64,000 nucleotides of DNA. Origin: an uncultured Planctomycetota bacterium (lineage in GTDB: Bacteria > Planctomycetota > UBA11346). The DNA is taken from NCBI GenBank assembly GCA_963818245.1, contig CAWFSD010000001.1:2749-66748 (forward strand), in the 5' to 3' direction. The position numbers and the translations under genes were made by a program. Below the pieces are notes generated by a model. That model had not been told where the DNA came from. It did no database searches and saw only the letters and a program-made list of their open reading frames with translations. Positions 1 through 64,000 of this stretch are shown here, piece after piece (positions within the stretch are counted from its first letter, which is position 1; each line of letters opens with the position of its first letter).

Positions 1-344
1 TCCGCGACCTTCATTCCCTGCCGCATGAGCCGCGCTGCCGCCGCGCGGCCGACATCGTGCTCGGCGACCCGACCGGGTTGCACGAGATCGAGACGCTGGC
101 GCGCGAAGTCGGCACCTCGGCGCGGACGCTGTCGCGGCTGTTCTCATCGGAGACGCAACTGAGCTTCAAGAGCTGGTGCCAGCGCGCGCGGATCGCGGCG
201 GCGATCGAAAAACTGTCGATGGACGCCAATGTCTCGGTCAAGCAACTCGCCTCCGATCTCGGCTATGCCAGCGTGCCGGCGTTTTCGCATGCGTTTCGGC
301 AGGTCACCGGCAAAACCCCGACCGAGTTTTCGGCGAAACAATGA
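1..344 (+). CDS. AraC/XylS-family transcriptional regulator, C-terminal HTH domain (5' end lies outside the window)
   Basis: The frame is open from base 3. The translation ...HEIETLAREVGTSARTLSRLFSSETQLSFKSWCQRARIAAAIEKL...LGYASVPAFSHAFRQVTGKTPTEF is the typical double-HTH AraC signature. Stop at 342-344. Confidence 0.8.
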   Translation, partial: RDLHSLPHEPRCRRAADIVLGDPTGLHEIETLAREVGTSARTLSRLFSSETQLSFKSWCQRARIAAAIEKLSMDANVSVKQLASDLGYASVPAFSHAFRQVTGKTPTEFSAKQ

Positions 345-519
345 GGGCGATCTGGACGTGCCGACAAGTCTGCGTCATCAGCGCACGACAAACAGGCATG
401 CCCGGCAATGACGGCTGGGCGGTTTTGCGCTAGGCTGTCATGCGCGCTTGATTGTGACCAACTTCGCCATAAATGAAGTAACAATCCCATCCCACCCGGT
501 TTGGATTCGACCCACCCCA

Positions 520-1865
520 TGGCCAACGCCTTTTTCTCCGATCTGCTTTCCACGATTTCCGAGCGAAGCCGCACACTGCTGCGGCGCGGGAACCGTCCGA
601 CGACAAACAGGACGCCTCCGACCTGATCGAAATCTGCGAGGCGCTGCTGTCGGGCCGGGGCGAAGTTTCCCGGTACCGCGATGGCCCGCGAGGTGCTCGA
701 CCGCTATCATCACCTCGATGCGGCCGGCCGGCTCGCCTTCTTCCAGACGCTGGCGCGCGACTACGGCCCGGACCGCGAAAAGCTGTCCCATGCCATCGAG
801 ACCTGGCGCGCGCAGCCCAGCGACGACGACGCCAGCGATCTGCATTTCGCGTCCGAACCGCGGCGGCAGGAACTGATCCGGCGGCTCAACCGCGCGCCGG
901 GCGGCACCGGCGAACTGGTGGCGATGCGAGCGGATTTGCTCGGCATCACTAAGGACAAAAAGCACCTCGCCGCGCTCGACCGCGACATCGTGCATCTGCT
1001 GTCTTCATGGTTCAACAGGGGATTTCTCGTGCTGCGCAGGATTGACTGGTCGAGTCCCGCCAACATCCTCGAAAAGATCATTCGCTATGAGGCGGTGCAT
1101 GAAATCCGTGACTGGGACGATCTGCGCCGCCGCGTCGATTTGGTCGATCGGCGCTGTTACGCGTTCTTCCATCCGCGTTGCTCGACGAGCCCCTGATTTT
1201 CGTCGAGGTGGCATTGACCGAGTCCATTCCGGGCGCGATCGCGCCGCTGCTGGCCGAAGACCGCCCGCCGGTGGCCATCGAGCGGGCCCGTACCGCGGTG
1301 TTCTATTCGATTTCGAACACCCAGCGCGGCCTTGGCGGGTTTCGTTCGGCAACTTCCTGATCAAGCAGGTGGTCGAGGAATTGCAGCGCGAATTGCCGAA
1401 ACTGGACAATTTCGTGACCTTGTCGCCGGTGCCGGGCTTGAGCGATGGTGAAGGGGTGCAGCGACCTTCCGGTATCTGATGAGGCCGCGCGCTGCTCGCA
1501 AGCTGGATGAACCGGATTGGGTCGAGAATGCCGAACTTGCCGGCCAACTGCGTTCGGTCCTTGAACCGCTCGCGGCGCATTATTTTCTGAAAGCGCGCAC
1601 GCCGAAGGGACGGCTGATCGATCCGGTGGCGCGCTTCCATCTCGGCAACGGCGCGCGGCTGGAACGCATCGACTGGCTCGGCGACCTCTCCTCGAAAGGC
1701 TTGCGCGAATCCGCGGGCATCATGGTCAACTATCTCTATCGTCTCGACGATATCGAAAAGAACCACGAAGCCTACGCCAACCGCGACGAGATCGCCGCAT
1801 CGAGCGCGGTGAAGAAATTGCTCAAGCCGGAAGGCCGGCGGTTGCTGGATATGCGGCTGTCGTGA
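520..1865 (+). CDS. Malonyl-CoA decarboxylase (MCD/MatA family), interrupted by several frame changes
   Basis: Colinear pieces lie in different frames: 520-~600 (MANAFFSDLLSTISERS), 681-1196 (..RRIDWSSPANILEKIIRYEAVHEI..), 1178-1360 (DEPLIFVEVALT..FYSISNTQRGL), ~1340-1479 (SFGNFLIKQVVEEL..FVTLSPVPG) and 1479-1865 (..ARFHLGNGARLERIDWLGD..MVNYLY). There are at least four frame switches. Confidence 0.75.
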
Positions 1866-2003
1866 CCGATGCAAACGTGCCGTCATTCCGGTACAGCCCG
1901 AAGCAGCGCGTCAAAGACGCGCGGTGGCACATCTGCAAGTTCCGGGATTCTCGGGTCGTGTTTTCAACGTTCCCGGAATGAACCTTGGCCTTAGCTGCGT
2001 TCG

Positions 2004-2769
2004 CTACCCCGCCAAGGCCTTCATTTCCTTGTATAGATCGGATTTTTCCTCGAAACCAATGCCCGGCAAATCCGGCATGGTGATGTGACCGTTCTCGACG
2101 CGAACGCCATCCGGGAAGCCGCCATAGGGCTGGAACAGATCGGGGTAGCTCTCGTTGCCGCCCAGCCCAAGGCCAGCCGCAATATTGAGTGACATCTGAT
2201 GGCCGCCATGCGGGATGCAGCGGCTCGGCGACCAGCCCAAGGTTTGCAGCACGCCGAGCGTGCGCTGATATTCGCAGAGCCCATAGGACAGCGCGCAGTC
2301 GAACTGCAGCCAGTCGCGGTCGGGCCGCATCCCGCCGTAGCGGATCAGGTTGCGCGCGTCCTGGTGGCTGAACAAGTTTTCACCGGTCGCCATCGGGCCC
2401 GGTAAGATCCGCCAATGCGGCCTGAAGCTGGAAATCCAGGGGATCGCCGGCTTCTTCATACCAGAACAACGGATAGTCGCGCAGCATCTTGGCGTAGGCC
2501 ACGGCGGTCTCGAGATCGAAGCGGCCATTGGCATCGACGGCGAGTTGTGCCTGGCTGCCGATCTCCTTCAATACAGCTTCGATGCGCTCGCGATCATCCG
2601 CGATCGGCGCGCCGCCGATCTTCATCTTCACGACGTTGTAGCCGCGATCAAGATAGCCGCGCATTTCGCCGCGCAGCGCCGACAGATCCTTGCCGGGATA
2701 ATAATAGCCACCGGCGGCATACACGAACACGCGTGGATCGGCGGCGCGACCGTGACGCTCGGCCAGCAA
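2004..2769 (-). CDS. Enolase-superfamily enzyme (mandelate racemase/muconate lactonizing family, D-tartrate-dehydratase-like), barrel domain only
   Basis: 2380-2769 reads ..YNVVKMKIGGAPIADDRERIEAVLKEIG..LAVDANGRFD..FWYEEAGDPLD and 2004-2534 reads ..MATGENLF..IPHGGHQMSLNIAAGLG... This gives the KxK motif and acid-ligand motifs of the MR subgroup. One frame change lies near 2390-2400. The N-terminal capping domain is missing, and the frame runs into the composition break at ~2.78 kb. Confidence 0.7.
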
Positions 2770-2918
2770 GCGAAATAGCGGCCGCTGAGCTACTTGCGGA
2801 AGGTGGCGCGCATCGACGCCATCGCGGCGCGCGTGCTCGCGCGCGCATCGGCGAGGCCGCGCGCCAGCGCATCGACAAGCTGAACGACGACTTCCGCGTG
2901 GTCATCACCTTCACCGGC

Positions 2919-4543
<1,625 letters not shown>

Positions 4544-4591
4544 GCGTCGCCGCGCGACCTCCGCGGCTGCCCTCCCCCGCCACGACACCCC

Positions 4592-5348
4592 ATGCTCACC
4601 ATCACCGACCTGCACGTCTCCACCAACGACCAGCCCATCCTCAAGGGCCTGTCCCTGACCGTGCCGCGCGGGCGAGGTCCACGCCGATCATGGGGCCCAA
4701 CGGCTCGGGCAAGAGCACCCTGACCAAGACCATCGCCGGGCACCCGGCGTACCAGGTCACCGTCCGGGTCGCTGCAGTTCCAGGGCCGCGACCTGGCCGG
4801 GCTCGAGCCCGAGGCGCGCGCGCACTTGGGGCATCTTCATCGGCTTCCAGTACCCGGTCGAGGTGCCGGGCGTGAACAACGCCGACTTCCTGCGCCTGGC
4901 GCTCAACGCCAAGCGCAAGGCGCAGGGGCAGGCCGAGCTCGGCGCCAAGGAGTTCGCCCCCCTGCTGGCCGAGCGCATGCGCGCGGTCGAGATCGATCCC
5001 GCCTTCAAGGACCGCCAGCTCAACGCCGGGTTGTCGGGCGGGCAGAAGAAGCGCAACGAGATCCTGCAGATGGTGGTGCTGGAGCCGCTGCTCGCGGTCC
5101 TCGACGAGACCGATTCGGGCCTGGACATCGACGCGCTGCGCGTGGTCGCGGCCGGCATCAACGCCTACCGCCGCGCCGACCGCGCGATCGTGCTGATCAC
5201 CCACTACGAGCGCCTGCTCGACCTCGTCCGCCCGGACGCGGTGCACGTGCTGGCGGGCGGGCGCATCGTCAAGAGCGGTGGGCCGGAACTGGCGGCGGAG
5301 ATCGAGCGCACGGGCTACGACGACCTGGTCAAGGCCGCGGGGGCGTGA
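4592..5348 (+). CDS. sufC: Fe-S cluster assembly ATPase SufC (about three apparent frameshifts)
   Basis: [38 protein letters not shown] (Walker A) breaks at 4670-4672, ~4765 and 4828-4831. The tail 4863-5348 carries [31 protein letters not shown]. Confidence 0.9.
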
Positions 5349-6565
5349 TGACCCCGGAACTGGAACCCTGGCTCGCCGCGCGCGCGGCGGCGCGCGCCCG
5401 CGCGACCGCGCTGGGGCTGCCCACGCCCGCGCTGGAGGACTGGCGCTACGTCGACGTGCGGCCGCTCGGCCCCGATCCGGCCACCTGGACGGCGCCGGCG
5501 GCGCTGATCGCGGCCGCCGACATCGACCGCTTCCGCCTGCCGGGACTGCCCGCGCTGGTCCTGGTCGACGGCAAGGTGGTCGAAACCCCGGCGCAGCACG
5601 CCGGGGTGGCGATCACGCCGCTGGGGAAGCTCGATGAGCCACGGCGCAGCGCGCTGCTGGCGCGCTGGACGGCGGCGCTCGCCGTCGAGGACGATGTGAC
5701 CGGATGCTGGTCCATCGCGGACTGCGCTGGCGGCGTGCACCTGGCCGCGAGCGGCGCCGCCCCCACGCCGCTGCACCTGCTGGTCCTCACCAGCGGTGGA
5801 ACGCACGGCTGCCGCATCGTGATCGAAGTGGCCCGCGGCGCCGCGCTCGACCTGGTCGTCACCCACGTCGAACTCGCCCCGGCGCGCCTCAGCATCGCCA
5901 TCGAGGCCGAGGTCGCCGCCGGCGGGCGGCTGCAGGTCGACGAAGTGCAGTGCAGCGGGCACGCCCAGCCGGCGGCCCAGCACTTCAGCCTCGCGCAGCT
6001 CGCGCTGGCGCGGGACGCCCAGGTCGCGTGGACCAGCGCGGCGCAGGGCGGCACCCTGGTGCGCCAGCGCACGGCGGCGGTGATCGCCGGGCCGGGCGCG
6101 GCGCTCGAACTCGCCGGCCTGCTGCAGCTCGCCGGGCAGCGCCAGGGGCACGTCCACACCCGCGTCCGCCACGCCGCCGGCGACGCGGTCAGCCGCCAGC
6201 TGTTCAAGACCATCGCCGACGGGCACGCGGTGGCGAGCTTCGACGGCCTGGTCGCGGTCGACGCCGGCGCCGACGGCACCGACGCCGAGCAGCGTAACCA
6301 CAACCTGCTGCTGGCCCCCACCGCGCGCGTCGACAGCCGGCCGCAGCTCGACATCCTCGCCGACGACGTCAAGGCCAGCCACGGCGCGACCGTCGGCCGG
6401 CCCGACCCGGAGGAGCTGTTCTACCTGCGCAGCCGCGGGCTGGGCGCGGAGCAGGCGGTGGCGGTGCTCAACCGCGGCTTCGCCAACGCCGTCGTCGAGC
6501 GCATGCGGAACCCCGCGGCGCGCGCGCTGGCCGAGCGCGTCCTGCTCGGCACGCTGCCGCGGTGA
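5348..6565 (+). CDS. sufD: Fe-S cluster assembly protein SufD
   Basis: The ATG overlaps the sufC stop by one base. The C-terminal half (..[47 protein letters not shown]..) is the SufBD-family signature. Position between sufC and sufS fits. Confidence 0.85.
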   Translation: MTPELEPWLAARAAARARATALGLPTPALEDWRYVDVRPLGPDPATWTAPAALIAAADIDRFRLPGLPALVLVDGKVVETPAQHAGVAITPLGKLDEPRRSALLARWTAALAVEDDVTGCWSIADCAGGVHLAASGAAPTPLHLLVLTSGGTHGCRIVIEVARGAALDLVVTHVELAPARLSIAIEAEVAAGGRLQVDEVQCSGHAQPAAQHFSLAQLALARDAQVAWTSAAQGGTLVRQRTAAVIAGPGAALELAGLLQLAGQRQGHVHTRVRHAAGDAVSRQLFKTIADGHAVASFDGLVAVDAGADGTDAEQRNHNLLLAPTARVDSRPQLDILADDVKASHGATVGRPDPEELFYLRSRGLGAEQAVAVLNRGFANAVVERMRNPAARALAERVLLGTLPR

Positions 6566-6576
6566 AGCCAGGCGCC

Positions 6577-7799
<1,223 letters not shown>

Positions 7800-8055
7800 T
7801 TGATTTGGTCAGATATCCCAGCGCGTCCCTCCCGCGATTTCCCCGGTCCAGCGGACAGGTCCAGGCGCCAGGTGGCGAGAGCGCCGGCGGCGCGGCCCGC
7901 GAGCGCCCGGGGACGCGCGCAGCCGCGCGGTCGACTGCTCCACAGGTCCTGGAGGGGCGGACCGCTCCCCGGGTTGGAGCAGCCTCGGCGGCCCCTGCTA
8001 AGCGGCCTCGGCTCCGCAGAAGTCGCACCGCCGTGGATGTGATCAAACCCGGTTG

Positions 8056-8157
8056 AATCTCCCCAAATCTCCCCATCTCCCGAATTTGCGGATTCTCCTT
8101 CGGAAGACCCGCAGCAGAATCCGCAGATTTGGGGAGATTGGGGAGATTGGGGAGATT
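8056..8157. repeat. Imperfect palindromic intergenic element (copy 1 of 2) with GGGGAGATT-type tandem arms
   Basis: The left arm gaatctccccaaatctccccatctcccgaatttgcggattct and the right arm agaatccgcagatttggggagattggggagattggggagat are near reverse complements. A second copy with the same core (aatctgcggattct / agaatccgcagatttggggagat) lies at 48101-48190. Confidence 0.8.
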
Positions 8158-8220
8158 TCGCAGATTTCAGCCGAAATCGCTGACATCCAGAGCGGAAACG
8201 AGGGGACTTGTGGGTAACGG

Positions 8221-8269
8221 GTAGGGCGTTGCCCTGGGCTACGGTAGGGGCGCGCCGTTGGCGCACTCG
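8221..8269. repeat. GC-rich repeat unit related to the arms of the nested palindrome at 61918-62126
   Basis: gtagggcgttgccctgggctacggtaggggcgcgccgttggcgcactcg matches 62080-62126 in direct orientation and 61918-61966 in inverted orientation. The shared blocks are agggcgttgccctgggct and gcgcgcc..ggcgc. Confidence 0.65.
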
Positions 8270-8414
8270 AATCCGATGCATGGAGTCTGTTGAGGCGGGT
8301 CCACGCGCGGATGGTCACAGCATCACGTGACATGCGATCCGCCGGGATGGCGACCAGACCCGGCAGGACTTCAGCCGGCAGGAGCTGCGCATACGCAGCT
8401 GTGCGCGACATGAA

Positions 8415-11072
8415 TCACGTGATCGTCGGCACCACTCCCGTCGGGCTGTCCTTGAAGTGCGCGATCTCGTGGCGGCCGCTGCCGATCTCGTCGGCGAGGC
8501 GGCGGCGCTGGTTCTGGGACAGCGACAGGCGGATGGCCTCCCAGTCGACGGCCTGGCCCTTGTCGAGCTGGACGCGGGCGATCGAGATGGCCTCGTCGTC
8601 GCTGGCGAAGTCGGCGAGCACGTCGAGCACGCGCTTGGCCTCGGCGACGCGCGTCTCGAGCTGGAGCAGGCAGATGGCGTGGCGGTAGAAGCGCTGCGCC
8701 TGGCGCTCGTCGCTGAGCGCGGCGAAGATCTCGGCGAGCTGCAGCACCAGGTCGGCGTTGCGGCTGTTGCTGGCGACCAGGCGCTGCAGCAGTTCGAGCG
8801 CGCGCTCGAACTCGCCGTGCTCGAGCAGCTGGTTGAGCAGCTCGCGGCCCTCGCTCAGCTCGCCGGCGTGGTCGCCCATGCGGCGCAGCAGCTCGACCAG
8901 CTCGTTGCGCGCCTCGAAGCCGGGGCCGCTGGACAGCGCCACGCGGCGGCGCGCGAACTCCAGGGCCAGGCCGTGGTTGGTGGTGCGCGCGCTGCTGTGC
9001 ACCACGTCGCGGTAGATGCGGTCCAGCTCCGGGTCGCCCAGGCGCTGCGCGACCTCGGCGATCTCGACGCGCACCAGCGCGTCGTCGGGGCGCAGGCGGC
9101 GGATCTGCATCAGCACGTCGCGCGCCACCGCCAGCTCGCCGGCGCCGCGCGCCAGGTCGGCGGCGGCGCGGTAGGCGAGCTGCGCGGCGACGCGGTCGCC
9201 GTCGCGGTTGGCGATCTGGGCCTCGCGGATGCAGAGCGCCAGGCTGGTCGGGCAGGCGGCGCGCGCGGTCTCGCACAGCGCGCGCGCCTCCTTGATCTGG
9301 CCGACGGCGAGCGCCGCGTCGACGGCGCGGCACCAGGTGTCGCCGGCGAGCACGTTCTGCCCGAGGCGCGCGCGCACGCCCGCGAGGCGGCGCAGGGTCG
9401 GCACGTCGGGGCCGCCGAGCTCGACCATGCGCTCGAGGGTCGCGGCCAGGGCGCCGTCGTTGCCGGACTTCTCCTGGGCGGCGGCGATGTGCTGCAGCTG
9501 CTGGGTGGCGCCGGCGCGGTCGCGGCGGCGCTCGTAGGCCATGGCCAGCCAGTCGTGGGCGCTGGTGTCGCCCGGGCTGAGCCTGGCGAGCAGCTCGTAG
9601 ACCGGGACCAGGGCGTCCTCGCTGGCGCCGACCGCGCTGAGCAGGTTGTTGCGCAGGATGGCGATGGCCTCGTCGGCGTGGTCGAGGTTGGCGAGCAGCT
9701 CGGCGCACTCGCGCGCGTACTCGCAGCGCCCGGGGACGATGGCGAGCAGCTCCTTCCAGGCGGAGACCGCCTCGGCGTTGCGGTTGCCGTACTGGGCGGC
9801 GTGCGCGGCGAGCTCGAGCTGCAGCGCGGCCTGCTCCTGGTCGCCCTCCGAGGCGGCGAGGCGCGCCAGGGTGAGCGCGGAGTGCACGGCGTCGGCGCCC
9901 AGCTCCTGCGCCTGGCGCACCGCCTTGGCGGCCTGGTCGAGGTCGGACTTCTCCTCGTAGAGCTGGGCGAGCTCGTGGAGGATGCGGATCGCCTCCTCGG
10001 GTTCGTTCATCTGGCGGTAGATGGTCAGCAGCTGGGTGAGCGGCGCCTCGCGGTTGGTGCCCAGGCGCAGCGCGCTGCGCAGCGCGACCACCGCGCCGCC
10101 CGGGTCGGTGAGGTGCGAGCAGGCGGCCATGTAGGAGTCGGCGGCGGCGGCGTTGTCGCCGAAGCGCTCGGCGAGCTCGGCGAGGTGCAGGTGGATGCGC
10201 GGGCTGTCGACGCCCACCGCCAGGGCGCGGCGGTACAGGCCGTAGGCGTCCTTGTGGCGGCCGTGCGCGTGCGCCGCGTCGGCGTAGACCACCAGCTCGG
10301 CGGGCGTGGCCGGGCGCACCAGGCCGAGCCGGCGCAGCAGGGCGAGCGCGGTGGTCGAGCGGAACGGCGGCAGCAGCGAGCGCTCGAACAGGCTGCCGGC
10401 GATCAGGCCGTCGCGCCAGCCGGCGAGGATGCGCACGGCGTCGGGGTGCAGGTCGGAGGGGATGGACAGGCCGGCATCGAGCACCAGCACGTCCCAGGTG
10501 TCGGGCACGTGCTGGGCGATGGTCTTGAGCTCGTCCTGGCGGCGCAGCGCCTCGAGCAGCAGCGAGCCGGGGCTGACCGAGACGCCCATCGCCACCTGGA
10601 GGTCGGCCCACGGGTCGGCGGGCACGTCCATGGTGAAGGACAGGCGCGGATCGGCGATGCCGACCAGCTCGGAGAAGCCCTCTTCGACGTAGCAGTCCAT
10701 CGCGTCGAGCAGGCCGTCCTTGTTGGCGATGTTGCGCGCGACGACGGTCTGCGCGAGGTGCTCGGGGCGGAAGGTCTTGCCGAGCGTGGCCAGGCAGGCG
10801 GAGAGCTGCTCGGGTGAGACCACCTCGGACCACACCAGGGCCTTGGCGAAGGTCGAGCTGGGACCGCCGCTGAGCGCGACCAGGTTGCCGTGGACGAAGC
10901 GCAGGGTGCGCTCCTCCTTGGACTCCCTGCCGTAGCGCGCCGTCATCACCCCGCTGCGCCGCTGCGAGGTGATGGATTGCACCATCCCCGCGAGGTCGAA
11001 GAGGTTGACGGCCGGGCGATCGTACTTCGACGTCATTCCTGCAGTTTCTACACATCCGTGGCGAAAGGCCAT
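8415..11072 (-). CDS. Large TPR-type helical-repeat protein with an N-terminal DUF4388/PatA-N-like domain
   Basis: An 885-aa intact ORF. The N-terminus reads ..VNLFDLAGMVQSITSQRRSGVMT..LRFVHGNLVAL. The remainder is Ala/Leu/Arg-rich with repeated A..Y..A helical-repeat periodicity. The start could instead be ATG 11036. The two long ORFs in other frames over the same DNA have Arg/Pro/Gly shadow composition. Confidence 0.7.
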   Translation of the reverse strand: MAFRHGCVETAGMTSKYDRPAVNLFDLAGMVQSITSQRRSGVMTARYGRESKEERTLRFVHGNLVALSGGPSSTFAKALVWSEVVSPEQLSACLATLGKTFRPEHLAQTVVARNIANKDGLLDAMDCYVEEGFSELVGIADPRLSFTMDVPADPWADLQVAMGVSVSPGSLLLEALRRQDELKTIAQHVPDTWDVLVLDAGLSIPSDLHPDAVRILAGWRDGLIAGSLFERSLLPPFRSTTALALLRRLGLVRPATPAELVVYADAAHAHGRHKDAYGLYRRALAVGVDSPRIHLHLAELAERFGDNAAAADSYMAACSHLTDPGGAVVALRSALRLGTNREAPLTQLLTIYRQMNEPEEAIRILHELAQLYEEKSDLDQAAKAVRQAQELGADAVHSALTLARLAASEGDQEQAALQLELAAHAAQYGNRNAEAVSAWKELLAIVPGRCEYARECAELLANLDHADEAIAILRNNLLSAVGASEDALVPVYELLARLSPGDTSAHDWLAMAYERRRDRAGATQQLQHIAAAQEKSGNDGALAATLERMVELGGPDVPTLRRLAGVRARLGQNVLAGDTWCRAVDAALAVGQIKEARALCETARAACPTSLALCIREAQIANRDGDRVAAQLAYRAAADLARGAGELAVARDVLMQIRRLRPDDALVRVEIAEVAQRLGDPELDRIYRDVVHSSARTTNHGLALEFARRRVALSSGPGFEARNELVELLRRMGDHAGELSEGRELLNQLLEHGEFERALELLQRLVASNSRNADLVLQLAEIFAALSDERQAQRFYRHAICLLQLETRVAEAKRVLDVLADFASDDEAISIARVQLDKGQAVDWEAIRLSLSQNQRRRLADEIGSGRHEIAHFKDSPTGVVPTIT

Positions 11073-11112
11073 GGCCTAACCGGCAGGGGGCGTCAGCGGT
11101 GGCGGGTGCGGT

Positions 11113-12212
11113 TCAGGGGACCCCGACGACCTCGCAGCGCCCGCGCAGCCCGCACAGGATGTCGTAGGGGATGGTGCCGGCCTGGCGGGCGAGCTCGTTG
11201 ACGCTGAGCTGCTCGCCCCCCTGGCTGCCGAACAGCACCACGGCCTCGCCCGGGCGCGGGCGGGCGGGGCAGGTCGGTGAGGTCCGACGATGCAGTAGTC
11301 CATCGTGACGCGGCCCAGGATGGGGCAGCGCTGGCCCTGGACGAGCACGGCGCCGCGGTCGGACAGCGCCAGCGGGTAGCCGTCGGCGTAGCCGACCGGG
11401 ACGATCCCGACCAGGCTGTCGCGCCGCAGCAGGCGGCTGCGGTTGTAGCTGACGCCGTGGCCGCTGGGCAGGCGCTTCACCAGGCTGAGGCTGCTGATCC
11501 AGCGCACCGCCGGCACCACGCCGGGGTTGGCGCAGCCGTCGGGGACCACGCCGGTGAGCAGCAGGCCGACGCGCACGGCGTGGGCCGGGCCGGGTGGGCG
11601 CACCAGCAGGCCTTCGGAGTTGGCGTAGTGGATCCAGCAGCCGACGGGCAGCGGCGGCAGGCGCGCGAGGAGCTCGGCGAAGCGCTGCTCCTGGTCGCCG
11701 GCGAAGGCGCCGTCGGTGGCCTGCGGGTAGTGCGAGGCGAGCCCGGCCAGGCGCAGGCCCGGCGCGGCGAGCACGGCGCGCACCATCGCCTCCGCCTCCT
11801 CGGCGCTGGCGCCGAAGCGGCCCATGCCGCTGTCGAACTTGACGTGCACCGGGTGCGGGGAGCGCGCGTCGGCGAGGTGCGCGAACTCCTGGACCTCCTC
11901 CAGGCTCGAGCAGCTGACCTCGTAGCCGCTGGCGACCACCGCCGGCCGCTCCTCGGGCAGCGGCGAGCCGAGCAGGATGATGCGCGCGTCGCCGGCGACG
12001 CGGCGCACGCGGTCGGCCTCGACCAGGGCGGCGACCGCCAGCGCGGCCACGCCGCCTTCGGCGTAGATGCGCGCGCAGCGCTCCAGGCCCAGGCCGTAGG
12101 CGTCGGCCTTGACCACGGCGATGACCTGCCGCGCGCCCGCCGCGGCGCGCACCGCGGCGATGTTGGCGCGCAGGGCGCCATAGCTGACTTCGACGCGGTT
12201 ACGCCAGGCCAT
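11113..12212 (-). CDS. alr: Alanine racemase (one apparent frameshift near the 3' end)
   Basis: ..VIAVVKADAYGLG (PLP-lysine motif)..HVKFDSGMGRFG..SHYP..VSYN..VPVGYADGY..RVTMDY. After ~11280 the frame must shift to recover ..GEAVVLFGSQGGEQLSVNELARQAGTIPYDILCGLRGRCEVVGVP with a stop at 11113. Confidence 0.85.
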
Positions 12213-12218
12213 GGTGAG

Positions 12219-12356
12219 AGTCCGGAAGCAGGAAGTCCGGGAGTCCGGGAGCGCGTGCTGGTGGAGACATTGTCTTCCTGCGCGGTCGATCATGGATTCT
12301 ACCGCGGTTCCACGGGCTGTCGACGTCCGGACGTCCGGACGTCCGGACGCCCGGAC
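12219..12356. repeat. Intergenic palindrome with GTCCGGAC-type tandem octamer arms
   Basis: The left arm is agtccggaagcaggaagtccgggagtccggga. The right arm is cgacgtccggacgtccggacgtccggacgcccggaccc, which contains three gtccggac units. It lies between the tsaB end and the alr start. The architecture matches 40889-41012. Confidence 0.7.
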
Positions 12357-13021
12357 CCTGCAGCGCGGCGCGCTGCAGTTCGCGCTGCAGCTCCGGCGCG
12401 CTGAGCTGATGGTAGGCCGGCAGGAGCTGCTCCCACCCGGTCGCGGGCTGGTGGCGGGCGGCCAGGGCCACGCCGCGGGCGGTCAGCGCGTCGGGCGGAG
12501 CCCAGGCGCGCCGCCGGGCACCAGCGTTCCGCCAGGCCGGGCTTTGCTGTGAGCGCGGGTCCGATCGCCACCGCGCCGGCGCGCAGCGGGTGCGCGGGCA
12601 GGGGCTGCCCGTCGGGCATCGCGGTGGTCGGGTCGAGGATGCGCGGCACGCCGCCGGCCACCTCGACCAGCGCCTGGAAGGTGGTGTCGCGCTTGAGCGG
12701 TGCGAGCACCCACCAGCGCCCATCGCCCGCTTCGCAGGCGCGCGCCACCAGGCTGTCGACGCCGTGCACGGGCAGCCCCTCCAGCCAGGCCAGGGTGCGG
12801 GCCGCGACCAGGCCGATGCGCAGGCCGGTGAAGCTGCCCGGGCCGGCGGCCACCGCCAGGGCGGTGGGCCGGCCGAACTCGCGGATCAGGCCGTCGAGCA
12901 GGGTGATGAGGCCCTTCTCCGCCTCGCCGCCGGCGAGGTCGCGGTAGGCCACTTCACGGCCCTGCTCATCCACCAGGCAGGCGGAGGCGCTGCGCGCGAC
13001 GGTCTCGAAGGCGAGGAGCAT
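12299..13021 (-). CDS. tsaB: tRNA t6A37 biosynthesis protein TsaB (YeaZ family); frameshifted, 3' end uncertain
   Basis: MLLAFETVARSASACLVD..AVAAGPGSFTGLRIGLVAARTLAW..PVHGVDSL. After ~12530 the sequence continues in another frame (..ALTARGVALAARHQPATGWEQLLPAYHQLSAPELQRE..). The true stop lies somewhere in 12299-12360. Confidence 0.7.
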   Translation of the reverse strand: MLLAFETVARSASACLVDEQGREVAYRDLAGGEAEKGLITLLDGLIREFGRPTALAVAAGPGSFTGLRIGLVAARTLAWLEGLPVHGVDSLVARACEAGDGRWWVLAPLKRDTTFQALVEVAGGVPRILDPTTAMPDGQPLPAHPLRAGAVAIGPALTAKPGLAERWCPAARLGSARRADRPRRGPGRPPPARDRVGAAPAGLPSAQRAGAAARTAARRAAGSGRPDVRTSGRRQPVEPR

Positions 13022-13254
13022 GGTGGGGATGATGGGTGGGGATGGAAGGTGGGTCCAGGGGGCGGGGCACGGCGCACCCATGCTCGAGTCGTGGAACAGA
13101 CGCGGGGATCCTTCCTGGGGCCGCGCGCCGCTGGCGCGCTCTCCGTCACGAGCGCGCCAGCGCGCGTGGTCCCAGGACAGGTCCAGACGGCGGTCCCACC
13201 CGTCCAGGGTACGTGGACCCGGGGACGACCGTCCCGCAGGGCGGCGCGACCCGC

Positions 13255-13975
13255 TCAGCGCCGCAGCCAGTGCACTGAGCGGCCATCGTCGCGCGTCCGG
13301 GTCCGTGCAGGCTGGGCCAGGTCTCCACGACGGCCAGGCCGACGTCCTTGGCGAGGCCGCGATCTCCGCCGGCTCGTAGATCCGCACGCTCTCCCGCCAC
13401 TCCGTCAGCACCTCGCCGGCGCGCGTCAGCGTGACGTCCTTCTCGACCCGGCTGCCGACCAGCCGGCGCCGCTCGGCTGATCACCAGCCCGTCGCACCCG
13501 CTGCGCTCGCTCGCCGCGACCAGGCCGCTGCGCAGCGCGCTGGTTCAGGCAGGTCGAGCAGCAGCCACCCGCCCGGTGCCAGCATCTCGGCCAGGCGCCG
13601 CAGCAGCGCCGCGTTGCCCGCGTCGTCGAAGTAGCCGAACGCGGTGAACAGCAGGACGATCGCCCCCCACCCGCCGGCGAGCGGCGGTGCGCGCATGTCG
13701 GCGCGCACCAGCCGGCCCTGGCAGGGCGGCCGGAGACGGGCGCTGGCGAGCAGCTGCGGGCTGAGGTCGAAGCCGAACGCCGGCAACCCCGCAGCGCGCA
13801 GCGCCTGCAGGTGCCGGCCATTGCCGCAACCGGCGTCCAGCACCGCTCCCGGCGCCTGGCGCAGGCGCGGCAGCAACCCGGCGATCTCGCCGGCGGCGGA
13901 GGCGTCATCGCGGTGCGCGTACACCTGCTCGTAACCGGCGGCGAAGGCGGCCTGCCACCACGGGATCTCGGGCAT
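13255..13975 (-). CDS. Class I SAM-dependent methyltransferase (frameshifted; 3' end approximate)
   Basis: ..VLDAGCGNGRH (motif I)..GFDLS..WGAIVLLFTAFGYF..LAPGGWLLLDL. The continuation is found in other frames (..VEKDVTLTRAGEVLTEWRESVRIYEPAEIA..GLAVVETW..). Confidence 0.6.
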
Positions 13976-13978
13976 GCG

Positions 13979-14680
13979 CTACTTCTTGACCGTCCTGCGG
14001 AACGACGACGTCGCCCCCGGCTGGCGGTTGAGCGGCAGCAGCTCGCTCAGGCAGCGCACCATGCGGCCGGCGCCGGCGGCGATCTGCTCGGCCTCGCTGG
14101 CGTGCCCGTCGACGGCGATGACGATCGCGCCGGCGGCGTGGGCCGAGGCGATGCCGCTGGTGCTGTCCTCGATCGCCAGGCAGCGCTCGATGGGCACGCC
14201 CAGGCGCTGCGCGGCGAGGGCGTAGGGGTGGGGATCGGGCTTGTGGCGCGGAGCGCTGTCCTCGAAGCACACGCGCATCGGCAGGCGCGCGGCCAGGCCG
14301 ACGGCTTCCAGGGCCAGGGCCGCGACGGCGCGCGGCGACGAGGTCACCACGCAGCAGGTCAGGCCCTCGTTCCAGGCGTGCTCGAGCAGGGCGCGCGCGC
14401 CCGAGCGCAGCGGCACGCCTTCACTGCGCAGGATCTCCATCAGCATGGCGCTCTTGGCCTGCTTCCACTCCTCGACGTCCTCGGCCAGGCCGTGCTCCCG
14501 CATCAGGTCCTGGAACAGCAGGGCGTCGCTCTTGCCGATGTTGTCGTAGAGGCGCGCCTCCGGCACGTCGAGGCCCTTGCCGCTCAGGAAGCGGCGGTGG
14601 GCGCGCACGTGGCAGGGCTCCGAATCGATGAGGGTGCCATCGAGGTCGAGGAGCACGGCGGCGAAGGTGCGCACGGACAT
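13979..14680 (-). CDS. HAD-superfamily hydrolase (beta-phosphoglucomutase/phosphatase-like, subfamily IA)
   Basis: MSVRTFAAVLLDLDGTLIDSE (DxDGT motif I)..CCVVTSS (motif II)..HKPDPHPY..IEDSTSGIASAHAAG (motifs III/IV). Intact. Confidence 0.8.
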   Translation of the reverse strand: MSVRTFAAVLLDLDGTLIDSEPCHVRAHRRFLSGKGLDVPEARLYDNIGKSDALLFQDLMREHGLAEDVEEWKQAKSAMLMEILRSEGVPLRSGARALLEHAWNEGLTCCVVTSSPRAVAALALEAVGLAARLPMRVCFEDSAPRHKPDPHPYALAAQRLGVPIERCLAIEDSTSGIASAHAAGAIVIAVDGHASEAEQIAAGAGRMVRCLSELLPLNRQPGATSSFRRTVKK

Positions 14681-15185
14681 GGCCGGCGAACGTACCAGGC
14701 AGGACCTGTCAGGCAATTGTCGCGCAGCAGGTGCGCCCAACCATGGGCTGTCGAGCGGCCTCGACCTGGGTGGCTCGGCGCGCAGCGGCGTGGACTGCGT
14801 GATCGAGAACACCGCCGACCCGAGCGCGGTGGTGGGCGCTACCAGTTCGACCTGATCACCAAGAGGGAGGTCAGCGTGATCTTCGGCATGTCGACTCGCA
14901 GAACGACTCCGCGGACGTGCGCTCCGTGGCCGAGGCGGGGCTGTGGGATGGCAGCGCCGGCTCGCCATGGGTACGACCGGCTTGCGCGGGTCGAGCTGGC
15001 AGCCATCTCACAGCCTCCGACGGCCCATGTCCGCCGATTCTTCCGATAAAGACCCCGCATGCCACGGTGCGCGCCGATGTCACGCTCCTGTCCGCGCCAT
15101 CGACCGATTCAAAGACATCGGGTCAGCTCGACCGTCCCGGCGACGCCGATGGGGACAGCGACAGCACACGTTGGCCCAGCGCACG

Positions 15186-15215
15186 AAAAAGCCCCCTGGC
15201 CGAGGGCCAGGGGGC
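15186..15215 (-). terminator. Rho-independent terminator downstream of hpf
   Basis: On the minus strand, gccccctggcc-ctc-ggccagggggc (an 11-bp stem) is followed by ttttt, about 35 nt after the hpf stop. Confidence 0.6.
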
Positions 15216-15248
15216 GAGAAGATGCGTGGTTGTCGAACCCGGCCGGGC

Positions 15249-15563
15249 CTAGGCGCGGATCCCGCGCTGCGGCTGGGTCTCGCGCTCGTGGATCCTGCGC
15301 AGCTGCACCGCGCACTTGTCGCTGACCACATCGATGGCGCTGTACACGGTCTCCTCCTGGTCGTGGGCCACCACATCCTTGCCGTGGGGAAGGTGCATGT
15401 CGACGTCGACGCGGTAGCCGTGCTTCTCGGAGGGGTGGATGGTGACGTGGACCTTCTGCAGAGCCGAGTGGAACCTGCCCAGGGCACCGAGCTTGTCATG
15501 CACGTAGGCCTTGACCTTGTCGGAGATCTGGAAACGGACGCCAGTGATGTGGATGGCAACCAT
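15249..15563 (-). CDS. hpf: Ribosome hibernation promoting factor / RaiA family (short form)
   Basis: MVAIHITGVRFQISDKVKAYVHDKLGALGRFHSALQKVHVTI..YRVDVDMHLPHGKDVVAHDQEETVYSAIDVVSDKCAVQLRRIHER matches the sigma-54-modulation/S30EA family pattern. Confidence 0.85.
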   Translation of the reverse strand: MVAIHITGVRFQISDKVKAYVHDKLGALGRFHSALQKVHVTIHPSEKHGYRVDVDMHLPHGKDVVAHDQEETVYSAIDVVSDKCAVQLRRIHERETQPQRGIRA

Positions 15564-15892
15564 GTTGACGCTCCTCGATCCTGGTCCTCACACTGGAGGG
15601 CCTAGTTGGCTGTGGCCGCTTGCCCCTGCCGGCGGCCGGATGGAAACGACTCAGGGGAGTACTGGCCCGATCATACGATCATCCGCCGGCTCGCGTCAAC
15701 GTCCATCTTGGCAACACTGGAGAGGGTCCAGGCCCCTGCTTGAGACAATTCACACCCGGGGCCTTCCGCCTTGCCTTTGGGGCCCCGCGCCACCACAAAC
15801 AGGGCTTGATGCCGGCCCGTCCCATGCCCCCAGCACGCGCACCCCGCCAGGGGTCTGGATGCCGCCGGCGGCCGCCTGACGGGAGTCCCCGC

Positions 15893-18118
15893 ATGATGCC
15901 CGGCGGCCCGACCATGACCTTCAGCAGGCTGCTGACGGCGCGCTCGGTGGTCATCGGGTTGATCGCCTCGGCGGTGATGGCGGTGATCGCGCCGCTCAAC
16001 GACTGGGCCCTGGGCAACACCCCCATCTACAACCACTACCTGCCGCTGGGTGTCACCGTGCTGGTGTTGCTGATGGGGCTGGTGGTCAACCCCCTGCTCG
16101 GCGAGCGCCGCCTGCGCAGCGGCGAGATGACGGTCATCGTCAGCATGCTGCTGGTCCTGGGTGGGGTGGCCTCGAGCGGCCTGACCCGCCTGCTGCCCGG
16201 AGTCATGGCCGGGCCCGCCCGGGTGCTTCCGGCGGAGCCGGGCCTGTCGCCATTCCTGGGCAACGGCGAACTGCTGATGCCGCGCCGCGTGTTCGTCGAC
16301 CTGCCCGACCACGGACCGCCCGACCCGAACGACCCCGATCACCGCCTGGTCGTCGACGGCTTCCACAACGGCCTGCCGCAGGGCGCGCCGGTGGTCGGGC
16401 ACCGCGCGACGGTCACCTGGAGCCTGGCCGACGGCAGCGAGCGCACCGCCCTGGCGCTGGCGGGCAAGCGCGCGGCCGAGATGCCCGGCTGCCTCGATCT
16501 CGACCACCTCCCGGGCCTGGCCCTGCTCGGCCACCACGTCGGCGACACCATCGCGACGGCGGGCGGACCCCTGCGCATCGTCGCGGTGGTCCCGCCGGCG
16601 GTGCCGTGGCGGGCGTGGTGGCGGCCCTACCTGGCGTGGCTGCCGCTGCTGCTCGGCGCCTTCATCGCCTGCCTGGCGATCTCGGCGCTGGTGCGCCGGC
16701 AGTGGATCGACCACGAGCGCCTGCCCTTCCCCCTCGCCAACGTCACCCTCGACTTCATGGCCCCGCCCGAGCCGGGCACGCGCCTGGCGCCGATCTTCCG
16801 CGCGCGCGGCTTCTGGCTGGGCTTCGTGGTGGTCGCCGTGGTGCTGGTCAGCCAGGGCCTGGAGACCTGGGGGCTGCTGCCGATGTCGGTGTCGACCACC
16901 TTCGACTTCCGCGACGCCTTCGCGAGCGAGCCCTGGTACCAGGTCTACACGCACTGGGCGCTGTTCCGCGTCAACGTCTACTTCAGCATCGTCGGGCTGG
17001 CCTTCTTCCTGCCGCTCGACCTGAGCTTCAGCCTGTGGTTCTTCTTCGTCGCCACCAACCTGGTGTACATGGTGCTGAAGACCCAGGGCCGCCCGGTCGC
17101 CTATGACGACGCCGGCAAGGTCGGCGTGGGCGGCTTCGCGGTCGAGTGCCTGCTGATCCTGTGGATCGGGCGGCGCCACTACCTGGGCCTGCTGCGCGCC
17201 GCCTTCAGCCGCGGCGGGGACGAGCACCAGCGCCTGCTGGTCCCCTACGTGTGGATGCTGCTCGGCGGCGTGCTCACCATGGCCATGTGGCTGGTCGCGC
17301 TCGGCGCGCAGCCGCACCACGCGCTGGTGGCGGTGCTGCTGTTCCTCGGCTTCGTGCTGGTGCTGGCGCGGGTGGTGGCGGAGGCCGGCATCCCCGCCAT
17401 CGGCCTGCCGGCCGGCTGCCACCTCAGCCAAGTGCTGTTCTCGGTGGTGGGCTTCGGCGCGCCGCTCGCCGCGCTCGCGCCGCTGACCCTGCTCGGCGCG
17501 ACCCTGCTCGGCAACAGCCGCGAGAACCTGCTGCCCTACGCGGTCGACAGCGAGTACCTGGTCAAGCGCACCCTGATCCAGAACACCGTGGCCAAGCGCC
17601 TGCGCTGGACGGGGCTGCTGATCGGGGTGCTGGTCCTGGGCTCGCTGGCGGCGATGATGACCCTGGTCTCGTCCGACTACCAGCGCGACGGCCAGGTCGA
17701 CCGCGCCTGGTACTCCACCCTGGTCGAGCAGGGCCTGATGCCGCTCGCCACCGGCTCCGCGAGCGGCGCCGGCGCCCAGCCCGGCACCTGGTCGTGCTAC
17801 GGGCTGGGCGCCGTGCTGGTCGGGGTGCTCGGCGTGTGCCGCATGTTCCTGTCGTGGTGGCCACTGCACCCGATCGGCTACCTGGTCAGCATGACCGGCC
17901 CGACCCAGGCGATCTGGTTCAGCTTCCTGCTCGCGTGGATGGCCAAGCTGCTGGTCACGCGCTATGGCGGTCCGCAGCTCTACCAGCGCCTCAAGCCGGT
18001 GGCGATGGGCCTGATCGCGGCCGAGGCCGCCACCGCCGGGCTGTTCATGCTGCTCGCCGCGGTGCTGCACTGGTGCGGCATCGACTTCCCGCGCCACGTG
18101 AGCTTCCTGCCGCTATGA
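15893..18118 (+). CDS. Large polytopic membrane protein, paralog 1 (about 15-16 predicted spans with a ~150-aa hydrophilic insert); function unknown, possibly OPT-superfamily-like
   Basis: An intact 741-aa frame with protein-like composition. Hydrophobic spans run throughout. A hydrophilic insert follows span 3 (..FVDLPDHGPPDPNDPDHRLVVDGFHNG..). The motif RRQWIDHERLPFPLA is present and the C-terminus reads ..LVTRYGGPQLYQRLKP... The start may be ATG 15893, 15896 or 15914. Confidence 0.75.
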   Translation: MMPGGPTMTFSRLLTARSVVIGLIASAVMAVIAPLNDWALGNTPIYNHYLPLGVTVLVLLMGLVVNPLLGERRLRSGEMTVIVSMLLVLGGVASSGLTRLLPGVMAGPARVLPAEPGLSPFLGNGELLMPRRVFVDLPDHGPPDPNDPDHRLVVDGFHNGLPQGAPVVGHRATVTWSLADGSERTALALAGKRAAEMPGCLDLDHLPGLALLGHHVGDTIATAGGPLRIVAVVPPAVPWRAWWRPYLAWLPLLLGAFIACLAISALVRRQWIDHERLPFPLANVTLDFMAPPEPGTRLAPIFRARGFWLGFVVVAVVLVSQGLETWGLLPMSVSTTFDFRDAFASEPWYQVYTHWALFRVNVYFSIVGLAFFLPLDLSFSLWFFFVATNLVYMVLKTQGRPVAYDDAGKVGVGGFAVECLLILWIGRRHYLGLLRAAFSRGGDEHQRLLVPYVWMLLGGVLTMAMWLVALGAQPHHALVAVLLFLGFVLVLARVVAEAGIPAIGLPAGCHLSQVLFSVVGFGAPLAALAPLTLLGATLLGNSRENLLPYAVDSEYLVKRTLIQNTVAKRLRWTGLLIGVLVLGSLAAMMTLVSSDYQRDGQVDRAWYSTLVEQGLMPLATGSASGAGAQPGTWSCYGLGAVLVGVLGVCRMFLSWWPLHPIGYLVSMTGPTQAIWFSFLLAWMAKLLVTRYGGPQLYQRLKPVAMGLIAAEAATAGLFMLLAAVLHWCGIDFPRHVSFLPL

Positions 18119-20354
18119 ACCGCGCCGACCGCCCGGTGAGCGACCGCCTCCCGCCGCCGGACAGCGGTCCCGCCCTGACACGGCGCGCCATCGCCATCGG
18201 GGCGGTCGCGGCGGTGCTGTTCGCGCTGGTGACGCCGTACAACGACTGGCAGTACACCAGCTCGTACCTGTACTGCCACTTCATGCCGCCGGGCGTGACC
18301 GTGCTGATGCTGACGCTGGCCCTCGGGGTCAACCCGCTGCTCGGCGCGCGCCGCCTGCGGCTGGGCGAGCTGGCGGTCATCGCCGGGATGCTGCTGGTCC
18401 TCGGTGGGGTGGTGTCTTCCGGCCTCAACCGCTACTTCCCGCAGGTCATCGCGGGGCCCGCCAAGCTGCTGACCACGACCCCGGAGCTGGCGCCGCTGGC
18501 GCCGGTGAACGGCGACGTGGTCCTGCCGACGCGCTTCTTCGTCGGACTGCCGGAGCACGGACCCATCCGCAGCGACGACCCCGAGTACCGCTACGTCGTC
18601 GACGGCTTCAACAACGGCCTGGCGCGCGGCGACCTGTCCGTGGGCCACCGCACGGTGGTCGGCTGGCGCGCTGAAGACGGCACCGTCCACCGCGCGACCG
18701 CCTACAGCGGCGCCCTGGGGCTGGGCGGCGGCGAGGACGTGCTCGACCTCGACGTCCCGCCGGGCCGGCTGCTCGCGGGGCACCGCGCCGGCGACGAGGT
18801 CGAGACCCCGACCGGCCGGGTGCGGGTGCTGACGGTCGAGCGCTGCGGTCTGGGCGGCGTGCCGTGGGACGCGTGGGCGGGCCCCCTGCTGCACTGGTCG
18901 CCGATCCTGCTCGGGGCCTTCGTCTGCTGCCTGGCCCTCAGCGCCCTGGTGCGCCGGCAGTGGATCGACCACGAGCGCCTGCCCTACCCGATCGCCAACG
19001 TGCTGCTCTCCATCGTCGCCGATCCCGATCCCGGCCAGCGCGTTGCGCCGCTGTTCCGTTCGCGCCTGTTCTGGACCGGGCTCGCCATCGCCGCGACGGT
19101 GCTGGTCACGCAGGGACTCAAGGCCTGGGGGGTGCTGCCGGTGGCGATCCCCACCCACTTCGGCTTCCGCGCGATCTTCAGCGAACACGCCTTCGACAAC
19201 GTCTACGCGGGCTTCGCGGTCACCGACCTGGTGCTGTGGTTCTCGGTCGCCGGGCTGGCCTTCTTCCTGCCCCTCGACCTCGGCTTCAGCCTGTGGTTCT
19301 TCTTCCTGGCGACGGTGGCGGGCGTGGCGCTGCTGCGCACCCAGGGCATGCCGGTCACCGAGGACCAGGTGTCGAGCACCGGCGTCGGCGGCTTCGCGGT
19401 GCAGTGCCTGCTCATCCTGTGGGTCGGCCGCCGCTACTACGTCCAGGTGCTGCGCACGGCGCTGCTGGGCGCGGCGATCCGGACCTGCGCGAGGTCACGC
19501 CCTACGTCTGGCTGCTGCTCGCGGGCATCGCGGCGATGGCGGCGACCCTGGTGGCGAACGGCGCGCTGTGGTACCACGCGCTGCTCACCGTGCTGATCTT
19601 CCTCGGCTTCCTGCTGGTGCTGGCGCGCCTGGTCGCCGAGGCCGGGCTGCCGTTCCTGCAGATCCCGACCGGCTACTTCCTGAGCAAGGTGGTGTTCTCG
19701 ATCACCGGCTTCCACCTGCCGCTGGCGGCGCTCGCGCCGCTGCTGCTGATCGGCACCGGCCTGATGGGCGACACGCGCGAGAACCTGATGGCCTACGGGG
19801 TGCACGCCGAGTACCTGGGCCGGCGCGCCGGCGCGCCGCGCCTGGCGGGCAGCGCCGTGCTGCTCGCCGTGGTGGTGGTCGGCGCGCTGCTCAGCGGCGC
19901 GGTCATGCTGGTCATCTACTACGGCGGCGAGCACCCCGCCGACGGCTGGCCGCACTTCTCGCTGCTCGAGCACAACCTCAAACCGCTCGCCAACGGCTGG
20001 AGCGGCGTCGCCACGCCCGACGTCTGGCCGGGCTACGGCCTGGGCGCGGGCGTCACCGCCGTGCTCGGCATCGGGCGCATGCTGTTCTCGGCCTGGCCGC
20101 TCCACCCCCTGGGCTACATCGTCGCGAGCTGCTACCCGACCTGGCTGAACTGGTTCAGCGTGCTGGTCGGCTGGACCGCCAAGGCGCTGGTCCTGCGCTA
20201 CGGCGGACCGCAGCTCTACCAGCGCCTGCGCCCGCTCGCCATCGGCCTGATCGTGGGCGAGGCGCTGGCGAGCGTGCTGTTCATGGTCCTGACCTACCTG
20301 CTGCACCTGTGCGGTTCCGACTTCGCGACCCACCCCCAGTTCCTGCCGCGCTGA
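18115..20354 (+). CDS. Large polytopic membrane protein, paralog 2 (one apparent frameshift near 19470)
   Basis: The ATG overlaps the paralog 1 stop (ATGA). It is colinear with paralog 1, sharing blocks SALVRRQWIDHERLP(F/Y)P, GLAFFLPLDL(S/G)FSLWFFF, VGVGGFAV(E/Q)CLLILW, LVLAR(V/L)VAEAG and RYGGPQLYQRL(K/R)P. The frame switch at ..LLG|(R)GDPDLREVTPYVWLLLAG restores colinearity. Confidence 0.75.
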
Positions 20355-20357
20355 GCC

Positions 20358-21236
20358 GTGACGGACGGTCTCGCCATCCACGGCATCGGCTGCCCCCTGC
20401 CGCGGGGCTGGGAGGCGGTCGGCAGCGCCGGCGGCTGGCGGCGCGGCCAGGTGCTGGTCGCCGCCAGCGATGGCCCGCCCCTGCTCGCCGTCGGCTGGGA
20501 GCGGCAAGCACCGACGTCGGAGCCGCAGCGGTTGCTCGCAGCCCTCGAACGGCGCATGCGCAGCGAACTCGGCTGTGGCGAGCGCCGCGCCTGCAGCGCC
20601 ATCGCCGGGGGCCTGCTGGCGCGCTGGGCGGCGCCCCCAGGCGAGCTGTGCGGTGGGGTGCGCTGCGTGCGCCCGGCGACCGCCGCGGACGCGGAACGCG
20701 GGGTGGCGCTGGTGGTGCGCGCCCTGGCCCCCGCCGGCGTGGCGGCGGCGCACGCGGCCTTGGCCGGCGCCTGGGCGCGCGCCGTTGATCAGCCCACCCC
20801 GCTGCGCATCTACGGGCTCGACCTGGAGCTGCCGCCGTGGTGGCGGCTCGACGGCATGCAGCAGCTCGCCGGCCTGGTGCGCGCGCTGTTCCTGCACCAT
20901 CCGCGGGGCCGCCCCGACCGCATCGCCGGCGCCCTGGTGCTGCGCCGCTTCGCCTGCGCCGGGCGGGTCCTGGCGGGGCGCACGCCGGCGGAGTGGATCG
21001 CGGAGCAGCTCGGGCGGCGCGAGACGGTGCTGTCCAGCGCGGTGGTGGACGGGGTGACCGCCGTGCGCACCCGGCGGCCCGCCCCGGGCTGGTGGCGGCG
21101 CCTGGCCGGGGCCAGCGAGGGACGCAGCTTCCACGCCTGGCTGGAGGCGGCTGGCGACCGCCTGGTCCTGCAGGAGTGGTATGGCACCGGGACGCCGGTG
21201 ATGTGCTTGCGGAGTGCCGTCCCCACAGGAAGTTAG
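20358..21236 (+). CDS. Hypothetical protein (292 aa), no recognisable motif
   Basis: A GTG start lies 3 nt after the upstream stop and the ORF fills the gap in the operon. The composition is Ala/Arg/Gly/Leu-rich but contains W-rich blocks (LDLELPPWWRLDGMQQLAGLVRALFLHH). The call rests on position and coupling only. Confidence 0.5.
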   Translation: MTDGLAIHGIGCPLPRGWEAVGSAGGWRRGQVLVAASDGPPLLAVGWERQAPTSEPQRLLAALERRMRSELGCGERRACSAIAGGLLARWAAPPGELCGGVRCVRPATAADAERGVALVVRALAPAGVAAAHAALAGAWARAVDQPTPLRIYGLDLELPPWWRLDGMQQLAGLVRALFLHHPRGRPDRIAGALVLRRFACAGRVLAGRTPAEWIAEQLGRRETVLSSAVVDGVTAVRTRRPAPGWWRRLAGASEGRSFHAWLEAAGDRLVLQEWYGTGTPVMCLRSAVPTGS

Positions 21237-21240
21237 CTCC

Positions 21241-21600
21241 ATGGCCGCCCCCTCCGCCAGCATGCCCGGCGCGCCCGCCCCCGGCATTCCGCGGCTCACC
21301 CCCGGTGTCGAGCTGCAGCGGCTCGACGGAGGGCTCGTGCGCCTGCGCGGGGCCCCCTTCCGGCGCGGTGCCGCGCACCGCCTGGTCGCGCGCTGGCTGC
21401 GCCTGCCGGAGCGCCTCGAGGTCGAGCTGGACGAGCTCGGCGCGTTCGTGGTCACGCGCTGCGACGGCCGCGACCTGGAGACCCTCGCCGGCGATCTCGC
21501 CGCCCACCTCCGGCTGACGCGCCGCGAGGCGCGCGTCGCGCTCGCCGACTTCCTGCGCCTGCTCGAGCGCCGCCGGCTGCTGCGCGTGGTCCCGGCATGA
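21241..21600 (+). CDS. PqqD-family / RiPP-recognition-element-like small protein
   Basis: The 119-aa sequence ..VELDELGAFVVTRCDGRDLETLAGDLAAHLRLTRREARVALADFLRLLERRRLL fits, by eye, the PqqD pattern (x-L-[ND]-x-x-[GA]-x-x-[IV]W-x-x-x-DG-x-x-[TS]..I/L...L.......a..D[VL]..FL..L...GL[LI]). GTG 21214 is an alternative start. Confidence 0.55.
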   Translation: MAAPSASMPGAPAPGIPRLTPGVELQRLDGGLVRLRGAPFRRGAAHRLVARWLRLPERLEVELDELGAFVVTRCDGRDLETLAGDLAAHLRLTRREARVALADFLRLLERRRLLRVVPA

Positions 21601-23402
21601 CCCGCCCGCCGCCGCAGCCGTCCGGAACCACTTCCAGCGCCCGCCAGCGGGCGCAGATCGGGCCGCCGCGCGTGCTGCCGCTGCGCGTCGCCGCGCAGGT
21701 GGCGTGGCGCTCGATCCGCGTGCGCCTGGTGCGCAGCCTGGTCAGCGTCTCGTCGGTGGTCCTGGCGGTCGCCTTCCTGCTCGCGGTGCTCGGCCAGGGC
21801 CTGACCGAGGCCAACGTCTACCGCCGCTGGCGCGCCCAGAGCCTGCCCGGCGAGCAGCTGGCGCAGCTGCGCGAGGTGCTCGCCCGTCCGCGCAGCGTCG
21901 CCGAGCTGCTGCGCCTGGTGGCGCGCGCGCCCGCGCCCGCCCAGCCGGTCGCGGACGCTGTCCCGCCCGGCACCGCGCAGACGGCGGTGCGCCTGATCGC
22001 GTGGGCCGCCGCGCTCAAGCCCACCCACGCCTACCTGCTGACGCGCAACCGCGACCTGGCGGACTGGGCGCTGCACGTCGACTCGCCGGCCGCGGTCGAC
22101 GCGCTGATCGCCAGCGCCGCGGGCTTCACCGGCCGGCGCCTGCCGCTGGCGCGCGAGGAGCTGATCACGCTGTCGCGGCACGCGCCGGGCCTCGCCGCCG
22201 CGGTCGACGCGCTGCGCCTCGCCGAACCGGCGCGCCTGGCGCGCGTCGCCGCGGCCGGCGGCGTCGAGGCGGTGCTCGACCTGGTGCAGCGCGGCGCCGC
22301 GCCCGGCGACCTGCGCGAGGCCGGCCTGCCCCTCGACGAGGCGCTGCCGGGGCTGGACGCCGCGCAGACCCACGCGCTGCGCGAGCAGATCCGCATCGAG
22401 CGCCTGCGCACGCGCGCCGCCGCGGTGCTGGCCGAGGCCAACCGCATCGATCCCTCGCTGCTGCGCACCCAGGACGTCACCGACTGGGCCGCGCTGGCCC
22501 GCGCCTGGCCGGGCAACCGCCTGCTCGCCCGCCTCGAGCTGCTCTTCGGCGTCGATGGCGTCCACTCGCCCGACCCCGCGCGCCTGGTCCACGACGCGCA
22601 GGCGCAGGGCGAGCTGGTCACCGCGCTCGACCGCGAGCTGGCGCGCCCCGAACTCTACGACGAAGAGGCGTGGCGCCAGGAAACGCTGCCGGCCGAGGCG
22701 CTCGGCCTGCTCAAGCAGAACCTCGCGCGCATGGCCGAGCGCCGGCTGACGCGCCTCAACCGCCTGCTGCTCGAGCACGCGCTCGCCCCCGCGCTGACCG
22801 GCGGGCCCGCGCTCGAGACCTTCGACCTGCGCCAGATCGTCGGCGACCACCCCGACGCCACCGGTGCGCGCACGCGCGCGCTGGTGACCGCCGCCCTCGG
22901 GGCGGACGGCGCCGCCGAGCTGCGCGCCGAGCTGCTGCAGCGCGCCCAGCTCGAGGAGCTGGCGCGCACCTTCGCCGGCGACCGCGGCACCCCGGGCGGC
23001 GGGCGCACGGTGTGGCTGGTGGTGCTGTCGCTGCTGGTGTGCGTGGTCGGCATCGTCAACACCATGATGATGGCGGTCACCGAGCGCTTCCGCGAGATCG
23101 CCACCATGAAGTGCCTGGGCGCGCTCGACTCGTTCATCGTCAAGTCGTTCCTCATCGAGTCCGCGGCCATGGGCGTGGCCGGTTCGCTGGTCGGGGTGGT
23201 GCTGGGCCTGGCGCTGGTGGTGGTGCAGGCCGCGACGCGCTTCGGGGCGGTGTTCTGGGCGACCCTGCCGGTCGCCGACCTGCTCGCCGCGTGCGTCGCC
23301 GGCATGGTCGCCGGACTGGTCCTCGCCGTCCTCGGCGCGCTGCTGCCGGCGCTGGTGGCGGCGCGCATGCACCCGATCGAAGCGATGCGGGTGGACGCGT
23401 GA
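21597..23402 (+). CDS. FtsX/MacB-type ABC permease with a ~400-aa extracytoplasmic insert
   Basis: The ATG overlaps the upstream stop (ATGA). The TM1 region RVRLVRSLVSVSSVVLAVAFLLAVLG is followed by a long Ala/Leu/Arg-rich helical segment. The C-terminal FtsX module follows: VVGIVNTMMMAVTERFREIATMKCLGALDSFIVKSFLIESAAMGVAGSLVG...LLPALVAARMHPIEAMRVD. Confidence 0.75.
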   Translation: MTRPPPQPSGTTSSARQRAQIGPPRVLPLRVAAQVAWRSIRVRLVRSLVSVSSVVLAVAFLLAVLGQGLTEANVYRRWRAQSLPGEQLAQLREVLARPRSVAELLRLVARAPAPAQPVADAVPPGTAQTAVRLIAWAAALKPTHAYLLTRNRDLADWALHVDSPAAVDALIASAAGFTGRRLPLAREELITLSRHAPGLAAAVDALRLAEPARLARVAAAGGVEAVLDLVQRGAAPGDLREAGLPLDEALPGLDAAQTHALREQIRIERLRTRAAAVLAEANRIDPSLLRTQDVTDWAALARAWPGNRLLARLELLFGVDGVHSPDPARLVHDAQAQGELVTALDRELARPELYDEEAWRQETLPAEALGLLKQNLARMAERRLTRLNRLLLEHALAPALTGGPALETFDLRQIVGDHPDATGARTRALVTAALGADGAAELRAELLQRAQLEELARTFAGDRGTPGGGRTVWLVVLSLLVCVVGIVNTMMMAVTERFREIATMKCLGALDSFIVKSFLIESAAMGVAGSLVGVVLGLALVVVQAATRFGAVFWATLPVADLLAACVAGMVAGLVLAVLGALLPALVAARMHPIEAMRVDA

Positions 23403-23473
23403 GGATCGTCGAGCAGCGTTGGGAGCCGCGCGCGGGGCTGGTGGTGGACTGGCGTCGCCCCAGCCGCCGGGGG

Positions 23474-23607
23474 GAGGCGCGAGGCGCGAGGCGCGAGGCG
23501 CGAGGCGCCGGGACGCGGTCGCCCGGCTCGCTCAGGCGGGGATCAGCGCCGCGCTGGGCGGGCGTGGCGTCGCCGCCCTCGCGCCTCGTGCCTCGCGCCT
23601 CGCGCCT
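23474..23607. repeat. Palindrome with GAGGCGC heptamer tandem arms inside the operon
   Basis: Five tandem gaggcgc units (23474-23508) face ctcgcgcctcgtgcctcgcgcctcgcgcct (23578-23607) across a ~70-nt loop. The element sits in the only sizeable intergenic gap of the operon. Its right arm overlaps the probable start of the next gene. Confidence 0.75.
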
Positions 23608-26600
23608 TTCCTGCTGATCGCGCTGGCGCTGCCTGGCCGCGCCCGGCGCCTCGGCCGCGGAGCCGGACCTCGATCCCAACGCCATCCGCTCCCTCGCCGA
23701 GACCCTCATCGCCATCCCCGAGCGCACCATGGGCACGCCCGGCGCCGAGCAGGCGCTGAGCGTGCTCGAGCACCGCCTGCAGGCCGCGGGCCTGACGCCG
23801 CTGCGCGTGCGCACCACGGTGACGGTGGCGGCCGACCGCGGGTCGTGGCTGGAGGTCGGCGGCAAGCGCCTGGCGATCGCGCCCCACCAGAGCAACCACG
23901 CGGCCACCGCCGGCACCGGCGGGCGCACCATCTCGGCGCGCCTGGTCTTCGCGGGCCGCGGCACGCTGCCCGAGCTCGGCGGCAAGCCGATCGCCGGCAA
24001 CATCGTGGTCCTCGACGGCGACGCGCGCAGCGGCTGGACCACGGTCGCGTCGCTGGGCGCGGCGGCGGTGGTGTTCCGGCGCAGCGACGGCATGGACGGC
24101 TACCACCTCGCCGGCCAGACGGTGGCGGCGAGCCTGGTCTTCCCGCGCTTCGTCGCCGACCTCGATCCGGCGCTGGACGGCCAGCCGGCGCTGCTGCAGT
24201 CCGAGGTCGCCTGGGAGCCGCGCGCCGCGAGCTCGCTGATCGCGCTGATCCCCGGCACCGGCAGCGGGCGCGAGGCGGTGGTGCTGACCGCCGGCTACGA
24301 GGCGGGCGGGCCGATCGACCACCTCACTCCTGGCGCGACCCGGGCCTGGAACGCCGCGCTGCTCGCCGAGCTGGCGGTCGCGCTGGCGAAGGCGCCGCCG
24401 CAGCGCAGCGTCCTGGTGGTCTTCAACGGCGGCCGCGCCGAGTACTTCCGCGGCCTGCGCCAGGTGATGGGCGCGCTGACCCTCGACCGCCAGTCCGACC
24501 GCGGGCTGTCCCCCGCCAACCGCATCGTCGACCTGCTCGGCGACGCCGAGGCCGCGCGCTCGCGCACCATGCTGGTCGCCGACACCCTGGCCGCCGTCGA
24601 TCCCGCCGGTGCCGGCCTGGCCGAGGCGCTGCGCCGCGGCCTGCGCCAGCGCATCCCGGCCGGTGCGGACGCCGCCGAGCAGGGCCGCCAGGCGCAGCTG
24701 CTGCTCGAACTGGTGCTCGCCAACGAGGCCGGCGACCGCGCCGACGTGCTGCTCGAGGGCGTCGACCACCTGCGCGAGCGCCAGGCGGAGCTGCGCCGCG
24801 GCGGCAGCGCCGACGCCCTCGCCCAGGTGCGGAGCGAGCTCGCCAAGGAGGAGCCGGTCTACCAGCGCTGGCGCTCGCTGCAGCAGCGCCTCGACTACGG
24901 CAAGGACCTCGACGAGGACGGCGACCGCGCGCTCGGCGAGCTGCTGCCGGCGGCGCGCGCCCTGGTCGCGCGCCACCGCAGCGTGGTCGACGACCGCGCC
25001 GCCGACCTGCGCAGCCTGGCGGCGGCGCGCGCGCTGGCGGCGAAGCTCGACCCCATCCACCTGGTGGCCCTCGACTTCAGCGACGGCAACGACGCCTTCT
25101 CGACCGCCACCGGCGGCTTCTTCGTGACCTGGTCGAACGACCTCAGCTGGCTGCACAAGGCGGTGCTCAAGCTCGCCACCGGCGGCGCGCTGCGCAGCGC
25201 CTACGACCCGGCGCCGCAGCAGCTGCCCGCGGACAGCGGCGCGTTCTTCCCCGCCGAGTGGATGCACGAGGCCGGCGCGGTCGGCAACTTCCTGCCCGCG
25301 GTGACCTTCGCCACCACCAACGACGCGCGCCTGCGCGTCGGCACCCCGCTCGACACCGCCGCGGCCTTCCGCGCCGGCGCCTTCCTGCACCAGTGCGCGG
25401 GGCTGCTGCCGCTGCTGAGCGCCTACATCGACTGCCCCGACATCGCCGACCGCAAGCCCAAGACGCTGGTCTTCAAGCAGCCGCTGATCGGCGTCGAGGC
25501 GCGCGCCACCGGGTCGAAGAACGGCCGCCGGCCCTTCCCCTTCGCGCTCAGCACCATGGTCTTCGGCTGGCGCTCGGACCTGGTCGGCGACGTGCGCGCC
25601 TGGGAGACGGAGTGGGGCGACCTCGCCGGCAACGCCCAGGTGCTGTTCGAGAGCGAGTTCTCGCCCGGCATGGGCCACGGCCTGCCGCTGACCATCTACG
25701 GCTGCGACGCGCGCGGCGGCATCACCCACGTCATCGCCAGCGGCGGGCAGCAGAAGACCAACCCGGGGCTGGAGCTGGGCATCAACCAGAAGCTCGAGGA
25801 CAAGCTGGTGCTGCTGTTCCGCGCCGTCCCCAGCCGCCTGCACGGCGCCTTCGACCCGCGCCTGCTCACCGAGCTCGGCGCGGTCACGCCGCTCTCGGCC
25901 TACCGCAACGCGCAGCCGAACTTCTACCACTGCGAGGCCGCCGACGGGCAGATCGCGGTGTTCACCGAGCCCGACGTGCCGCTGCTGGTCACCGCCTCGC
26001 AGGGCCGCGTCGGCAACCGCCTGGTGCTGCTCGGCGAGCCCGGGGCCAAGGCCGGCGACTACGCCGGGCGCGGCGCCGGCGGCGCGCTCGCGCGGTTGAC
26101 CCCGCTCGACGCCGCCGAGGACATGTGGCACCTGGACGAGCAGCGCCTCGCGCTGCTGCGCCACAGCGGCATCGAGCCGGACAGCCTGGTGACCCTGCAC
26201 GCCGCCGCCGAGCGCCAGCTGACCCTGGCGCGCCAGGCCTGGCAGCGCGGCGACATCGCCGGCGCCAGCGGCGCCGCGCAGGCCTCGTGGGCGCTGACCA
26301 GCCGCGTCTACCCCAACCTGCTCGCCACCGCCAACGACGTGGTCTACGGCCTGGTGGTGCTGCTGTTCTTCGCCATCCCCTTCGCGCTGATCTGCGAGCG
26401 CCTGTTCCTGGCCGGCGGGACCGTGGTGCGCAAGGTCGCGGGATTCGCCGGCTGCTTCACCGCGGTGTTCCTGTTCTTCCTGTGCTTCCACCCGGCGTTC
26501 TCGCTCGCCACCACGCCGATGATCATCTTCCTCGCCTTCGTCATCATCCTGATGAGCATGTGGGTCATCGGCATCATCGCCGCGCGCTTCGAGCAGGAGA

Positions 26601-28452
26601 TGGAGACGATCCGCATGGCCGGCGAGGGCCACCACCGCGCCGACGTCAGCCGCCTGGGCGTGCTGCTCGCCACCGTCGCGCTCGGCACCAGCAACATGCG
26701 GCGCCGCCCGCTGCGCACCGCGCTGACCGCGGCGACGGTGGTGCTGATGACCTTCATCCTGCTGACCTTCGCCGGCTTCAACCCGGTCAACGGCACCCAG
26801 CGCATCGCCCTCGACGCGCCGGCCCCCTACCAGGGCGTGCTGCTGCGCTTCAACGGCTGGTCGGCCCTGCCGGAGCCCACCCTCGAGCGCATGGAGTCGA
26901 GCTGGGGCACGCAGCTGGTCGCCTACCCGCTGCGCTGGCTGCAGCCCTCGACCGAGGTGCCCAAGTTCCCGCTCAGCGGACCGGGCGGCACCAGCCAGGT
27001 CACCGGCGTGGTCGGCGTGCGCGCCGGGCGACCCCACCGGCATCGAGACCGCGCTGCTGCGCGGCCCCGCCGCGGTCGGCACGCCGCGCGGCTTCGGCAG
27101 CGAGGGCGACTGGCTGTTCCTGCCCGAGGAGATCCTGCGCCGCATCGGCGTGCAGCCGGGCGGGAAGCTGCGCTTCCGCGGCCGCGAGATGACGGCCGGG
27201 CTGATCGACGTGCGCGCCCTGGCCGGCGTCACCCAGCTCGGCGGCGAGGCCCCGACGCCGCTCGCCCTCGAGGCCCTCGAGCAGGGCCAGGCCGCCGCCC
27301 AGGCCAGCAGCGCGAGCGGCGACGCGCCGAGCGTCGAGAGCAACTCGGTGCGTGCACCTCGGCGCCGCGGCGGTGGCGGTGGCGCGCGCCGAGACCGTCG
27401 CCGGGCTGGGCGGCACGCTGCGCGCCATCAGCCTGGTGCCGCGCGACGCCAGCATCGACCTCGCCCACCTCGCCGACGACCTCGCGCAGCAGGTCGCGAC
27501 CACCCTGCGCGTCGGCGACCAGGGCGAGAGCTACCTGCTGACCGGGGTCAGCCGCATCTCGGTCGCCGGCCTGGGCTCGGTGCTGGTGCCGCTGGTCCTC
27601 GGCGGCCTGGTGATCTTCTCGACCATGCTCAACTCGGTGGCGGAGCGCGGGCGCGAGATCTTCATCTACGCCTCGCTCGGCCTGTCGCCGACGCACGTCG
27701 CCGCGCTGTTCCTGGTCGAGGCCGGCATCTACGCGGTGCTCGGCGGCATCGGCGGCTACATGCTGGCGCAGGGCACGGTCTCGGCGCTCGGCTTCGCCGC
27801 CGACCTCGGCTTCGGCACGCGGCCGGACCTCAACTACTCCAGCTTCGCCGCGGTGCTGACCATCCTCATCGTCATGGCCACGGTGCTGCTGTCGGCGCTC
27901 TACCCGGCGCTGGTCGCCTCGCGCACCGCCAACCCGGGCAGCGGCGGCGAGTTCCGCCTGCCCAAGCCGGAGGGTGACAGCATCGCCGCCGCCTTCCCCT
28001 TCACCGTCGCGGCGCGCGACATCCGCGGCCTGCTCGCCTTCCTGCGCCGCTGGCTCGAGCTGCACACCGAGGCTTCGACCGGCGCCTTCACCGCGGCCGA
28101 GGCGTTCCTGACCATCGACGACCCGCGCTTCGCGGTCACCGCCACGACCTGGCTGGCGCCCTTCGACCTCGGCATCAGCCAGCGCTTCACCCTGATCGCC
28201 GAGCGCACCGACGTGGCGGCGATCTACGCGGTGCGCATCGAACTCGAGCTGCTGTCCGGCCAGCGCTCGGCGTGGCGCCGCGCCAACGTCGCCTTCATGC
28301 GCCAGCTGCGCCAGCAGTTCCTGGTCTGGCGCACGCTCGCGCCCGAGGCCATGGACCGCTACCGCGCCGCCGGTGGCGATGAGCAGGCGGGCGTGCGCCT
28401 GGCGGCCCACCTGCCCGCGCCGGCCCTGCCGACGGTCGGGGACGCCCCATGA
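23588..28452 (+). CDS. Giant (~1620 aa) fusion: signal peptide, PA-domain/M28-peptidase-like periplasmic region (apparently ligand-less), multi-span region, MacB-type FtsX permease module, C-terminal soluble domain; about four apparent frameshifts
   Basis: The tentative GTG 23588 gives M-PRASRL-FLLIALALPG..ASA|AEPD, a signal-peptide shape, after two indels near 23605 and 23635. The main frame 23672-27030 reads ..RTMGTPGAEQALSVLEHRLQAAGL.., then a PA-like block (ISARLVFAGRGTLPELGGKPIAGNIVVLDG..GAAAVVF), then ..LIALIPGTGSGREAVVLTAGYEAG... TM clusters lie at ~26340-26590. MacB TM1 is NMRRRPLRTALTAATVVLMTFILLTFAG. Frames switch at 27026-27028 and ~27345. The FtsX module is 27550-27930 (FSTMLNSVAERGREIFIYASLGLSPTHVAALFLVEAGIYAVLGG). 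About 170 further aa run to the stop at 28452. Confidence 0.7.
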
Positions 28453-30431
28453 GCGCCCTCGCCGACCGCGAACTGCAGCAGTACCGCGACCTGGTCAAGG
28501 CGCCGGGGACCTGGGACGACGGCTTCAGCTGGCGCACCCTGCTCGGCGCGGTGTTCGTCGGCCTGCTCATGCTGCCGGCCTCGATGTACATGAGCCTGGC
28601 CATCGGCGAGGGCATCGGCCCGGCGGCCAAGTGGGTGACGGTGATCCTCTTCCTGGAGGTCGCCAAGCGCGCGCGCTCGTCGCTGAAGCCGGCCGAGATC
28701 TTCATCCTCTTCGCCATGGTCGGCACGCTGGTCGGCAGCCCGATGCAGAGCTTCTTCTGGAACCAGTTCCTGGTCCAGTCCGAGGCGGCGCGCGGCTTCG
28801 GCCTGACCGACAGCTTCCCGACCTGGTTCGCGCCCAGCGACCCGGCGGTGCTCGACAAGCGCAGCTTCTTCATGTGGGAGTGGTTCGTGCCGATCGTGCT
28901 GCTGTTCATCTCGCAGGTGATCGGGCGCATCGACAGCCTGGTGCTGGGCTACGGCCTGTTCCGCGTCACCAGCGACATCGAGAAGCTGCCCTTCCCGATG
29001 GCGCCGATGGGCGCGGCCGGCGTCACCGCGCTGTCGGAGAACCTGACCGGCAACGAGGGCTGGCGCTGGCGCTGCTTCTCGATCGGCGCGGCCTTCGGCC
29101 TGGTCTTCGGCTTCATCTACGCCGGCGTGCCGGTGATCTCGACCGCGCTGGGCATGAACGCGCCGCTGCAGATCCTGCCGCTGCCGTGGCTGGAGACCTC
29201 GACCACCACCCAGGACCTGCTGCCGGCGACGCCCACCGGCATCAGCTTCGACCTCGGCAACTTCTTCCTCGGCATGGCGCTGCCGTTCTTCGGCGTGGTC
29301 GGCGCGGCGCTGGCCCTGGTCATCACCTGCATCGCCAACCCGCTGCTGTTCAAGTACCACGTGCTGACCAGCTGGAAGCCGGGGATGAGCACCACCGAGA
29401 TCCTCTACAACAACAGCGTCGACTTCTACCTCAGCTTCGGCATCGGCCTGGCCCTGGCGGTGGCCGGCATCGGCATCTGGCAGTGCCTGGCGACGCTGCG
29501 GCGCGGGCGCGAACCGTCGTTCGACCGCGCCACGGTGGTGGCGGCGCCGGCGCGCCCTTCGCGCGCACGCGGCGACATCCGCACGCCGCTGATCATCGCC
29601 ACCTACCTGGCCAGCTCGACCTTCTACATCCTGCTGTGCGGCTTCCTGCTGCACTGGGACTTCCGCGGCAGCCGGCTGCTGTGGGTGCTGCTGTTCTTCG
29701 CCTTCATCTACACGCCGCTGGTCAGCTACGTCACCGCCCGCCTGGAGGGCCTCGCCGGCCAGGCCCTCGACCTGCCCTACATCCGCGAGGCGGCCTTCAT
29801 CTTCTCCGGCTTCCACGGCATCGAGATCTGGCTGCTGCCCATCCCGATGCGCAACTTCGGCGGCGAGGACACCGTCAACTACCGCATCGCCGAGCTGGTC
29901 GGCTGCTCGTTCCGCTCGATCTGGAAGATGACCCTGGTGGTGACGCCGCTGGTGTTCGCGCTGTCGGTCCTCTACGGCCAGTTCATCTGGTCGCTCGGCC
30001 CCATCCCCGGCCCGCAGTACCCCTACGCCCAGCAGCTGTGGGAGCTGAACGCGCGCCAGCAGTGCCTGGTCTACACCGCCACCACGGGCGGCTTCAGCCC
30101 GTTCATGGAGGCGGTCAAACCCGGCATCATCGCCGCCGGCGGCGTCATCGGCGTGGCCACCTACGCCGGGCTGTCGGCCTTCGGCCTGCCGGTCCTGCTG
30201 CTCTACGGCGTGGTCAAGGGCCTCGGCGGCTCGATCCCGCAGTACCTGCTGCTGCAGCTGGTCGGCGCGCTGTTCGGGCGCTACGTGCTCGAGCGGCGCT
30301 TCGGCTCCGAGCGCTGGCGCGGCTACGCGCCGGTGCTGTTCGCCGGCTATTCCTGCGGCGCCGGCCTGGCCACGGCGTTCGCGGTGGGCGTCAAGTTCCT
30401 CTCCGCCTCGGTGTTCCAGCTGTCGTTCTGA
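28449..30431 (+). CDS. Large polytopic membrane protein (660 aa), third member; possibly OPT-superfamily-like
   Basis: The ATG overlaps the upstream stop (ATGA). The ORF is intact with about 14-16 hydrophobic spans. The motif DIEKLPFPMAPMGAAGVTAL parallels HERLPFPLA in the two paralogs upstream. Confidence 0.7.
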   Translation: MSALADRELQQYRDLVKAPGTWDDGFSWRTLLGAVFVGLLMLPASMYMSLAIGEGIGPAAKWVTVILFLEVAKRARSSLKPAEIFILFAMVGTLVGSPMQSFFWNQFLVQSEAARGFGLTDSFPTWFAPSDPAVLDKRSFFMWEWFVPIVLLFISQVIGRIDSLVLGYGLFRVTSDIEKLPFPMAPMGAAGVTALSENLTGNEGWRWRCFSIGAAFGLVFGFIYAGVPVISTALGMNAPLQILPLPWLETSTTTQDLLPATPTGISFDLGNFFLGMALPFFGVVGAALALVITCIANPLLFKYHVLTSWKPGMSTTEILYNNSVDFYLSFGIGLALAVAGIGIWQCLATLRRGREPSFDRATVVAAPARPSRARGDIRTPLIIATYLASSTFYILLCGFLLHWDFRGSRLLWVLLFFAFIYTPLVSYVTARLEGLAGQALDLPYIREAAFIFSGFHGIEIWLLPIPMRNFGGEDTVNYRIAELVGCSFRSIWKMTLVVTPLVFALSVLYGQFIWSLGPIPGPQYPYAQQLWELNARQQCLVYTATTGGFSPFMEAVKPGIIAAGGVIGVATYAGLSAFGLPVLLLYGVVKGLGGSIPQYLLLQLVGALFGRYVLERRFGSERWRGYAPVLFAGYSCGAGLATAFAVGVKFLSASVFQLSF

Positions 30432-30448
30432 TCCCGGGAAGCCACGCC

Positions 30449-31249
30449 ATGAACCAGCCGACCAGCACCTACCAGACCTACTGGGACCCCGAGAGCAACG
30501 CGCGCCACCGCGAGTACGCCACCGGGCGCACGGTGATCGTGCGCGCGCGCGACGTGCGCAAGGTCTACCAGCGCGGCAACGCCGAGCCGGTGCAGGCGCT
30601 GCGCGGCGTGACCATGGAGATCTACGCCGGCGAGTACCTGGCGATCATGGGCCCGTCGGGCTCGGGCAAGTCGACCTTCTTCAACGCCATCGGCGGCCTC
30701 GACCGCCCGACCTCGGGCCAGGTCTACATCGACGAGGTCGACATCGCCCAGCTCGACGCGCGCGAGCTGGCCTGGCTGCGCTGCCGCAAGATCGGCTACA
30801 TCTTCCAGAGCTACAACCTGATCCCGGTGATGACCGCGATCGAGAACGTGATGCTGCCGATGACCTTCGCCGGCACGCCCGGCGACGTGGCGCGGCACAA
30901 GGCCGCCGGGCTGTGCGAGCTGGTCGGCATCGGCCACCGCCTGGACAACAAGCCGAGCGAGCTCTCCGGCGGGCAGCAGCAGCGCGTCGCCATCGCGCGC
31001 AGCCTGGCCAACGACCCGGCGATCATCCTGGCCGACGAGCCGACCGCGAACCTCGACTCCAAGACCGGCCTGGAGATCATCCGCCTGCTGGTGGAGCTCA
31101 AGATCAAGAAGGGCGTGACCATCATCAGCGCCACCCACGACCACGAGATGCTCGCGGTCAGCGACCGCGTGCTGTGGATCAAGGACGGCACCGTCGACCG
31201 CGTCGAGCTGCGCGAGGACCTGAAGATCGAGAAGGGGTCGATCGGCTGA
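30449..31249 (+). CDS. ABC transporter ATP-binding protein, LolD/MacB/FtsE-like
   Basis: Walker A GPSGSGKST, Q-loop IFQSYNL, signature LSGGQQQRVAIARSL, Walker B IILADEPTANLD and H-loop ISATHD are all present. A ~25-aa N-terminal extension precedes them. Intact. Confidence 0.9.
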   Translation: MNQPTSTYQTYWDPESNARHREYATGRTVIVRARDVRKVYQRGNAEPVQALRGVTMEIYAGEYLAIMGPSGSGKSTFFNAIGGLDRPTSGQVYIDEVDIAQLDARELAWLRCRKIGYIFQSYNLIPVMTAIENVMLPMTFAGTPGDVARHKAAGLCELVGIGHRLDNKPSELSGGQQQRVAIARSLANDPAIILADEPTANLDSKTGLEIIRLLVELKIKKGVTIISATHDHEMLAVSDRVLWIKDGTVDRVELREDLKIEKGSIG

Positions 31250-31280
31250 GCCGGCTTGCCATGATGTGAGCGGGGTTTTC

Positions 31281-31421
31281 GCCGCAGAGACGCAGAGGTG
31301 CAGAGAGGGCCGCAGAGGAGATGGGAGCGGACGTGGCATTGTGGAACCCGAGTGATCTCCATGTGGCGCTGGGGCAGGCCGTCCTCTGCGGCCCTCTCTG
31401 GAGCTCTGCGCCTCTGCGGCC
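31281..31421. repeat. Palindrome with GCAGAGG-type heptamer arms at the operon 3' end
   Basis: gccgcagagacgcagaggtgcagagagggccgcagaggag faces gtcctctgcggccctctctggagctctgcgcctctgcggc, a near-perfect reverse complement by eye, across a ~60-nt loop. It begins 32 nt after the ATPase stop. Confidence 0.75.
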
Positions 31422-31537
31422 ATGAACCCGGAGCGAAGCCGGCGACCCGTTCAACAGAAGCGCTCGTGCTTGTATCGGGATATTCGCGCGCGAGGGTCAC
31501 TGCGGCCACCTGTCCACGAGTCACAACGGAGCGTCCC

Positions 31538-32125
31538 ATGCCCCTCCAATGCTGCCACCCCATCGCCTCGCACCACAAGCTGGGGGTGCCGGACTGGTAC
31601 GTCTCCGGCCTGATGCTCGACCGCGCGCTCGACGCGATCATCAAGCGCACGCGCATCGACCGCCGCCACGACATCCCCTACCTCGCCGGCTACAGCGAGG
31701 ACGGCAAGACCATCTACATCGACCGCCACGTGCCGCAGCTCATGCACGTCCGCAAGCGCCCGATCGCCGTCGACCGCTACCTGATCCTGCACGAGACCGT
31801 CGAGAAGACGCTGATCGACGCGCTCGGCCTGCACTACCAGCACGCGCACCAGATCGCGCTGCGCGCGGAGGAGGCCGCGGTGCTCGCCGACAAGGTGCCG
31901 TGGGACGCGTACGACAGGTTCATGCAGCGCTACATCAAGAACCTGGGCGATGAGCGGCTGACGAAGCTGCCGCCGGACCTCGACCTGAAGCCGTACCGCG
32001 ATGAGCACGACACCGACCTGCTCAAGCGCATGCGCAAGGCGATGGCGAAGGGGCACCTGCCGACCAGCAGGGTGGCCAAGAAGGGCACCACGCCCCCGGC
32101 GAAGCCGACCACGCGCGCGCGCTGA
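31538..32125 (+). CDS. Hypothetical protein (195 aa), Lys/Asp/His-rich, protein-like composition
   Basis: MPLQCCHPIASHHKLGVPDWYVSGLMLDRALDAIIKRTRIDRRHDIPYLAGYSEDGKTIYIDRH..YLILHETVEKTLIDALGLHYQHAHQIALRAEE... No family is recognised. A strong terminator follows. Confidence 0.55.
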   Translation: MPLQCCHPIASHHKLGVPDWYVSGLMLDRALDAIIKRTRIDRRHDIPYLAGYSEDGKTIYIDRHVPQLMHVRKRPIAVDRYLILHETVEKTLIDALGLHYQHAHQIALRAEEAAVLADKVPWDAYDRFMQRYIKNLGDERLTKLPPDLDLKPYRDEHDTDLLKRMRKAMAKGHLPTSRVAKKGTTPPAKPTTRAR

Positions 32126-32158
32126 AGCCACCGGGTCCATCGCGGCAGGGGCAGGAAC

Positions 32159-32192
32159 AAAAAGACCCGCTCCGGTTGGAGCGGGTCTTTTT
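32159..32192. terminator. Bidirectional rho-independent terminator
   Basis: aaaaagacccgctcc-ggtt-ggagcgggtcttttt has an 11-bp perfect stem flanked by an A-run and a T-run. It lies between convergent genes (the 31538-32125 ORF on plus and the sulfite reductase on minus). Confidence 0.8.
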
Positions 32193-32221
32193 CGTGGGCG
32201 CAGCCGCAGCCGCTGCTCACC

Positions 32222-33981
32222 TCACGACATGCACTCGCCCGCGCCCAGCTCGTCCAGGCTGAACAGCTTGTCCGTGCCCAGGTCGTGCAGGTCGGCCTCG
32301 GTCGCCTCGGTGATCGAGGTGATCGGGGTCAGGCGCTCCTTGAGCTTGGCCTTCGCGGCCTTGGCCCCCTCCTTGTCCTGGCCCTCGCCGACCAGGCGGC
32401 GCAGGTACTGGGCGAAGGTCTCGCTGCCGGTGCGCTCGGCCTGGTACCAGCCGGCCAGGGCGGCGACGGCGGGCACGGCCTTGCGCGCGGGGATGCGCGC
32501 GACCATGGTCGCGTGGAAGATCTTCGCGCCTTCGTCACCACCGCCGACGAACAGCACGTAGTGCGGGACCAGCTTGTCGCCGATCTTCGAGGCCGCGCCG
32601 TGCAGGCCGATGGTGCCGATGTGGTGCTGGCCGCAGCTGTTCGGGCAGCCGCTGATGTTGATGTGGCCGTTCAGGGTGCGGGCGTCGGCGCCGATCGCCT
32701 TCAGCGCGACCTCCAGCTCCTTGGCCAGGTTCTTCGACTGGGTGATGCCCAGCTGGCAGGTGCTGGCGCCCGGGCAGCTGACCACGTCGACCAGGCCGTG
32801 GGCCTGGCGGGTGTAGCCGAGCTTCTCGAGCTCCTTGTAGAGCTGCGGCAGGTGCTCGTGCTTCACGCGGCGGAACACGATGTTCTGGTCGTTGGTCGAA
32901 CGCGCGTCGCCGGCGCTGAACCACTCGCAGAGGTCGGCCAGCACGCGCATCTCGCGCGCCGGGACGTCGCCGCGCGGGACGCAGACGCTGACCACGGCGA
33001 GGCCCGCCTCGCGGTGCGGGCGGCAGTTGTCCGCGCGCCACTGGCCTTCCGCGCCGGTGGCGGCGGGGATCGGCGTCGGGTTGGCGGCGGGCAGGCGGTC
33101 CGGGAAGGCCTGGCCGCGTGACGCCGTCGGCCTTGGCGAGCGCGAGCTGCTCCTCGAAGAGCGCGCGGAAGCCGGCGTCGCCCTTGGCCTTGAGCACGAA
33201 CTTGAGGCGCGCCTTGGCGCGGTTGGTGCGGTCGCCGTGGACGTGGTGCACGCGCACCAGGGCGTCGCACACCGGGATGAGCTGGTCCTTGGGCAGGCAG
33301 TCGTAGAGCTTGATCGGCGCGACCGGGACGGCGCCCAGGCCGCCGGCGGCGACCACGCGGAAGCCCTCGACGCCGTCCACCTTCACCGCGGTGATGCCGA
33401 CGTCCTGGATGTTGACCTGCTGCAGCGGATCGCTGTCGGACGAGGACAGCGCGATCTTGAACTTGCGCGGCAGGCTCGCCGAGCGCGGCCCGCGCAGGAA
33501 GTGCTGGAACACCGCCTCGCTGTAGGCGTCGATGGCGAACGGCTCGTCGTGCAGGATGCCGGCGTTGGCGCTGCCGCACACCGCGCGCACCGCGTTGCCG
33601 CAGGCCTCGCGCGTGGTCAGGCCGGCCTCCTCCAGCTCGCGCAGCAGCTTGGGGGTGTTGTCGAGCTGGACGTAGTGGTACTGGATCGCCTGGCGGGTGG
33701 TGATGTGGCTGACGCCGTTGGCGTACTTCTCGGCGCAGGTCGGCCAGCGCGCGCATCTGGTCGGGGGTGACCACGCCGTACTTCAGCTTGATGCGCACCA
33801 TCTGGTTCTCGCCGGCCTGGCGCTGGCCGTAGACGCCGTGGACCAGGCGGAAGGGCTTGAACACCTTGTCGTTGTCGATCGCGCCGGCGTGCAGCGCGTC
33901 GAGGGTGCTCTGGTACTTGGCGAGCTCCTGCTCGACCGGGGTGGGCAGGGGCTTGATGGCGCTGGCGGTGGGAGGATTCAT
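32222..33981 (-). CDS. Assimilatory sulfite (or nitrite) reductase hemoprotein, ferredoxin-type NiR/SiR family (about three apparent frameshifts)
   Basis: N-terminal piece: MNPPTASAIK..FKPFRLVHGVYGQRQAGENQMVRIKLKYGVVTPDQMRALADL. Middle piece: ..LPRKFKIALSSS..VNIQDVGITAV... C-terminal piece has the siroheme/4Fe-4S Cys motifs: VVSCPGASTCQLGI...ISGCPNSCGQHHIGTIGLHG. Confidence 0.85.
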
Positions 33982-34274
33982 GGCTGCGGCTCCGCGGTCG
34001 GGACGTTGGCTGGAGGGCGCACCATAGGCCATGCCGCGGCGGGGCAACATACGGCCCTGCGGCAGCTGCTCATGCAGCAGGCGTATGGGGAGGGCCCCCG
34101 CAGATCCGAGGCGCGGGACGCGAGCGGCAGCCGACGGCCCTGTCCTCACCAGCGGATGCGGATCGAGGCCTCAACCATGGCTACCGGGCGCGGCGGTCAG
34201 GAGACCTCACGAAAGCGGTCGCAGGCGGCCTTTTCGCCGCCGGAGCCGACACCCGGGGATTCCGGCCGCGCGGG

Positions 34275-37200
34275 CTAGAGCAGGCGCCGCCGCCAGCCGA
34301 CCACCGCCAGCATGCAGGCCAGCACAGCGAAGCCGGCACCCCCACCGCACTTGTGGCCGCCATCGCCGCTCGCCGGCGGTGGGGTGGTGCCGGAGCCGCT
34401 CCCGGACCCGATCCACGCCGCGACCATGGTCGTACCTGCGGTGTCCACGGTGTGGCGGTTGACCGGCGCCTTGGGCATGCTGAAGGTCGGGTCGGTGGTG
34501 TTCATGCGCAGGTAGAGCATCGACAGTTCCGGGTGGCCCATGACCACGACCTTCGCCCCGACGATGCCGCGCGTGTCGTTGAGCGGACCGTCGACGATGC
34601 CCTGGCTGGGGAGCGGGGTCAGCAGGCGCGCATCGAAGTGCGCCGAAGTCACGCCGGGGCGATGGCAGTAGGCGCAGTTCACATCGATGTACGAGCGCGC
34701 CCGGGTCTCGAGCGCGACACTGGTGTCGGTGGGCACGGCGATCTTCTGCAGCGTCGGGATGGCCGGCTCCGACGGCGGATTGGAGAACATCCCGAGGTGG
34801 CTCCAGGTGCGCAGCTGGTTGTCGGTGCGGCCGCTCGCCGCGTACGTGTAATCGCCGTTGAGCTGCCGCGTGGTCACGCCCAGCACGCGGCCGGCGGCGG
34901 CGTTGTGGCAGATCAGGCAGTCGGACCGTGCCGGGTAGTACCAGCTCTGGGTGCGCGTGCTGCCGTCGCCGGCGGTGATGGTCAGGTCCTCGGTCGCGCC
35001 TGCGGGGGCCACCAGGGTCGCCTCGGTTCCGGCGCTGTTCCACTTGTAGGTCACGCCGTAGACGTCCCCATCGGCCTGCACCACGATCAGGCGCGTCTCC
35101 AGGCGGCGGCGCTGGCTGCTGTCGCGCTGGTCGGTGTTGAACTCGAAGTGCTTCACGAACACCGTGCCGGCCGGGAAAGTCCAGAAGTCGGTTGCCGCGA
35201 AGCCCACCGCGGGGTCGTTGGCCCCTGCCGCGTGCGGCACCGCCACGAACCGCGTCTTGATCGCACCGTCGGAGAAGAAGGCGAGGTTGACGGTGTACGG
35301 CAACAGCGCCGCGCTGGGCGTGAGCGCACCCACGTCACTGAAGGCGCCCGTCGCGCTCAGGGTCCCGGGAAGGCTCCCGGAGGCCGTGGTCGGCATCGCG
35401 CCACCGAGGAAGGGTCCACCGACCGGCCGGGTCGCCAAGCCATAGTCGCCGACCGTGATGGTGAACGACTGGGTGGCATCGGGAGCGGTCCCGTTGGCGG
35501 CCTTGACCGTGACGGCGGCGCTGGTTCCAGCTGGCGATGGCCAGGTGATCACGCCGCTCGCAGCGTCGATGGTCATGCCGCTCGGCTTGGTGGTGAGCGT
35601 GAAGGTCGGCGCCGGCGAACCGGTCGCCTGCACGTCGTAGGTGTAGGCGATCCCCAGATTGGCGGTGGTGACCGCGGTCGAGGTGATGGTCGGCGCGGTC
35701 GTGCCACCGGCATCCAGCACGTGGACGGTCAGGCTCTTCGTCCCGTGCGCGCCCACGCTGTCGGTGACCGTGGCGGTGAACGTGACCGTCGCCGCCGCCG
35801 TCGGGGTGCCGCTCAGCACGCCGGCACTCGAGAGGGCGAGCCCATCCGACAACCCGCTCGCGCTCCAGGTCAGCGCGCCGGTGCCGCCACTGGCCGCCAA
35901 GGTGCGGTTGTAGCCCGCGTTGACCGTGGCGTCAGGCAAGGCCGACGCCGAGGTGACCGTCGGCGCCGGGTTGACGGTGAGCGTGAAGGTCTTGAAGCCG
36001 GTGGCCGACCCATTGGTCACCTGCGCGGTGAAGCTGATGGTGCCGGCGGCGCCGGCCGTGCCGCTCAGCACGCCCGCCGCGGACAGCGTCAGCGGCGCGG
36101 TGCTGCCACCGCTCACGCTCCACGTCTTCGTGCCGCTGCCGGTCACGGCCAGGGTCTGGCTGTAGGCGGCCCCGGTGCTGGTCGCCGGCAGGGGCGAAGC
36201 GCTGGTGATGACCAGGTTGGGCACGATCTTGAACAGCTCGCCGTTGCCGTAGGAGCAGATGTAGAGCTCGCCCGCGTCGTCTTCGGCGAACGCGCTCGGG
36301 CCCGAGGGGTGATCGGCCCCGGCCACCAGCGGCGCAGTGACGTCGGTGATGGCGACGGGGCCTGTGGGGTTCGCGACGGTCCAGAAGTGTGTTCCACCAT
36401 TGTCGCCATAGAGGTATTGCCCCTGCAGGTCCGGAATGGCGCTGCCGCGGTACACGTATCCGCCAATGATGCAGTTGTTGCCACCGCTGTGCGGGTAGTC
36501 GAGGATGGGGTCGGTGGTGCCGGTCGGGTGCTCGTCCGGGTACGAGGTGTTCTGGCTCATGCCCTCGCGGGCGCGCCAGCCATAGTTCTTGCCCGGTACC
36601 GCTCCAGCGTTGAAGTCGACCTCTTCGTGCTGGTTCTGTCCGACGTCGCCGATCCAGAAATCGCCGGTCTGGCGGTCGAAGCTGCAGCGCCACGGATTGC
36701 GCACGCCGATGGCGAAGATCTCGTGCTTGCGCGCGCCGTCGCTGGCGAACGGGTTGTCGGACGGGGATGGTGTAGGAGCTGCCGGCGCTCACGTCGATGC
36801 GCAGGATCTTGCCGAGGAACACCGTGGCGTCCTGGGCGTTGCCACCCGGCTCGGTGTGGCCACTGCCGGTGTCGTCGCCATTGCCGCCATCGCCGACCGA
36901 GATGAACAAGCGATGGTCGTTGGCGTGGCGGCTGAAGCCGATCCAGCCGCCGTTGTGGTTGGTCTGCGGCTTGTCCCACTGCTGCAGGACGGCCTTGCTG
37001 CCGGCATTGCCGGTGCTGGCCGCGGTGAACGGCGCTGAGCCGTTGGCGGTGTAGGTCTGCACCTCGGAGTGGCCGCTGCCGAAGCTGCCGCCGGTGATGC
37101 TGGCGAAGACGTAGAAGCGGCCGTTGGTCGCGTACCCCGGATCGAAGGCAAGTCCGAGCAGTCCCTCCTCACCCGTCGCATTGATGTTGGCGACGGTCAT

Positions 37201-37494
37201 GAACGTGCCGGTGATGGTCTTGCTGTCGAGGTCGACGACCTGGATCTTGCCGGAGTATTGCTCGAGCACGAACAGGTGGTGCGGATCCCCTGGGATGGCG
37301 GTGGCGAACGTCGGGTTGCTCAGTCCGCCTACGACCTTGACGGTGGTCATGTTGGGCACGGTCGCCGCCCAGGACTGCGCGATGCCGGCGATCAGCAGCG
37401 CTACGGTCGCGATGGCATTCGACCAGCGCCGCCGCCGCGTCCTGCGTGCAGTGATTTCCGAGCCGGAGTGGCGAATCCCGGTGAGGTCGAGCAT
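34275..37494 (-). CDS. Secreted multidomain protein: PQQ-dependent sugar dehydrogenase-like beta-propeller, Ig-like repeats, C-terminal domain with two CXXCH motifs, C-terminal Gly-rich/TM/Arg tail (one apparent frameshift near 36740)
   Basis: An N-terminal signal/anchor is followed by ..GLSNPTFA..LFVLEQYSGKIQVVD..EEGLLGLAFDPGY..NHNGGWIGF..GKILRID.. and, after the shift, ..GVRNPWRCSFDRQTGDFWIGDVGQNQHEEVD..GKNYGWRAREG..GGYVYRG (sorbosone/glucose dehydrogenase family). Repeated blocks of ~90 aa (..TSASPLPATSTGAAYSQTLAVTG..) follow. The heme motifs are CLICH and CAYCH. The tail reads ..GGHKCGGGAGFAVLACMLAVVGWRRRLL. Confidence 0.75.
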
Positions 37495-37816
37495 GGTGTT
37501 GCCTTGGATCCGGAGGACGGTGGCGCTCGCACCACTGGCGGTGCATCGAGCGCTAATGGCGCCGTGCATGCCATCCTGTCGCGGCTTCTGGCTGCACTCT
37601 CCAATGCCAGTCTGCTCAACCCGTTGCGTGGATCATCCGAGAGCGCCCCATTCCGGAATCCACTGCATTCTGCACAGCTTGCGCTCCAGCGCCCGCTCTT
37701 CGGCAATTCCGCAGGTGGACGCAAGCGCCACGATGAACGGTGAAACGGAGCGGCCCAGGGCGTACACCCTGGGCCATCTCATCAGGCCGGCCTCGCCGTC
37801 CCGCTCGCTCCCACCG

Positions 37817-39542
<1,726 letters not shown>

Positions 39543-39609
39543 GATGTTGGCCGCGCTCCGGCGGCAAGGCCCCGGTGTCCGTCCTGCGCAAATGGGCTAC
39601 AATTCGGAT

Positions 39610-39743
39610 AAAACGGGAGGGCGCAGAGGCGCAGACGGAATCGAGGACGGGTTTGCTGCGAACCGCTCGACTGGCACCGCACTCGATCGGCCCTCAACTC
39701 CCCAAGCCCCCGAGCCCTCCGCCCCTCGCGCCCTCCGGTTTTG
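39610..39743. repeat. Intergenic palindrome with GCGCAGAGG-type arms
   Basis: aaaacgggagggcgcagaggcgcagacgg faces cgagccctccgcccctcgcgccctccggtttt across a ~70-nt loop. It lies between the LacI-family gene stop and the ilvD start. Confidence 0.6.
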
Positions 39744-39759
39744 TCGTCCAGTCTGCCGA

Positions 39760-40831
39760 TCAGGCCGGCGCCGACGCCGTCGACTGACGGACGACCAGCT
39801 CCGGCATGAGGCGCTCGACGATCGGCTGGTCCTTCGCCAGGCGGCCGGCGCAGCGGTCCAGGACGATGCGCGCGGCGCGCAGGCCGATGTCGTAGGGGTG
39901 CTGGCGGACCGTGGTCAGGCCGAGGTGCACCGAGAAGTCGAGGTCGGCGAAGCCGATCACCGACAGGTCGCGCGGGACGCTCAGGCCGACGCGGCGGGCT
40001 TCGGTGTAGAACGGCGGGGCGAAGTGGTCGGCGCCCAGGAACACCGCGGTCGGCTTGAACGGGTCGGCGAGCAGCGCCTGCGAGCGCGGCGTGATGGTGG
40101 TCAGGTCGCTGAGGTCGACCTCGTGGGTCCGGCACTCCGCGCCCGCGGCGCGCACCGTCGCCTCGAACACCTGGCGGCGGTCGGCGAACGGCCCGACGCG
40201 CAAGCGCGCCGGCGAGCTGGGCGAAGCGCTTGTGGCCGAGCGCGAGCAGGTGCTCGGCGGCCAGGCGCCCGCCCGCGGCGTCGTCGGTGCCGACGAAGTC
40301 GGCCGAGCTGCGCTTCAGGAAGCGGTCGACCGCGACCAGCGGGATGTCGCGCTTCCACACCTCCTGGAAGTGCAGGTCGAAGACCTGGTCGTCGCTGGGC
40401 AGGAAGATCACGCCATCGACGCGCCGGTCGAGCAGGCGGTGGATGACCTCCAGCTCGGCGGCGTGCATGCGCTCCGGGGTGGCGCCGCCGGGCACCGGGT
40501 TCTGCCAGTGCACCAGGGGCAGGCTGCCGTCCTTGACCAGCTCGTCGTGGACGCCGCGGATCAGGTCGTAGGCGAAGCTGCTGATCGGCGGCACCACCAC
40601 GCCGATGTTCTGCGAGTGCCCCGTCTGCAGCGCCTTGACCAGCAGGTTGGGCCGGTACCCGAGGCGGTTGGCGACTTCGAGCGCGCGCTGCAGGCTGGCT
40701 TCGGAGACCTCGCCGCGCAGGCCGCGCAGGGCCCGGGACACGGTCATGATGGGCAGGCCCGACTCCTCGGCGATCTGCTTGAGCGTCACCCGCCCGCCAC
40801 CCTGATCCCCGCGCCGTCGTCTGCCCGTCAT
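39760..40831 (-). CDS. LacI/GalR-family transcriptional regulator (one apparent frameshift near 40200)
   Basis: The N-terminal HTH is VTLKQIAEESGLPIMTVSRALRG..ANRLGYRPN. The periplasmic-binding-protein-like core is ..IGVVVPPISS..DGVIFLPS..PLVAVDR.. and, after the shift, ..PTAVFLGADHFA..GLSVPRDLSVIGFAD..LTTVRQ. Confidence 0.8.
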
Positions 40832-40888
40832 GGTCCCATCCTCAGGCCAGGGAGGGGTCTGTGTCAATGTGAAAGACGTCAGGGAGGC

Positions 40889-41012
40889 AGGAGGTCCGGG
40901 AGTCCGGAAGTCTCGTCGGACCCGATCGTTCGGCCTTCCAAGCCGTAGGGACGGCGGCAGCGACCCGCTCTCCCTGGACTTCCGGACTTCCGGACTTCCG
41001 GACTCCCGGACC
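40889..41012. repeat. Intergenic palindrome with GGACTTCC-type octamer arms
   Basis: ggaggtccgggagtccggaagtc faces ggacttccggacttccggacttccggactcccggaccc. It lies in the divergent region between the LacI-family gene and lepA. Confidence 0.7.
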
Positions 41013-41021
41013 CGAGCTAGC

Positions 41022-42923
41022 ATGCCGCGCCTTCCGATCGCTCCGCCCCCGGTACAGCCAGCGCCAATGCCCCATCCCCAGCACCTGATCCGCAATTTCT
41101 GCATCATCGCCCACATCGACCACGGCAAGAGCACCCTGGCCGAGCGCCTGCTGCAGGCCACCGGGGCGATGAAGGAGCGCGAGGACAAGGACCTGACCGT
41201 GCTCGACGGCATGGACCTCGAGCGCGAGCGCGGCATCACCATCAAGGCCAAGGCGGTGTGCCTGTGGCACACCCACAGCGACGGGCAGCTCTACCAGCTC
41301 AACCTCATCGACACCCCCGGGCACGTCGACTTCAGCTACGAGGTGACGCGCTCGTTGCAGGCCTGCGAGGGCTGCCTCCTGGTGGTCGACGCTTCGCAGG
41401 GCGTGCAGGCGCAGACCGTGGCCAACTACCTGCTGGCCACGGAGCAGAACCTGACCGTCATCCCGACCATCAACAAGATCGACCTGCCGAGCGCGCGCCC
41501 CGATGTGGTCTGCGAGGAGATCGAGGAGTCGCTGGCGCTCGACGCCAGCATGGCGATCCGCGCCAGCGCGAAGCAGGGCATCGGCATCGCCGAGATCCTC
41601 ACCGCCGTGGTCGAACGCATCCCGCCGCCGGTCGGCGACCGCGCCGCCGCCACCCAGGGCCTGATCTTCGACGCCATCTACGACGATTACCGCGGCATCA
41701 TCCTGTACGTGCGCCTGGTCAACGGCGCGCTCGCCAAGGGCGACAGGATCCGCCTGATCCGCTCGGCCAAGACCTACGAGATCAGCGACATCGGCCGCCT
41801 GCGCCCGAAGATGGTGCCCTCGCCCGACGGCCTGGTCGCGGGCGAGGTCGGCTACATCTGCGCGGCGATCAAGGCGCTCACCGACGTGAAGGTCGGCGAC
41901 ACCATCACCCTGGAGAGCGACCAGGCCCAACCGCTGGCCGGCTTCCGCGAGATGAAGCCGATGGTCTACTGCGGTCTCTACCCCTCGGGCGAGACCACCT
42001 ACGACCAGCTGCGCGAGGCGGTCGAGAAGCTGTCGCTGAACGACGCCTCGTTCCGCTGGTCGCCGGAATCGGGCGGCGCGCTCGGCCACGGCTTCCGCTG
42101 CGGCTTCCTGGGCATGCTGCACATGGAGATCTGCCAGGAGCGCCTCGAGCGCGAGCACGACCTCGACATGGTGCAGACCGCGCCGACCGTCACCTACGTC
42201 GTCAACCTGCGCCACGCGAACGCGCCGCTCGAGTTCGAGAAGGACGGCACCCCCAAGCCCACGCGCATCGAGATCACCACCCCCGGCGAGCTGCCCCGCG
42301 ACGGCTACGAGTCGATCGAAGAGCCGCTGGTGCTGATCCACTTCATGCTGCCCGCCGAGAAGATCGGCCCGGTCATGCAGCTGGTCTCCGACCGCCGCGG
42401 CGAGTTCCAGAAGCAGGACTACCTGGGCATGCACCGCTGCGTGCTGACCTACAAGATGCCGCTCGCCGAGGTCATCTACGACCTCTTCGACAAGCTCAAG
42501 AGCGTCACCCAGGGCTACGGCACCATGGACTACGAGTTCTGCGGCTACCAGGTCGCCGACCTGGTGCGCGTCGACATCCTGGTGCACAACAACCCCTGCG
42601 ACGCGCTCGCCTTCATCTGCCACAAGACCCAGTCCGAGTACCGCGGCCGCGCCATCATCAAGTCGCTGAAGGAGGAGATCCCCAAGCACCTCTTCGAGGT
42701 CGCCCTGCAGGCCGCGATCGGCACGCGCGTGATCGCGCGCGAGACCATCAAGTCGATCGGCAAGAACGTCACCGCCAAGTGCTACGGCGGCGACGTGTCG
42801 AGAAAGCGCAAGCTCCTCGAGAAGCAGAAGGAGGGCAAGAAGCGCATGAAGATGGTCGGCAGCGTCGAGGTGCCGCAGGCCGCGTTCATGGCGGTGCTCA
42901 AGAGCCGCAGCGCGGATGAGTAG
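41022..42923 (+). CDS. lepA: Translation elongation factor 4 (LepA)
   Basis: IRNFCIIAHIDHGKSTLAERLL (G1)..DTPGHVDF..NKIDL.. and the LepA-specific C-terminus ..AKCYGGDVSRKRKLLEKQKEGKKRMK..G.VE.PQ.AF. Intact. ATG 41067 is an alternative start. Confidence 0.95.
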   Translation: MPRLPIAPPPVQPAPMPHPQHLIRNFCIIAHIDHGKSTLAERLLQATGAMKEREDKDLTVLDGMDLERERGITIKAKAVCLWHTHSDGQLYQLNLIDTPGHVDFSYEVTRSLQACEGCLLVVDASQGVQAQTVANYLLATEQNLTVIPTINKIDLPSARPDVVCEEIEESLALDASMAIRASAKQGIGIAEILTAVVERIPPPVGDRAAATQGLIFDAIYDDYRGIILYVRLVNGALAKGDRIRLIRSAKTYEISDIGRLRPKMVPSPDGLVAGEVGYICAAIKALTDVKVGDTITLESDQAQPLAGFREMKPMVYCGLYPSGETTYDQLREAVEKLSLNDASFRWSPESGGALGHGFRCGFLGMLHMEICQERLEREHDLDMVQTAPTVTYVVNLRHANAPLEFEKDGTPKPTRIEITTPGELPRDGYESIEEPLVLIHFMLPAEKIGPVMQLVSDRRGEFQKQDYLGMHRCVLTYKMPLAEVIYDLFDKLKSVTQGYGTMDYEFCGYQVADLVRVDILVHNNPCDALAFICHKTQSEYRGRAIIKSLKEEIPKHLFEVALQAAIGTRVIARETIKSIGKNVTAKCYGGDVSRKRKLLEKQKEGKKRMKMVGSVEVPQAAFMAVLKSRSADE

Positions 42924-42940
42924 CCGCGGCGGCCTGAGCC

Positions 42941-43550
42941 ATGCGCATCGCCCTGTTCGGCGGCTCCTTCGACCCCCCGCACCTCGGGCACGTGCTGGCG
43001 GCGACCTACGCGCGCGTCATGGGCGGCGTCGACGAGGTGTGGGTCGTGCCGGTGGCCCGCCACGCCTACGCCAAGCCGATCGCGCCGTGGGAACAGCGCT
43101 GGGCGTTGTGCCAGGCGGCCTTCGCGGGCCTGGGCTTCGTGCGGCTGCGCGATGATGAACTGCGCAACCCGCACGGCTACACCTTCGGCCTGCTCGCTGC
43201 GCTGCGCAGCGGCCACCCCGGCCACACCTGGTTCCTGGTCGGGGGCACGGACACGGCCGCCGACCTCGGCAACTGGCACCGCGGCGCCGAGCTGCGCCGG
43301 CATGGTCCAGGTCATCGCGGTGCCGCGGCGCGGCTATGACGAGGACGCGACCGCCCTGCCGGCGCTCTCGAGTTCGCTGGTGCGGTCGCGGCTGGCCGAA
43401 GGCGGGCCGGTGACGGGCATGGTTCCACCGGCGGTGGCCGCCCTCATCGCCGCGCACGGGTGGTACCGTGCGGTCGACGGAGGCGCGACGCCCCCCGGGC
43501 CGTTCGCGACGGCGAGCGACGGAACGGCGGGGTTGCCCTCCTCGTCGTGA
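42941..43550 (+). CDS. nadD: Nicotinate-nucleotide adenylyltransferase (one apparent frameshift near 43295)
   Basis: MRIALFGGSFDPPHLGHV ((H/T)xGH motif)..GYTFGLLAAL..WFLVGGTDTAADLGNWH. After the shift it reads ..VIAVPRRGY..LSSSLVRSRL (the SxxxxR motif region). Confidence 0.8.
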
Positions 43551-43588
43551 ATGGCCGGCGCGGGTGGTGAGTGGCGCGTGGTCGAGCA

Positions 43589-43671
43589 GGCGCTCGACCC
43601 TCCCGGGGGCTGGCGCCGGGGCACCACGCGCAGTGCAGGACTCGCGCGCCGTCGCTGGGGAGGGTCGAGCG
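43589..43671. repeat. Perfect 15-bp inverted repeat between convergent genes
   Basis: gcgctcgaccctccc (43589-43603) and gggagggtcgagcgc (43657-43671) are exact reverse complements. The loop is ~53 nt. Confidence 0.6.
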
Positions 43672-43715
43672 CCAGCTCGACCCTACGTCGAGCGGCCCGC
43701 CCGAAGCGCGCAGGT

Positions 43716-44063
43716 TCAGCAGTCCTGGATCCCGACCAGCTTGCCCCGCTGCACCACCACGCGCCGGCGCTGCACCGCGTCGGTGCCGGTGCGCAGCAGG
43801 GTGAAGTCGATGTCCATGCCATCCTCGTCCAACCGGGACTCGTCGGCGGCGATGACCTGCCACTGCTCGGGCTGCTCCCCGCGTTGGAAGAGGTCGCGCA
43901 TGAGGAAGTCGAAGTGCTTCGGATACTGCTCGCGCGGATGCACCGCGCGGCTGAGCGGATTGACGGCGTGTCCGGGCGGCGGCGTGGCCGGGCGCTCCGT
44001 CTGCGGTGGCGGCGCCTGCTGCGGAATGGGAGCGGACTTCACGCGGCGGGAGAACAACGGCAT
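43716..44063 (-). CDS. Hypothetical protein (~115 aa)
   Basis: MPLFSRRVKSAPIPQQAPPP..YPKHFDFLMRDLFQRGEQPEQWQVIAADESRLDEDGMDIDFTLLRTGTDAVQRRRVVVQRGKLVGIQDC. The C-terminal half has protein-like composition. No family is recognised. Confidence 0.4.
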   Translation of the reverse strand: MPLFSRRVKSAPIPQQAPPPQTERPATPPPGHAVNPLSRAVHPREQYPKHFDFLMRDLFQRGEQPEQWQVIAADESRLDEDGMDIDFTLLRTGTDAVQRRRVVVQRGKLVGIQDC

Positions 44064-44375
44064 GGGGGATCCTCTGCTGCAGCTCGCGAAAAGCCGGCCA
44101 CCGGTCATCATCGCAGCAGGGCGCGCAGGTCAATACGCCAAGCTCGGGATCCTGCACCGCGACGGTGAGACGCTGGGCGTCTTCAACGCGATGGTCCGTT
44201 CGCCGGGCGGAGACAGCTTGCCGATCGGTCCGCTGAACGCCTGGAGCAGCGTCTGGAGGACCCTGGAACGGCGCGCCGCTCGCGTCGTCCGCCGAGGGCA
44301 CCCGCGGCGCGCGGACACGGAACAGTCCCCCGCGTCGAGATCCCGGCCCGGAGACCGGGGACCAGGGACCGCCCG

Positions 44376-45388
44376 TCACCCCAGCCAGCGATCGCAGAAC
44401 GCCCGCGCCGCGGCGGCATCGCCAACGCCCTGGACGATCACCCGCCCGTCGCGGAAGCAGGTCGCAGTGATGGCGCCGTCGCTCCAGCGCACCAGGTGCT
44501 CGTTGGCGGTTCCGAGCGCCGCTCCCAGCTGCGTGCGCAGCCGCACGAGATCGACCGGCCCGCGCGCCACCTGCACCGCGTCGCGTCCGCACAGCACCGC
44601 GCTGGCCGGCACGCCGGCGTTCAGCAGCGGGTACGTGGGTGCGGGTCCGCAGGCCAGGCAGCGCGGATCGCGCCACCTGGCGACGTCGAGGCGCTGGAAG
44701 GTGCCCGCCCACAGGTCGCTGGCCCACAACTGCGTGCGCACCGCCGCGCGGTCGCCGACCAGCAGCTTGAGCGCCTCGGCCACCTGCCAGGCGGCGACCA
44801 GCTGCACCGCCGGGGCGATGATCCCGACGGTGTCGCAGGTCGGACTGTCGCCGGCCGCGGGCAGTTCGTCCTGCAGGCAGCGCAGGCACGGCGTCTCGCC
44901 CGGGCACGATCGGCAGGGACACGCCGTAGGCGCCGACGCAGGCACCGTAGATCCACGGCACGCGCGCGCGGCAGCAGGCCTCGTTGAGCAGGTGCCGGGT
45001 GGGGAAGTTGTCGGTGCCGTCGACCGCCAGGTCGCAGCCGGCGAGCAGCTCGGCGATGTTCGCCGGCCTGCACGTCGGCCACCACCGCCTCGACGCGGCA
45101 GGCGCTGTTCACCTGCGCCAGGCGCAGCGCGGCCGCGATCGCCTTGGGCCGCGCGAGGCGCGCGTCCTCCTCGCCGTACAGCGACTGGCGCTGCAGGTTG
45201 CTCGCCTCGACGAAGTCGCGGTCGACCAGGCGCAGCGCGCCCACCCCGGCGCGGCACAGCTGCTCCGCCACCGCCGCGCCGAGCGCGCCGCACCCCAGCA
45301 CCAGCGACGCGCGCCCGCGCCAGGCGCTCCTGCCCGGCGGCGCCGATCGGCGCGAAGCGCACCTGGCGGGAATAGCGCTGCGCGTCAC
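44376..45388 (-). CDS. ThiF/MoeB/HesA-family E1-like adenylyltransferase with a C-terminal extension (about three apparent frameshifts)
   Basis: ..(Q)RYSRQVRFAPIGAAGQERL..LVLGCGALGAAVAEQLCRAGVGALRLVDRDFVEASNLQRQ..DGTDNFPTRHLLNEAC..PWIYGACVGAYG..CLRCL...CDTVGII (CxxC pair). A further ~100 aa follow (..VDLVRLRTQLG..ITATCFRDGRVIVQG). Confidence 0.75.
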
Positions 45389-45392
45389 CGCT

Positions 45393-46436
45393 TCACGGTG
45401 CGGCCTGCCGCGGCGGCGGGTGCACGACGGTCTGCGGGTACGGGATGGCGATGCCTTCGCTGCGGTAGCGCGCGTGCAGGCGCTTGATGAAGGCGTGGCG
45501 CACCGCGCTCTGGTCGGTGAAGGCCTTGGCGCGCAGCGAGACCGTCGCGGTGATCGCCGAGTCGGCGAAGGCGTTGAAGCGCAGCACCGGATCGTGGCCG
45601 GGCACCGCGCTGGCGGTCTCGAGCCTGGACCTCGCGGGCGACCTCCAGGCTGACCCGCTCGACGTGCTCGAGGTCGCTGCCGTAGTCGACCCCGACCGCC
45701 ACGTTCACCACCACCTCGTGGTCGGGCATGCTGTAGTTGGTGACGATCGCCGAGGCGAGCTTGGCGTTGGGCACCAGCACGGTGTTGTTGAGCCCGGTGA
45801 CCACCGTGGTGTAGCGCCAGGCGATGTCGGTGACGGTGCCCTCGTCGCCGCTGTCGAGGCGGATGCTGTTGCCGATGCGCACCTTCTTGGCCGAGAGGAT
45901 CTGCAGGCCGGCGAAGAGGTTGCTGAGGGGGTCCTGCAGGGCGAGCGCGACCGCCAGGCCGCCGACGCCGAGGGCGGTGAGCACCGGCGTGATGGAGATG
46001 CCCTGCGACTGCAGGATGACCAGCGCGCCCAGCCCGAAGATGACCAGTCGCACCAGGTTGACGAGGATCGACGAGGTCGCGTGCGCGCCGGCCAGCCCGC
46101 CGGTGGCGATGCCCATGCCGCCGGTCGCCAGGCGCACCAGGACCAGGGTGATCGAGGCGGTGCCGGCGACTGAGCTGGATGCGCGCCGATCAGCTCCAGG
46201 GTCGCGGGCGCGAAGGGGCCGAGGTGGGAGGCCACCGACACCCCGAGCATCAGGCACCAGAAGAAGGTGATGCCGCGCAGGGCCTGGAGCACCACCTGGT
46301 CCCAGCCGGTGTGCCCGCGCTTGGCCACCCAGGCGCGCAGGCGGGCCAGGACGATGACCTCCAGGCCGAGGCCCAGGACCAGGCCGCCGGCCAGGCCGAG
46401 GGCGGCGTGGAGGTAGGATTGCGTCTCGTTGGTCAT
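45393..46436 (-). CDS. Mechanosensitive ion channel, MscS family (about three apparent frameshifts)
   Basis: MTNETQSYLHAALGLAGGLVLGL.. provides the TM helices. The core reads ..ITPVLTALGVGGLAVALALQDPLSNLFAGLQILSAKKVRIGNSIRL..GTVTDIAWRYTTV..NNTVLVPNAKL... The C-terminal domain reads ..LRFNAFADSAI. Confidence 0.8.
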
Positions 46437-46657
46437 GCCTTCTCTCCGGTCCCGGCCGGCGGAGCATTCCCATGGCGCCGGGGCGGGCAAGGCGTCCTCC
46501 CCGTGCCGGGGGGACCCGAGACGCGAGACGCGGGACACGAGACCGGAGTATGGGGCGGGAACCACGGGGGGCGCCTTGTGGAAGCCGAAGGACCGTTTAT
46601 GCATCGAGTCTCACGTCTCAGGTCGCGCTGCGTCGCTAGGCTCTGCCATCCACGGGC

Positions 46658-46686
46658 TTGACACGATGGGGGTGGACCTCTAGCTT
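46658..46686 (+). promoter_or_regulatory. Possible sigma-70-type promoter for rpmF-plsX
   Basis: TTGACA (46658-46663), a 17-nt spacer and TAGCTT (46681-46686), about 45 nt upstream of the rpmF ATG. This is motif-only evidence. Confidence 0.3.
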
Positions 46687-46732
46687 GTCCCGCCCATTCG
46701 TTCCCCCGTTCAAGTCGATCCCAGAGGTCACC

Positions 46733-46936
46733 ATGGCTGTTCCCAAGCGTCGCACCTGCCCCAGCCGTAAGGGCATGCGCCAGGCCCACCAGGCTCTCAA
46801 GCCCCCGGGCATCTCGATCGACAGCAAGACCAAGAGCGTCCACCGCCCGCACCACGTCGACCTGCGCACCGGCATGTACCGCGGTCGCCAGGTCCTCTTC
46901 CGCGAGGAAGAGACCGGCGGCGACACCAACGCCTGA
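46733..46936 (+). CDS. rpmF: 50S ribosomal protein L32
   Basis: [23 protein letters not shown] is the L32 N-terminal signature. The gene lies immediately upstream of plsX, which is the conserved arrangement. Confidence 0.9.
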
Positions 46937-46940
46937 GCGC

Positions 46941-47975
46941 GTGAAGCGCATGCGCCTCGCCCTCGACGCCATGGGCGGCGACGATGCCCCCCGCGCGATG
47001 GTGCAGGGGGCCATCGACTACGCTCGCAAGCATTCCGACCACGAGGTCGTGCTGGTCGGCCGCGAGGCCGACATCCGCGCCTGCCTCGCCACTGAACTCA
47101 AGTCGGCGACGGCGCAGCTCCCGAACGTCAGCATCGAGCACGCGGCCGAGATCATCGGCATGGCGGACAAGATCCAGGCGCTGAAGGACAAGCCCGACGA
47201 CAGCATGAACCGCTCGGCCCAGCTGGTGAAGCAGGGCAAGGCGGACGCGATGGTGCTGTGCGGCAACACCGCCTGCAGCGTGGCCGCGGCCCAGCTCCAC
47301 CTGCGCCGCATCCCCGGCGTCAAGCGCGCCGGCCTGCTCACCCCCCTGCCGACCCCCAAGGGCCACACCTGGCTGTGCGACTGCGGCGCCAACGCCGTGG
47401 GCAAGCCCGAGCACCTCGCGCAGTTCGCGGAGATGTCGTCGGCCTTCCTCGAAGTGGCGATGGGCGTCAAGCGCCCGCGCGTCGGCGTGCTGTCGATCGG
47501 CTCCGAGGACGGCAAGGGCGACGAGCTGACCCTGGAGACGCTCGAGCTGCTGCGCCGCACCAACCTCAACTTGATCGGCAACGTCGAAGGGCACGACATC
47601 TACACCGGGGACGTCGACATCGTGGTCTGCGACGGCTTCACCGGCAACGTCGTGCTCAAGGCCAGCGAAGGCGTCTACGAGGCGATCGTGACCATCCTCA
47701 AGGAGGAGATCTACAGCAGCATGCGCAACCAGGTCGGTGCCAAGCTGATGAAGCCCGCCTTCGACGGACTGCGCCGGCGCACCCATTGGAGCCTGGTCGG
47801 CGGCGTGCTGCTCGCCGGCGTCGACGGCGTGACCATCATCGGCCACGGACGCAGCAACCGCGTCGCCGTCTACCACGCCCTGCGCCAGGCCGCGCGCTGC
47901 GTCGAGACCAAGGTCATCGAGACCATGCGCGCCCGCTTCCGCGCCCGCCCCGCCGAGGCCGCCGAAGCCGGTTGA
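46941..47975 (+). CDS. plsX: Phosphate acyltransferase PlsX
   Basis: LALDAMGGDDAP..GKADAMVLCGNT..DCGAN..VGVLSIGSEDGKG..NVEG.DI..G.VDIVVCDGFTGNVVLK..GG..LLG..G..IIGHGRS. Intact. Confidence 0.95.
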   Translation: MKRMRLALDAMGGDDAPRAMVQGAIDYARKHSDHEVVLVGREADIRACLATELKSATAQLPNVSIEHAAEIIGMADKIQALKDKPDDSMNRSAQLVKQGKADAMVLCGNTACSVAAAQLHLRRIPGVKRAGLLTPLPTPKGHTWLCDCGANAVGKPEHLAQFAEMSSAFLEVAMGVKRPRVGVLSIGSEDGKGDELTLETLELLRRTNLNLIGNVEGHDIYTGDVDIVVCDGFTGNVVLKASEGVYEAIVTILKEEIYSSMRNQVGAKLMKPAFDGLRRRTHWSLVGGVLLAGVDGVTIIGHGRSNRVAVYHALRQAARCVETKVIETMRARFRARPAEAAEAG

Positions 47976-48100
47976 GTCCCCGGGCCTTCCAGTGCGCCTG
48001 TGCCGCCACGGCGCCGAGGTGTCCGGAATGCCGAAACCTGGAGGCAAGGGCAGGATTCAGGCTTTTTCCATCACCCGCATCCTGCGATTCCCTTCCCCGC

Positions 48101-48190
48101 TCCCCAAATCTCCCCCAAATCTCCCCGAAATCTGCGGATTCTTCGAGAAACCACTGAAGAATCCGCAGATTTGGGGAGATTTGGAGAGAT
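48101..48190. repeat. Palindromic intergenic element, copy 2 of the 8056-8157 family
   Basis: tccccaaatctcccccaaatctccccgaaatctgcggattct faces agaatccgcagatttggggagatttggagagat. It follows plsX, just as copy 1 follows sufS. Confidence 0.8.
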
Positions 48191-48308
48191 GAGAAAGTTG
48201 GAGAGATTTGCTGATTTCTGCGAGTTCGCCCCTGAGGTATACAGTGCCGCAGCGGCGCACTGACAATCCCCTGGCGGGATGGCGCTGCGCGGATATGATC
48301 CCCTGCGT

Positions 48309-48359
48309 ATGAAGACGTCCTATCGTTTTTGGTTTACCCCCACGGCCATCTCCGACTAG
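48309..48359 (+). promoter_or_regulatory. Candidate aromatic-amino-acid leader peptide ORF (16 codons)
   Basis: atg aag acg tcc tat cgt ttt tgg ttt acc ccc acg gcc atc tcc gac tag translates as MKTSYRFWFTPTAISD. Tyr, Phe, Trp and Phe fall within five consecutive codons. It sits between a TATGAT -10-like hexamer (48294-48299) and a strong terminator, upstream of the DAHP synthase. Confidence 0.45.
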
Positions 48360-48384
48360 GGACGCGCCTTCAACGGCTCGCCAT

Positions 48385-48413
48385 ACCCCTGGTCGGACGA
48401 CCGGGGGTTTTTC
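48385..48413 (+). terminator. Intrinsic terminator (attenuator) between the leader ORF and the DAHP synthase start
   Basis: acccctggtc-ggac-gaccgggggt forms a 10-bp stem with one G-U pair, followed by tttttcgtt. It ends ~29 nt before ATG 48442. Confidence 0.6.
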
Positions 48414-48441
48414 GTTGGCGCCACCTCCCGCCGAGCACCCC

Positions 48442-49506
<1,065 letters not shown>

Positions 49507-49588
49507 GCCTACTCACACGACCGAACGCAGGCCCGCCAGGCCTGCGTTGGTCTTTGCGTTTCACCACATCGCGCCCGGGAATGGAACC

Positions 49589-50056
49589 ATGAGCAGCATC
49601 CCTGTGACCGCCGAAGGCAAGCGCAAGATCCAGGGCGAGCTGGACGAGCTCCAGGCGCGCGTGCCGATCATCTCCAAGGCCATCGCCGACGCGCGCGAGA
49701 AGGGCGACCTGCGCGAGAACGCCGAGTACCACGCGGCGCGCGAGGAGATGTCGATGATCAACGCGCGCATCCAGGACTTGAAAGGCAAGCTGTCGCGCGC
49801 CGTGGTCGTCGACGAGAGCCAGATCGACCACAACCGCGTCGCCTTCGGCGCGAAGGTCAAGCTCGAGGACCTCAAGGACAAGAGCGTCGAGGACTGGGAA
49901 CTCGTCGGCGAGGGCGAGGACGACCCGCTCGAGAACAAGATCCTGACCTCCAGCCCGATGGGCACCGCGCTGATCGGCAAGAAGGTCGGCGAGACCATCA
50001 TCGTCAACGCGCCGGTGGGGCAGCTCAAGTTCAAGGTCAAGGCGATCGCGTACTGA
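49589..50056 (+). CDS. greA: Transcription elongation factor GreA
   Basis: MSSIPVTAEGKRKIQGELDEL...R..I...I..ARE.GDL.ENAEYHAAREE......RI..L...L..A.V..... with the C-terminal block ..ISTSSPMG.AL.GKKVGE... Intact. Confidence 0.9.
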   Translation: MSSIPVTAEGKRKIQGELDELQARVPIISKAIADAREKGDLRENAEYHAAREEMSMINARIQDLKGKLSRAVVVDESQIDHNRVAFGAKVKLEDLKDKSVEDWELVGEGEDDPLENKILTSSPMGTALIGKKVGETIIVNAPVGQLKFKVKAIAY

Positions 50057-50078
50057 CCGCCACGGGAACCGCCTCGCC

Positions 50079-51183
50079 ATGACCGACGCCGCCACGCCCC
50101 CCGACCTCGACGCCGAACGCCAGCGCATCGACGCCCTCGATCGCCAGCTGGTCGACCTGCTCTCGCAGCGCGCGCGCTGCGCGCAGCGCATCGGCCAGGC
50201 CAAGGTCGCGCAGGGCGCGGCGGTGTTCGTGCCCCACCGCGAGAGCGAGGTCTTCCGCAAGATCGCCGGCCTGAACCCCGGCCCGCTGCCCGAGGGCGCG
50301 CTGCGCGCGATCTGGCGCGAGATCATGTCGGCGAGCTTCGCCCTCGAGCAGCCGCTGACCATCTGCCACTTCGGCCAGGCCGGCGCCTTCACCCACCTCG
50401 CGGCGCGCCTCAAGTTCGGCGCCAGCGTCACCTACGCGCCGGTCGACGGCATCGCCACGGTGTTCGCCGAGGTCGAGCGCGGCCACGCGGACTACGGCGT
50501 GGTGCCGATCGAGAACAGCACCGACGGCTCGATCACCGACACCATCGACGCCTTCCTGGCCACCCACCTGCGCATCGTCAGCGAACTCCACCTGAAGATC
50601 CGCCACCACCTGATGGCGACCTGCCCGCGCGACCGCATCAAGCGCGTCTACTCGCGCCACACGGTATTCGGCCAGTGCCGCAGCTGGCTGGCCGCCAACC
50701 TGCCGGGCGCCGAGCTGGTCGAGCTGGTCTCGACCACCAGGGCCGCCGAGCGCGCCGCGCAGGAGGCCGACGCCGCCGCCATCGGACCGGAGGAGGCCGC
50801 GGTCAATTGCGGCCTGAGGATCCTCGCCTCCGACATCCAGGACAACCCCAACAACATCACGCGCTTCGTGGTCATCGCCAAGCCGGAGCGGGCCGCGAAG
50901 CCCTCGGGCAACGACAAGACCAGCCTGATGTTCGGCGTCCAGGACCGCCCGGGCGCGCTGTACGACTGCCTGCTGCCCGTTCCACCGCTCCGGCATCAAC
51001 CTGTGCCGCATCGAGAGCCGGCCGAGCCGCCGCCGCCCGTGGGAGTACCTGTTCTTCATCGACCTGCTCGGCCACCAGCAGGAGCCGACGATCCGCGAGG
51101 CACTCGCCGAACTCGGACGGCACACCTCGACCTGCGAGGTGCTCGGCAGCTTCCCGCGCGCGGAGCGGGCGCTGAACGAGTAA
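50079..51183 (+). CDS. pheA: Bifunctional chorismate mutase / prephenate dehydratase (P-protein; one apparent frameshift near 50975)
   Basis: CM domain: LDAERQRIDALDRQLVDLLSQRARCAQRIGQAK. PDT domain: ..ICHFGQAGAFTHLAA..YGVVPIENSTDGSI..DNPNNITRFVVI. ACT domain after the shift: ..KTSLMFGVQDRPGALYDCL.PF...GINL..IESRPS....WEY.FFID..GH. Confidence 0.85.
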
Positions 51184-51416
51184 CCGCGCTCCAGTCGTGG
51201 GCGGTGCCTCCGCCGCCCCCAGCAAGCGCGCATGCGGCCGATCCGAGGACGGCTGCACCTGTAATCGGACGGCACACCTCGACCTGCGAGGTGCTCGGCA
51301 GCTTCCCACGCGCGGAGCGGGCGCTGAACGAGTAACCGCGCTCCAGACGTGGGCGGTGCCTCCGCCGCCCCCCGCAAGCGCGCATGCGGCCGATCCGACG
51401 ACGGCTGCCCCTGTAA
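51113..51416 (+). repeat. Tandem direct duplication, 2 x 152 bp, spanning the last 22 codons plus stop of pheA and 82 nt downstream
   Basis: Copy 1 (51113-51264) and copy 2 (51265-51416) align base for base with five substitutions by manual alignment. The single substitution inside the pheA-derived part is synonymous (ccg to cca). Confidence 0.85.
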
Positions 51417-51686
51417 AACGCATTGAGACCCGGGTGGCCGCGCTGCAGGCTGCCGTCCAGCAGAGCCGTCGCATGATGGTGCGAGGCACCTCCGGCGCCC
51501 ACGGGCGCGGCGCCGCTGGGGCGCACGGCAATGGCGCATGTCGCGGAAAAATCGACATAAACGCCGGATGCGCGGGTCGCAGGTGGGCCACTCCGGGGTC
51601 CGCAGCGCGCGCCATTGGCATGCGCAGTGCTTTGTTTTTGACAAATACGCTTTTCCCTACATCACCAATGCCCTCGTGAGGATCCC

Positions 51687-52464
51687 ATGAACCACCTGAC
51701 CGCTACCTGCTGCGCCATCGTCGCCGTCTCCGCCCTCGCGCTCACCGCCTGCGGCGAGCGCGCCAGCAAGGCCGCCTACCCCAGCGTCTCCAGCGAGGAG
51801 TTCGCGCGCGAGGCGAAGGACGGCCAGGCCACCCTGCTCGACATCAGCGGCACCAGCGCCTACCGCGAGCACCACATCGCCAACGCGATCGACTACCAGG
51901 CGCACTCGGCCGACCTGCCGACCGTCCTGCCCAGCGACCGCGCGAAGCCGATCGTCGTCTACGGCGCGGACTTCGACTCCGGCCACTGGCAGGACGTCAT
52001 GGATCAGCTCGCGGCCCAGGGCTACACCAACGTCAAGCACTACAACGAGGGCATGCGCGGCTACACCGACCGCCACGGCGCCGTGGTGGTGGGCGACGGC
52101 GCCGTCGTCGATGCCAGCAGCATCAGCAAGGACGAGCTGAGCAAGATGATCGCGGAGGGCGGCGACAAGAACCCGTTCCTGCTCGACATCAGCGGGAGCA
52201 GCGCCTACCGCGCCGGCCACCTGCCGGGCGCCGTCGACTACTCTGCGCACAAGACCGAACTGGCGCGCGTGCTGCCCGACCACAAGGAGCGCCCGGTGGT
52301 GGTCTACGGCCAGGGCTTCGATTCCGGCGACTGGCGCAAGGTCGTCCGGCGAGGTCCAGGCGCTCGGCTACTCGAACATCCGCCACTACAACGAAGGCTT
52401 CGCCGGCTGGAAGGCCAGCGGCGGCCCGGTGGTGCTCGAGAGCAACGAGACCGCGGTGCACTGA
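51687..52464 (+). CDS. Lipoprotein with two rhodanese-homology domains that lack the active-site Cys (one apparent frameshift near 52345)
   Basis: The signal and lipobox read ..VAVSALALTAC. Two repeats follow: LLDISG(T/S)SAYR..H(I/L)..A(I/V)DY.AH...L..VLP....P(I/V)VVYG..FDSG.W..V......GY.N(V/I).HYNEG. The position of the catalytic Cys (..vvyC..G..) reads YGADFDSG and YGQGFDSG. Confidence 0.7.
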
Positions 52465-52490
52465 ACCGTCGACGACGGTCCACTCTCGGG

Positions 52491-52521
52491 GGCCGGCATG
52501 CGCAGGCATGCCGGCCTTTTC
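52491..52521 (+). terminator. Rho-independent terminator after the rhodanese-domain gene
   Basis: ggccggcatgc-gcag-gcatgccggcc has an 11-bp perfect stem followed by tttt. Confidence 0.65.
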
Positions 52522-52674
52522 TGGATCTGCGGTCAAGCGAGTGGGACAGGCAACGGCAACGAGTCGACCAGACAGGCTCACAGCGAGACGGAGGGCAGGC
52601 CTGGAGGAGGGCGTCGGTCGGCGGCTGGACCTTGACCTGAGCAGCCGCTGTCGTGGCCCGTTGCCTGTCGCGAC

Positions 52675-53687
52675 TCAGAAGCTGGAGGACAGCCCGGCGC
52701 TGAAGACCGCGCCCGCCGCCACGTCGATGCCGTTGCCATCCGCGTGGTTCCAGGTGGTGCCCTCGCGGATGCGCCGGCCGAAGGCCCAGCCGTACTGCAC
52801 GGTGGCGCGCAGCGGCGGGCCGAGGCTGGCCGCGAGGCCACCGAGGACCCGCGATTCGCGCACGAAGATGCGATCGCGCGCATCGTCGCGGTCAGCTCGC
52901 CGCCAGGTCTCGGTCGACCACACGTAGTCCGCGGTCAGCGACAACCACGCGGCCGCGGCGGGCGCCGGCATGACGGCCGACGCCGAGGCGGGCGTTGCCG
53001 AAGACCGATCCGCCGACGCTGCCCGAGATCCACGCGTTCGGCGCCCAGCGCGCGAACAGGAAGGGCACGCCCAGCAGCAGGTTGAGCTCGGTCCCGTGGT
53101 TGTACTGCCAGGCGACGCCGGGGATCGGGACGAAGTTGGCGAAGGCGCGGTCGCTGCCCTCGTTGACGAACAGGATCCAGGCCTGCTCCGGGCCGCTCGG
53201 GATGCGCCAGAAGGCGGTGGCGTTCAGCGCCACGCTGCTGCGCCCGCGCAGCGGCTGGTCGGAGACCGTGCCGAGCGCGACGCTGGCGCCCCAGATGGTG
53301 CCGTCCGCCGCGACGTGGCGGTAGAGCGCGCCCAGCGAGAGGTCGTAGAAGCGGTCGGGGATGGGGCCGGTCGCCGGCAGCACCGGCGCGCCGAGCACGT
53401 CGACGGTGCGCGCCGACAGGCTGAGCTGCACCTCGCTGCCGGCGTCGCGCCAGGGCTGCGTGCGCAGGCCGAGCGCGCCACCGCTCTGGCCGAAGTTCCC
53501 GGTCGGTGCGCTGGTGCTGCGCTCCGGTTCCAGCGAAGAAGACCGGCGGTGACGCCGAGGGTCAGCGGGCGGATCGTCGGGATGAACCAGCCCAGGGGGC
53601 CGGCGTCCTCGGCGCGCAGCGCGTCGCCTGAGGCGAGGAGCAGGCTCGACGAGGGCGGCGAACAGAAGCGGCGGGAGCCTTGGCCAT
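52675..53687 (-). CDS. Putative outer-membrane beta-barrel protein (several apparent frameshifts)
   Basis: There are alternating-residue beta-strand-like segments (..GTIWGASVALGTVSD..VALNATAFWRIP..AWILFVNEGSDRAFANFVPIPGVAWQYNHGTELNLLLGVPFLFARWAP..). The C-terminus ..AAGAVFSAGLSSSF ends in Phe as in many OM barrels. The N-terminus is signal-peptide-like after frame repair. No family is assigned. Confidence 0.4.
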
Positions 53688-53830
53688 GGGCGCCGACTCT
53701 CGGGCCCCCTGCCAGCCTCCAACCGATTTCCCGGTGATGGCTGGGCGCCGGGGCGCGGCCTCGACGCGGTCCCTCCTCCCTGGCCCGCCGTCCGGGCTTT
53801 CATCGCCAGCGCGCCGCCTACGCTGCCGGC

Positions 53831-54406
53831 ATGGACCCGTCCTCCGCCATCACCACGGTCATCCGCGCACGCCGCACCCACAAGCAGTTCACCGGCGCGC
53901 CAGTGAGCCGCGTGGAGTTGGACGACCTGCTCGAGCTGGCCTCGTGGGCGCCCACCCACCGCCTGAGCGAGCCGTGGCGCTTCGCGGTGCTCGATCAGGC
54001 GGCCATCGCCCGCCTCGGCGAGTACCTGCGTTTCGAGCCCGCGATCGCCGCCGTCCCCGATCCGGCCAAGGGCGCCGCGAAGCTGGCCAAGCTGCTCGAA
54101 CGTCTTCCCAGCCTGGGCGCGATGGTGCAGGTCACCTGGATCCGCGCCGGCGATACCGCCATCGACCTCGAGGACCACGCCGCCGCCGCCGCCGCCGTCC
54201 AGAACCTGCTGCTCGCCGCCACCGCGCGCGGCCTGGGCAGCTTCTGGTCGACCAACCCCGCCCTGGCCCACCCCAAGACCCTGACCTGGTGCGGCTGCGA
54301 TCCGCACCGCGAAGGCTTCCTCGGTTCGATCTGGCTGGGCGTCGCGGCCGACGCGCCGCCGCCCCCGCCGCGCCGGCCGGCGGCGGAGCGCGTGCGCTGG
54401 GTATGA
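53831..54406 (+). CDS. Nitroreductase-family protein
   Basis: ..AITTVIRARRTHKQFTGAPVSRVELDDLLELASWAPTHRLSEPWRF.V.......L.....QNLLLAATARGLGSFW... Intact. Confidence 0.8.
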   Translation: MDPSSAITTVIRARRTHKQFTGAPVSRVELDDLLELASWAPTHRLSEPWRFAVLDQAAIARLGEYLRFEPAIAAVPDPAKGAAKLAKLLERLPSLGAMVQVTWIRAGDTAIDLEDHAAAAAAVQNLLLAATARGLGSFWSTNPALAHPKTLTWCGCDPHREGFLGSIWLGVAADAPPPPPRRPAAERVRWV

Positions 54407-54585
54407 CCCGGGCTCGGTGCGCCTTCTGGGTGACGGCCGACGCGTTCCGCGGTCCACCACGCCCGACATCGACCAAGACGCACTCGGCGTTGACTCGACT
54501 ACGCACTCCGCATCTCCCCCACTCCGCACCCTGCACGCCGCACCACTCAGCATCCACCATCCCATCCAGATCCTGAAAACGACCC

Positions 54586-55450
54586 ATGCCCACCCTGCTC
54601 ATCGCCGGTCCCCTCGCCCTCGACGACTTCCCGGGGGCGCCCGGCCTGCTCGGCGGCGTCGGCGGCTACGCCGCGATGGCGGCGGCGCCGCTCGCCACCA
54701 CCCAGTTGTGGGCGCGCGGCGGCACGCGACATCACTCCCCAGGTGCGCGGCATCCTCGAGCGCCGGCACATCGACCTCGCCGGCGTCGCCTGGGAAGGCC
54801 GCACCCCGCGCGGCACCCCGACCGGTTTCGAGCCGCACGGCGACGTCCTGCCGTCGATCGAGCCGACCTCGGCCGATGATCTCGGCGGCGTGCTGCTGAT
54901 CGGCCTGCCGCCGGCCGAGATGCGCCGCGCCTTCGCCGTGGTCGGCGCCCTGCCGGGCGCCGCCGCGCGCACCCTGGTCATCTCGCCGCGCCCGGCCGAC
55001 CTGGCGGCCGACCGCGCCTACCTCACCGAGGTGTGCGCGCAGAGCGACGTGCTGGTGCTGTCCGTGGCCAAGGCCCAGGAGCTGACCGGCACCGGCAACG
55101 CCCTGGACGCCGCGCGCGCGCTGCAGAAGAAGGGCGCCAAGGCGGTGGTGCTGACCGCCGGCCTGCTCGGCGGTCTGATCGCCTACAGCCAGAAGGTCAC
55201 CACCTACCAGACCCTGCCGCTCGAGACCACGGACAAGGCCGGGGTCAGCGCGGTCTTCCCCGGGGTGCTGGCCGCGTGGTGCGCCGGCGCGGGCAAGGCC
55301 GACTTCCGCGCCCTCAAGCGCGCCTGCGCGATGGCCAGCGCCGTCGGCGGCATCTGCGCCCAGGGCCAGGGCCCCCTCAAGCTGCTGGCGGCCGACCGCA
55401 AGGAGTACCTGGAACGGTTCAACCGCCTCCGCCGGGCCGGCAAGTACTGA
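54586..55450 (+). CDS. PfkB-family carbohydrate/nucleoside kinase (one apparent frameshift near 54725)
   Basis: MPTLLIAGPLALDD..GGVGGYAAMAAA.. is followed after the shift by ..DVLVLSVAKAQELTG..ALQKKGAKAVVLTAGLLG..TDKAGVSAVFPGVLAAWCAG..ASAVGGICAQGQG (the ribokinase-like DxxGAGD region in degenerate form). Confidence 0.7.
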
Positions 55451-55456
55451 CGGAGG

Positions 55457-55486
55457 GTGACAAGCGCGCCGAAACTGGGGTATAGT
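55457..55486 (+). promoter_or_regulatory. Possible sigma-70-type promoter upstream of the Ser/Thr kinase
   Basis: GTGACA (55457-55462), an 18-nt spacer and TATAGT (55481-55486). This is motif-only evidence. Confidence 0.3.
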
Positions 55487-55589
55487 CCAGCGCGTCCTGG
55501 TAAGTGCCACAGCTGCACGGGCCTGAGAGCCCGGCGTTGACACCCCGGGACGGCTTTGGTCAGCTACGGACGCGCGGCACGGGAGCTCG

Positions 55590-56570
<981 letters not shown>

Positions 56571-56628
56571 GCCGCGCGCCCAGGCGGACTTGCGCCGGTG
56601 GCTGGGTGGATACGCTCCCGCCCAGCCT

Positions 56629-56705
56629 GCACTCATAGCTCAGCTGGATAGAGCGTCGCCCTCCGAAGGCGAAGGTCGGTGGTTCGAATCCACCTGAGTG
56701 CGCCA
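56629..56705 (+). tRNA. tRNA-Arg (anticodon CCG)
   Basis: A manual cloverleaf gives acceptor gcactca/tgagtgc, D arm gctc-agctggata-gagc, anticodon arm tcgcc-ctCCGaa-ggcga, variable loop aggtc and T arm ggtgg-ttcgaat-ccacc, then discriminator g and an encoded CCA. Confidence 0.9.
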
Positions 56706-56710
56706 AAAGC

Positions 56711-56740
56711 AACCGCGGCACATGCCGCGGTTTTTCGTTT
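56711..56740 (+). terminator. Rho-independent terminator after tRNA-Arg
   Basis: aaccgcggc-acat-gccgcggtt is followed by tttcgtttt. Confidence 0.65.
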
Positions 56741-56917
56741 TCATCGGGCCTGCCGAATCCTGGGCGATGGCCCGCGCACACCAGCCGCCACTCCAAGGAT
56801 CCCTTGGATCGATGTGGCGATGGGGCCGTTTCAACCTATCGGGTTCCCCGCGAAATGTCCCTTGGCGGACGCTTCAACCGCCTTTGCAGTCTGAGCCGAT
56901 CACGGTACGCTCGGGTC

Positions 56918-57124
56918 ATGTGCGTCCGGCTTTTGTTCAGCACAACCAAGGCATGCGCCCTGATCGTCGCACTCTGTTGCTGTACTGGCTGCGAGGTCGG
57001 AGAGTACGTCGGCCCCTTCAGTCGCGAGCACCCCTCAGCACGTCCGAACGAGGTGGAGCAGAAGCCCGACCCGGCGCTCGGTTTCCTCACTGATGTGGCT
57101 AGGGCGGTCATTCCTCACCACTGA
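56918..57124 (+). CDS. Small Cys-rich putative exported protein or lipoprotein (68 aa)
   Basis: MCVRLLFSTTKACALIVALCCCTGCEVGEY.. has a hydrophobic N-terminus and a Cys cluster, but the lipobox is not canonical. This is a weak call. Confidence 0.3.
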   Translation: MCVRLLFSTTKACALIVALCCCTGCEVGEYVGPFSREHPSARPNEVEQKPDPALGFLTDVARAVIPHH

Positions 57125-57216
57125 ACATCAGTCCCCCCACCGGAGCGGACATTGCTACGCCTGCCGGCCCCCACATGGTTGTGGGCCGACGCAGAGGACG
57201 CGGATGTTGGGTTTGA

Positions 57217-57525
57217 ATGCGGGGTGCAGGGTTGCGCTTCCAGGTGCCCATCGCCGCCCATCTGGCTACCAGCGCAACGCTGCTGGTGACATCCCACGTG
57301 ATCGAATGGAAGGATCCCAGCCGGGGCGCGCTCGGCACCATGATCCTGATCGACCCGGCGGCCAGCGTGGTCCTCACCCCGCTCGGGACGGCCGGGTACT
57401 CCTACCTGGAGTGGGCCGCGCTCTTCCGCTCGAAGCCGCTGGTCGTCGCGATCTGCTGTGCGCCCCTGTTCCAGAGCGCCGGTGATTTCCTCGTCGGCTT
57501 GGCGATCTCCCTGCACGGGTGCTGA
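57217..57525 (+). CDS. Hypothetical small membrane protein (102 aa)
   Basis: The ORF has two or three hydrophobic stretches (..AAHLATSATLLVTSHVI.., ..MILIDPAASVVLTPLG.., ..LVVAICCAPLF..). There is no motif. Coding status is uncertain. Confidence 0.3.
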   Translation: MRGAGLRFQVPIAAHLATSATLLVTSHVIEWKDPSRGALGTMILIDPAASVVLTPLGTAGYSYLEWAALFRSKPLVVAICCAPLFQSAGDFLVGLAISLHGC

Positions 57526-57868
57526 TTGCGGCCTCGCGCCGCGGTGCTGCAGTTCGACCAAGTCGGATGGCCCCGGCCGGGTTCAATCGGAGTGCGGCTG
57601 ACGGTATCCTGACACGCGCCGCCCTCCCTGGACCTGCCGGGGCGCGAGTCAGGCCCGCGGTGGCCAGACGGTCTCCGATCCGACCGCTGAAGGCCAATCG
57701 ACGCACCTGCGCCAGGATTTGATGCAATCCATTCAAGTGGCTGTTGAATTTGGCCTTACAGGAGGGCGGGTGGGAGATACGCAGGCGTTCTCAAGAACCG
57801 GAAGCGCGAGAGGACTCTAGCGGGTTCCGCACCGCGACGCATACTCGCAGGAACTTCCGGGGTACCGC

Positions 57869-58351
57869 ATGTCCATTCCTGAAATCCTGCTGATCGAAGA
57901 CCGTCGTGACGATCGCGACCTCTTCGAAGCCGCGGTCCTGGTCAGCGGCCTGCGCGCCAAGGTCACCTTCGCCGCGGATGCGGTCGAGGCGGTGGTCAGG
58001 CTCAACCGCCTGGGGTCGGTGCACGGCTCCACGCTGCCCGCGCTCATCGTCCTGGATTTGGGGTTGCCCGGGCTGAAGGGGCAGACCCTGCTGCAGGTGA
58101 TCCGCACCGCCTATGGGCCGCGCGACGTCGCGATCATCGTCTTGACGGGGTCGCAGCGGCCGGCCGACAAGGCGACCTGCAGCACCTGGTCGATCAGCGA
58201 TTACATGGTCAAGCCGCAGGACTACGCCGAGCTGGTGCGTTGGGTGAAGACGCTCGCGCGCTTCCTGCCGAGCAGCGACGACAGCCACGACGCGCGCCGG
58301 GGCCTCACGACCCAGAGCGATGGCTCGCCGTCGGAGAGCCGCTCGCCCTGA
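57869..58351 (+). CDS. Stand-alone response-regulator receiver domain protein (CheY-like)
   Basis: ILLIEDRRDD (acidic pocket)..ALIVLDLGLPGLKG (phospho-acceptor Asp)..IIVLTGS..DYMVKP (conserved Lys). The C-terminal ~35 aa are low complexity. No output domain is present. Confidence 0.8.
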   Translation: MSIPEILLIEDRRDDRDLFEAAVLVSGLRAKVTFAADAVEAVVRLNRLGSVHGSTLPALIVLDLGLPGLKGQTLLQVIRTAYGPRDVAIIVLTGSQRPADKATCSTWSISDYMVKPQDYAELVRWVKTLARFLPSSDDSHDARRGLTTQSDGSPSESRSP

Positions 58352-58897
58352 GAGCGATGGTGATCAGCTCCGTGGCGTGCGTCACGACTGGGAGGTGCGG
58401 ACGTCACCGCATCGTCAGGTCTGCTTCATTTCAAGGTATCGGCTGCAGGAGGCGGTCATGACCGCGCTGTCCACGCCGTGCGCGTTCAGTCCGAAGCGGC
58501 CATGGCCTCGGACTCGGCGATCATGCGCCGCATCCGCTCCCAGGACATGCGTTCGAGTTGACGGCTGGTGAAACCGGCCTGCAGCAGCCAGAGGTGGTCG
58601 CCGAGCTGCTGCGGGCTGCTGCCGAGGTCCATGCCGCTGAACGTGTGGCGGTTCCGAGCCAACGAGCACGACCTGACGCTGAGGCCACGCCGGCCACGCT
58701 CCCTATCACTATCTCCATCACTATCACAATGGAGCATACGTACTGAACGGGCCTTCATGCTGGACTCATCCCGGTGAAGCTAGCAACGGCGGAGTCGGGC
58801 GCAATCATGACCTGAGCGGATGTCGGCAAGGGCCATCCTTTCACCGGCTCGTTGGGGCCCATGATCCGACCAACCAGCCAGTCTTTCCGGGAGCCCC

Positions 58898-59386
58898 ATG
58901 ATCCGCCTCGCCCTGACCCTGCTCATCCTGCTCGCGGTCGCGCCAGGCCGGCTGCCGGCTGAGGAACCGCCGCGGGAGTGCCGCGATCTGATCGCCGGGT
59001 TCTTCTCGAGCCTGCGCGCCAACGACGCGACGCGGGCGGTGACCGACCTGATGGCCGACAAGGCGAAGTGGGGCGTGCAGGCGGAATTCCCTAAGATCAT
59101 CGGCGTCCTGCAGGGGATGAACCAGACCACCGTCGGCGCGCTGCACGACCACCAGGTCGTCGCCAGCGGGTACCTCGGTACCGACTACCTCATCGTCGTG
59201 GTCATGGCGCGCTACGAGCGCCAGCCGTTGTTCTTCCGCTTCGCCTTCTACCGCGCCGCGGACCACTACGCGACCGACGCCCTGAACATGAACTCCAATG
59301 TCGGCGAGGTCTTCGGCGAGTGGATCCGGCCGGCCAACCTGACTGTGGTCGTGCCGGGCACCCAGGCGCACGGCATCGTGCCTTGA
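58898..59386 (+). CDS. Secreted hypothetical protein (162 aa)
   Basis: The signal peptide MIRLALTLLILLAVAPGRLPA|EE is followed by mixed composition (..YLGTDYLIVVVMARYERQPLFFRFAFYRAADHY..), which suggests a small alpha+beta fold. No family is assigned. Confidence 0.5.
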   Translation: MIRLALTLLILLAVAPGRLPAEEPPRECRDLIAGFFSSLRANDATRAVTDLMADKAKWGVQAEFPKIIGVLQGMNQTTVGALHDHQVVASGYLGTDYLIVVVMARYERQPLFFRFAFYRAADHYATDALNMNSNVGEVFGEWIRPANLTVVVPGTQAHGIVP

Positions 59387-59497
59387 GCCGGTGGAAACGG
59401 AGGCGGGGGATCAGGGGTTCGGGGTGAGATTTCGCTTCCGTCCGCCGGCTGAGGCCATGGGATCCCGCGTCCTTCGAAGGCCTCCGCTGGAGCATCC

Positions 59498-60020
59498 GTG
59501 AGCGCATCCCCGACCATCGTCCGCCCCGCGCTGCGCGCCTGCCTGGTGATCGGGGCGGCGGTCCTCCTCGCCGTCGTCACCGGGTGCGGGTCGCATGGCG
59601 GCGGTTCGACGAGTTCGTCGGTGGAAGGCGCCCTGACCTACACCTGGGCCGCCACCGACGCGCCGGCCATCAGCTCCGGGGCTGCCGACCGCGGACGATG
59701 ACGTCACGCTCACCGGACGGCTGCGGTGCTCCTCCGCACTGACCATCGCCACCCCGGTGCGCGTGGTGGTCGCGGTCGGTGGGGTCACCAAGCTCGACAC
59801 CACCGTGGTCCTGGTGCTGACGGTGGCGCAGAGCCGTGTGGTGCCTGACAATCTCTATACGATCGACCTGAGCCTGCCGCTGGGAAAGCTGAGGGCCGGC
59901 ACGGACCAGACCGTGACCGTGACCGTGGATCCGGACAACACCTTTGGCACGCCGGTGCAGAACGTCAGCACCAAATCGTTCAGCTTCCTGGTCACGGTGG
60001 CACCTGGGGCTAACGGGTAG
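59498..60020 (+). CDS. Putative lipoprotein (one apparent frameshift at 59650-59695)
   Basis: A GTG start gives ..LVIGAAVLLAVVTGC with a lipobox. After the shift the sequence reads ..DDDVTLTGRLRCSSALTIATPVRVVVAVGGVTKLDTTVVLVLTV..VTVTVDPDNTFGTPVQNVSTKSFSFLVTV, which is beta-rich and Ig-like. Confidence 0.4.
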
Positions 60021-60150
60021 GACCAGGCCAGGGCGATCTGCCGTGGTCCTGCGGTGCCCCTGGTTGGGCTCGACCCTGTGCATCAGACGTTCCCGTGCCT
60101 AGGGCTATTGTTAATATAAACGCTGAGCGCATTCGCCGGTATCATCCCGC

Positions 60151-61848
60151 ATGCCCACCACGCGCCAGCGCCCCCAGCCGACCCACCTCATCCTCACGAC
60201 CCTGATCCCGCTGCTCGCCCTGGCCTGCACCGCCGGTCAGGCCAAAGCGGCCGAACCCGTGCGCGACTGGCCGCAGGCCGGTGGGCCGGACGGCTCATGG
60301 TCGCTGGCGGTCGCCGATGCCCCCCTGCGCTGGAGCGTCGCCCTCGATCAGCATCTCGCATGGCGCACCCCCCTGCCGAACGGCGGCCAGGGCAACATCG
60401 CCATCGCCGCGGGTCGCATCTACCTGACCACCTTCGCGCCCTTCGCTGGCAAGAAGCAGAGCAACGCCATCCTCGGCCATGCGATCGACCAGAAGACCGG
60501 GAAGATCCTGTGGTCGGTGCCGCTGCAGGCCGGCCGGGCCAGTCCGCTGCTCTACGCTTTCAGCGACTCGACCTCGTGGACGCCGATCTGCGACGCCGCG
60601 CACGTGTGGTTCTTCAACTCCTCAGGCGAGATGGGCTGCTGGACGGTCGACGGCAAGGAGGTCTGGCGCCGCCAGTTCCGCACCCAGCCCGACCACTTCC
60701 CGTTCAACCGCCAGTGCGAGCCGATGCTGGTCGGAGGCGACCTGATCACGGTCGAACCGCTCGCCAAGGAGGACGCCGGGTACCGCGCCGACCGCGACGA
60801 GTGGAACTACCTGCGCGGCATCGACAAGCTCACCGGCAAGACCCGCTGGATCGCCGAGGACGGCACCACGTTCTACTGCACGCCGGTGGCCGGTCGCCTG
60901 CCCGATGGGCGCCCCGCCGTGCTGCACGGCCGCGGCGGCCCGCACGGCGTGCCCGAGACCCCGATCGGCTTGAGCATGACCAGCCTCGCGCCCGGCGAGG
61001 AGGGCAAGACCATCTGGCGCTTCTCGCCCGCGGCGGAACCCGGCGGCCCGCTGGACGGCACCACCTGGATGGCGCAGTACAACGCGACTTTCGACCAGCA
61101 GCACGCCTACTGGTTCAAGAACGCCCCCGAGGAGTCGCAGGTCGTCCTCGATGTGATGACCGGCGCGCTGGTGGCGACGCAGTCGCTGGTCAAGAACGTC
61201 GATGTCCGCCAGTGGGACGAGGCCGCGCACGCCTACCACGCGACCCTGCACGCCAGCCTGCGCGACGTCCCCGACGTCCCGGCCTACGCGCTCAAGCCGG
61301 GCGAGGTGCTGCACGTGCTGCCGGAGTGGCACAGCAACATCGTCAGCCACGGCCACACCTGGTTCCTGTGCACCACCAACAACCGCCGCAACGGCCACGC
61401 GCCGAACGGCCACAGCGGGCCGTCGCACAGCGTCGGGCGCGTCGACGACACCACCGGCGCGGTCGAGTACCTCGAACTGCCGGTCGGCGTCGAGCGCAAA
61501 CCGGGGCAGGAGGAGAAGCGCATCTATGGGCGCTCGCTGAAGACGCGCGCCGAGGACAGCCAGGGCCACGACATCGCGGACGAGGACCGCTCGCGCACGG
61601 ATGGCTGGGAGGTCGACGCGTTCTTCAGTTCGCCGGTGGCGCTGGGGGACCACGTCTACTTCAGCACGCTGCTCGGCGTCACCTACGTTCTGGACGCGAA
61701 CGCCAAGGTCCTGGACGAGCACGCGCTGACCGCGGTGAACGACCTCGGGCCGCTGGGCGAGACCTGGAGCCTGAGCGGGCCGGGGTACAGTGACGGGATG
61801 CTGTACCACCGCAGCAGCAAGGAGCTGGTGGCGATCACGGGGAAGTGA
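60151..61848 (+). CDS. Secreted PQQ-like (BamB/YxaL-type) beta-propeller repeat protein
   Basis: The signal peptide ..LLALACTAGQAKA|AEP precedes repeated W/G-rich propeller blades (..WRTPLPNGGQGNIAIAAGRIYLTT.., ..GKILWSVPL.., ..GKEVWRRQF.., ..GKTRWIAEDG..). An intact 565 aa. Confidence 0.7.
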   Translation: MPTTRQRPQPTHLILTTLIPLLALACTAGQAKAAEPVRDWPQAGGPDGSWSLAVADAPLRWSVALDQHLAWRTPLPNGGQGNIAIAAGRIYLTTFAPFAGKKQSNAILGHAIDQKTGKILWSVPLQAGRASPLLYAFSDSTSWTPICDAAHVWFFNSSGEMGCWTVDGKEVWRRQFRTQPDHFPFNRQCEPMLVGGDLITVEPLAKEDAGYRADRDEWNYLRGIDKLTGKTRWIAEDGTTFYCTPVAGRLPDGRPAVLHGRGGPHGVPETPIGLSMTSLAPGEEGKTIWRFSPAAEPGGPLDGTTWMAQYNATFDQQHAYWFKNAPEESQVVLDVMTGALVATQSLVKNVDVRQWDEAAHAYHATLHASLRDVPDVPAYALKPGEVLHVLPEWHSNIVSHGHTWFLCTTNNRRNGHAPNGHSGPSHSVGRVDDTTGAVEYLELPVGVERKPGQEEKRIYGRSLKTRAEDSQGHDIADEDRSRTDGWEVDAFFSSPVALGDHVYFSTLLGVTYVLDANAKVLDEHALTAVNDLGPLGETWSLSGPGYSDGMLYHRSSKELVAITGK

Positions 61849-61917
61849 GCGGGGGCGCGAGGCGCGTGTTCCCTCTGCTTGTCCTGGTTTGTCACTGAAG
61901 ACCCGGACCAGGATTTC

Positions 61918-62126
61918 GAGAGCGCCAACGGCGCGCCCCAATCCCAGCCCAGGGCGACGCCCTGGGAACCAGGTCCCTCATGAAACCATTCGAGAGCCCT
62001 GCAGGGGCGGCCCGATCCGCGAACCGCCAGCGACGATTGGGCCGCCCCTGCAGGGCTCGATTTCCATTTTACCGGTCAACCCAGGGCGTTGCCCTGGGCT
62101 GGAATCGGGCCGCGCCTCCGGCGCTC
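61918..62126. repeat. Nested GC-rich palindromic element (~210 bp)
   Basis: The outer arms 61918-61966 and 62080-62126 are near reverse complements. Each holds a small hairpin (cccagggcg-a-cgccctggg / cccagggcg-tt-gccctggg). The inner arms are a perfect 20-bp inverted repeat: gagccctgcaggggcggccc (61994-62013) and gggccgcccctgcagggctc (62039-62058). An arm-like unit recurs at 8221-8269. Confidence 0.75.
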
Positions 62127-62507
62127 TGGATAGGAGGAGCAGGTCGCTTTCGAGCACGGTGCGTAAATGGTAGAAATCGTCCTGGGCCGGAGATCGGTGT
62201 CGCGCCGTTGGTGCTCGCTCGAGCAGAGCGCGTGATCGCGACATCGGCTGGTCTCGCGCATATGCCGCAAACCGCGCCGGCGAAACCCTTTCGGCCGCAT
62301 GTACAAGGTCGCTGTGCCTCCCACCGGGCGGTCGCGTTACAGCGCCGACGAACTGCGGGTCGACAAAGCGCGTTAGATGGGCGCCGTCCATCCATAACAC
62401 TGGCATGCTCCTGCATCCGCGGTCGTGCCGTCATCGCCGCGCCGGACTGGCGCCGGCGGGGACGGTAGGCGCGGGGCGGGACATGCCTGCCGCCGCGGAG
62501 CCCCGTC

Positions 62508-63068
62508 ATGACCGATGAACGCCACCTCGTCGCACTCGCCAAGCAGGGTCAGGTCGAAGCCTTCTCCGACCTGGTCCGGCTGCACCAGGCGCGCCTGCGC
62601 GCCCTCGCCGCCCGCTACCTGCCGGACGCGGATGACGTGTACGACGTCGTCCAGGACGCCTTCCTCGACGCTTTCCGCGGCCTCGCGGGCTTCGACGAGG
62701 CGCGCGCCTTGGGTCCGTGGCTGCGCACCATCTGCCGCAACCGGGTGATGGGCTTCCTGCGCGCGCGCGCAACCCAGCGCGCCCACCACCTCGCCCTGGT
62801 CGACGCGGCGCTGGTGCGCCAGGCCGAGGCGGACGCCGCCGCCAGCGAGGCGGACGAGGCCGGCGACCGCATCGCCGCGCTCAAGGACTGCCTGGGCGGG
62901 CTGCAGGACTCGCAGCGCGCCCTGGTCGACCTGCGCTACCACCAGGGGCTGGGCGTGAAGGACCTGTCGCTGCGCTTCGGCAAGAGCGAGGCGGGCATGG
63001 CGATGACCCTGATGCGCCTGCGCGAGGTGCTGATGCGCTGCGTGCTGGCGCGGGTCGCCGAGCGGTGA
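62508..63068 (+). CDS. ECF-type RNA polymerase sigma factor (sigma-70 family, group 4)
   Basis: Region 2 reads ..FSDLVRLHQARLRALAARYLPDADDVYDVVQDAFLDAFRGL..F......WL..I.RN. Region 4 reads ..LQDSQRALVDLRYHQGLGVKDLSLRFGKSEAGMAMTLMRLREVL. Confidence 0.85.
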   Translation: MTDERHLVALAKQGQVEAFSDLVRLHQARLRALAARYLPDADDVYDVVQDAFLDAFRGLAGFDEARALGPWLRTICRNRVMGFLRARATQRAHHLALVDAALVRQAEADAAASEADEAGDRIAALKDCLGGLQDSQRALVDLRYHQGLGVKDLSLRFGKSEAGMAMTLMRLREVLMRCVLARVAER

Positions 63069-64000
63069 ACCGGGAACGGCTGTCGCTGCTGATCGAGGCC
63101 TGGCGCGACGGCGACGTTGCGCCGGATGACGCGGCGGCGCTGGCGGCGGTGATCCGCGACCCTGGAGCGGACGGCGCGTTGGTGCGCGAGCAGCTCGCCG
63201 CCATCGGCCTGATCGCCCAGGCGCTGGACGATGCCGACGGGGCGGCGATGGTCGCCTCCTTGCGCGAGCGCATGCGCGCCGAGGCCAACGCCTCGCGGTT
63301 CGTGCGCAGCGTCGGCGCCCGCCAGGCCCGCACGGCGCGCCCATCGCGGCGCAGCGCAGCCTACGCACCGCGCCGGCGCGGCCCGTGGCCGGTGGCCTGC
63401 GCCGCCGCTCTCGTGGCGGCCGTGGCCCTGGGCGCCTTCGTGCTGCTGCTATCGCGCGGCGCGGGCGGCCCGCGTGGCACGGACCTGGCGACCCTGCGCG
63501 GTGTCGACGGGACGGTCACCTGCCAGCGCGGCGGCAAGAACCTGACCGGCACGGTCGGCATGCGCCTCGGCCAGGGTGACCGCCTGGTGCTCGGCCAGGG
63601 CGCGCAGGCGCGCTGGACCTACGCTGATGGCAGCGACCTGCGCGGCGACGAACGCGCCGCGATCGTCTTCCTCGACGACGGCAGCCCCGGCAAGCGGTTG
63701 CGACTGGAAGCGGGCACGCTGCGCGCCGAGGTCGCCCACCAGCCGGAGGGCCAGCCCTTCACCATCGCCACAGCGCTGGCCGAGTGCACCGTGCTGGGCA
63801 CGCACCTGACCCTCACCGCTGCGGCGGACAGCACCGTGCTGAGCGTCGCGCAGGGTCGCGTGCGCCTGCAGAGCGGACTCACCGCGGAGCGCATCGAGGT
63901 GCCGGGCGGCTGCTCGGCGACCGTCGCCGCCGGCGTGCCGCTGGTCGCGAGCGCGCCGGCGCCGGCCACGGTCGCGCCCCCGCTCGCCGCGCGGGTCGCG
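63065..64000 (+). CDS. Anti-sigma factor, FecR-domain type (3' end outside the window)
   Basis: The GTG start overlaps the sigma-factor stop (GTGA), and the frame stays open to the end of the window. There is one TM (PWPVACAAALVAAVALGAFVLLL), followed by FecR-like ..LRGVDGTVTCQRGG....G..L..GD.L......A...Y.DGS.L......................L.L..G.L.A.V. This ORF is not in the supplied track because it has no stop. Confidence 0.65.
   Translation, partial: MNRERLSLLIEAWRDGDVAPDDAAALAAVIRDPGADGALVREQLAAIGLIAQALDDADGAAMVASLRERMRAEANASRFVRSVGARQARTARPSRRSAAYAPRRRGPWPVACAAALVAAVALGAFVLLLSRGAGGPRGTDLATLRGVDGTVTCQRGGKNLTGTVGMRLGQGDRLVLGQGAQARWTYADGSDLRGDERAAIVFLDDGSPGKRLRLEAGTLRAEVAHQPEGQPFTIATALAECTVLGTHLTLTAAADSTVLSVAQGRVRLQSGLTAERIEVPGGCSATVAAGVPLVASAPAPATVAPPLAARVA

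Follow-up and report, generated by a model that had tools for sequence, protein, structure and literature searches.

The analysed window, a stretch of 64,000 nucleotides from an uncultured Planctomycetota bacterium (GCA_963818245.1, contig CAWFSD010000001.1), contains eight consecutive co-directional genes on the forward strand between positions 15893 and 31249. They are referred to here as g1 to g8, and their families as A to G, according to the following features:

15893..18118 (+), g1, family A: polytopic membrane protein of 741 aa (DUF6785 + DUF6784)
18115..20354 (+), g2, second family A paralog of about 746 aa, with one frame break near 19471
20358..21236 (+), g3, family B: 292-aa cytoplasmic protein with predicted tandem Mog1/PsbP-like domains
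21241..21600 (+), g4, family C: 119-aa PqqD-family (RRE-type) peptide-binding protein
21597..23402 (+), g5, family D: 601-aa FtsX/MacB-type permease with a roughly 415-aa extracytoplasmic insert between TM1 and the FtsX module
23469..23607 (+), hairpin with tandem-heptamer arms at the g5-g6 junction
23588..28452 (+), g6, family E: protein of about 1620 aa with, in this order, a signal peptide, a catalytically dead M28/PA domain, a long periplasmic region, three extra membrane spans, an FtsX-type 4-TM module and a conserved cytoplasmic tail; frame breaks near 27022 and 27352, and probably near 23609 and 23632; alternative start at GTG 23399
28449..30431 (+), g7, family F: 660-aa polytopic protein with a predicted OPT/Yellow-Stripe fold
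30449..31249 (+), g8, family G: 266-aa MacB/LolD/FtsE-class ABC ATPase

Gene organisation and protein families

The GC content at third codon positions (GC3) is about 0.95-1.0 in one forward-strand frame along 15.9-31.2 kb, which marks eight consecutive coding units, and it rises at the ATG of g1 at 15893. The genes are connected by ATGA overlaps at 18115-18118, 21597-21600 and 28449-28452 or separated by gaps of 3 nt (20355-20357), 4 nt (21237-21240) and 17 nt (30432-30448). The observation made in the first-pass annotation, namely a tightly packed eight-gene operon of this content, was thus confirmed.

The only larger gap (23403-23587) holds an inverted repeat whose arms consist of tandem heptamers (GAGGCGC x5 and CCTCGCG x4.4), with a predicted RNA folding energy of -127 kcal/mol (z-score -7.3). 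The hairpin is unique in the window, while the close relative L005 (one of the homologous loci compared here) has a hairpin at the same place built from a different heptamer. However, g6 could also start at GTG 23399, overlapping the g5 stop codon as GTGA, since this frame is the frame of the g6 body and is interrupted only by a TGA at 23615. L005 has an uninterrupted 1679-aa ORF starting at the equivalent ATGA, so that the apparent gap may be partly coding.

In the window itself g2 and g6 are out of frame. The L005 ortholog of g2 is one intact ORF which aligns to the window in two frames at 86% and 90% amino acid identity, and the window lacks one base relative to L005. Intact homologs of g6 map to three frames in a tblastn search, and its breaks near 27022 and 27352 are single-base insertions relative to L005. 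According to our reading of the three frames, a convincing signal peptide for g6 requires two more single-base repairs near 23609 and 23632.

Both Pfam models of g1 scored above the curated cut-offs (DUF6785, E 5.8e-69; DUF6784, E 2e-23), and the two pieces of g2 together cover both domains. The g2 ortholog of L005 is 52% identical to g1. A crude hydropathy count gave at least 14 membrane spans for g1, for which the first-pass annotation had proposed 15-16.

No Pfam, NCBIfam or PDB sequence match was detected for the family B protein, which the first-pass annotation had left as an unknown. Its AlphaFold2 model (pLDDT 80.5, pTM 0.74) matched TplEi/Tli4 over two domains in a Foldseek search and PsbP, Mog1, MTC28, LpqN and SciW per domain. 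The family comprises 1087 representatives at E<=1e-3. The family C protein matches Pfam PqqD above the cut-off (E 5e-7). Its family profile hits the lasso-peptide PqqD chaperone 9x90_B (2.2e-5) as well as TbiB1 and PqqD, and NCBIfam PqqD-type models match 18 of 29 members. B and C are fused in five loci and adjacent elsewhere, from which it is inferred that they act together.

In the family D permease TM1 lies at residues 40-58 and Pfam FtsX at residues 474-593. The profile hits 5xu1_M (5e-22), MacB (1e-19), LolF, LolC, LolE and YtrF in the PDB, whereas the insert matches no Pfam family in 24 of 24 members. The family E profile hits the M28 aminopeptidases 2ek8 (7e-19) and 6hc6 (6e-17) and the transferrin receptor (4e-4). 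Among 24 E proteins Pfam FtsX was detected in 24, Peptidase_M28 in 11 and Nicastrin in two. The zinc-ligand His and the bridging Asp of the M28 domain are replaced in all 24 orthologs examined, in agreement with the earlier claim that no active protease is encoded. E has about 900 + 260 periplasmic residues, including a helical stretch that weakly matches coiled-coil proteins, and its cytoplasmic tail has no PDB match.

Family F is the most conserved member of the cluster, with an identity of 45-51% across phyla. Many homologs carry precomputed OPT hits (PF03169), although the protein of the window itself has neither a Pfam OPT hit at E<=0.01 nor a PDB sequence match. The Foldseek search with its model returned barley YS1 (7wst) as the only match (E 4e-8, TM-score 0.56-0.61), yet the model is of low confidence (pLDDT 53.5). 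The first-pass annotation had regarded the membrane proteins as OPT-like in general, but only F has fold-level support. For the DUF6785 proteins the link to F is weak (hhalign probability 11%) and rests on one shared motif, E-(K/R)-L-P-F-P, which resembles the OPT/YSL motif L-x-Y-P-S-G and represents a lead rather than a test.

The family G ATPase scored at 2.9e-64 against NCBIfam LolD and at 5.4e-63 against the MacB nucleotide-binding domain, both below the equivalog cut-offs. Walker A, Q-loop, LSGGQ, Walker B and H-loop are all intact, both in the first-ATPase and in the second-ATPase positions of the loci.

Conservation and genomic context

The gene set was found in at least 556 species-level genomes, mainly of Planctomycetota and Verrucomicrobiota with a few labelled Fibrobacterota or Polyangiaceae. 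In the 80 loci retrieved from these the same families occur in the same tight order, with median intergenic distances from -4 to 44 nt (E-F -1 nt, G-E -4 nt, C-D -4 nt), which argues against a chance juxtaposition. Among the 40 loci covered by at least 19 kb, E is present in 39, D in 39, G in 38, C in 37 and B in 35, while the count of 24 for A is an underestimate because A often lies beyond the flank. The arrangement of two permeases with one ATPase, which had been likened to LolCDE, is specific to the clade of the window, since 31 of the 40 long loci carry two ATPase genes. F-A pairs occur without D, E or G in two loci, so that F and A may work on their own.

No membrane-fusion protein, outer-membrane factor, radical-SAM or other modifying enzyme is conserved in or beside the cluster, and the gaps between the genes are too small for a precursor peptide gene, in agreement with the first-pass annotation. 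No substrate gene was detected, and among flanking ORFs of at least 90 aa no neighbour recurred in 10 or more loci. The cluster therefore appears to be a self-contained module.

Synteny and placement by profile and structure searches had been named beforehand as points on which the interpretation could fail, and both came out in its favour. Synteny is strongly conserved across phyla. The searches place the individual domains in known folds (FtsX/MacB-type permease, MacB/LolD-class ATPase, PqqD, M28/PA, OPT/Yellow-Stripe fold, DUF6785/DUF6784) but do not place the set in any characterised system. The NCBIfam scores lie far below the LolC/E, LolD, MacB and FtsX/FtsE cut-offs. Full-text literature searches retrieved no paper on the cluster. 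The earlier interpretation as an ATP-driven envelope machine is supported, with the corrections given above for the ATPase number, family B and the OPT-like proteins, and with the peptide ligand remaining an inference.

Proposed function and alternative explanations

Of the explanations considered, the most likely, although still tentative, is that the operon encodes one composite inner-membrane and periplasmic machine conserved as a unit in Planctomycetota, Verrucomicrobiota and some other diderm bacteria. Its motor would be an uncharacterised type VII (MacB/LolCDE-fold) ABC module, in which the ATPase G drives two unlike FtsX-type permeases, D and E. As in other type VII systems, ATP hydrolysis in the cytoplasm is expected to move the large periplasmic parts of D and E rather than to open a channel through them. 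Domains such as the dead M28/PA domain of E serve as binding modules in transferrin receptor and nicastrin. F, whose gene is almost always translationally coupled to that of E, would provide the path across the membrane, and the DUF6785 proteins are probably a second such unit. At the inner face, the peptide binder C and the tandem Mog1/PsbP-like protein B would form a two-module adaptor. We propose that the ligand is a peptide or an unfolded protein segment, which would be passed between the periplasmic dead-peptidase module and the cytoplasmic B-C adaptor through F and A, with ATP supplying force or gating. The peptidase-like domain of E, the PqqD family of C, the fold of B (whose Foldseek hits include SciW, solved bound to the Rhs1 transmembrane domain) and the OPT fold of F all have precedents in peptide or protein binding.

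The folds, the loss of the catalytic residues, the intact ATPase motifs, the co-inheritance, the gene coupling and the B-C fusions are supported computationally, whereas the physical assembly of the parts, the peptide nature of the ligand and the direction of transport are inferred, the assembly without support from an experiment or a complex prediction. Import and export are regarded as about equally likely. Furthermore, OPT-family members also carry metal chelates, the only solved relative, YS1, carrying an iron-phytosiderophore complex, and known type VII systems act on lipoproteins, lipids, haem and cell-wall hydrolases as well as on peptides.

Among the alternatives, none of which seems likely, the least doubtful is a regulator similar to FtsEX-EnvC, in which the ABC module transports nothing but uses ATP to switch the dead-peptidase domain of E, and this in turn activates or restrains a separately encoded periplasmic hydrolase such as a cell-wall enzyme, while F and A take up the released fragments and B-C binds them in the cytoplasm. 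The fusion of an FtsX module to a dead peptidase-fold domain recalls EnvC, the partner of FtsEX and likewise a degenerate peptidase-fold activator, and the OPT fold of F would suit the uptake of short peptides. However, no hydrolase gene is conserved in or beside the cluster, the dead domain is M28/PA and not LytM/M23, FtsX and FtsE scores are far below the cut-offs, and no obvious role remains for a cytoplasmic PqqD plus Mog1/PsbP adaptor. Somewhat less likely is a Lol- or YbbAP-like extractor, in which D, E and G pull a hydrophobic envelope component (a lipoprotein, lipid or lipid-linked precursor) out of the inner membrane and pass it along the very large periplasmic region of E towards the outer membrane, with F and A flipping or delivering the molecule and B-C chaperoning its hydrophobic part in the cytoplasm. 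The two unlike permeases with one ATPase in the window, the Lol proteins among the PDB hits of D, the large periplasmic region of E, the similarity of B to SciW and to LpqN (described in its PDB entry as involved in cell envelope biogenesis) and the precedent of YbbAP-TesA as a type VII extractor are consistent with this. Points against it are the scores far below the LolC/E (47 against 362) and LolD (217 against 308) equivalog cut-offs, the lack of a conserved LolA-like or outer-membrane partner nearby and the two ATPase genes of most lineages.

It also seems unlikely that the operon is a decaying pseudogene cluster in this particular genome, despite the break in g2, the two non-compensating breaks in g6 and the in-frame TGA at 23615. 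After each break the correct frame keeps GC3 near 1.0, the pieces remain 86-97% identical in protein to L005 against 88-94% DNA identity, and housekeeping genes in the window (tsaD-like, sulfite reductase) are split in the same way, while L005 has an intact 585-aa sulfite reductase ORF. This pattern fits assembly indel errors. Even less probable is the uptake of a metal chelate or polyamine-like small molecule by F and A acting like Yellow-Stripe transporters with the ABC module as an accessory. The only structural match of F is YS1, an F-A pair lies next to a Spermine_synth-domain membrane protein rather than next to D, E and G in two loci (L047 and L032), and the genes for TonB, ExbB and ExbD follow the cluster in another (L001). 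However, these contexts are limited to two and one of 80 loci, respectively, no chelator-biosynthesis gene is conserved with the cluster, no riboswitch was detected near it, and PqqD and M28/PA modules are not known to have a role in chelate uptake. A similarly improbable scenario is the export of, and self-protection against, a ribosomal peptide (RiPP) whose precursor and modifying enzymes are encoded elsewhere and whose leader peptide would be recognised by B-C. C is indeed closest to lasso-peptide and PQQ leader-peptide chaperones, and MacB-type ABC systems export or resist peptides. Nevertheless, no precursor, radical-SAM, YcaO, lasso cyclase or protease gene occurs in or beside the cluster in the 80 loci, as judged in the flanks from ORFs of at least 90 aa, the identity of F across phyla is unusually high for a natural-product cluster, and B is a binding fold and not an enzyme.

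Comparison with characterised systems

The cluster of the window shares with LolCDE two different FtsX-type permeases and one MacB/LolD-class ATPase. It differs in the scores and the ATPase number given above, in the unmatched insert of D and in E, which is four times the size of LolE and carries a dead M28/PA domain, three extra membrane spans and a cytoplasmic tail. Moreover, the set comes with OPT-fold, PqqD and Mog1/PsbP-like partners, and no LolA-like partner is seen. MacAB-TolC and the Gram-positive MacB-like peptide-resistance pumps (e.g. PDB 5xu1) provide the best sequence matches of the FtsX modules and a match of the ATPase to the MacB nucleotide-binding domain. In contrast to these, the ATPase is not fused to the permease, no membrane-fusion protein or outer-membrane factor is conserved nearby, and the MacB periplasmic core domain was detected in only one of 24 E proteins and in none of the D proteins.

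FtsEX-EnvC likewise combines a type VII ABC module with a catalytically dead peptidase-fold periplasmic element, but in the cluster this element is of the M28/PA type and fused to the permease, no amidase or other hydrolase is linked, FtsX and FtsE scores are well below the cut-offs, and OPT-fold and cytoplasmic adaptor components are additionally present. With the OPT/Yellow-Stripe-like transporters F shares the predicted fold and, in many homologs, the PF03169 hits. However, known OPT transporters work alone as proton symporters, whereas F is gene-coupled to an ABC permease. Finally, C shares its PqqD-family domain with the PqqD/RRE leader-peptide chaperones of RiPP pathways (PqqD, lasso B1/TbiB1), but instead of a precursor peptide or modifying enzyme its constant partner is a tandem Mog1/PsbP-like protein, to which it is sometimes fused, and its context is a membrane transport cluster.

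Boundaries, junctions and sequence quality of the operon

The window has a G+C content of about 72%, and the third-codon-position G+C is near 1.0 in coding frames, which makes the frames easy to follow. From 15.9 to 31.2 kb a single signal on the + strand runs through eight consecutive coding units (g1 to g8), and the observation of an eight-gene operon made in the first-pass annotation is therefore confirmed. The junctions between the genes are exactly as described there, and the following features of the operon and its surroundings were recorded:

18115, 21597 and 28449 (+): ATGA overlaps
20355-20357 (+): 3 nt gap
21237-21240 (+): 4 nt gap
30432-30448 (+): 17 nt gap
23403-23587 (+): the only larger gap, at the g5-g6 junction
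23469-23607: inverted repeat with arms of tandem heptamers
31298-32125 (+): ORF without a Pfam match just downstream of the ATPase gene
12299-13411 (-): tsaD-like gene split across frames
32222-34149 (-): sulfite reductase gene split across frames
8056-8157 and 48093-48195: a second family of palindromes with repeat-built arms
51113-51416: a 152-nt unit repeated twice in tandem at 96% identity

Upstream of the operon lie a 329 nt gap and a divergent gene for a ribosome hibernation factor. Downstream lie the ORF at 31298-32125 and the convergent sulfite reductase gene, so that the unit is bounded as proposed in the first-pass annotation. The downstream ORF has a counterpart at 13036-13692 (+) in locus L005, which originates from a metagenome-assembled genome of a Planctomycetota bacterium, but it is not conserved in other loci. 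It may be co-transcribed with the operon. A consensus scan for promoters and terminators was uninformative, revealing one promoter-like site on the minus strand in the upstream gap and terminator-like sites at background level. No riboswitch or other known RNA element was detected near the cluster in the window or in six further loci.

The inverted repeat at the g5-g6 junction, with arms built from the heptamer GAGGCGC, is predicted to fold into a very stable hairpin (-127 kcal/mol, z-score -7.3). L005 has a hairpin at the same place (5022-5162) which is built from a different heptamer (GTGCGGA) and has a folding energy of -90 kcal/mol, both hairpins having z-scores near -7.5. The hairpin sits where most other lineages carry the first ATPase gene, and in L005 it lies inside an open reading frame. 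The palindromes at 8056-8157 and 48093-48195 consist of (AATCTCCCC)n ... (GGGGAGATT)n around a shared inner stem, GAATCCGCAGATTTGGG. The genome therefore seems to carry a class of hairpins with tandem-repeat arms.

The reading frame changes once in g2, near 19471, and twice in g6, near 27022 and 27352. L005, which is 88-94% identical to the window at the DNA level, carries both genes as intact ORFs, its g6 comprising 1679 aa and being ATGA-coupled to g5, and the differences are single-base indels. After each break the correct frame keeps its codon bias and shares 86-97% protein identity with L005. The two housekeeping genes, the tsaD-like gene and the sulfite reductase gene, are split in the same way, while L005 has an intact 585-aa ORF for the sulfite reductase at 13783-15540 (-), which points to indel errors throughout this assembly. 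Hence, the breaks are most likely assembly errors and not signs of decay of this operon. The 5' end of g6 is ambiguous. The start at GTG 23588 proposed in the first-pass annotation gives a good signal peptide only after two further one-base repairs, according to our reading of the frames. Alternatively, GTG 23399 overlaps the stop codon of g5, as the start does in L005, and this frame is interrupted only by TGA 23615.

Predicted functions of the gene products

The products of g1 and g2 (family A) are polytopic proteins with DUF6785 and DUF6784 domains, both above the Pfam gathering scores (233 and 83 bits in g1; 177/50 and 89 bits in the g2 pieces). A profile search against the PDB with family A gave nothing usable. 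Based on the sequence analysis no match was obtained for the product of g3 (family B) in Pfam, NCBIfam or the PDB. However, an AlphaFold2 model of usable quality (pLDDT 80.5) shows two alpha/beta units, which Foldseek links to the two-domain immunity protein TplEi/Tli4 and, per domain, to PsbP, Mog1, MTC28, LpqN and SciW, the latter having been solved bound to a transmembrane domain. The predicted fold is a binding fold and not an enzyme fold. Family B is large, with 1087 representatives at 50% clustering. The product of g4 (family C) is a PqqD-family domain, the closest solved relatives of which are lasso-peptide and PQQ leader-peptide chaperones.

The product of g5 (family D) has a first transmembrane helix (TM1), followed by an insert of roughly 415 aa without any match and an FtsX module closest to 5xu1, MacB, LolF and YtrF. 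The product of g6 (family E) is predicted to start with a signal peptide and a domain of roughly 310 aa homologous to M28 aminopeptidases with a PA insert. The profile of this domain hits 2ek8 at 7e-19 and 6hc6 at 6e-17, and Pfam Peptidase_M28 was detected in 11 of 24 orthologs; the domain is more distantly related to transferrin receptor and, in Pfam, to nicastrin. Residues were mapped from the alignment with 2ek8 onto the alignment of the 24 orthologs. The zinc-ligand His is replaced by Tyr, Leu, Val, Phe or Met, the bridging Asp by an invariant Ala, and the catalytic Glu-Glu pair by Asp-Asn, Asp-Gly, Gly-Gly, Gly-Ser and the like, the last two ligands lying outside the aligned region. Since these residues are replaced in all 24 orthologs examined, the domain is a pseudo-peptidase, and an active protease role for E was rejected. 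The domain is followed by several hundred periplasmic residues without matches, three extra membrane spans with invariant polar residues, the FtsX-type module and a conserved cytoplasmic tail of roughly 170 aa, for which a PDB profile search was likewise without a usable result.

The product of g7 (family F) is the best conserved member of the cluster, with 45-51% identity across phyla. The window protein has no Pfam hit at E<=0.01 and its profile gave no usable PDB match, whereas many homologs at 46-51% identity carry precomputed hits to the OPT family (PF03169), one of them marked faint. An AlphaFold2 model, built from a 14-sequence alignment and of low confidence (pLDDT 53.5), was used only for its single stand-out match in Foldseek, the barley Yellow-Stripe 1 transporter (7wst and 7wsr at E 4e-8 and 1e-7, TM-scores 0.56-0.61), the next hits having TM-scores near 0.1. 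Comparison of A with F by hhalign and hmmsearch revealed only a weak local similarity around an E-(K/R)-L-P-F-P motif, and we therefore do not claim that A has the OPT fold. The product of g8 (family G) is an ATPase of the MacB/LolD/FtsE class, with LolD, the MacB nucleotide-binding domain and FtsE as best NCBIfam matches. Walker A, Q-loop, signature, Walker B and H-loop are intact in the window's ATPase and in both ATPase positions elsewhere.

Conservation and genomic context of the cluster

A scan of one genome per species with an alignment of family F detected at least 556 genomes, of which the best 80 loci were analysed. Their record titles name Planctomycetota (including Phycisphaerae), Verrucomicrobiota (including Opitutales and Akkermansiaceae), Kiritimatiellae, Lentisphaeria and Victivallales, Fibrobacterota and Chitinivibrionales, and Polyangiaceae. 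Mapping family by family revealed the same set almost everywhere, and this synteny rules out a chance juxtaposition. The commonest gene order is A-B-C-D-G-E-F-G, followed by A-D-G-E-F-G-B-C, while the window's clade has the order A-(A)-B-C-D-E-F-G and lacks the first ATPase gene. Among 40 loci of at least 19 kb, E was found in 39, D in 39, G in 38, C in 37 and B in 35, and 31 carry two or more ATPase genes. The genes are tightly packed everywhere, with median gaps of -1 nt for E-F and -4 nt for both G-E and C-D.

B and C are fused into single ORFs of 435-499 aa in five loci (L022 12887-14386 (-), L029 7376-8683, L037 12723-14069 (-), L067 7625-9010 (-) and L080 1284-2597), which argues that they act together. 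Two loci (L047 7538-15495 and L032 45-8367) carry an F-A pair without D, E or G, located after a 670-790-aa membrane protein with a Spermine_synth domain and before a GGDEF protein; in L032 an IS200-like transposase gene (2055-2780) is inserted between the Spermine_synth gene and F. The F-A pair may therefore be a separable unit. In a further variant, L019 (4782-12634), E and F are followed by a 221-aa FtsX-only protein, and no ATPase, B, C or A gene lies nearby.

No further family recurs in the flanks, neither in an all-against-all clustering of flank ORFs nor in a Pfam scan of 136 downstream ORFs, in which the top family was present in 5 of 136. In one Verrucomicrobiia genome (L001 13960-18377) the cluster is followed on the same strand by genes encoding TonB, ExbB, two ExbD proteins and an M3 oligopeptidase, which was not seen as a recurrent feature in other loci. 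Full-text literature searches on DUF6785/DUF6784 (PF20581/PF20580), on FtsX proteins together with PqqD, OPT, M28, PA, nicastrin or DUF1795, and on type VII/MacB systems in Planctomycetota found no paper on the cluster, and the 2018 review of the MacB family mentions none of these partners. Furthermore, no curated family or solved structure was found that covers the cluster as a system.

Proposed mode of action and comparison with known systems

The type VII ABC systems FtsEX, LolCDE, MacB and YbbAP use ATP to move periplasmic domains rather than to open a channel. By analogy, we infer that D, E and G form the motor, that the pseudo-M28/PA domain of E serves as a periplasmic binding module, that F, and probably A, provides the path across the membrane, and that B and C bind the ligand or the tail of a partner at the cytoplasmic face. 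The ligand is most simply a peptide or an unfolded protein segment, as four of the component types (the OPT fold, PqqD, the M28/PA module and the Mog1/PsbP-like fold) have precedents in peptide or protein binding, whereas the data do not discriminate between import and export. The computational analysis itself establishes the folds (that of F with the caveat of its low-confidence model), the intact ATPase motifs, the loss of the peptidase residues, the co-inheritance and coupling of the genes and the fusion of B with C, while the assembly into a motor, mechanical work in the periplasm, ligand binding and transport remain inferences.

Other scenarios appear less likely, in the following order. 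The cluster may encode a regulator resembling FtsEX-EnvC that acts on an unlinked hydrolase, or an extractor of a hydrophobic envelope component resembling Lol or YbbAP. A Yellow-Stripe-like uptake of a metal chelate or polyamine-like compound or, finally, the export of a ribosomal peptide encoded elsewhere may also be considered.

It is also possible, although unlikely, that the cluster represents a previously unrecognised class of hybrid transporter, in which an OPT-fold protein, normally a stand-alone secondary transporter, is mechanically driven or gated by a type VII ABC motor, with a dead-aminopeptidase receptor in the periplasm and a PqqD/Mog1-like catcher in the cytoplasm. Such a machine could move peptides or unfolded protein segments across the inner membrane of Planctomycetota, Verrucomicrobiota and their relatives, and could be a molecular basis for the macromolecule uptake reported in planctomycetes.

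[quoted passage not shown] The present cluster would be another, widespread in phyla in which envelope biology is poorly understood. Its function is still inferred, and conserved clusters of unknown function are common in these phyla, but the hypothesis is directly testable in tractable relatives. Three combinations are unexpected and without precedent: the pairing of an ABC motor with a predicted OPT-fold protein, a PqqD-type peptide chaperone outside any peptide-modification pathway, and the fusion of a dead aminopeptidase to an FtsX permease. The cluster also provides a first context for DUF6785/DUF6784 and defines two families that matched no profile model, the tandem Mog1/PsbP-like protein B and the cytoplasmic tail of E.

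The first-pass annotation had interpreted the operon as a possible ATP-driven envelope machine that fits neither RiPP export, MacAB-TolC, Lol nor FtsEX as described, and this interpretation was supported, the handling of a peptide-like ligand remaining an inference. It had named placement in a characterised system and lack of synteny as grounds for refutation, and neither was observed. Membership of the Lol system was rejected since D scores 47 bits against a cut-off of 362 for lolCE and G scores 216.6 against 307.75 for LolD, and no LolA-like partner was found in the flanks. The arrangement of two unlike permeases served by one ATPase, which the first-pass annotation had likened to LolCDE, is true of the window and its clade, whereas 31 of 40 long loci carry two ATPase genes. 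Membership of the MacAB and FtsEX systems was likewise rejected. In contrast to MacAB-TolC, the ATPase is encoded by a separate gene and no membrane-fusion protein family recurs in the flanks. With respect to FtsEX, the FtsX models score 26-37 bits against cut-offs of 225-255, and FtsE scores 194 against 265.

The PqqD-family recognition domain of RiPP biosynthetic clusters is present in C. However, no precursor peptide or modifying enzyme (radical SAM, YcaO, lasso protease or cyclase, and the like) was found in the window flanks, in the downstream flanks scanned with Pfam or in the clustering of both flanks, in which ORFs of at least 90 aa were considered, and median intergenic gaps of -4 to 44 nt leave no room for a precursor inside the cluster. 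It is therefore not a RiPP cluster. Likewise, E shares the fold of the catalytic domain of M28 metallopeptidases with a PA insert but is not an M28 peptidase, and F has the predicted OPT/Yellow-Stripe fold (TC 2.A.67) with only borderline sequence membership of the family. The sequence criteria of the type VII (MacB/FtsX-fold) ABC systems, on the other hand, are fulfilled. Pfam FtsX is above the cut-off in D and E and in 24 of 24 orthologs of each, the PDB matches are MacB, 5xu1, LolF, YtrF, LolC/E and FtsX, a crude hydropathy analysis is consistent with TM1, an extracytoplasmic domain and three C-terminal TM helices, and the partner ATPase is of the MacB/LolD/FtsE class with intact catalytic motifs. 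The cluster is thus built from known folds in a new and strongly conserved combination, and represents another candidate type VII ABC system.

What the first reader, a model, noticed from the sequence alone, without database searches (positions are those of the whole stretch)
23588..28452. FtsX-type permease fused in cis to a PA/M28-peptidase-like domain that appears to have lost its metal ligands
**What the sequence shows**
- After a signal-peptide-like N-terminus, the layout is that of PA-domain M28 aminopeptidases.
- It has the pro-region-like ..RTMGTPGAEQALSVLEHRLQAAGL.., the PA block ISARLVFAGRGTLPELGGKPIAGNIVVLDG..GAAAVVF, and ..LIALIPGTGSGREAVVLTAG...
- Where M28 enzymes carry the HxD, (G/A)DD(N/D)xSG and EE ligand or catalytic motifs, my by-eye alignment reads GYEAG, PGATRAWNAA and NGGRAEY.
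- The same polypeptide continues into a multi-span region, a MacB-type TM1, a periplasmic domain, an FtsX module, and a ~170-aa cytoplasmic tail with no motif I recognise.

**Established knowledge**
- FtsEX systems act through periplasmic partners. At least one partner, EnvC, is a catalytically dead peptidase-fold activator.

**Inference**
- A dead M28 module hard-wired to the permease could be a mechanically controlled binding or activator domain. I have not seen this fusion described.
Basis: partly seen in the sequence, partly recalled or inferred. Interest (0 to 1): 0.65.

Follow-up and report, generated by a model that had tools for sequence, protein, structure and literature searches.

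The report
Dead aminopeptidase fused to MacB-type permease
This locus encodes a giant membrane protein in which a peptidase-like domain that has lost its canonical metal-binding residues is built onto an ABC-transporter-type "mechanical" permease; the family is widespread across bacterial phyla and unstudied, and the copy in this window is broken by what are most likely sequencing errors.

Summary
The architecture is real, but the window does not hold it as one ORF. Coding runs in frame 2 (23618-27022), frame 0 (27024-27350) and frame 1 (27352-28452). A 93.6%-identical relative (L002, protein P0024, 1608 aa) and every more distant homologue (1450-1930 aa) carry one uninterrupted ORF. The breaks are single-base insertions at 27022 and 27351. 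Substitutions downstream are almost all synonymous, and neighbouring genes carry similar indels, so assembly error is the likeliest cause.

The periplasmic N-terminus is a PA-domain M28 fold (profile vs 2EK8, E 1.5e-13; Foldseek 8.6e-17). His97 is Gly, Asp117 is Arg, and Glu151/Glu152 are Arg/Ala. None of 75 family members keeps the full ligand set. The Asp179 and His256 equivalents appear to be retained.

The C-terminal half is a MacB/LolC-type (type VII ABC) permease, followed by a conserved cytoplasmic domain. The operon also encodes a second FtsX-type permease, a LolD-type ATPase and DUF6785-family membrane proteins. In some phyla the DUF6785 module is fused to this protein.

The family has more than 1000 clusters in at least 7 phyla, and I found no paper on it. 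Its function is inferred: an ATP-driven mechanotransducer carrying a non-catalytic ligand-binding module.

The parts
23588..23656 (+). Probable start (GTG 23588) and Sec-type signal peptide MPRASR-FLLIALAL-LAAPGASA. It reads in frames 2/1/2 and frame 2 has an in-frame TGA at 23615.
   Evidence: Homologues have clear signal peptides, e.g. P0008 MPRTFLLLFACLFATTAWA. The frame repair here is inferred, not verified.
23657..23887 (+). First segment of the M28 fold (res 23-99), containing the R..G.PG motif.
   Evidence: Profile alignment to 2EK8 residues 15-90; model pLDDT above 90.
23888..24190 (+). PA (protease-associated) domain inserted in the M28 fold (res ~100-200).
   Evidence: Aligned to the PA domain of 2EK8. 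Foldseek hits PA-M28 enzymes, TfR1 and GCPII. Pfam PA hits 1 of 21 homologues.
24191..24520 (+). M28 core carrying the degenerate catalytic motifs: G235-Y-E237 (24293-24301) for HxD, R251 (24341-24343) for the bridging Asp, and R282-A283 (24434-24439) for Glu-Glu.
24521..25036 (+). Helical (coiled-coil-like) insertion of about 170 aa within the M28 fold (res 311-482).
   Evidence: Model helices 288-459. The insertion is absent from the Latescibacterota/Gemmatimonadota homologues.
25046..25435 (+). C-terminal part of the M28 fold (res 486-615), with D495 (25073-25075, Asp179-equivalent, inferred), H559 (25265-25267, His256-equivalent, inferred) and the TTNDxR..P.D motif.
   Evidence: Foldseek alignments to M28 enzymes span 620-670 columns. 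D495 column is Asp in 73 of 75 members. There is no sequence-level PDB match.
25457..26059 (+). Beta-rich periplasmic domain specific to the family (res 623-823).
   Evidence: Model strands 609-796. No Pfam or NCBIfam match.
26099..26287 (+). Helical hairpin/stalk leading into the membrane (res 837-899).
26339..26590 (+). Three extra transmembrane helices (res ~917-1000).
   Evidence: Hydropathy; model 2 helices 54-176.
26699..26779 (+). MacB-type TM1 preceded by the LGTSNMRRRP motif (res 1037-1063).
   Evidence: (the motif was used to find 91 species).
26780..27567 (+). MacB/LolC-type periplasmic domain between TM1 and TM2. It is interrupted in the window by 1-nt insertions at 27022 and 27351.
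   Evidence: Pfam MacB_PCD hits 2 of 21 homologues.
27020..27024 (+). Frameshift 1 (frame 2 to frame 0): one extra base relative to L002 (GTGCG[C]GCCGGG).
27349..27353 (+). Frameshift 2 (frame 0 to frame 1): one extra base relative to L002 (TCGGTG[C]GTGCAC).
27568..27927 (+). FtsX module (TM2-TM4).
   Evidence: Pfam PF02687 E 1.3e-10. PDB sequence hits to YtrF, MacB and LolC/F. Foldseek.
27928..28452 (+). Conserved cytoplasmic alpha/beta C-terminal domain of about 170 aa, plus the stop codon.
   Evidence: Conserved motifs WLAPFD and QFLVWRTL across the family. Model strands 631-723. Only a weak SRPBCC-like Foldseek hit (2D4R, prob 0.66).
21597..23402 (+). Upstream partner: a second FtsX-type permease (601 aa). 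Its stop overlaps a GTG in the big gene's frame (GTGA at 23399-23402).
   Evidence: Pfam FtsX E 1.4e-15; NCBIfam LolCE/MacB-like; conserved position in L001 and L002.
28449..30431 (+). Downstream partner: a 660-aa polytopic membrane protein, distantly related to DUF6785.
   Evidence: No Pfam hit. hhalign vs DUF6785 gives prob 83%, E 9.4e-6. It follows the big gene in many phyla.
30467..31249 (+). LolD/MacB/FtsE-type ABC ATPase.
   Evidence: Pfam ABC_tran E 4e-34; NCBIfam LolD 1.6e-63 and MacB 1.6e-62.
15893..20354 (+). Two tandem DUF6785/DUF6784 polytopic membrane protein genes. The second has a 1-nt deletion at 19471.
20358..21600 (+). A 292-aa protein with no recognisable domain, and a PqqD-like 119-aa protein.
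   Evidence: Conserved in Planctomycetota operons.

Best explanation
**What it is**
In its intact form the locus encodes an inner-membrane protein of about 1,620 aa. It belongs to a large, uncharacterised family.

**Layout (shown)**
- a signal peptide
- a periplasmic PA-domain M28-fold module whose canonical di-zinc site is dismantled (His to Gly, bridging Asp to Arg, Glu-Glu to Arg-Ala)
- a helical insertion of about 170 aa within that module
- a beta-rich domain and a helical stalk
- three extra TM helices
- a complete MacB/LolC-type (type VII ABC) permease unit
- a conserved cytoplasmic C-terminal domain

**How it most likely works (inferred)**
- It pairs with the adjacent 601-aa FtsX-type permease and two copies of the operon's LolD-type ATPase, as LolC/LolE/LolD2 do.
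- ATP binding and hydrolysis move the periplasmic stalk and domain (mechanotransmission).
- That motion repositions the cis-fused, non-catalytic M28/coiled-coil module.
- The module binds a peptide, protein or anionic ligand rather than cleaving it.
- It does this together with the DUF6785-family polytopic proteins that are always nearby or fused.

**Frameshifts**
The frameshifts in this window are most likely assembly errors, not biology.
For: **Fusion in one ORF**
- Homologues P0002-P0021 are 1317-1932 aa (P0015 and P0016 are fragments), and all but P0015 carry PF02687.
- P0024 is 1608 aa and its DNA is 93.6% identical to the window.
- 81 of the 82 fetched loci yield a stop-to-stop ORF carrying the permease motif.

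**M28/PA homology**
- Profile vs 2EK8, E 1.5e-13; PaAP (deposited as 'Keratinase KP1') and YwaD also match.
- Foldseek: 2EK8 8.6e-17; BSAP, PaAP, TfR1 and GCPII all at probability 1.0, on a model with pLDDT 87.5.
- Pfam M28 hits 3 of 21 homologues and PA hits 1 of 21.

**Ligand loss**
- among 75 members, none has Asp at the bridging position and none has Glu at the 151 or 152 positions.

**MacB-type permease**
-, and Foldseek hits to MacB, LolC/E, HrtB and YtrF.

**Operon and partners**
- LolD-type ATPase and a second FtsX permease are in the operon.
- DUF6785 linkage is conserved across phyla, and the module is fused to this protein in L018, L028, L042 and L063.

**Frameshifts as errors**
- After frameshift 2 there are 62 synonymous vs 7 non-synonymous codon differences.
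- Four further uncompensated 1-nt indels lie in other genes, at 19471, 33117, 33742 and 36761.

**Precedent**
- A dead peptidase fold plus coiled coil driven by a type VII ABC complex is known from EnvC-FtsEX (PMC7668044).
Against: - There is no experimental or ligand information, so the mechanism rests on analogy.
- The D179- and H256-equivalent residues and nearby conserved acidic residues (E237, E284) could form a non-canonical metal or catalytic site.
- Most other family members conserve a different set (Y-Y-D, PGAE, G-H-F, L-D-L, D). That pattern points to a conserved functional pocket of unknown chemistry.
- Outside Planctomycetota, an ABC ATPase gene lies within about 10 kb in only 7 of 41 long loci, so ATP coupling is not shown for the whole family.
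- The two halves were modelled separately, so no contact between the M28/coiled-coil module and the MacB periplasmic domain has been shown.
Confidence: 0.55

Rival explanations
1. The M28-like module is still an enzyme or metal-binding domain with a remodelled, non-canonical active site. The protein would then be a membrane-anchored, ABC-coupled hydrolase rather than a pseudoenzyme.
For: - The column equivalent to Asp179 is Asp in 73 of 75 members.
- The position-98 Tyr, the PGA motif and TxNDxR..P.D are nearly invariant.
- The majority clade conserves Glu116, His151 and Asp256. The window's clade conserves E237, E284, D495 and H559.
- M28-fold glutaminyl cyclases work with a single Zn (own knowledge). 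They appear only as weak, non-significant hits (E 0.1-0.3).
Against: - The bridging Asp is never present, and both Glu of the EE motif are always replaced.
- In this clade two Arg side chains occupy the Asp117 and Glu151 positions, which is typical of metal-free pseudoenzymes.
- Pfam M28 does not reach E 0.1 on the window protein.
Confidence: 0.17
2. The gene is a real pseudogene in this organism. The frameshifts are real, and the locus makes at most a truncated 1270-aa protein lacking the FtsX module.
For: - The public assembly carries the frameshifts, and separate ORFs are called there: P0001 (1270 aa) and P0025 (290 aa).
- The N-terminal region also needs frame repair.
Against: - Downstream segments keep perfect GC3 periodicity.
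- They differ from L002 almost only synonymously: 22 vs 6 and 62 vs 7.
- At least four other genes in the 22 kb that aligns with L002 carry the same kind of single-base indel. This pattern fits an error-prone assembly.
- No relative shares the frameshifts.
Confidence: 0.1
3. The system is a substrate extractor or exporter of the LolCDE/MacB/HrtBA kind (lipoprotein, lipid, peptide or RiPP-like product). The N-terminal module would be a passive cap or receptor, and the DUF6785 proteins or a PqqD-bound peptide would be the cargo route. The dead peptidase would not be the regulated output.
For: - The closest structural matches of the permease half are extractors and exporters (LolC/E, MacB, HrtB, YtrF), not FtsX.
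- A PqqD-like protein is conserved in the Planctomycetota operons. PqqD-type domains bind peptides in RiPP pathways (own knowledge).
- The C-terminal tail has a weak SRPBCC/START-like hit, a lipid-binding fold.
Against: - No precursor peptide, maturation enzyme, periplasmic adaptor or outer-membrane factor was found in the operon.
- The PqqD-like gene is missing outside Planctomycetota.
- The periplasmic module of about 900 aa is conserved and under purifying selection, which argues for an active role.
Confidence: 0.18

Closest known systems
FtsEX-EnvC (E. coli cell-division amidase activation system; PMC7668044)
   Same: Both combine a type VII ABC complex with a periplasmic element made of long helices plus a catalytically degenerate metallopeptidase fold. 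In FtsEX-EnvC, ATP-driven conformational change is passed to that element.
   Different: - EnvC is a separate protein with an M23/LytM fold. Here the dead fold is M28+PA and is fused in cis at the N-terminus, ahead of three extra TM helices.
- The permease is MacB/LolC-like (NCBIfam FtsX_Gneg scores 15.6 bits against a cut-off of 255).
- No amidase partner is evident.
- Partners here are DUF6785-family membrane proteins.
MacB / LolCDE / HrtBA / YtrEF type VII ABC transporters
   Same: - The same 4-TM FtsX module with a large periplasmic domain between TM1 and TM2 (Foldseek E 1e-8 to 1e-5, 460-520 aligned columns).
- A LolD/MacB-type ATPase in the operon.
- Two different permease genes, as in LolC/LolE.
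   Different: - About 1,030 extra N-terminal residues (periplasmic module plus three TM helices) and a C-terminal cytoplasmic domain of about 170 aa.
- No MacA/TolC or LolA-type partners were seen.
PA-domain M28 aminopeptidases (Aneurinibacillus AM-1 aminopeptidase 2EK8, B. subtilis YwaD/BSAP, P. aeruginosa PaAP)
   Same: The same fold and domain order, with the PA domain inserted in the M28 core, and significant profile and structural matches.
   Different: - Three of the five metal ligands and the catalytic Glu are replaced.
- A helical insertion of about 170 aa is present.
- The module is tethered to a membrane machine.
Transferrin receptor 1 and nicastrin (catalytically dead M28-fold receptors)
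   Same: Both are M28(+PA)-fold ectodomains that have lost catalysis and serve as binding or gatekeeping modules anchored in the membrane. TfR1 is a strong structural hit (E ~1e-13). Nicastrin is only a weak sequence hit (E 0.3).
   Different: They are eukaryotic, single-pass proteins not coupled to an ABC permease. Their helical domain follows the M28 fold rather than being inserted in it.

Membership tests
MEROPS M28 metallopeptidase (active enzyme) | M28 alpha/beta fold | tested here: met
   Profile vs 2EK8 E 1.5e-13. Foldseek to 2EK8, BSAP and PaAP at probability 1.0, TM (target-normalised) 0.44-0.60.
MEROPS M28 metallopeptidase (active enzyme) | Five co-catalytic Zn ligands (His97, Asp117, Glu152, Asp179, His256 in AAP numbering) | tested here: not met
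   G235 stands for His97, R251 for Asp117 and A283 for Glu152. D495 and H559 may correspond to Asp179 and His256, but only by inference (one search gave no alignment).
MEROPS M28 metallopeptidase (active enzyme) | Catalytic general-base Glu (Glu151) | tested here: not met
   R282 is aligned to the first Glu of the 2EK8 'GAEEN' motif. This column is His in 65 and Arg in 8 of 75 members.
PA (protease-associated) domain | PA fold inserted in the peptidase domain, with the G-x-G..G-K-I-x-L and GA-x-A-V-I motifs | tested here: met
   Aligned to the PA region of 2EK8. Structural hits are all PA-containing M28 proteins. Pfam PA matches 1 of 21 homologues but not the window protein itself.
Type VII ABC (MacB/FtsX-family) permease | FtsX domain (TM2-TM4) preceded by TM1 and a large periplasmic domain | tested here: met
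   PF02687 E 1.3e-10. Foldseek to MacB, LolC/E, HrtB and YtrF. Hydropathy. MacB_PCD in 2 of 21 homologues.
Type VII ABC (MacB/FtsX-family) permease | Cognate LolD/MacB/FtsE-type nucleotide-binding protein | tested here: met
   The gene at 30467-31249 matches LolD (1.6e-63) and MacB NBD (1.6e-62). In other phyla an ATPase lies within about 10 kb in only 7 of 41 loci.
Type VII ABC (MacB/FtsX-family) permease | ATP-driven periplasmic conformational change (mechanotransmission) | not testable with these tools
   Needs biochemistry or structures in different nucleotide states.
FtsX proper (cell-division FtsEX) | Orthology to FtsX (NCBIfam equivalog score), ftsE neighbour, small periplasmic domain with an X-lobe | tested here: not met
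   TIGR00439 scores 15.6 bits against a cut-off of 255. Foldseek hits to FtsX are only E 1.4e-2 to 7e-2, against 1e-8 for MacB/LolC.
EnvC-type activator | Coiled coil plus degenerate LytM (M23) domain, binding the FtsX periplasmic domain in trans | tested here: not met
   The fold is M28+PA, not M23, and it is fused in cis. The resemblance is only one of logic.
M28B / transferrin-receptor-like family | PA plus M28 domains followed by a C-terminal helical dimerisation domain | tested here: inconclusive
   TfR1 and GCPII are strong structural hits (E 1e-13 to 1e-11) but with TM only 0.25-0.27. The helical region here is an insertion inside the M28 fold.

The most novel reading that the evidence does not exclude
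The family defines a previously unrecognised envelope machine found across phyla. A type VII ABC motor carries its own EnvC-like element in cis, made of long helices plus a dead M28/PA peptidase. It uses ATP-driven motion to gate, load or activate DUF6785-family polytopic membrane proteins, which are themselves of unknown function and are sometimes fused to it. This would be a new functional class of mechanotransducing ABC systems, and the first functional handle on DUF6785/DUF6784.
Probability: 0.25. Interest if true: 0.8.

Novelty: new variant of a known kind. Interest (0 to 1): 0.55.

Why it matters
- Type VII ABC systems (MacB, LolCDE, FtsEX) are the model for transmitting cytoplasmic ATP energy to periplasmic work.
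- FtsEX-EnvC showed that a dead peptidase fold can be the regulated output of such a system.
- Here a different dead peptidase fold (M28+PA, the fold of transferrin receptor and nicastrin) is hard-wired to such a permease.
- The family has more than 1000 sequence clusters across Planctomycetota (including anammox bacteria), Armatimonadota, Abditibacteriota, Latescibacterota, Gemmatimonadota and other phyla.
- It is always linked to, and sometimes fused with, DUF6785-family membrane proteins.
- If the cis-coupled model holds, the output domain is covalently attached, so it gives a tractable single-chain system for studying mechanotransmission.
- It would also assign a first context to two Pfam DUFs.
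- Practically, the finding flags that this window's assembly carries frequent single-base indels that break real genes.

Tried and rejected
- **Pfam and NCBIfam on the window's N-terminal 877-1140 aa.** No hit, even at E 0.1. Homology had to be shown with a family profile and a structure model.
- **Profile of the second half of the M28 fold (A4) against PDB sequences.** Only spurious ESAT-6 and coiled-coil hits. The Asp179 and His256 equivalences therefore stay inferred.
- **Programmed frameshifting.** Rejected. No relative shares the shifts, they are simple 1-nt insertions relative to L002, and other genes carry similar indels.
- **ATG 23729 as the true start (no signal peptide).** Rejected. 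The conserved M28 N-terminal motif and coding periodicity start upstream, and all homologues have signal peptides.
- **OPT-type peptide transporter idea for the 660-aa protein and DUF6785.** No Pfam support, even at E 10. Only a mutual distant relationship was found.
- **Literature searches** for DUF6785, M28+FtsX/MacB, and 'FtsX-like permease' plus 'peptidase M28'. Nothing relevant.
- **An active M28-FtsX fusion among 75 relatives.** None has the full ligand set.

Full report
**1. What is in the sequence**

The window is about 77% G+C, so long spurious ORFs occur in every frame. Third-position GC periodicity and stop maps show that real coding on the + strand runs as follows:
- frame 2 from about 23618 to about 27022
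- frame 0 from 27024 to 27350
- frame 1 from 27352 to the stop at 28450-28452

In this window, however, the 'single polypeptide' exists only after two +1 frame repairs inside the MacB-type periplasmic domain.

At the N-terminus, GTG 23588 (frame 2) meets a TGA at 23615. The hydrophobic FLLIALAL stretch reads only in frame 1. A signal peptide therefore needs two further compensating indels.

**2. The fusion is real; the frameshifts are probably not**

The frame-2 product was searched against 5.8 billion proteins. Besides the window's own 1270-aa ORF, this returned 20 homologues:
- They are 1317-1932 aa long. Two of them (P0015, P0016) are fragments.
- The closest (47-59% identical) cover 98-100% of the query.
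- All but the fragment P0015 carry Pfam FtsX.

The window's own 90% cluster contains P0024, an uninterrupted 1608-aa protein. Its locus, L002, is 93.6% identical to window 23654-30431 at the DNA level.

Compared with L002, the window has uncompensated single-base insertions at exactly 27022 and 27351. It also has uncompensated single-base indels in other genes, at 19471, 33117, 33742 and 36761.

Downstream of the shifts, the differences from L002 are overwhelmingly synonymous: 22 vs 6 codons between the two shifts, and 62 vs 7 after the second. The most economical reading is an indel-prone assembly. A very recent pseudogene cannot be excluded.

**3. The N-terminal periplasmic module**

Pfam and NCBIfam do not recognise the window's N-terminal region. 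Three distant homologues hit Peptidase_M28 and one hits PA.

A profile of the family (A1) matches solved PA-domain M28 aminopeptidases:

| Structure | E-value |
|---|---|
| 2EK8 | 1.5e-13 (profile positions 6-273, chain residues 15-286) |
| P. aeruginosa PaAP (deposited as 'Keratinase KP1') | 1.8e-7 |
| YwaD | 2e-6 |
| Transferrin receptor | ~3e-3 |
| Nicastrin | 0.3 |

An AlphaFold2 model of window residues 23660-26290 is confident (pLDDT 87.5, pTM 0.88). Its best PDB matches are 2EK8 (8.6e-17), BSAP, PaAP, TfR1 and GCPII/III.

The model shows these parts in order:
- the M28 fold with an inserted PA domain
- an all-helical insertion of about 170 residues (model 288-459)
- the rest of the M28 fold
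- a beta-rich domain (about 600-800)
- a helical hairpin

**4. Metal ligands**

In the HMM alignment to 2EK8, the family's 'aGYEa' lies opposite 'SHHDS' and 'GGRAe' lies opposite 'GAEEN'. The motif PGATRAWNA corresponds to PGANDDASG. In the window this gives:

| Canonical residue (AAP numbering) | Window residue | Status |
|---|---|---|
| His97 | G235 | replaced |
| Asp99 | E237 | replaced (conservative) |
| Asp117 (bridging) | R251 | replaced |
| Glu151 (general base) | R282 | replaced |
| Glu152 | A283 | replaced |
| Asp179 | D495 | apparently retained (inferred) |
| His256 | H559 | apparently retained (inferred) |

Across 75 full or near-full relatives from many phyla:
- The His97 column is Tyr in 57, Gly in 9 and His in 3.
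- The Asp117 column is never Asp.
- The Glu151 column is His in 65 and Arg in 8.
- The Glu152 column is never Glu.
- The Asp179-equivalent column is Asp in 73 of 75.
- The His256-equivalent column is Asp in 56 and His in 8.

No member keeps the canonical set, so the loss is ancient and family-wide.

The last two equivalences are inferred from motif position and the model. A profile of that half found no M28 structure by sequence. The replacement residues are themselves well conserved within each clade, so the pocket is still functional. A non-canonical metal or catalytic site cannot be excluded.

**5. The C-terminal half**

Hydropathy gives a signal peptide plus seven TM helices. The topology puts the large N-terminal module and the TM1-TM2 loop outside and the tail inside.

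- The FtsX Pfam domain is at 27586-27924.
- By sequence, the region matches YtrF, Spr0695, MacB, LolF and LolC.
- A model of the equivalent 771 residues of the intact homologue P0002 (pLDDT 79.5) matches MacB, LolC/LolE, HrtB, YtrF, YbbP and BceB over 460-520 columns.
- FtsX itself matches only weakly. NCBIfam FtsX scores are far below their cut-offs.

So this is a MacB/LolC-type type VII ABC permease, not an FtsX orthologue.

The tail of about 170 aa is an alpha/beta domain conserved throughout the family. It has only a weak SRPBCC-like hit.

**6. Context**

The operon is conserved in L001 and L002. Its order is:
1. DUF6785/DUF6784 (two tandem copies here)
2. a 292-aa protein of unknown function
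3. a PqqD-like protein
4. a 601-aa FtsX-type permease
5. the big protein
6. a 660-aa polytopic protein
7. a LolD/MacB-type ATPase

The 660-aa protein is a distant relative of DUF6785 (hhalign probability 83%, E 9.4e-6).

A scan of one genome per species found 91 species with the N-terminal module plus the permease motif. The named phyla are Planctomycetota (including Kuenenia and Brocadiaceae), Abditibacteriota, Armatimonadota, Latescibacterota, Gemmatimonadota, Lentisphaerota and Coatesbacteria.

Across these, the big gene is flanked by a 660-aa-type and/or DUF6785-type gene in most loci whose flanks were recovered. In Latescibacterota loci (L018, L028, L063) and a Gemmatimonadota locus (L042), the DUF6785 module is fused to its C-terminus in one ORF of about 2,100 aa or more.

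An ABC ATPase is adjacent mainly in Planctomycetota: 7 of 41 long loci have one.

An exhaustive HMMER scan of 1.84 billion representatives found 1040 clusters at E <= 1e-3 and 611 at E <= 1e-10. Most of the top hits are 1,400-1,900 aa long.

NCBI names the full-length proteins 'FtsX-like permease family protein' and the fragments 'M28 family peptidase'. No paper was found.

**7. Mechanism (inferred)**

The inference rests on analogy with LolCDE, which has two different permeases plus a LolD dimer, and with FtsEX-EnvC, in which ATP-driven motion is relayed to a coiled coil plus a degenerate peptidase fold (PMC7668044).

I propose the following:
- The big protein pairs with the 601-aa permease and the operon's ATPase.
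- Nucleotide-dependent movements of the periplasmic stalk and domain reposition the cis-fused, non-catalytic M28/PA/helical module.
- That module binds a ligand and acts on or with the DUF6785-family proteins. The two Arg residues in the former metal site suggest the ligand is anionic, or a peptide terminus.

Shown: the architecture, the ligand replacements, the operon, and the fusion with DUF6785. Inferred: the assembly, the ATP coupling, and the binding rather than cleaving role.

**8. Verdict**

The content is correct, but the window does not hold a single ORF and the start frame is wrong.

I rate this as a new variant of a known kind, and as a good hypothesis generator. It lacks functional evidence.

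Noticed in passing
window 23469-23607: A very stable hairpin made of heptamer tandem repeats lies between the FtsX-601 stop and the big gene's signal-peptide coding region. (GAGGCGC)x5 pairs with four inverted copies: 31-nt arms, 97% complementary. The RNA fold is -137 kcal/mol, z = -7.5. The 93%-identical relative L002 has the same architecture with a different heptamer (GTGCGGA x4 plus an inverted copy). L001 has (GGCGTTC)x4. The candidate start GTG 23588 lies in the 3' arm.
   Followed up: partly
window 19471, 33117, 33742, 36761: Relative to L002 there are further uncompensated single-base indels in other genes: the second DUF6785 copy, the NIR_SIR-type reductase gene, and the GSDH/He_PIG gene. 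Many genes in this window therefore read as broken ORFs, which points to an indel-prone assembly.
   Followed up: partly
L018, L028, L042, L063 (ORFs of 2111-2661 aa): In Latescibacterota (L018, L028, L063) and a Gemmatimonadota MAG (L042), a DUF6785/DUF6784 module is fused to the C-terminus of the M28-like/permease protein in one stop-to-stop ORF. This is a Rosetta-stone link between the two families.
   Followed up: yes
window 28449-30431 and 15893-20354: The 660-aa polytopic protein downstream has no Pfam hit. It is a distant relative of DUF6785 (hhalign probability 83%, shared E[RK]LPFP motif). Two DUF6785/DUF6784 genes sit in tandem upstream.
   Followed up: partly
window 21241-21600: A PqqD-like 119-aa protein is conserved in the Planctomycetota versions of the operon, next to a 292-aa protein with no recognisable domain. 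PqqD-type domains act as peptide-binding (RRE) elements in RiPP pathways (own knowledge).
   Followed up: no
loci L012-L082: Outside Planctomycetota, most loci (34 of 41 with about 10-kb flanks) have no ABC ATPase gene near the permease fusion.
   Followed up: partly
P0012-P0015 (helical insertion region): In some Planctomycetota homologues the helical insertion in the M28 fold is longer and contains two hydrophobic, TM-like segments.
   Followed up: no
window 27928-28449: The conserved cytoplasmic tail is predicted as a beta-alpha-beta4-alpha domain. It has only a weak Foldseek similarity to an SRPBCC/START-like protein (2D4R, probability 0.66).
   Followed up: partly

Follow-up and report, generated by a model that had tools for sequence, protein, structure and literature searches.

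The 466-nt spacer between plsX and a class I DAHP synthase gene (paralog A) in a Planctomycetota genome houses a short leader ORF rich in aromatic codons, followed by a terminator. From the sequence evidence laid out below, we assign a probability of about 0.85 to the reading that these elements form a ribosome-mediated (leader-peptide) transcription attenuator controlling paralog A. The spacer lies in a stretch of 64,000 nt, hereafter called the window. It belongs to a metagenome-assembled genome of 4.58 Mb in 72 contigs (63% complete, 71.8% G+C), and its planctomycete affiliation bears out the suggestion, made in a preliminary description of this DNA, that the genome is non-proteobacterial. 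The features of the locus are listed in Table 1.

Table 1. Features of the probable attenuator locus and its neighbourhood (window coordinates)
Feature	Coordinates	Strand	Evidence or remark
plsX	46941-47975	+	PF02504; same strand as DAHP synthase
Putative -35-like hexamer, CTGGCG	48271-48276	+	conservation only
Putative -10-like hexamer, TATGAT, 9 nt before leader ATG	48294-48299	+	conservation only
Leader ORF, 16 codons + TAG, MKTSYRFWFTPTAISD	48309-48359	+	sequence reading, conservation
Regulatory codons Tyr5 (TAT)-Arg6-Phe7 (TTT)-Trp8 (TGG)-Phe9 (TTT)	48321-48335	+	codon counts
Segment 2, antiterminator 5' strand UCCGACUAGGG, includes leader stop codon	48351-48361	+	MFE folds, RNAduplex, covariation
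Small hairpin within antiterminator loop	48363-48380	+	fold prediction; comparable one predicted in most relatives
Segment 3, strand common to both helices: 48385-48394 as terminator 5' arm, 48387-48397 as antiterminator 3' strand	48385-48397	+	folds
Segment 4, terminator 3' arm (48399-48408) + T-run (48409-48413)	48399-48413	+	folds; hairpin -18.9 kcal/mol
DAHP synthase, class I (AroG/F/H-type), paralog A, regulated gene	48442-49506	+	PF00793, E = 1.4e-86
Strong hairpin past DAHP synthase stop, then TTTGCGTTT	49519-49552	+	-30.9 kcal/mol for 49500-49575, z = -4.0
greA	49589-50056		downstream of hairpin 49519-49552
pheA, chorismate mutase-prephenate dehydratase	50079-51335		downstream of greA

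The leader ORF and the gene that follows it

The leader reads ATG AAG ACG TCC TAT CGT TTT TGG TTT ACC CCC ACG GCC ATC TCC GAC TAG, its stop codon occupying positions 48357-48359. Four of five consecutive codons are aromatic (TAT at 48321, TTT at 48327, TGG at 48330 and TTT at 48333, for Tyr, Phe, Trp and Phe), and both the 16-codon ORF and the grouping of all three aromatic residues within five codons stand as they had been described. A 26-codon version, starting at the in-frame ATG at 48279, was considered and rejected, as the nearest relatives have a stop codon between the two ATGs and the longer frame is not conserved.

The leader codons also depart from the usage of the genome. While TTT represents 0.8% of the Phe codons in the genome's long ORFs, it accounts for 27 of the 49 Phe codons in the 23 distinct leaders retrieved from related genomes (see below). 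Similarly, the share of TAT among Tyr codons is 4.1% in long ORFs versus 22 of 27 in the distinct leaders, and Phe, Tyr and Trp together make up 28.5% of all codons in these leaders versus 6.6% genome-wide. The Tyr and Phe codons of the window's own leader (TAT, TTT and TTT) are all genome-rare forms. Such a preference for wobble-read codons is expected if slow decoding is the signal, and these rare codons appear to sharpen sensing by the leaders, although RNA-structure constraints could also contribute to the enrichment in TTT and TAT, besides decoding speed.

Upstream of the leader, 22 of 24 related loci have a hexamer of the form NANNNT 6-10 nt 5' of the ATG. It is preceded, 16-17 nt further 5', by CTGGCG or CTGGCA in 13 of the 22 loci that show a promoter-like pair (24 loci were scanned), and the same motif was recognized by eye in two further loci (L015 and L115). 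A generic sigma-70 scan returned no promoter at the locus. A sigma-54-type reading of CTGGCG was rejected on visual inspection, TTGC being absent at the right spacing and the gap to the -10-like hexamer being a steady 16-17 nt. Because the -10-like hexamer lies only 9 nt from the ATG, and because no Shine-Dalgarno motif precedes this ATG in the window, the leader mRNA is probably leaderless or nearly so. A leader devoid of a Shine-Dalgarno motif agrees with the low Shine-Dalgarno usage reported in Planctomycetota (PMC5397173).

The class I DAHP synthase announced by the preliminary description is indeed found right after the terminator, and the strong hairpin beyond its stop codon, followed by TTTGCGTTT, is the probable end of the regulated unit. 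Farther downstream, pheA starts 22 nt past greA and has no leader of its own. The only chorismate-binding (TrpE-like) match in the window's genome is located within a long fused frame. A second class I DAHP synthase gene (paralog B) is carried by another contig of the genome; its product is ~60% identical to paralog A and it has no leader. Most genomes of the order likewise have the two paralogs. Identity among paralog A sequences is at least 61% across the order, paralog B is about 57-60% identical to paralog A, and no leader was ever found before paralog B in the order's genomes examined. We also scanned the window's genome for leader ORFs followed by terminators, which yielded 66 raw candidates. 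Inspection of the three that most resembled attenuators showed ordinary gene ends with terminators, and no other convincing attenuator was detected in this 63% complete genome.

Mutually exclusive helices

Only one terminator-like site exists between positions 47800 and 48600. It consists of a G+C-rich stem of 10 bp (ACCCCTGGTC-GGAC-GACCGGGGGT, 48385-48408) followed by TTTTT (48409-48413), and it ends 33 nt before the ATG of the DAHP synthase gene. The strong terminator previously reported between leader and gene is thereby confirmed, its hairpin alone being worth -18.9 kcal/mol. An alternative pairing between the leader stop region and the terminator 5' arm had also been proposed; it does exist, but it comprises 11 bp with one G-U, instead of 8 bp, and joins UCCGACUAGGG (48351-48361) to CCCUGGUCGGA (48387-48397). 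The RNAduplex energy of this segment 2:3 helix is -23.0 kcal/mol, and none of 500 shuffles was as good. As the antiterminator and terminator helices share segment 3, they are mutually exclusive. Folded without constraints, 48294-48445 has a minimum-energy structure that contains the antiterminator helix, and not the terminator.

The comparison of fold energies that had been suggested as a check of the proposal agrees with the mechanism. When the terminator 5' arm and loop are out, the 3' arm is still unmade and segment 2 is free, the antiterminator is the minimum-energy structure (-24.7 kcal/mol). With segment 2 masked at this same stage, no competing structure is available (-4.3 kcal/mol), and once the RNA is full-length with segment 2 still masked, the terminator forms (-19.7 kcal/mol). 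In full-length RNA freed from position 48346, the terminator conformer is slightly preferred at equilibrium (-28.8 versus -26.8 kcal/mol for the antiterminator conformer). When the RNA is freed from 48337, as for a stall at Tyr5, the antiterminator is lengthened by ACCCCCACGG, which pairs with segment 4, and reaches -37.6 kcal/mol; for untranslated RNA, the antiterminator conformer is at -42.8 kcal/mol. As the full-length conformers are near in energy, the order of synthesis must decide between them, and the switch would thus be kinetic, as in classical attenuators.

Ribosome footprint sizes, as generally known, were applied to the geometry of the leader. Counted from the first base of each codon, segment 2 of the window starts 17 nt past the last aromatic codon and 29 nt past the first. 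In most loci, segment 2 begins 10-17 nt from the last aromatic codon; its limits around the stop codon, in related loci, are about -4..-8 and +6..+14, counted from the first base of that codon. This geometry fits stalling at the aromatic codons and masking at the stop codon, as segment 2 contains the stop codon and the masked folds behave as the mechanism predicts.

One element of the enterobacterial scheme, the 1:2 helix (anti-antiterminator or pause hairpin), is without support in the window, where the best duplex does not outdo shuffles (fraction 0.38). Only some relatives, for example L008, L014, L116 and L123, have a significant one. Such a helix is typical of enterobacterial attenuators, but membership in the class does not require one.

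Conservation and compensatory changes across the order

The GTDB order to which the window's genome belongs contains one family, with 48 species genomes from 18 genera, all of them multi-contig drafts. We read the DNA preceding paralog A wherever contigs permitted, which provided 24 leaders. The same layout, namely a short ORF, a stop codon in the antiterminator strand and a terminator, is found before paralog A in the majority of the genera, as the attenuator proposal had led one to look for. All 24 leaders open with AUG and most are exactly 16 codons long (range 15-20). In 23 of them, three to five aromatic residues are grouped inside six codons, in varying order; the exception (L012, in genome G018) is degenerate, with a shortened leader and a single Phe. 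Examples from the order are MKTTRYFWFIPTAISD, MRPQFWFTRYHSPRPD, MRHSFWFIGYQLPRPD, MRRFPQLWYFSHYLSD, MPVARFWYWYRDHIRD, MRRAFWFTGWYFAPSG, MNGAFAFFGWYLDSPG and MLAWFRFTSSYPGSAPD. The stop codon is TAG within the motif G(A)CTAGGG in 22 of the 24 leaders, and a G+C-rich hairpin with a T-run follows the leader in all 24 elements.

No such element precedes paralog A in G061, G058 and G011, three genomes from the order, and the one in G018 is degenerate, as mentioned above, which indicates that the element is dispensable. A covariance model derived from three relatives gives one strong match per genome, always at paralog A. In the window's 4.58-Mb genome it retrieves the attenuator site and no other. 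It is the conservation in 24 leaders, and not the single locus, that excludes chance, bearing in mind that the genomes compared are kin and that counts and covariation statistics therefore overstate independence.

For the analysis of paired positions, we used an ungapped alignment with two anchors that do not depend on pairing, namely the stop codon and the end of the terminator C-run. Two other alignments were discarded: a MAFFT alignment of whole elements, in which the terminator arms were out of register, and an alignment fitted to the covariance model, which was messy for divergent members and took in reverse-strand terminator matches. At the ten antiterminator positions, 86.8% of cells pair, versus 30-61% when the partner strand is slid by 1-3 columns. 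Both sides have changed in 11 cells, which belong to four of the ten pairs. The alignment has a covariation score of 0.140, compared with 0.067 +/- 0.012 in shuffles, none of 500 being as high, although the kinship of the genomes means that independence is overstated in this comparison. The covariation check suggested at the outset has thus revealed compensatory changes in the antiterminator. Across loci, the energies predicted for the antiterminator duplex lie between -13.8 and -32 kcal/mol and are better than those of shuffles of the same segment in nearly all cases.

Individual genera illustrate these changes. In the reference form, shared by most genera, segments 2, 3 and 4 are GGACTAGGG, CCCTGGTCC and GGACCGGGG. 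All three strands are altered together in genus g2, where they read GGCTAGGGG, CCCCTGGCC and GGCCGGGGG, respectively. In genome G020, the stop codon is TAA and comes after the helix, which is formed by GGACCGGG (segment 2) and CCCGGTCC (segment 3). The window and its nearest kin have a C-G pair (C in segment 2, G in segment 3) at one position where a G-C pair is found elsewhere, and this position is outside the window's terminator stem. Finally, the attenuator architecture recurs in genus g7 (L128, genome G016) with a sequence unrelated to the reference form: segment 2 is GGGCATCG, at the 3' end of the leader, and segment 3 is CGATGCCC, which overlaps the terminator arm GCCCGAAGG.

Proposed mechanism, known systems and other lineages

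In the scheme that we infer for transcription start, leader translation, stalling and the response to starvation, the transcript would begin a few bases 5' of the leader ATG, and a ribosome would then read Tyr-Arg-Phe-Trp-Phe in genome-rare codons. With plentiful charged tRNA-Tyr, tRNA-Phe and tRNA-Trp, this ribosome would reach the TAG and cover segment 2 (48351-48361) as RNA polymerase synthesizes segments 3 and 4, whereupon the terminator hairpin (48385-48408) with its U-run would form and transcription would end before the gene. Should any of the three charged tRNAs be short, the ribosome would stall 16-30 nt 5' of segment 2, leaving it free to pair with the emerging segment 3 (11 bp), in which case no terminator would form and the DAHP synthase gene would be transcribed. 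As there is no convincing 1:2 helix in the window's copy, untranslated RNA is expected to read through, a ribosome at the stop codon being the only anti-antiterminator. The leader-stall and antiterminator logic of the trp, pheA and his type, already put forward in the preliminary description, is thus supported by geometry, energies and comparative data.

Alternative terminator and antiterminator folds are typical of riboswitch, T-box and TRAP systems too, and translation of the mini-ORF is a step that we infer. A riboswitch-like switch, or one controlled by a protein or a tRNA in the T-box or TRAP style, would do without this translation. However, the element is only ~100 nt long and has no specifier-loop, T-box or (G/U)AG-repeat architecture, and the features conserved upstream of segment 2 are limited to the ATG, an open reading frame and codons for aromatic residues. 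Moreover, a cmscan of 47500-49000 against Rfam at E <= 10 returned no leader family (Phe_leader, Trp_leader or others), and the sole + strand match at the site, Pseudomonas sRNA P15, is at noise level (20.2 bits versus a gathering score of 70). We therefore regard a switch of this kind as very unlikely. Matches to miRNA families at 48100-48200 were set aside, as they reflect only the long palindrome of a repeat element.

The leader might otherwise act through its nascent peptide, either by a ligand-sensing arrest of the TnaC type or by a function of its own, instead of sensing charged tRNAs. The leaders have aromatic residues in common and often a similar C-terminus (…PRPD, …VPD or …SPG), but the aromatic residues are freely ordered and spaced, and their density alone is conserved, while the C-terminal residues are set by the motif GAC-TAG-GG, which covaries at the RNA level. 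In addition, the preference for rare wobble codons suits a sensing of decoding speed rather than of peptide identity, and the regulatory logic, with a synthesis enzyme as target and termination as the default, suits the sensing of a shortage. Action through the peptide is accordingly a still fainter prospect.

Least credible of all is a constitutive terminator or insulator of the upstream plsX unit, with a functionless mini-ORF and alternative pairing: the hairpin is by itself a good intrinsic terminator and, in the window as in most relatives, plsX precedes it on the same strand, but the element is intact in genus g3 (L011) behind a divergent FAD-binding protein gene, which rules out the objection, foreseen in the preliminary description, that the hairpin merely ends an upstream unit; it is kept in L014, with no plsX match in the ~390 nt of available upstream contig; it always adjoins the DAHP synthase gene, after the conserved promoter-like hexamer pair; and the ORF, its aromatic cluster and its stop position are kept while flanking nucleotides diverge, the compensatory changes in the antiterminator speaking against this reading as well.

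Considered as a leader-peptide attenuator, the planctomycete element has its closest described counterpart in aroR-aroF of Corynebacterium glutamicum (Actinomycetota), which has the same logic and the same target enzyme. As described in PMC11802643 (after Neshat et al. 2014), a Phe-Tyr-Phe leader precedes a DAHP synthase gene there, transcription is increased by ribosome stalling under Phe limitation, and Tyr supply is reportedly without effect; this system is established by experiment. In both systems, an aromatic leader ORF lies directly upstream of the DAHP synthase gene. Unlike the corynebacterial leader, the planctomycete one also contains Trp, and its stop codon lies within the antiterminator strand. 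The resemblance is a functional analogy, and homology is not expected.

The likeness to enterobacterial pheL-pheA and trpL-trpEDCBA lies in the cognate codons, the exclusive 2:3 and 3:4 helices and the deciding role of ribosome position. Several differences are nevertheless apparent. The planctomycete leader carries codons for three amino acids and theirs for one, and the attenuator is placed on the first enzyme of the common pathway, whereas the DAHP synthase of E. coli is controlled by repressors (PMC11802643). Compared with E. coli trpL, the window's copy is without a supported 1:2 helix, and its untranslated RNA should read through instead of terminating. Finally, the planctomycete leader has no Shine-Dalgarno motif, is probably leaderless and does not match Rfam Phe_leader or Trp_leader.

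The mechanism itself is textbook, but the planctomycete example is apparently undescribed for the phylum. Our literature search found no published report of leader-peptide attenuation in Planctomycetota, and in PMC4833913 the phylum appears only in statistics on distances between leader genes and structural genes.

Aromatic leaders exist in other lineages too. With simple filters (a terminator preceded by a mini-ORF rich in Phe, Trp and Tyr, both upstream of a class I DAHP synthase gene), we found them in Polyangia (L047, L051 and L055: MRSPRFHFWFGYW…, MLSRRHFWFGYW… and MRFDRFSFWYGYW…), in Bradyrhizobium (L087, L094 and L107: MITVATSYFWYFSYDSS…), in Burkholderiales (L070, L109 and L110: MSAKFYFYFFAY… and MSFARFYFHFYFSY…), and in five genomes of a second Planctomycetota family, with a different terminator (L134, L135, L138, L144 and L146: MNVRTGFYFGYSYFGWRQ… and MNVRNASGYYFYSFSYPWR…). 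No published description of these leaders was found in the literature search. Together with aroR-aroF (PMC11802643), they contradict the earlier view that a combined Tyr/Phe/Trp leader on a DAHP synthase gene would be uncommon. These leaders are longer than those of the window's order (22-30 codons), and those of Polyangia have the antiterminator strand within the ORF, and not at the stop codon. The Polyangia leader core, FW(F/Y)GYW, is near the FWFTGY of the window's genus, and the terminator arm AACCCCTGGTC is shared too. The closest cyanobacterial homologs (L036-L054) show no aromatic leader within 330-350 nt under the filters used.

Paralog A is confined to the window's family in a sample of 401 Planctomycetota genomes. 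In a quick, unrooted FastTree of 102 enzymes, one well-supported clade (97*) unites paralog A with the Polyangia enzymes and a cyanobacterial group, paralog B falling outside it, and the label mapped on this tree needs at least five changes. The common clade, along with the Polyangia leader core and the shared terminator arm, makes a joint transfer of gene and attenuator plausible. More tentatively, and at slightly less than even odds in our judgement, the DAHP synthase gene and its attenuator would be a cassette that has moved between phyla, and such leaders, being conserved in two families of Planctomycetota, would provide the first genetic evidence of transcription-translation coupling in the phylum.

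The attenuator is real, well conserved and of a known mechanistic kind, and the device is not rare across lineages. Its presence here extends the range of classical leader-peptide attenuation to Planctomycetota. Its individual traits are the sensing of three amino acids, a stop codon in the antiterminator strand, no 1:2 helix in the window's copy, a probable leaderless transcript and rare codons. It offers a compact example of a leader without Shine-Dalgarno motif and with a probably leaderless transcript. Mini-ORF and switch are missed by standard annotation pipelines and could form an RNA family spanning several phyla.

Because the switch needs ribosomes close behind RNA polymerase, its conservation argues for coupled transcription and translation in these planctomycetes. 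A spatial separation of the two processes has been proposed for Gemmata in a 2014 study, as cited in PMC5394234. The main value of the attenuator lies in the evidence, and the potential reporter, that it provides for coupling in a phylum where such a separation had been put forward.

Persistence and loss of the element within the order

Some genomes of the window's order have lost the element or retain it in decayed form. The element consists of an aromatic leader ORF and an antiterminator/terminator switch ahead of the class I DAHP synthase gene aroG (paralog A). At locus L012 (genome G018), the terminator and the alternative helix CUAGGGGUUC:GAACCCCUGG are retained, with a leader of only 12 codons including one Phe. 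Upstream of paralog A in three other genomes, G061 (L124), G058 (L121) and G011 (L129/L016), there is neither leader nor terminator.

Aromatic leaders in other lineages

A second Planctomycetota family (f57), with genomes of 6-7.5 Mb, some of them in 6-8 contigs, carries its own aromatic leaders, for example MNVRTGFYFGYSYFGWRQPGRRGAA and MNVRNASGYYFYSFSYPWRDPGLRELT. These are followed by a terminator of the GCCCTGAG…CTCAGGGC-T6 type ahead of a DAHP synthase gene whose product shares only 51-55% identity with the window's enzyme (loci L134, L135, L138, L144 and L146, in genomes G358, G273, G316, G111 and G258, respectively). Aromatic leader ORFs with terminators also precede class I DAHP synthase genes in Polyangia of the Myxococcota (L047, L051, L055), in Bradyrhizobium (L087, L094, L107) and in Burkholderiales/Oxalobacteraceae (L070, L109, L110). 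The Polyangia elements resemble that of the window's order in both the leader core and the terminator arm.

Sequences flanking aroG

The spacer between plsX and aroG contains a long palindrome made of mirrored short-word repeats (CCCCAAATCT… / …AGATTTGGGG), and the miRNA matches returned by Rfam at this spacer are spurious, being produced by the palindrome. On the other side of the gene, an interrupted T-tract lies 3' of the strong hairpin that follows the stop codon, a structure which probably constitutes the boundary between aroG and the downstream greA-pheA genes.

Features flanking the leader and aroG in the window
Feature	Position	Folding
Palindrome region, plsX-aroG spacer	47990-48262 (core 48093-48217)	
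Palindrome arms, pair 1	48093-48118 with 48170-48195	
Palindrome arms, pair 2	48124-48144 with 48156-48176	
17-nt inverted repeat flanking the palindrome	47990-48006 with 48246-48262	
Strong hairpin after the DAHP synthase stop	49519-49552	-30.9 kcal/mol for 49500-49575, z = -4.0

Paralog B, cyanobacterial homologs and the origin of paralog A

Most genomes of the order also encode a second class I DAHP synthase (paralog B), the upstream regions of which are without leader (L030, L029, L028, L018 and L020). A CTTGGC(A/T) motif is conserved about 40-60 nt upstream of the paralog B ATG and, farther upstream, genomes G000 and G003 carry arrays of the heptamers (GACCCTA)n and (TAGGGTC)n in mirrored arrangement.

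Under the filters used, no aromatic leader was detected for the closest cyanobacterial homologs, from a Leptolyngbyaceae MAG (L036) and Alkalinema (L037). Their upstream regions share the motif ATCTCGCGTTAA, about 60-160 nt before the gene, which in Alkalinema sits within a long hairpin that has a T-run at its end.

In a quick, unrooted tree of 102 DAHP synthases, paralog A clusters with cyanobacterial and Polyangia enzymes (up to 70% and 61-62% identity, respectively), apart from paralog B of the same genomes. This grouping suggests that the paralog A gene has been transferred horizontally.
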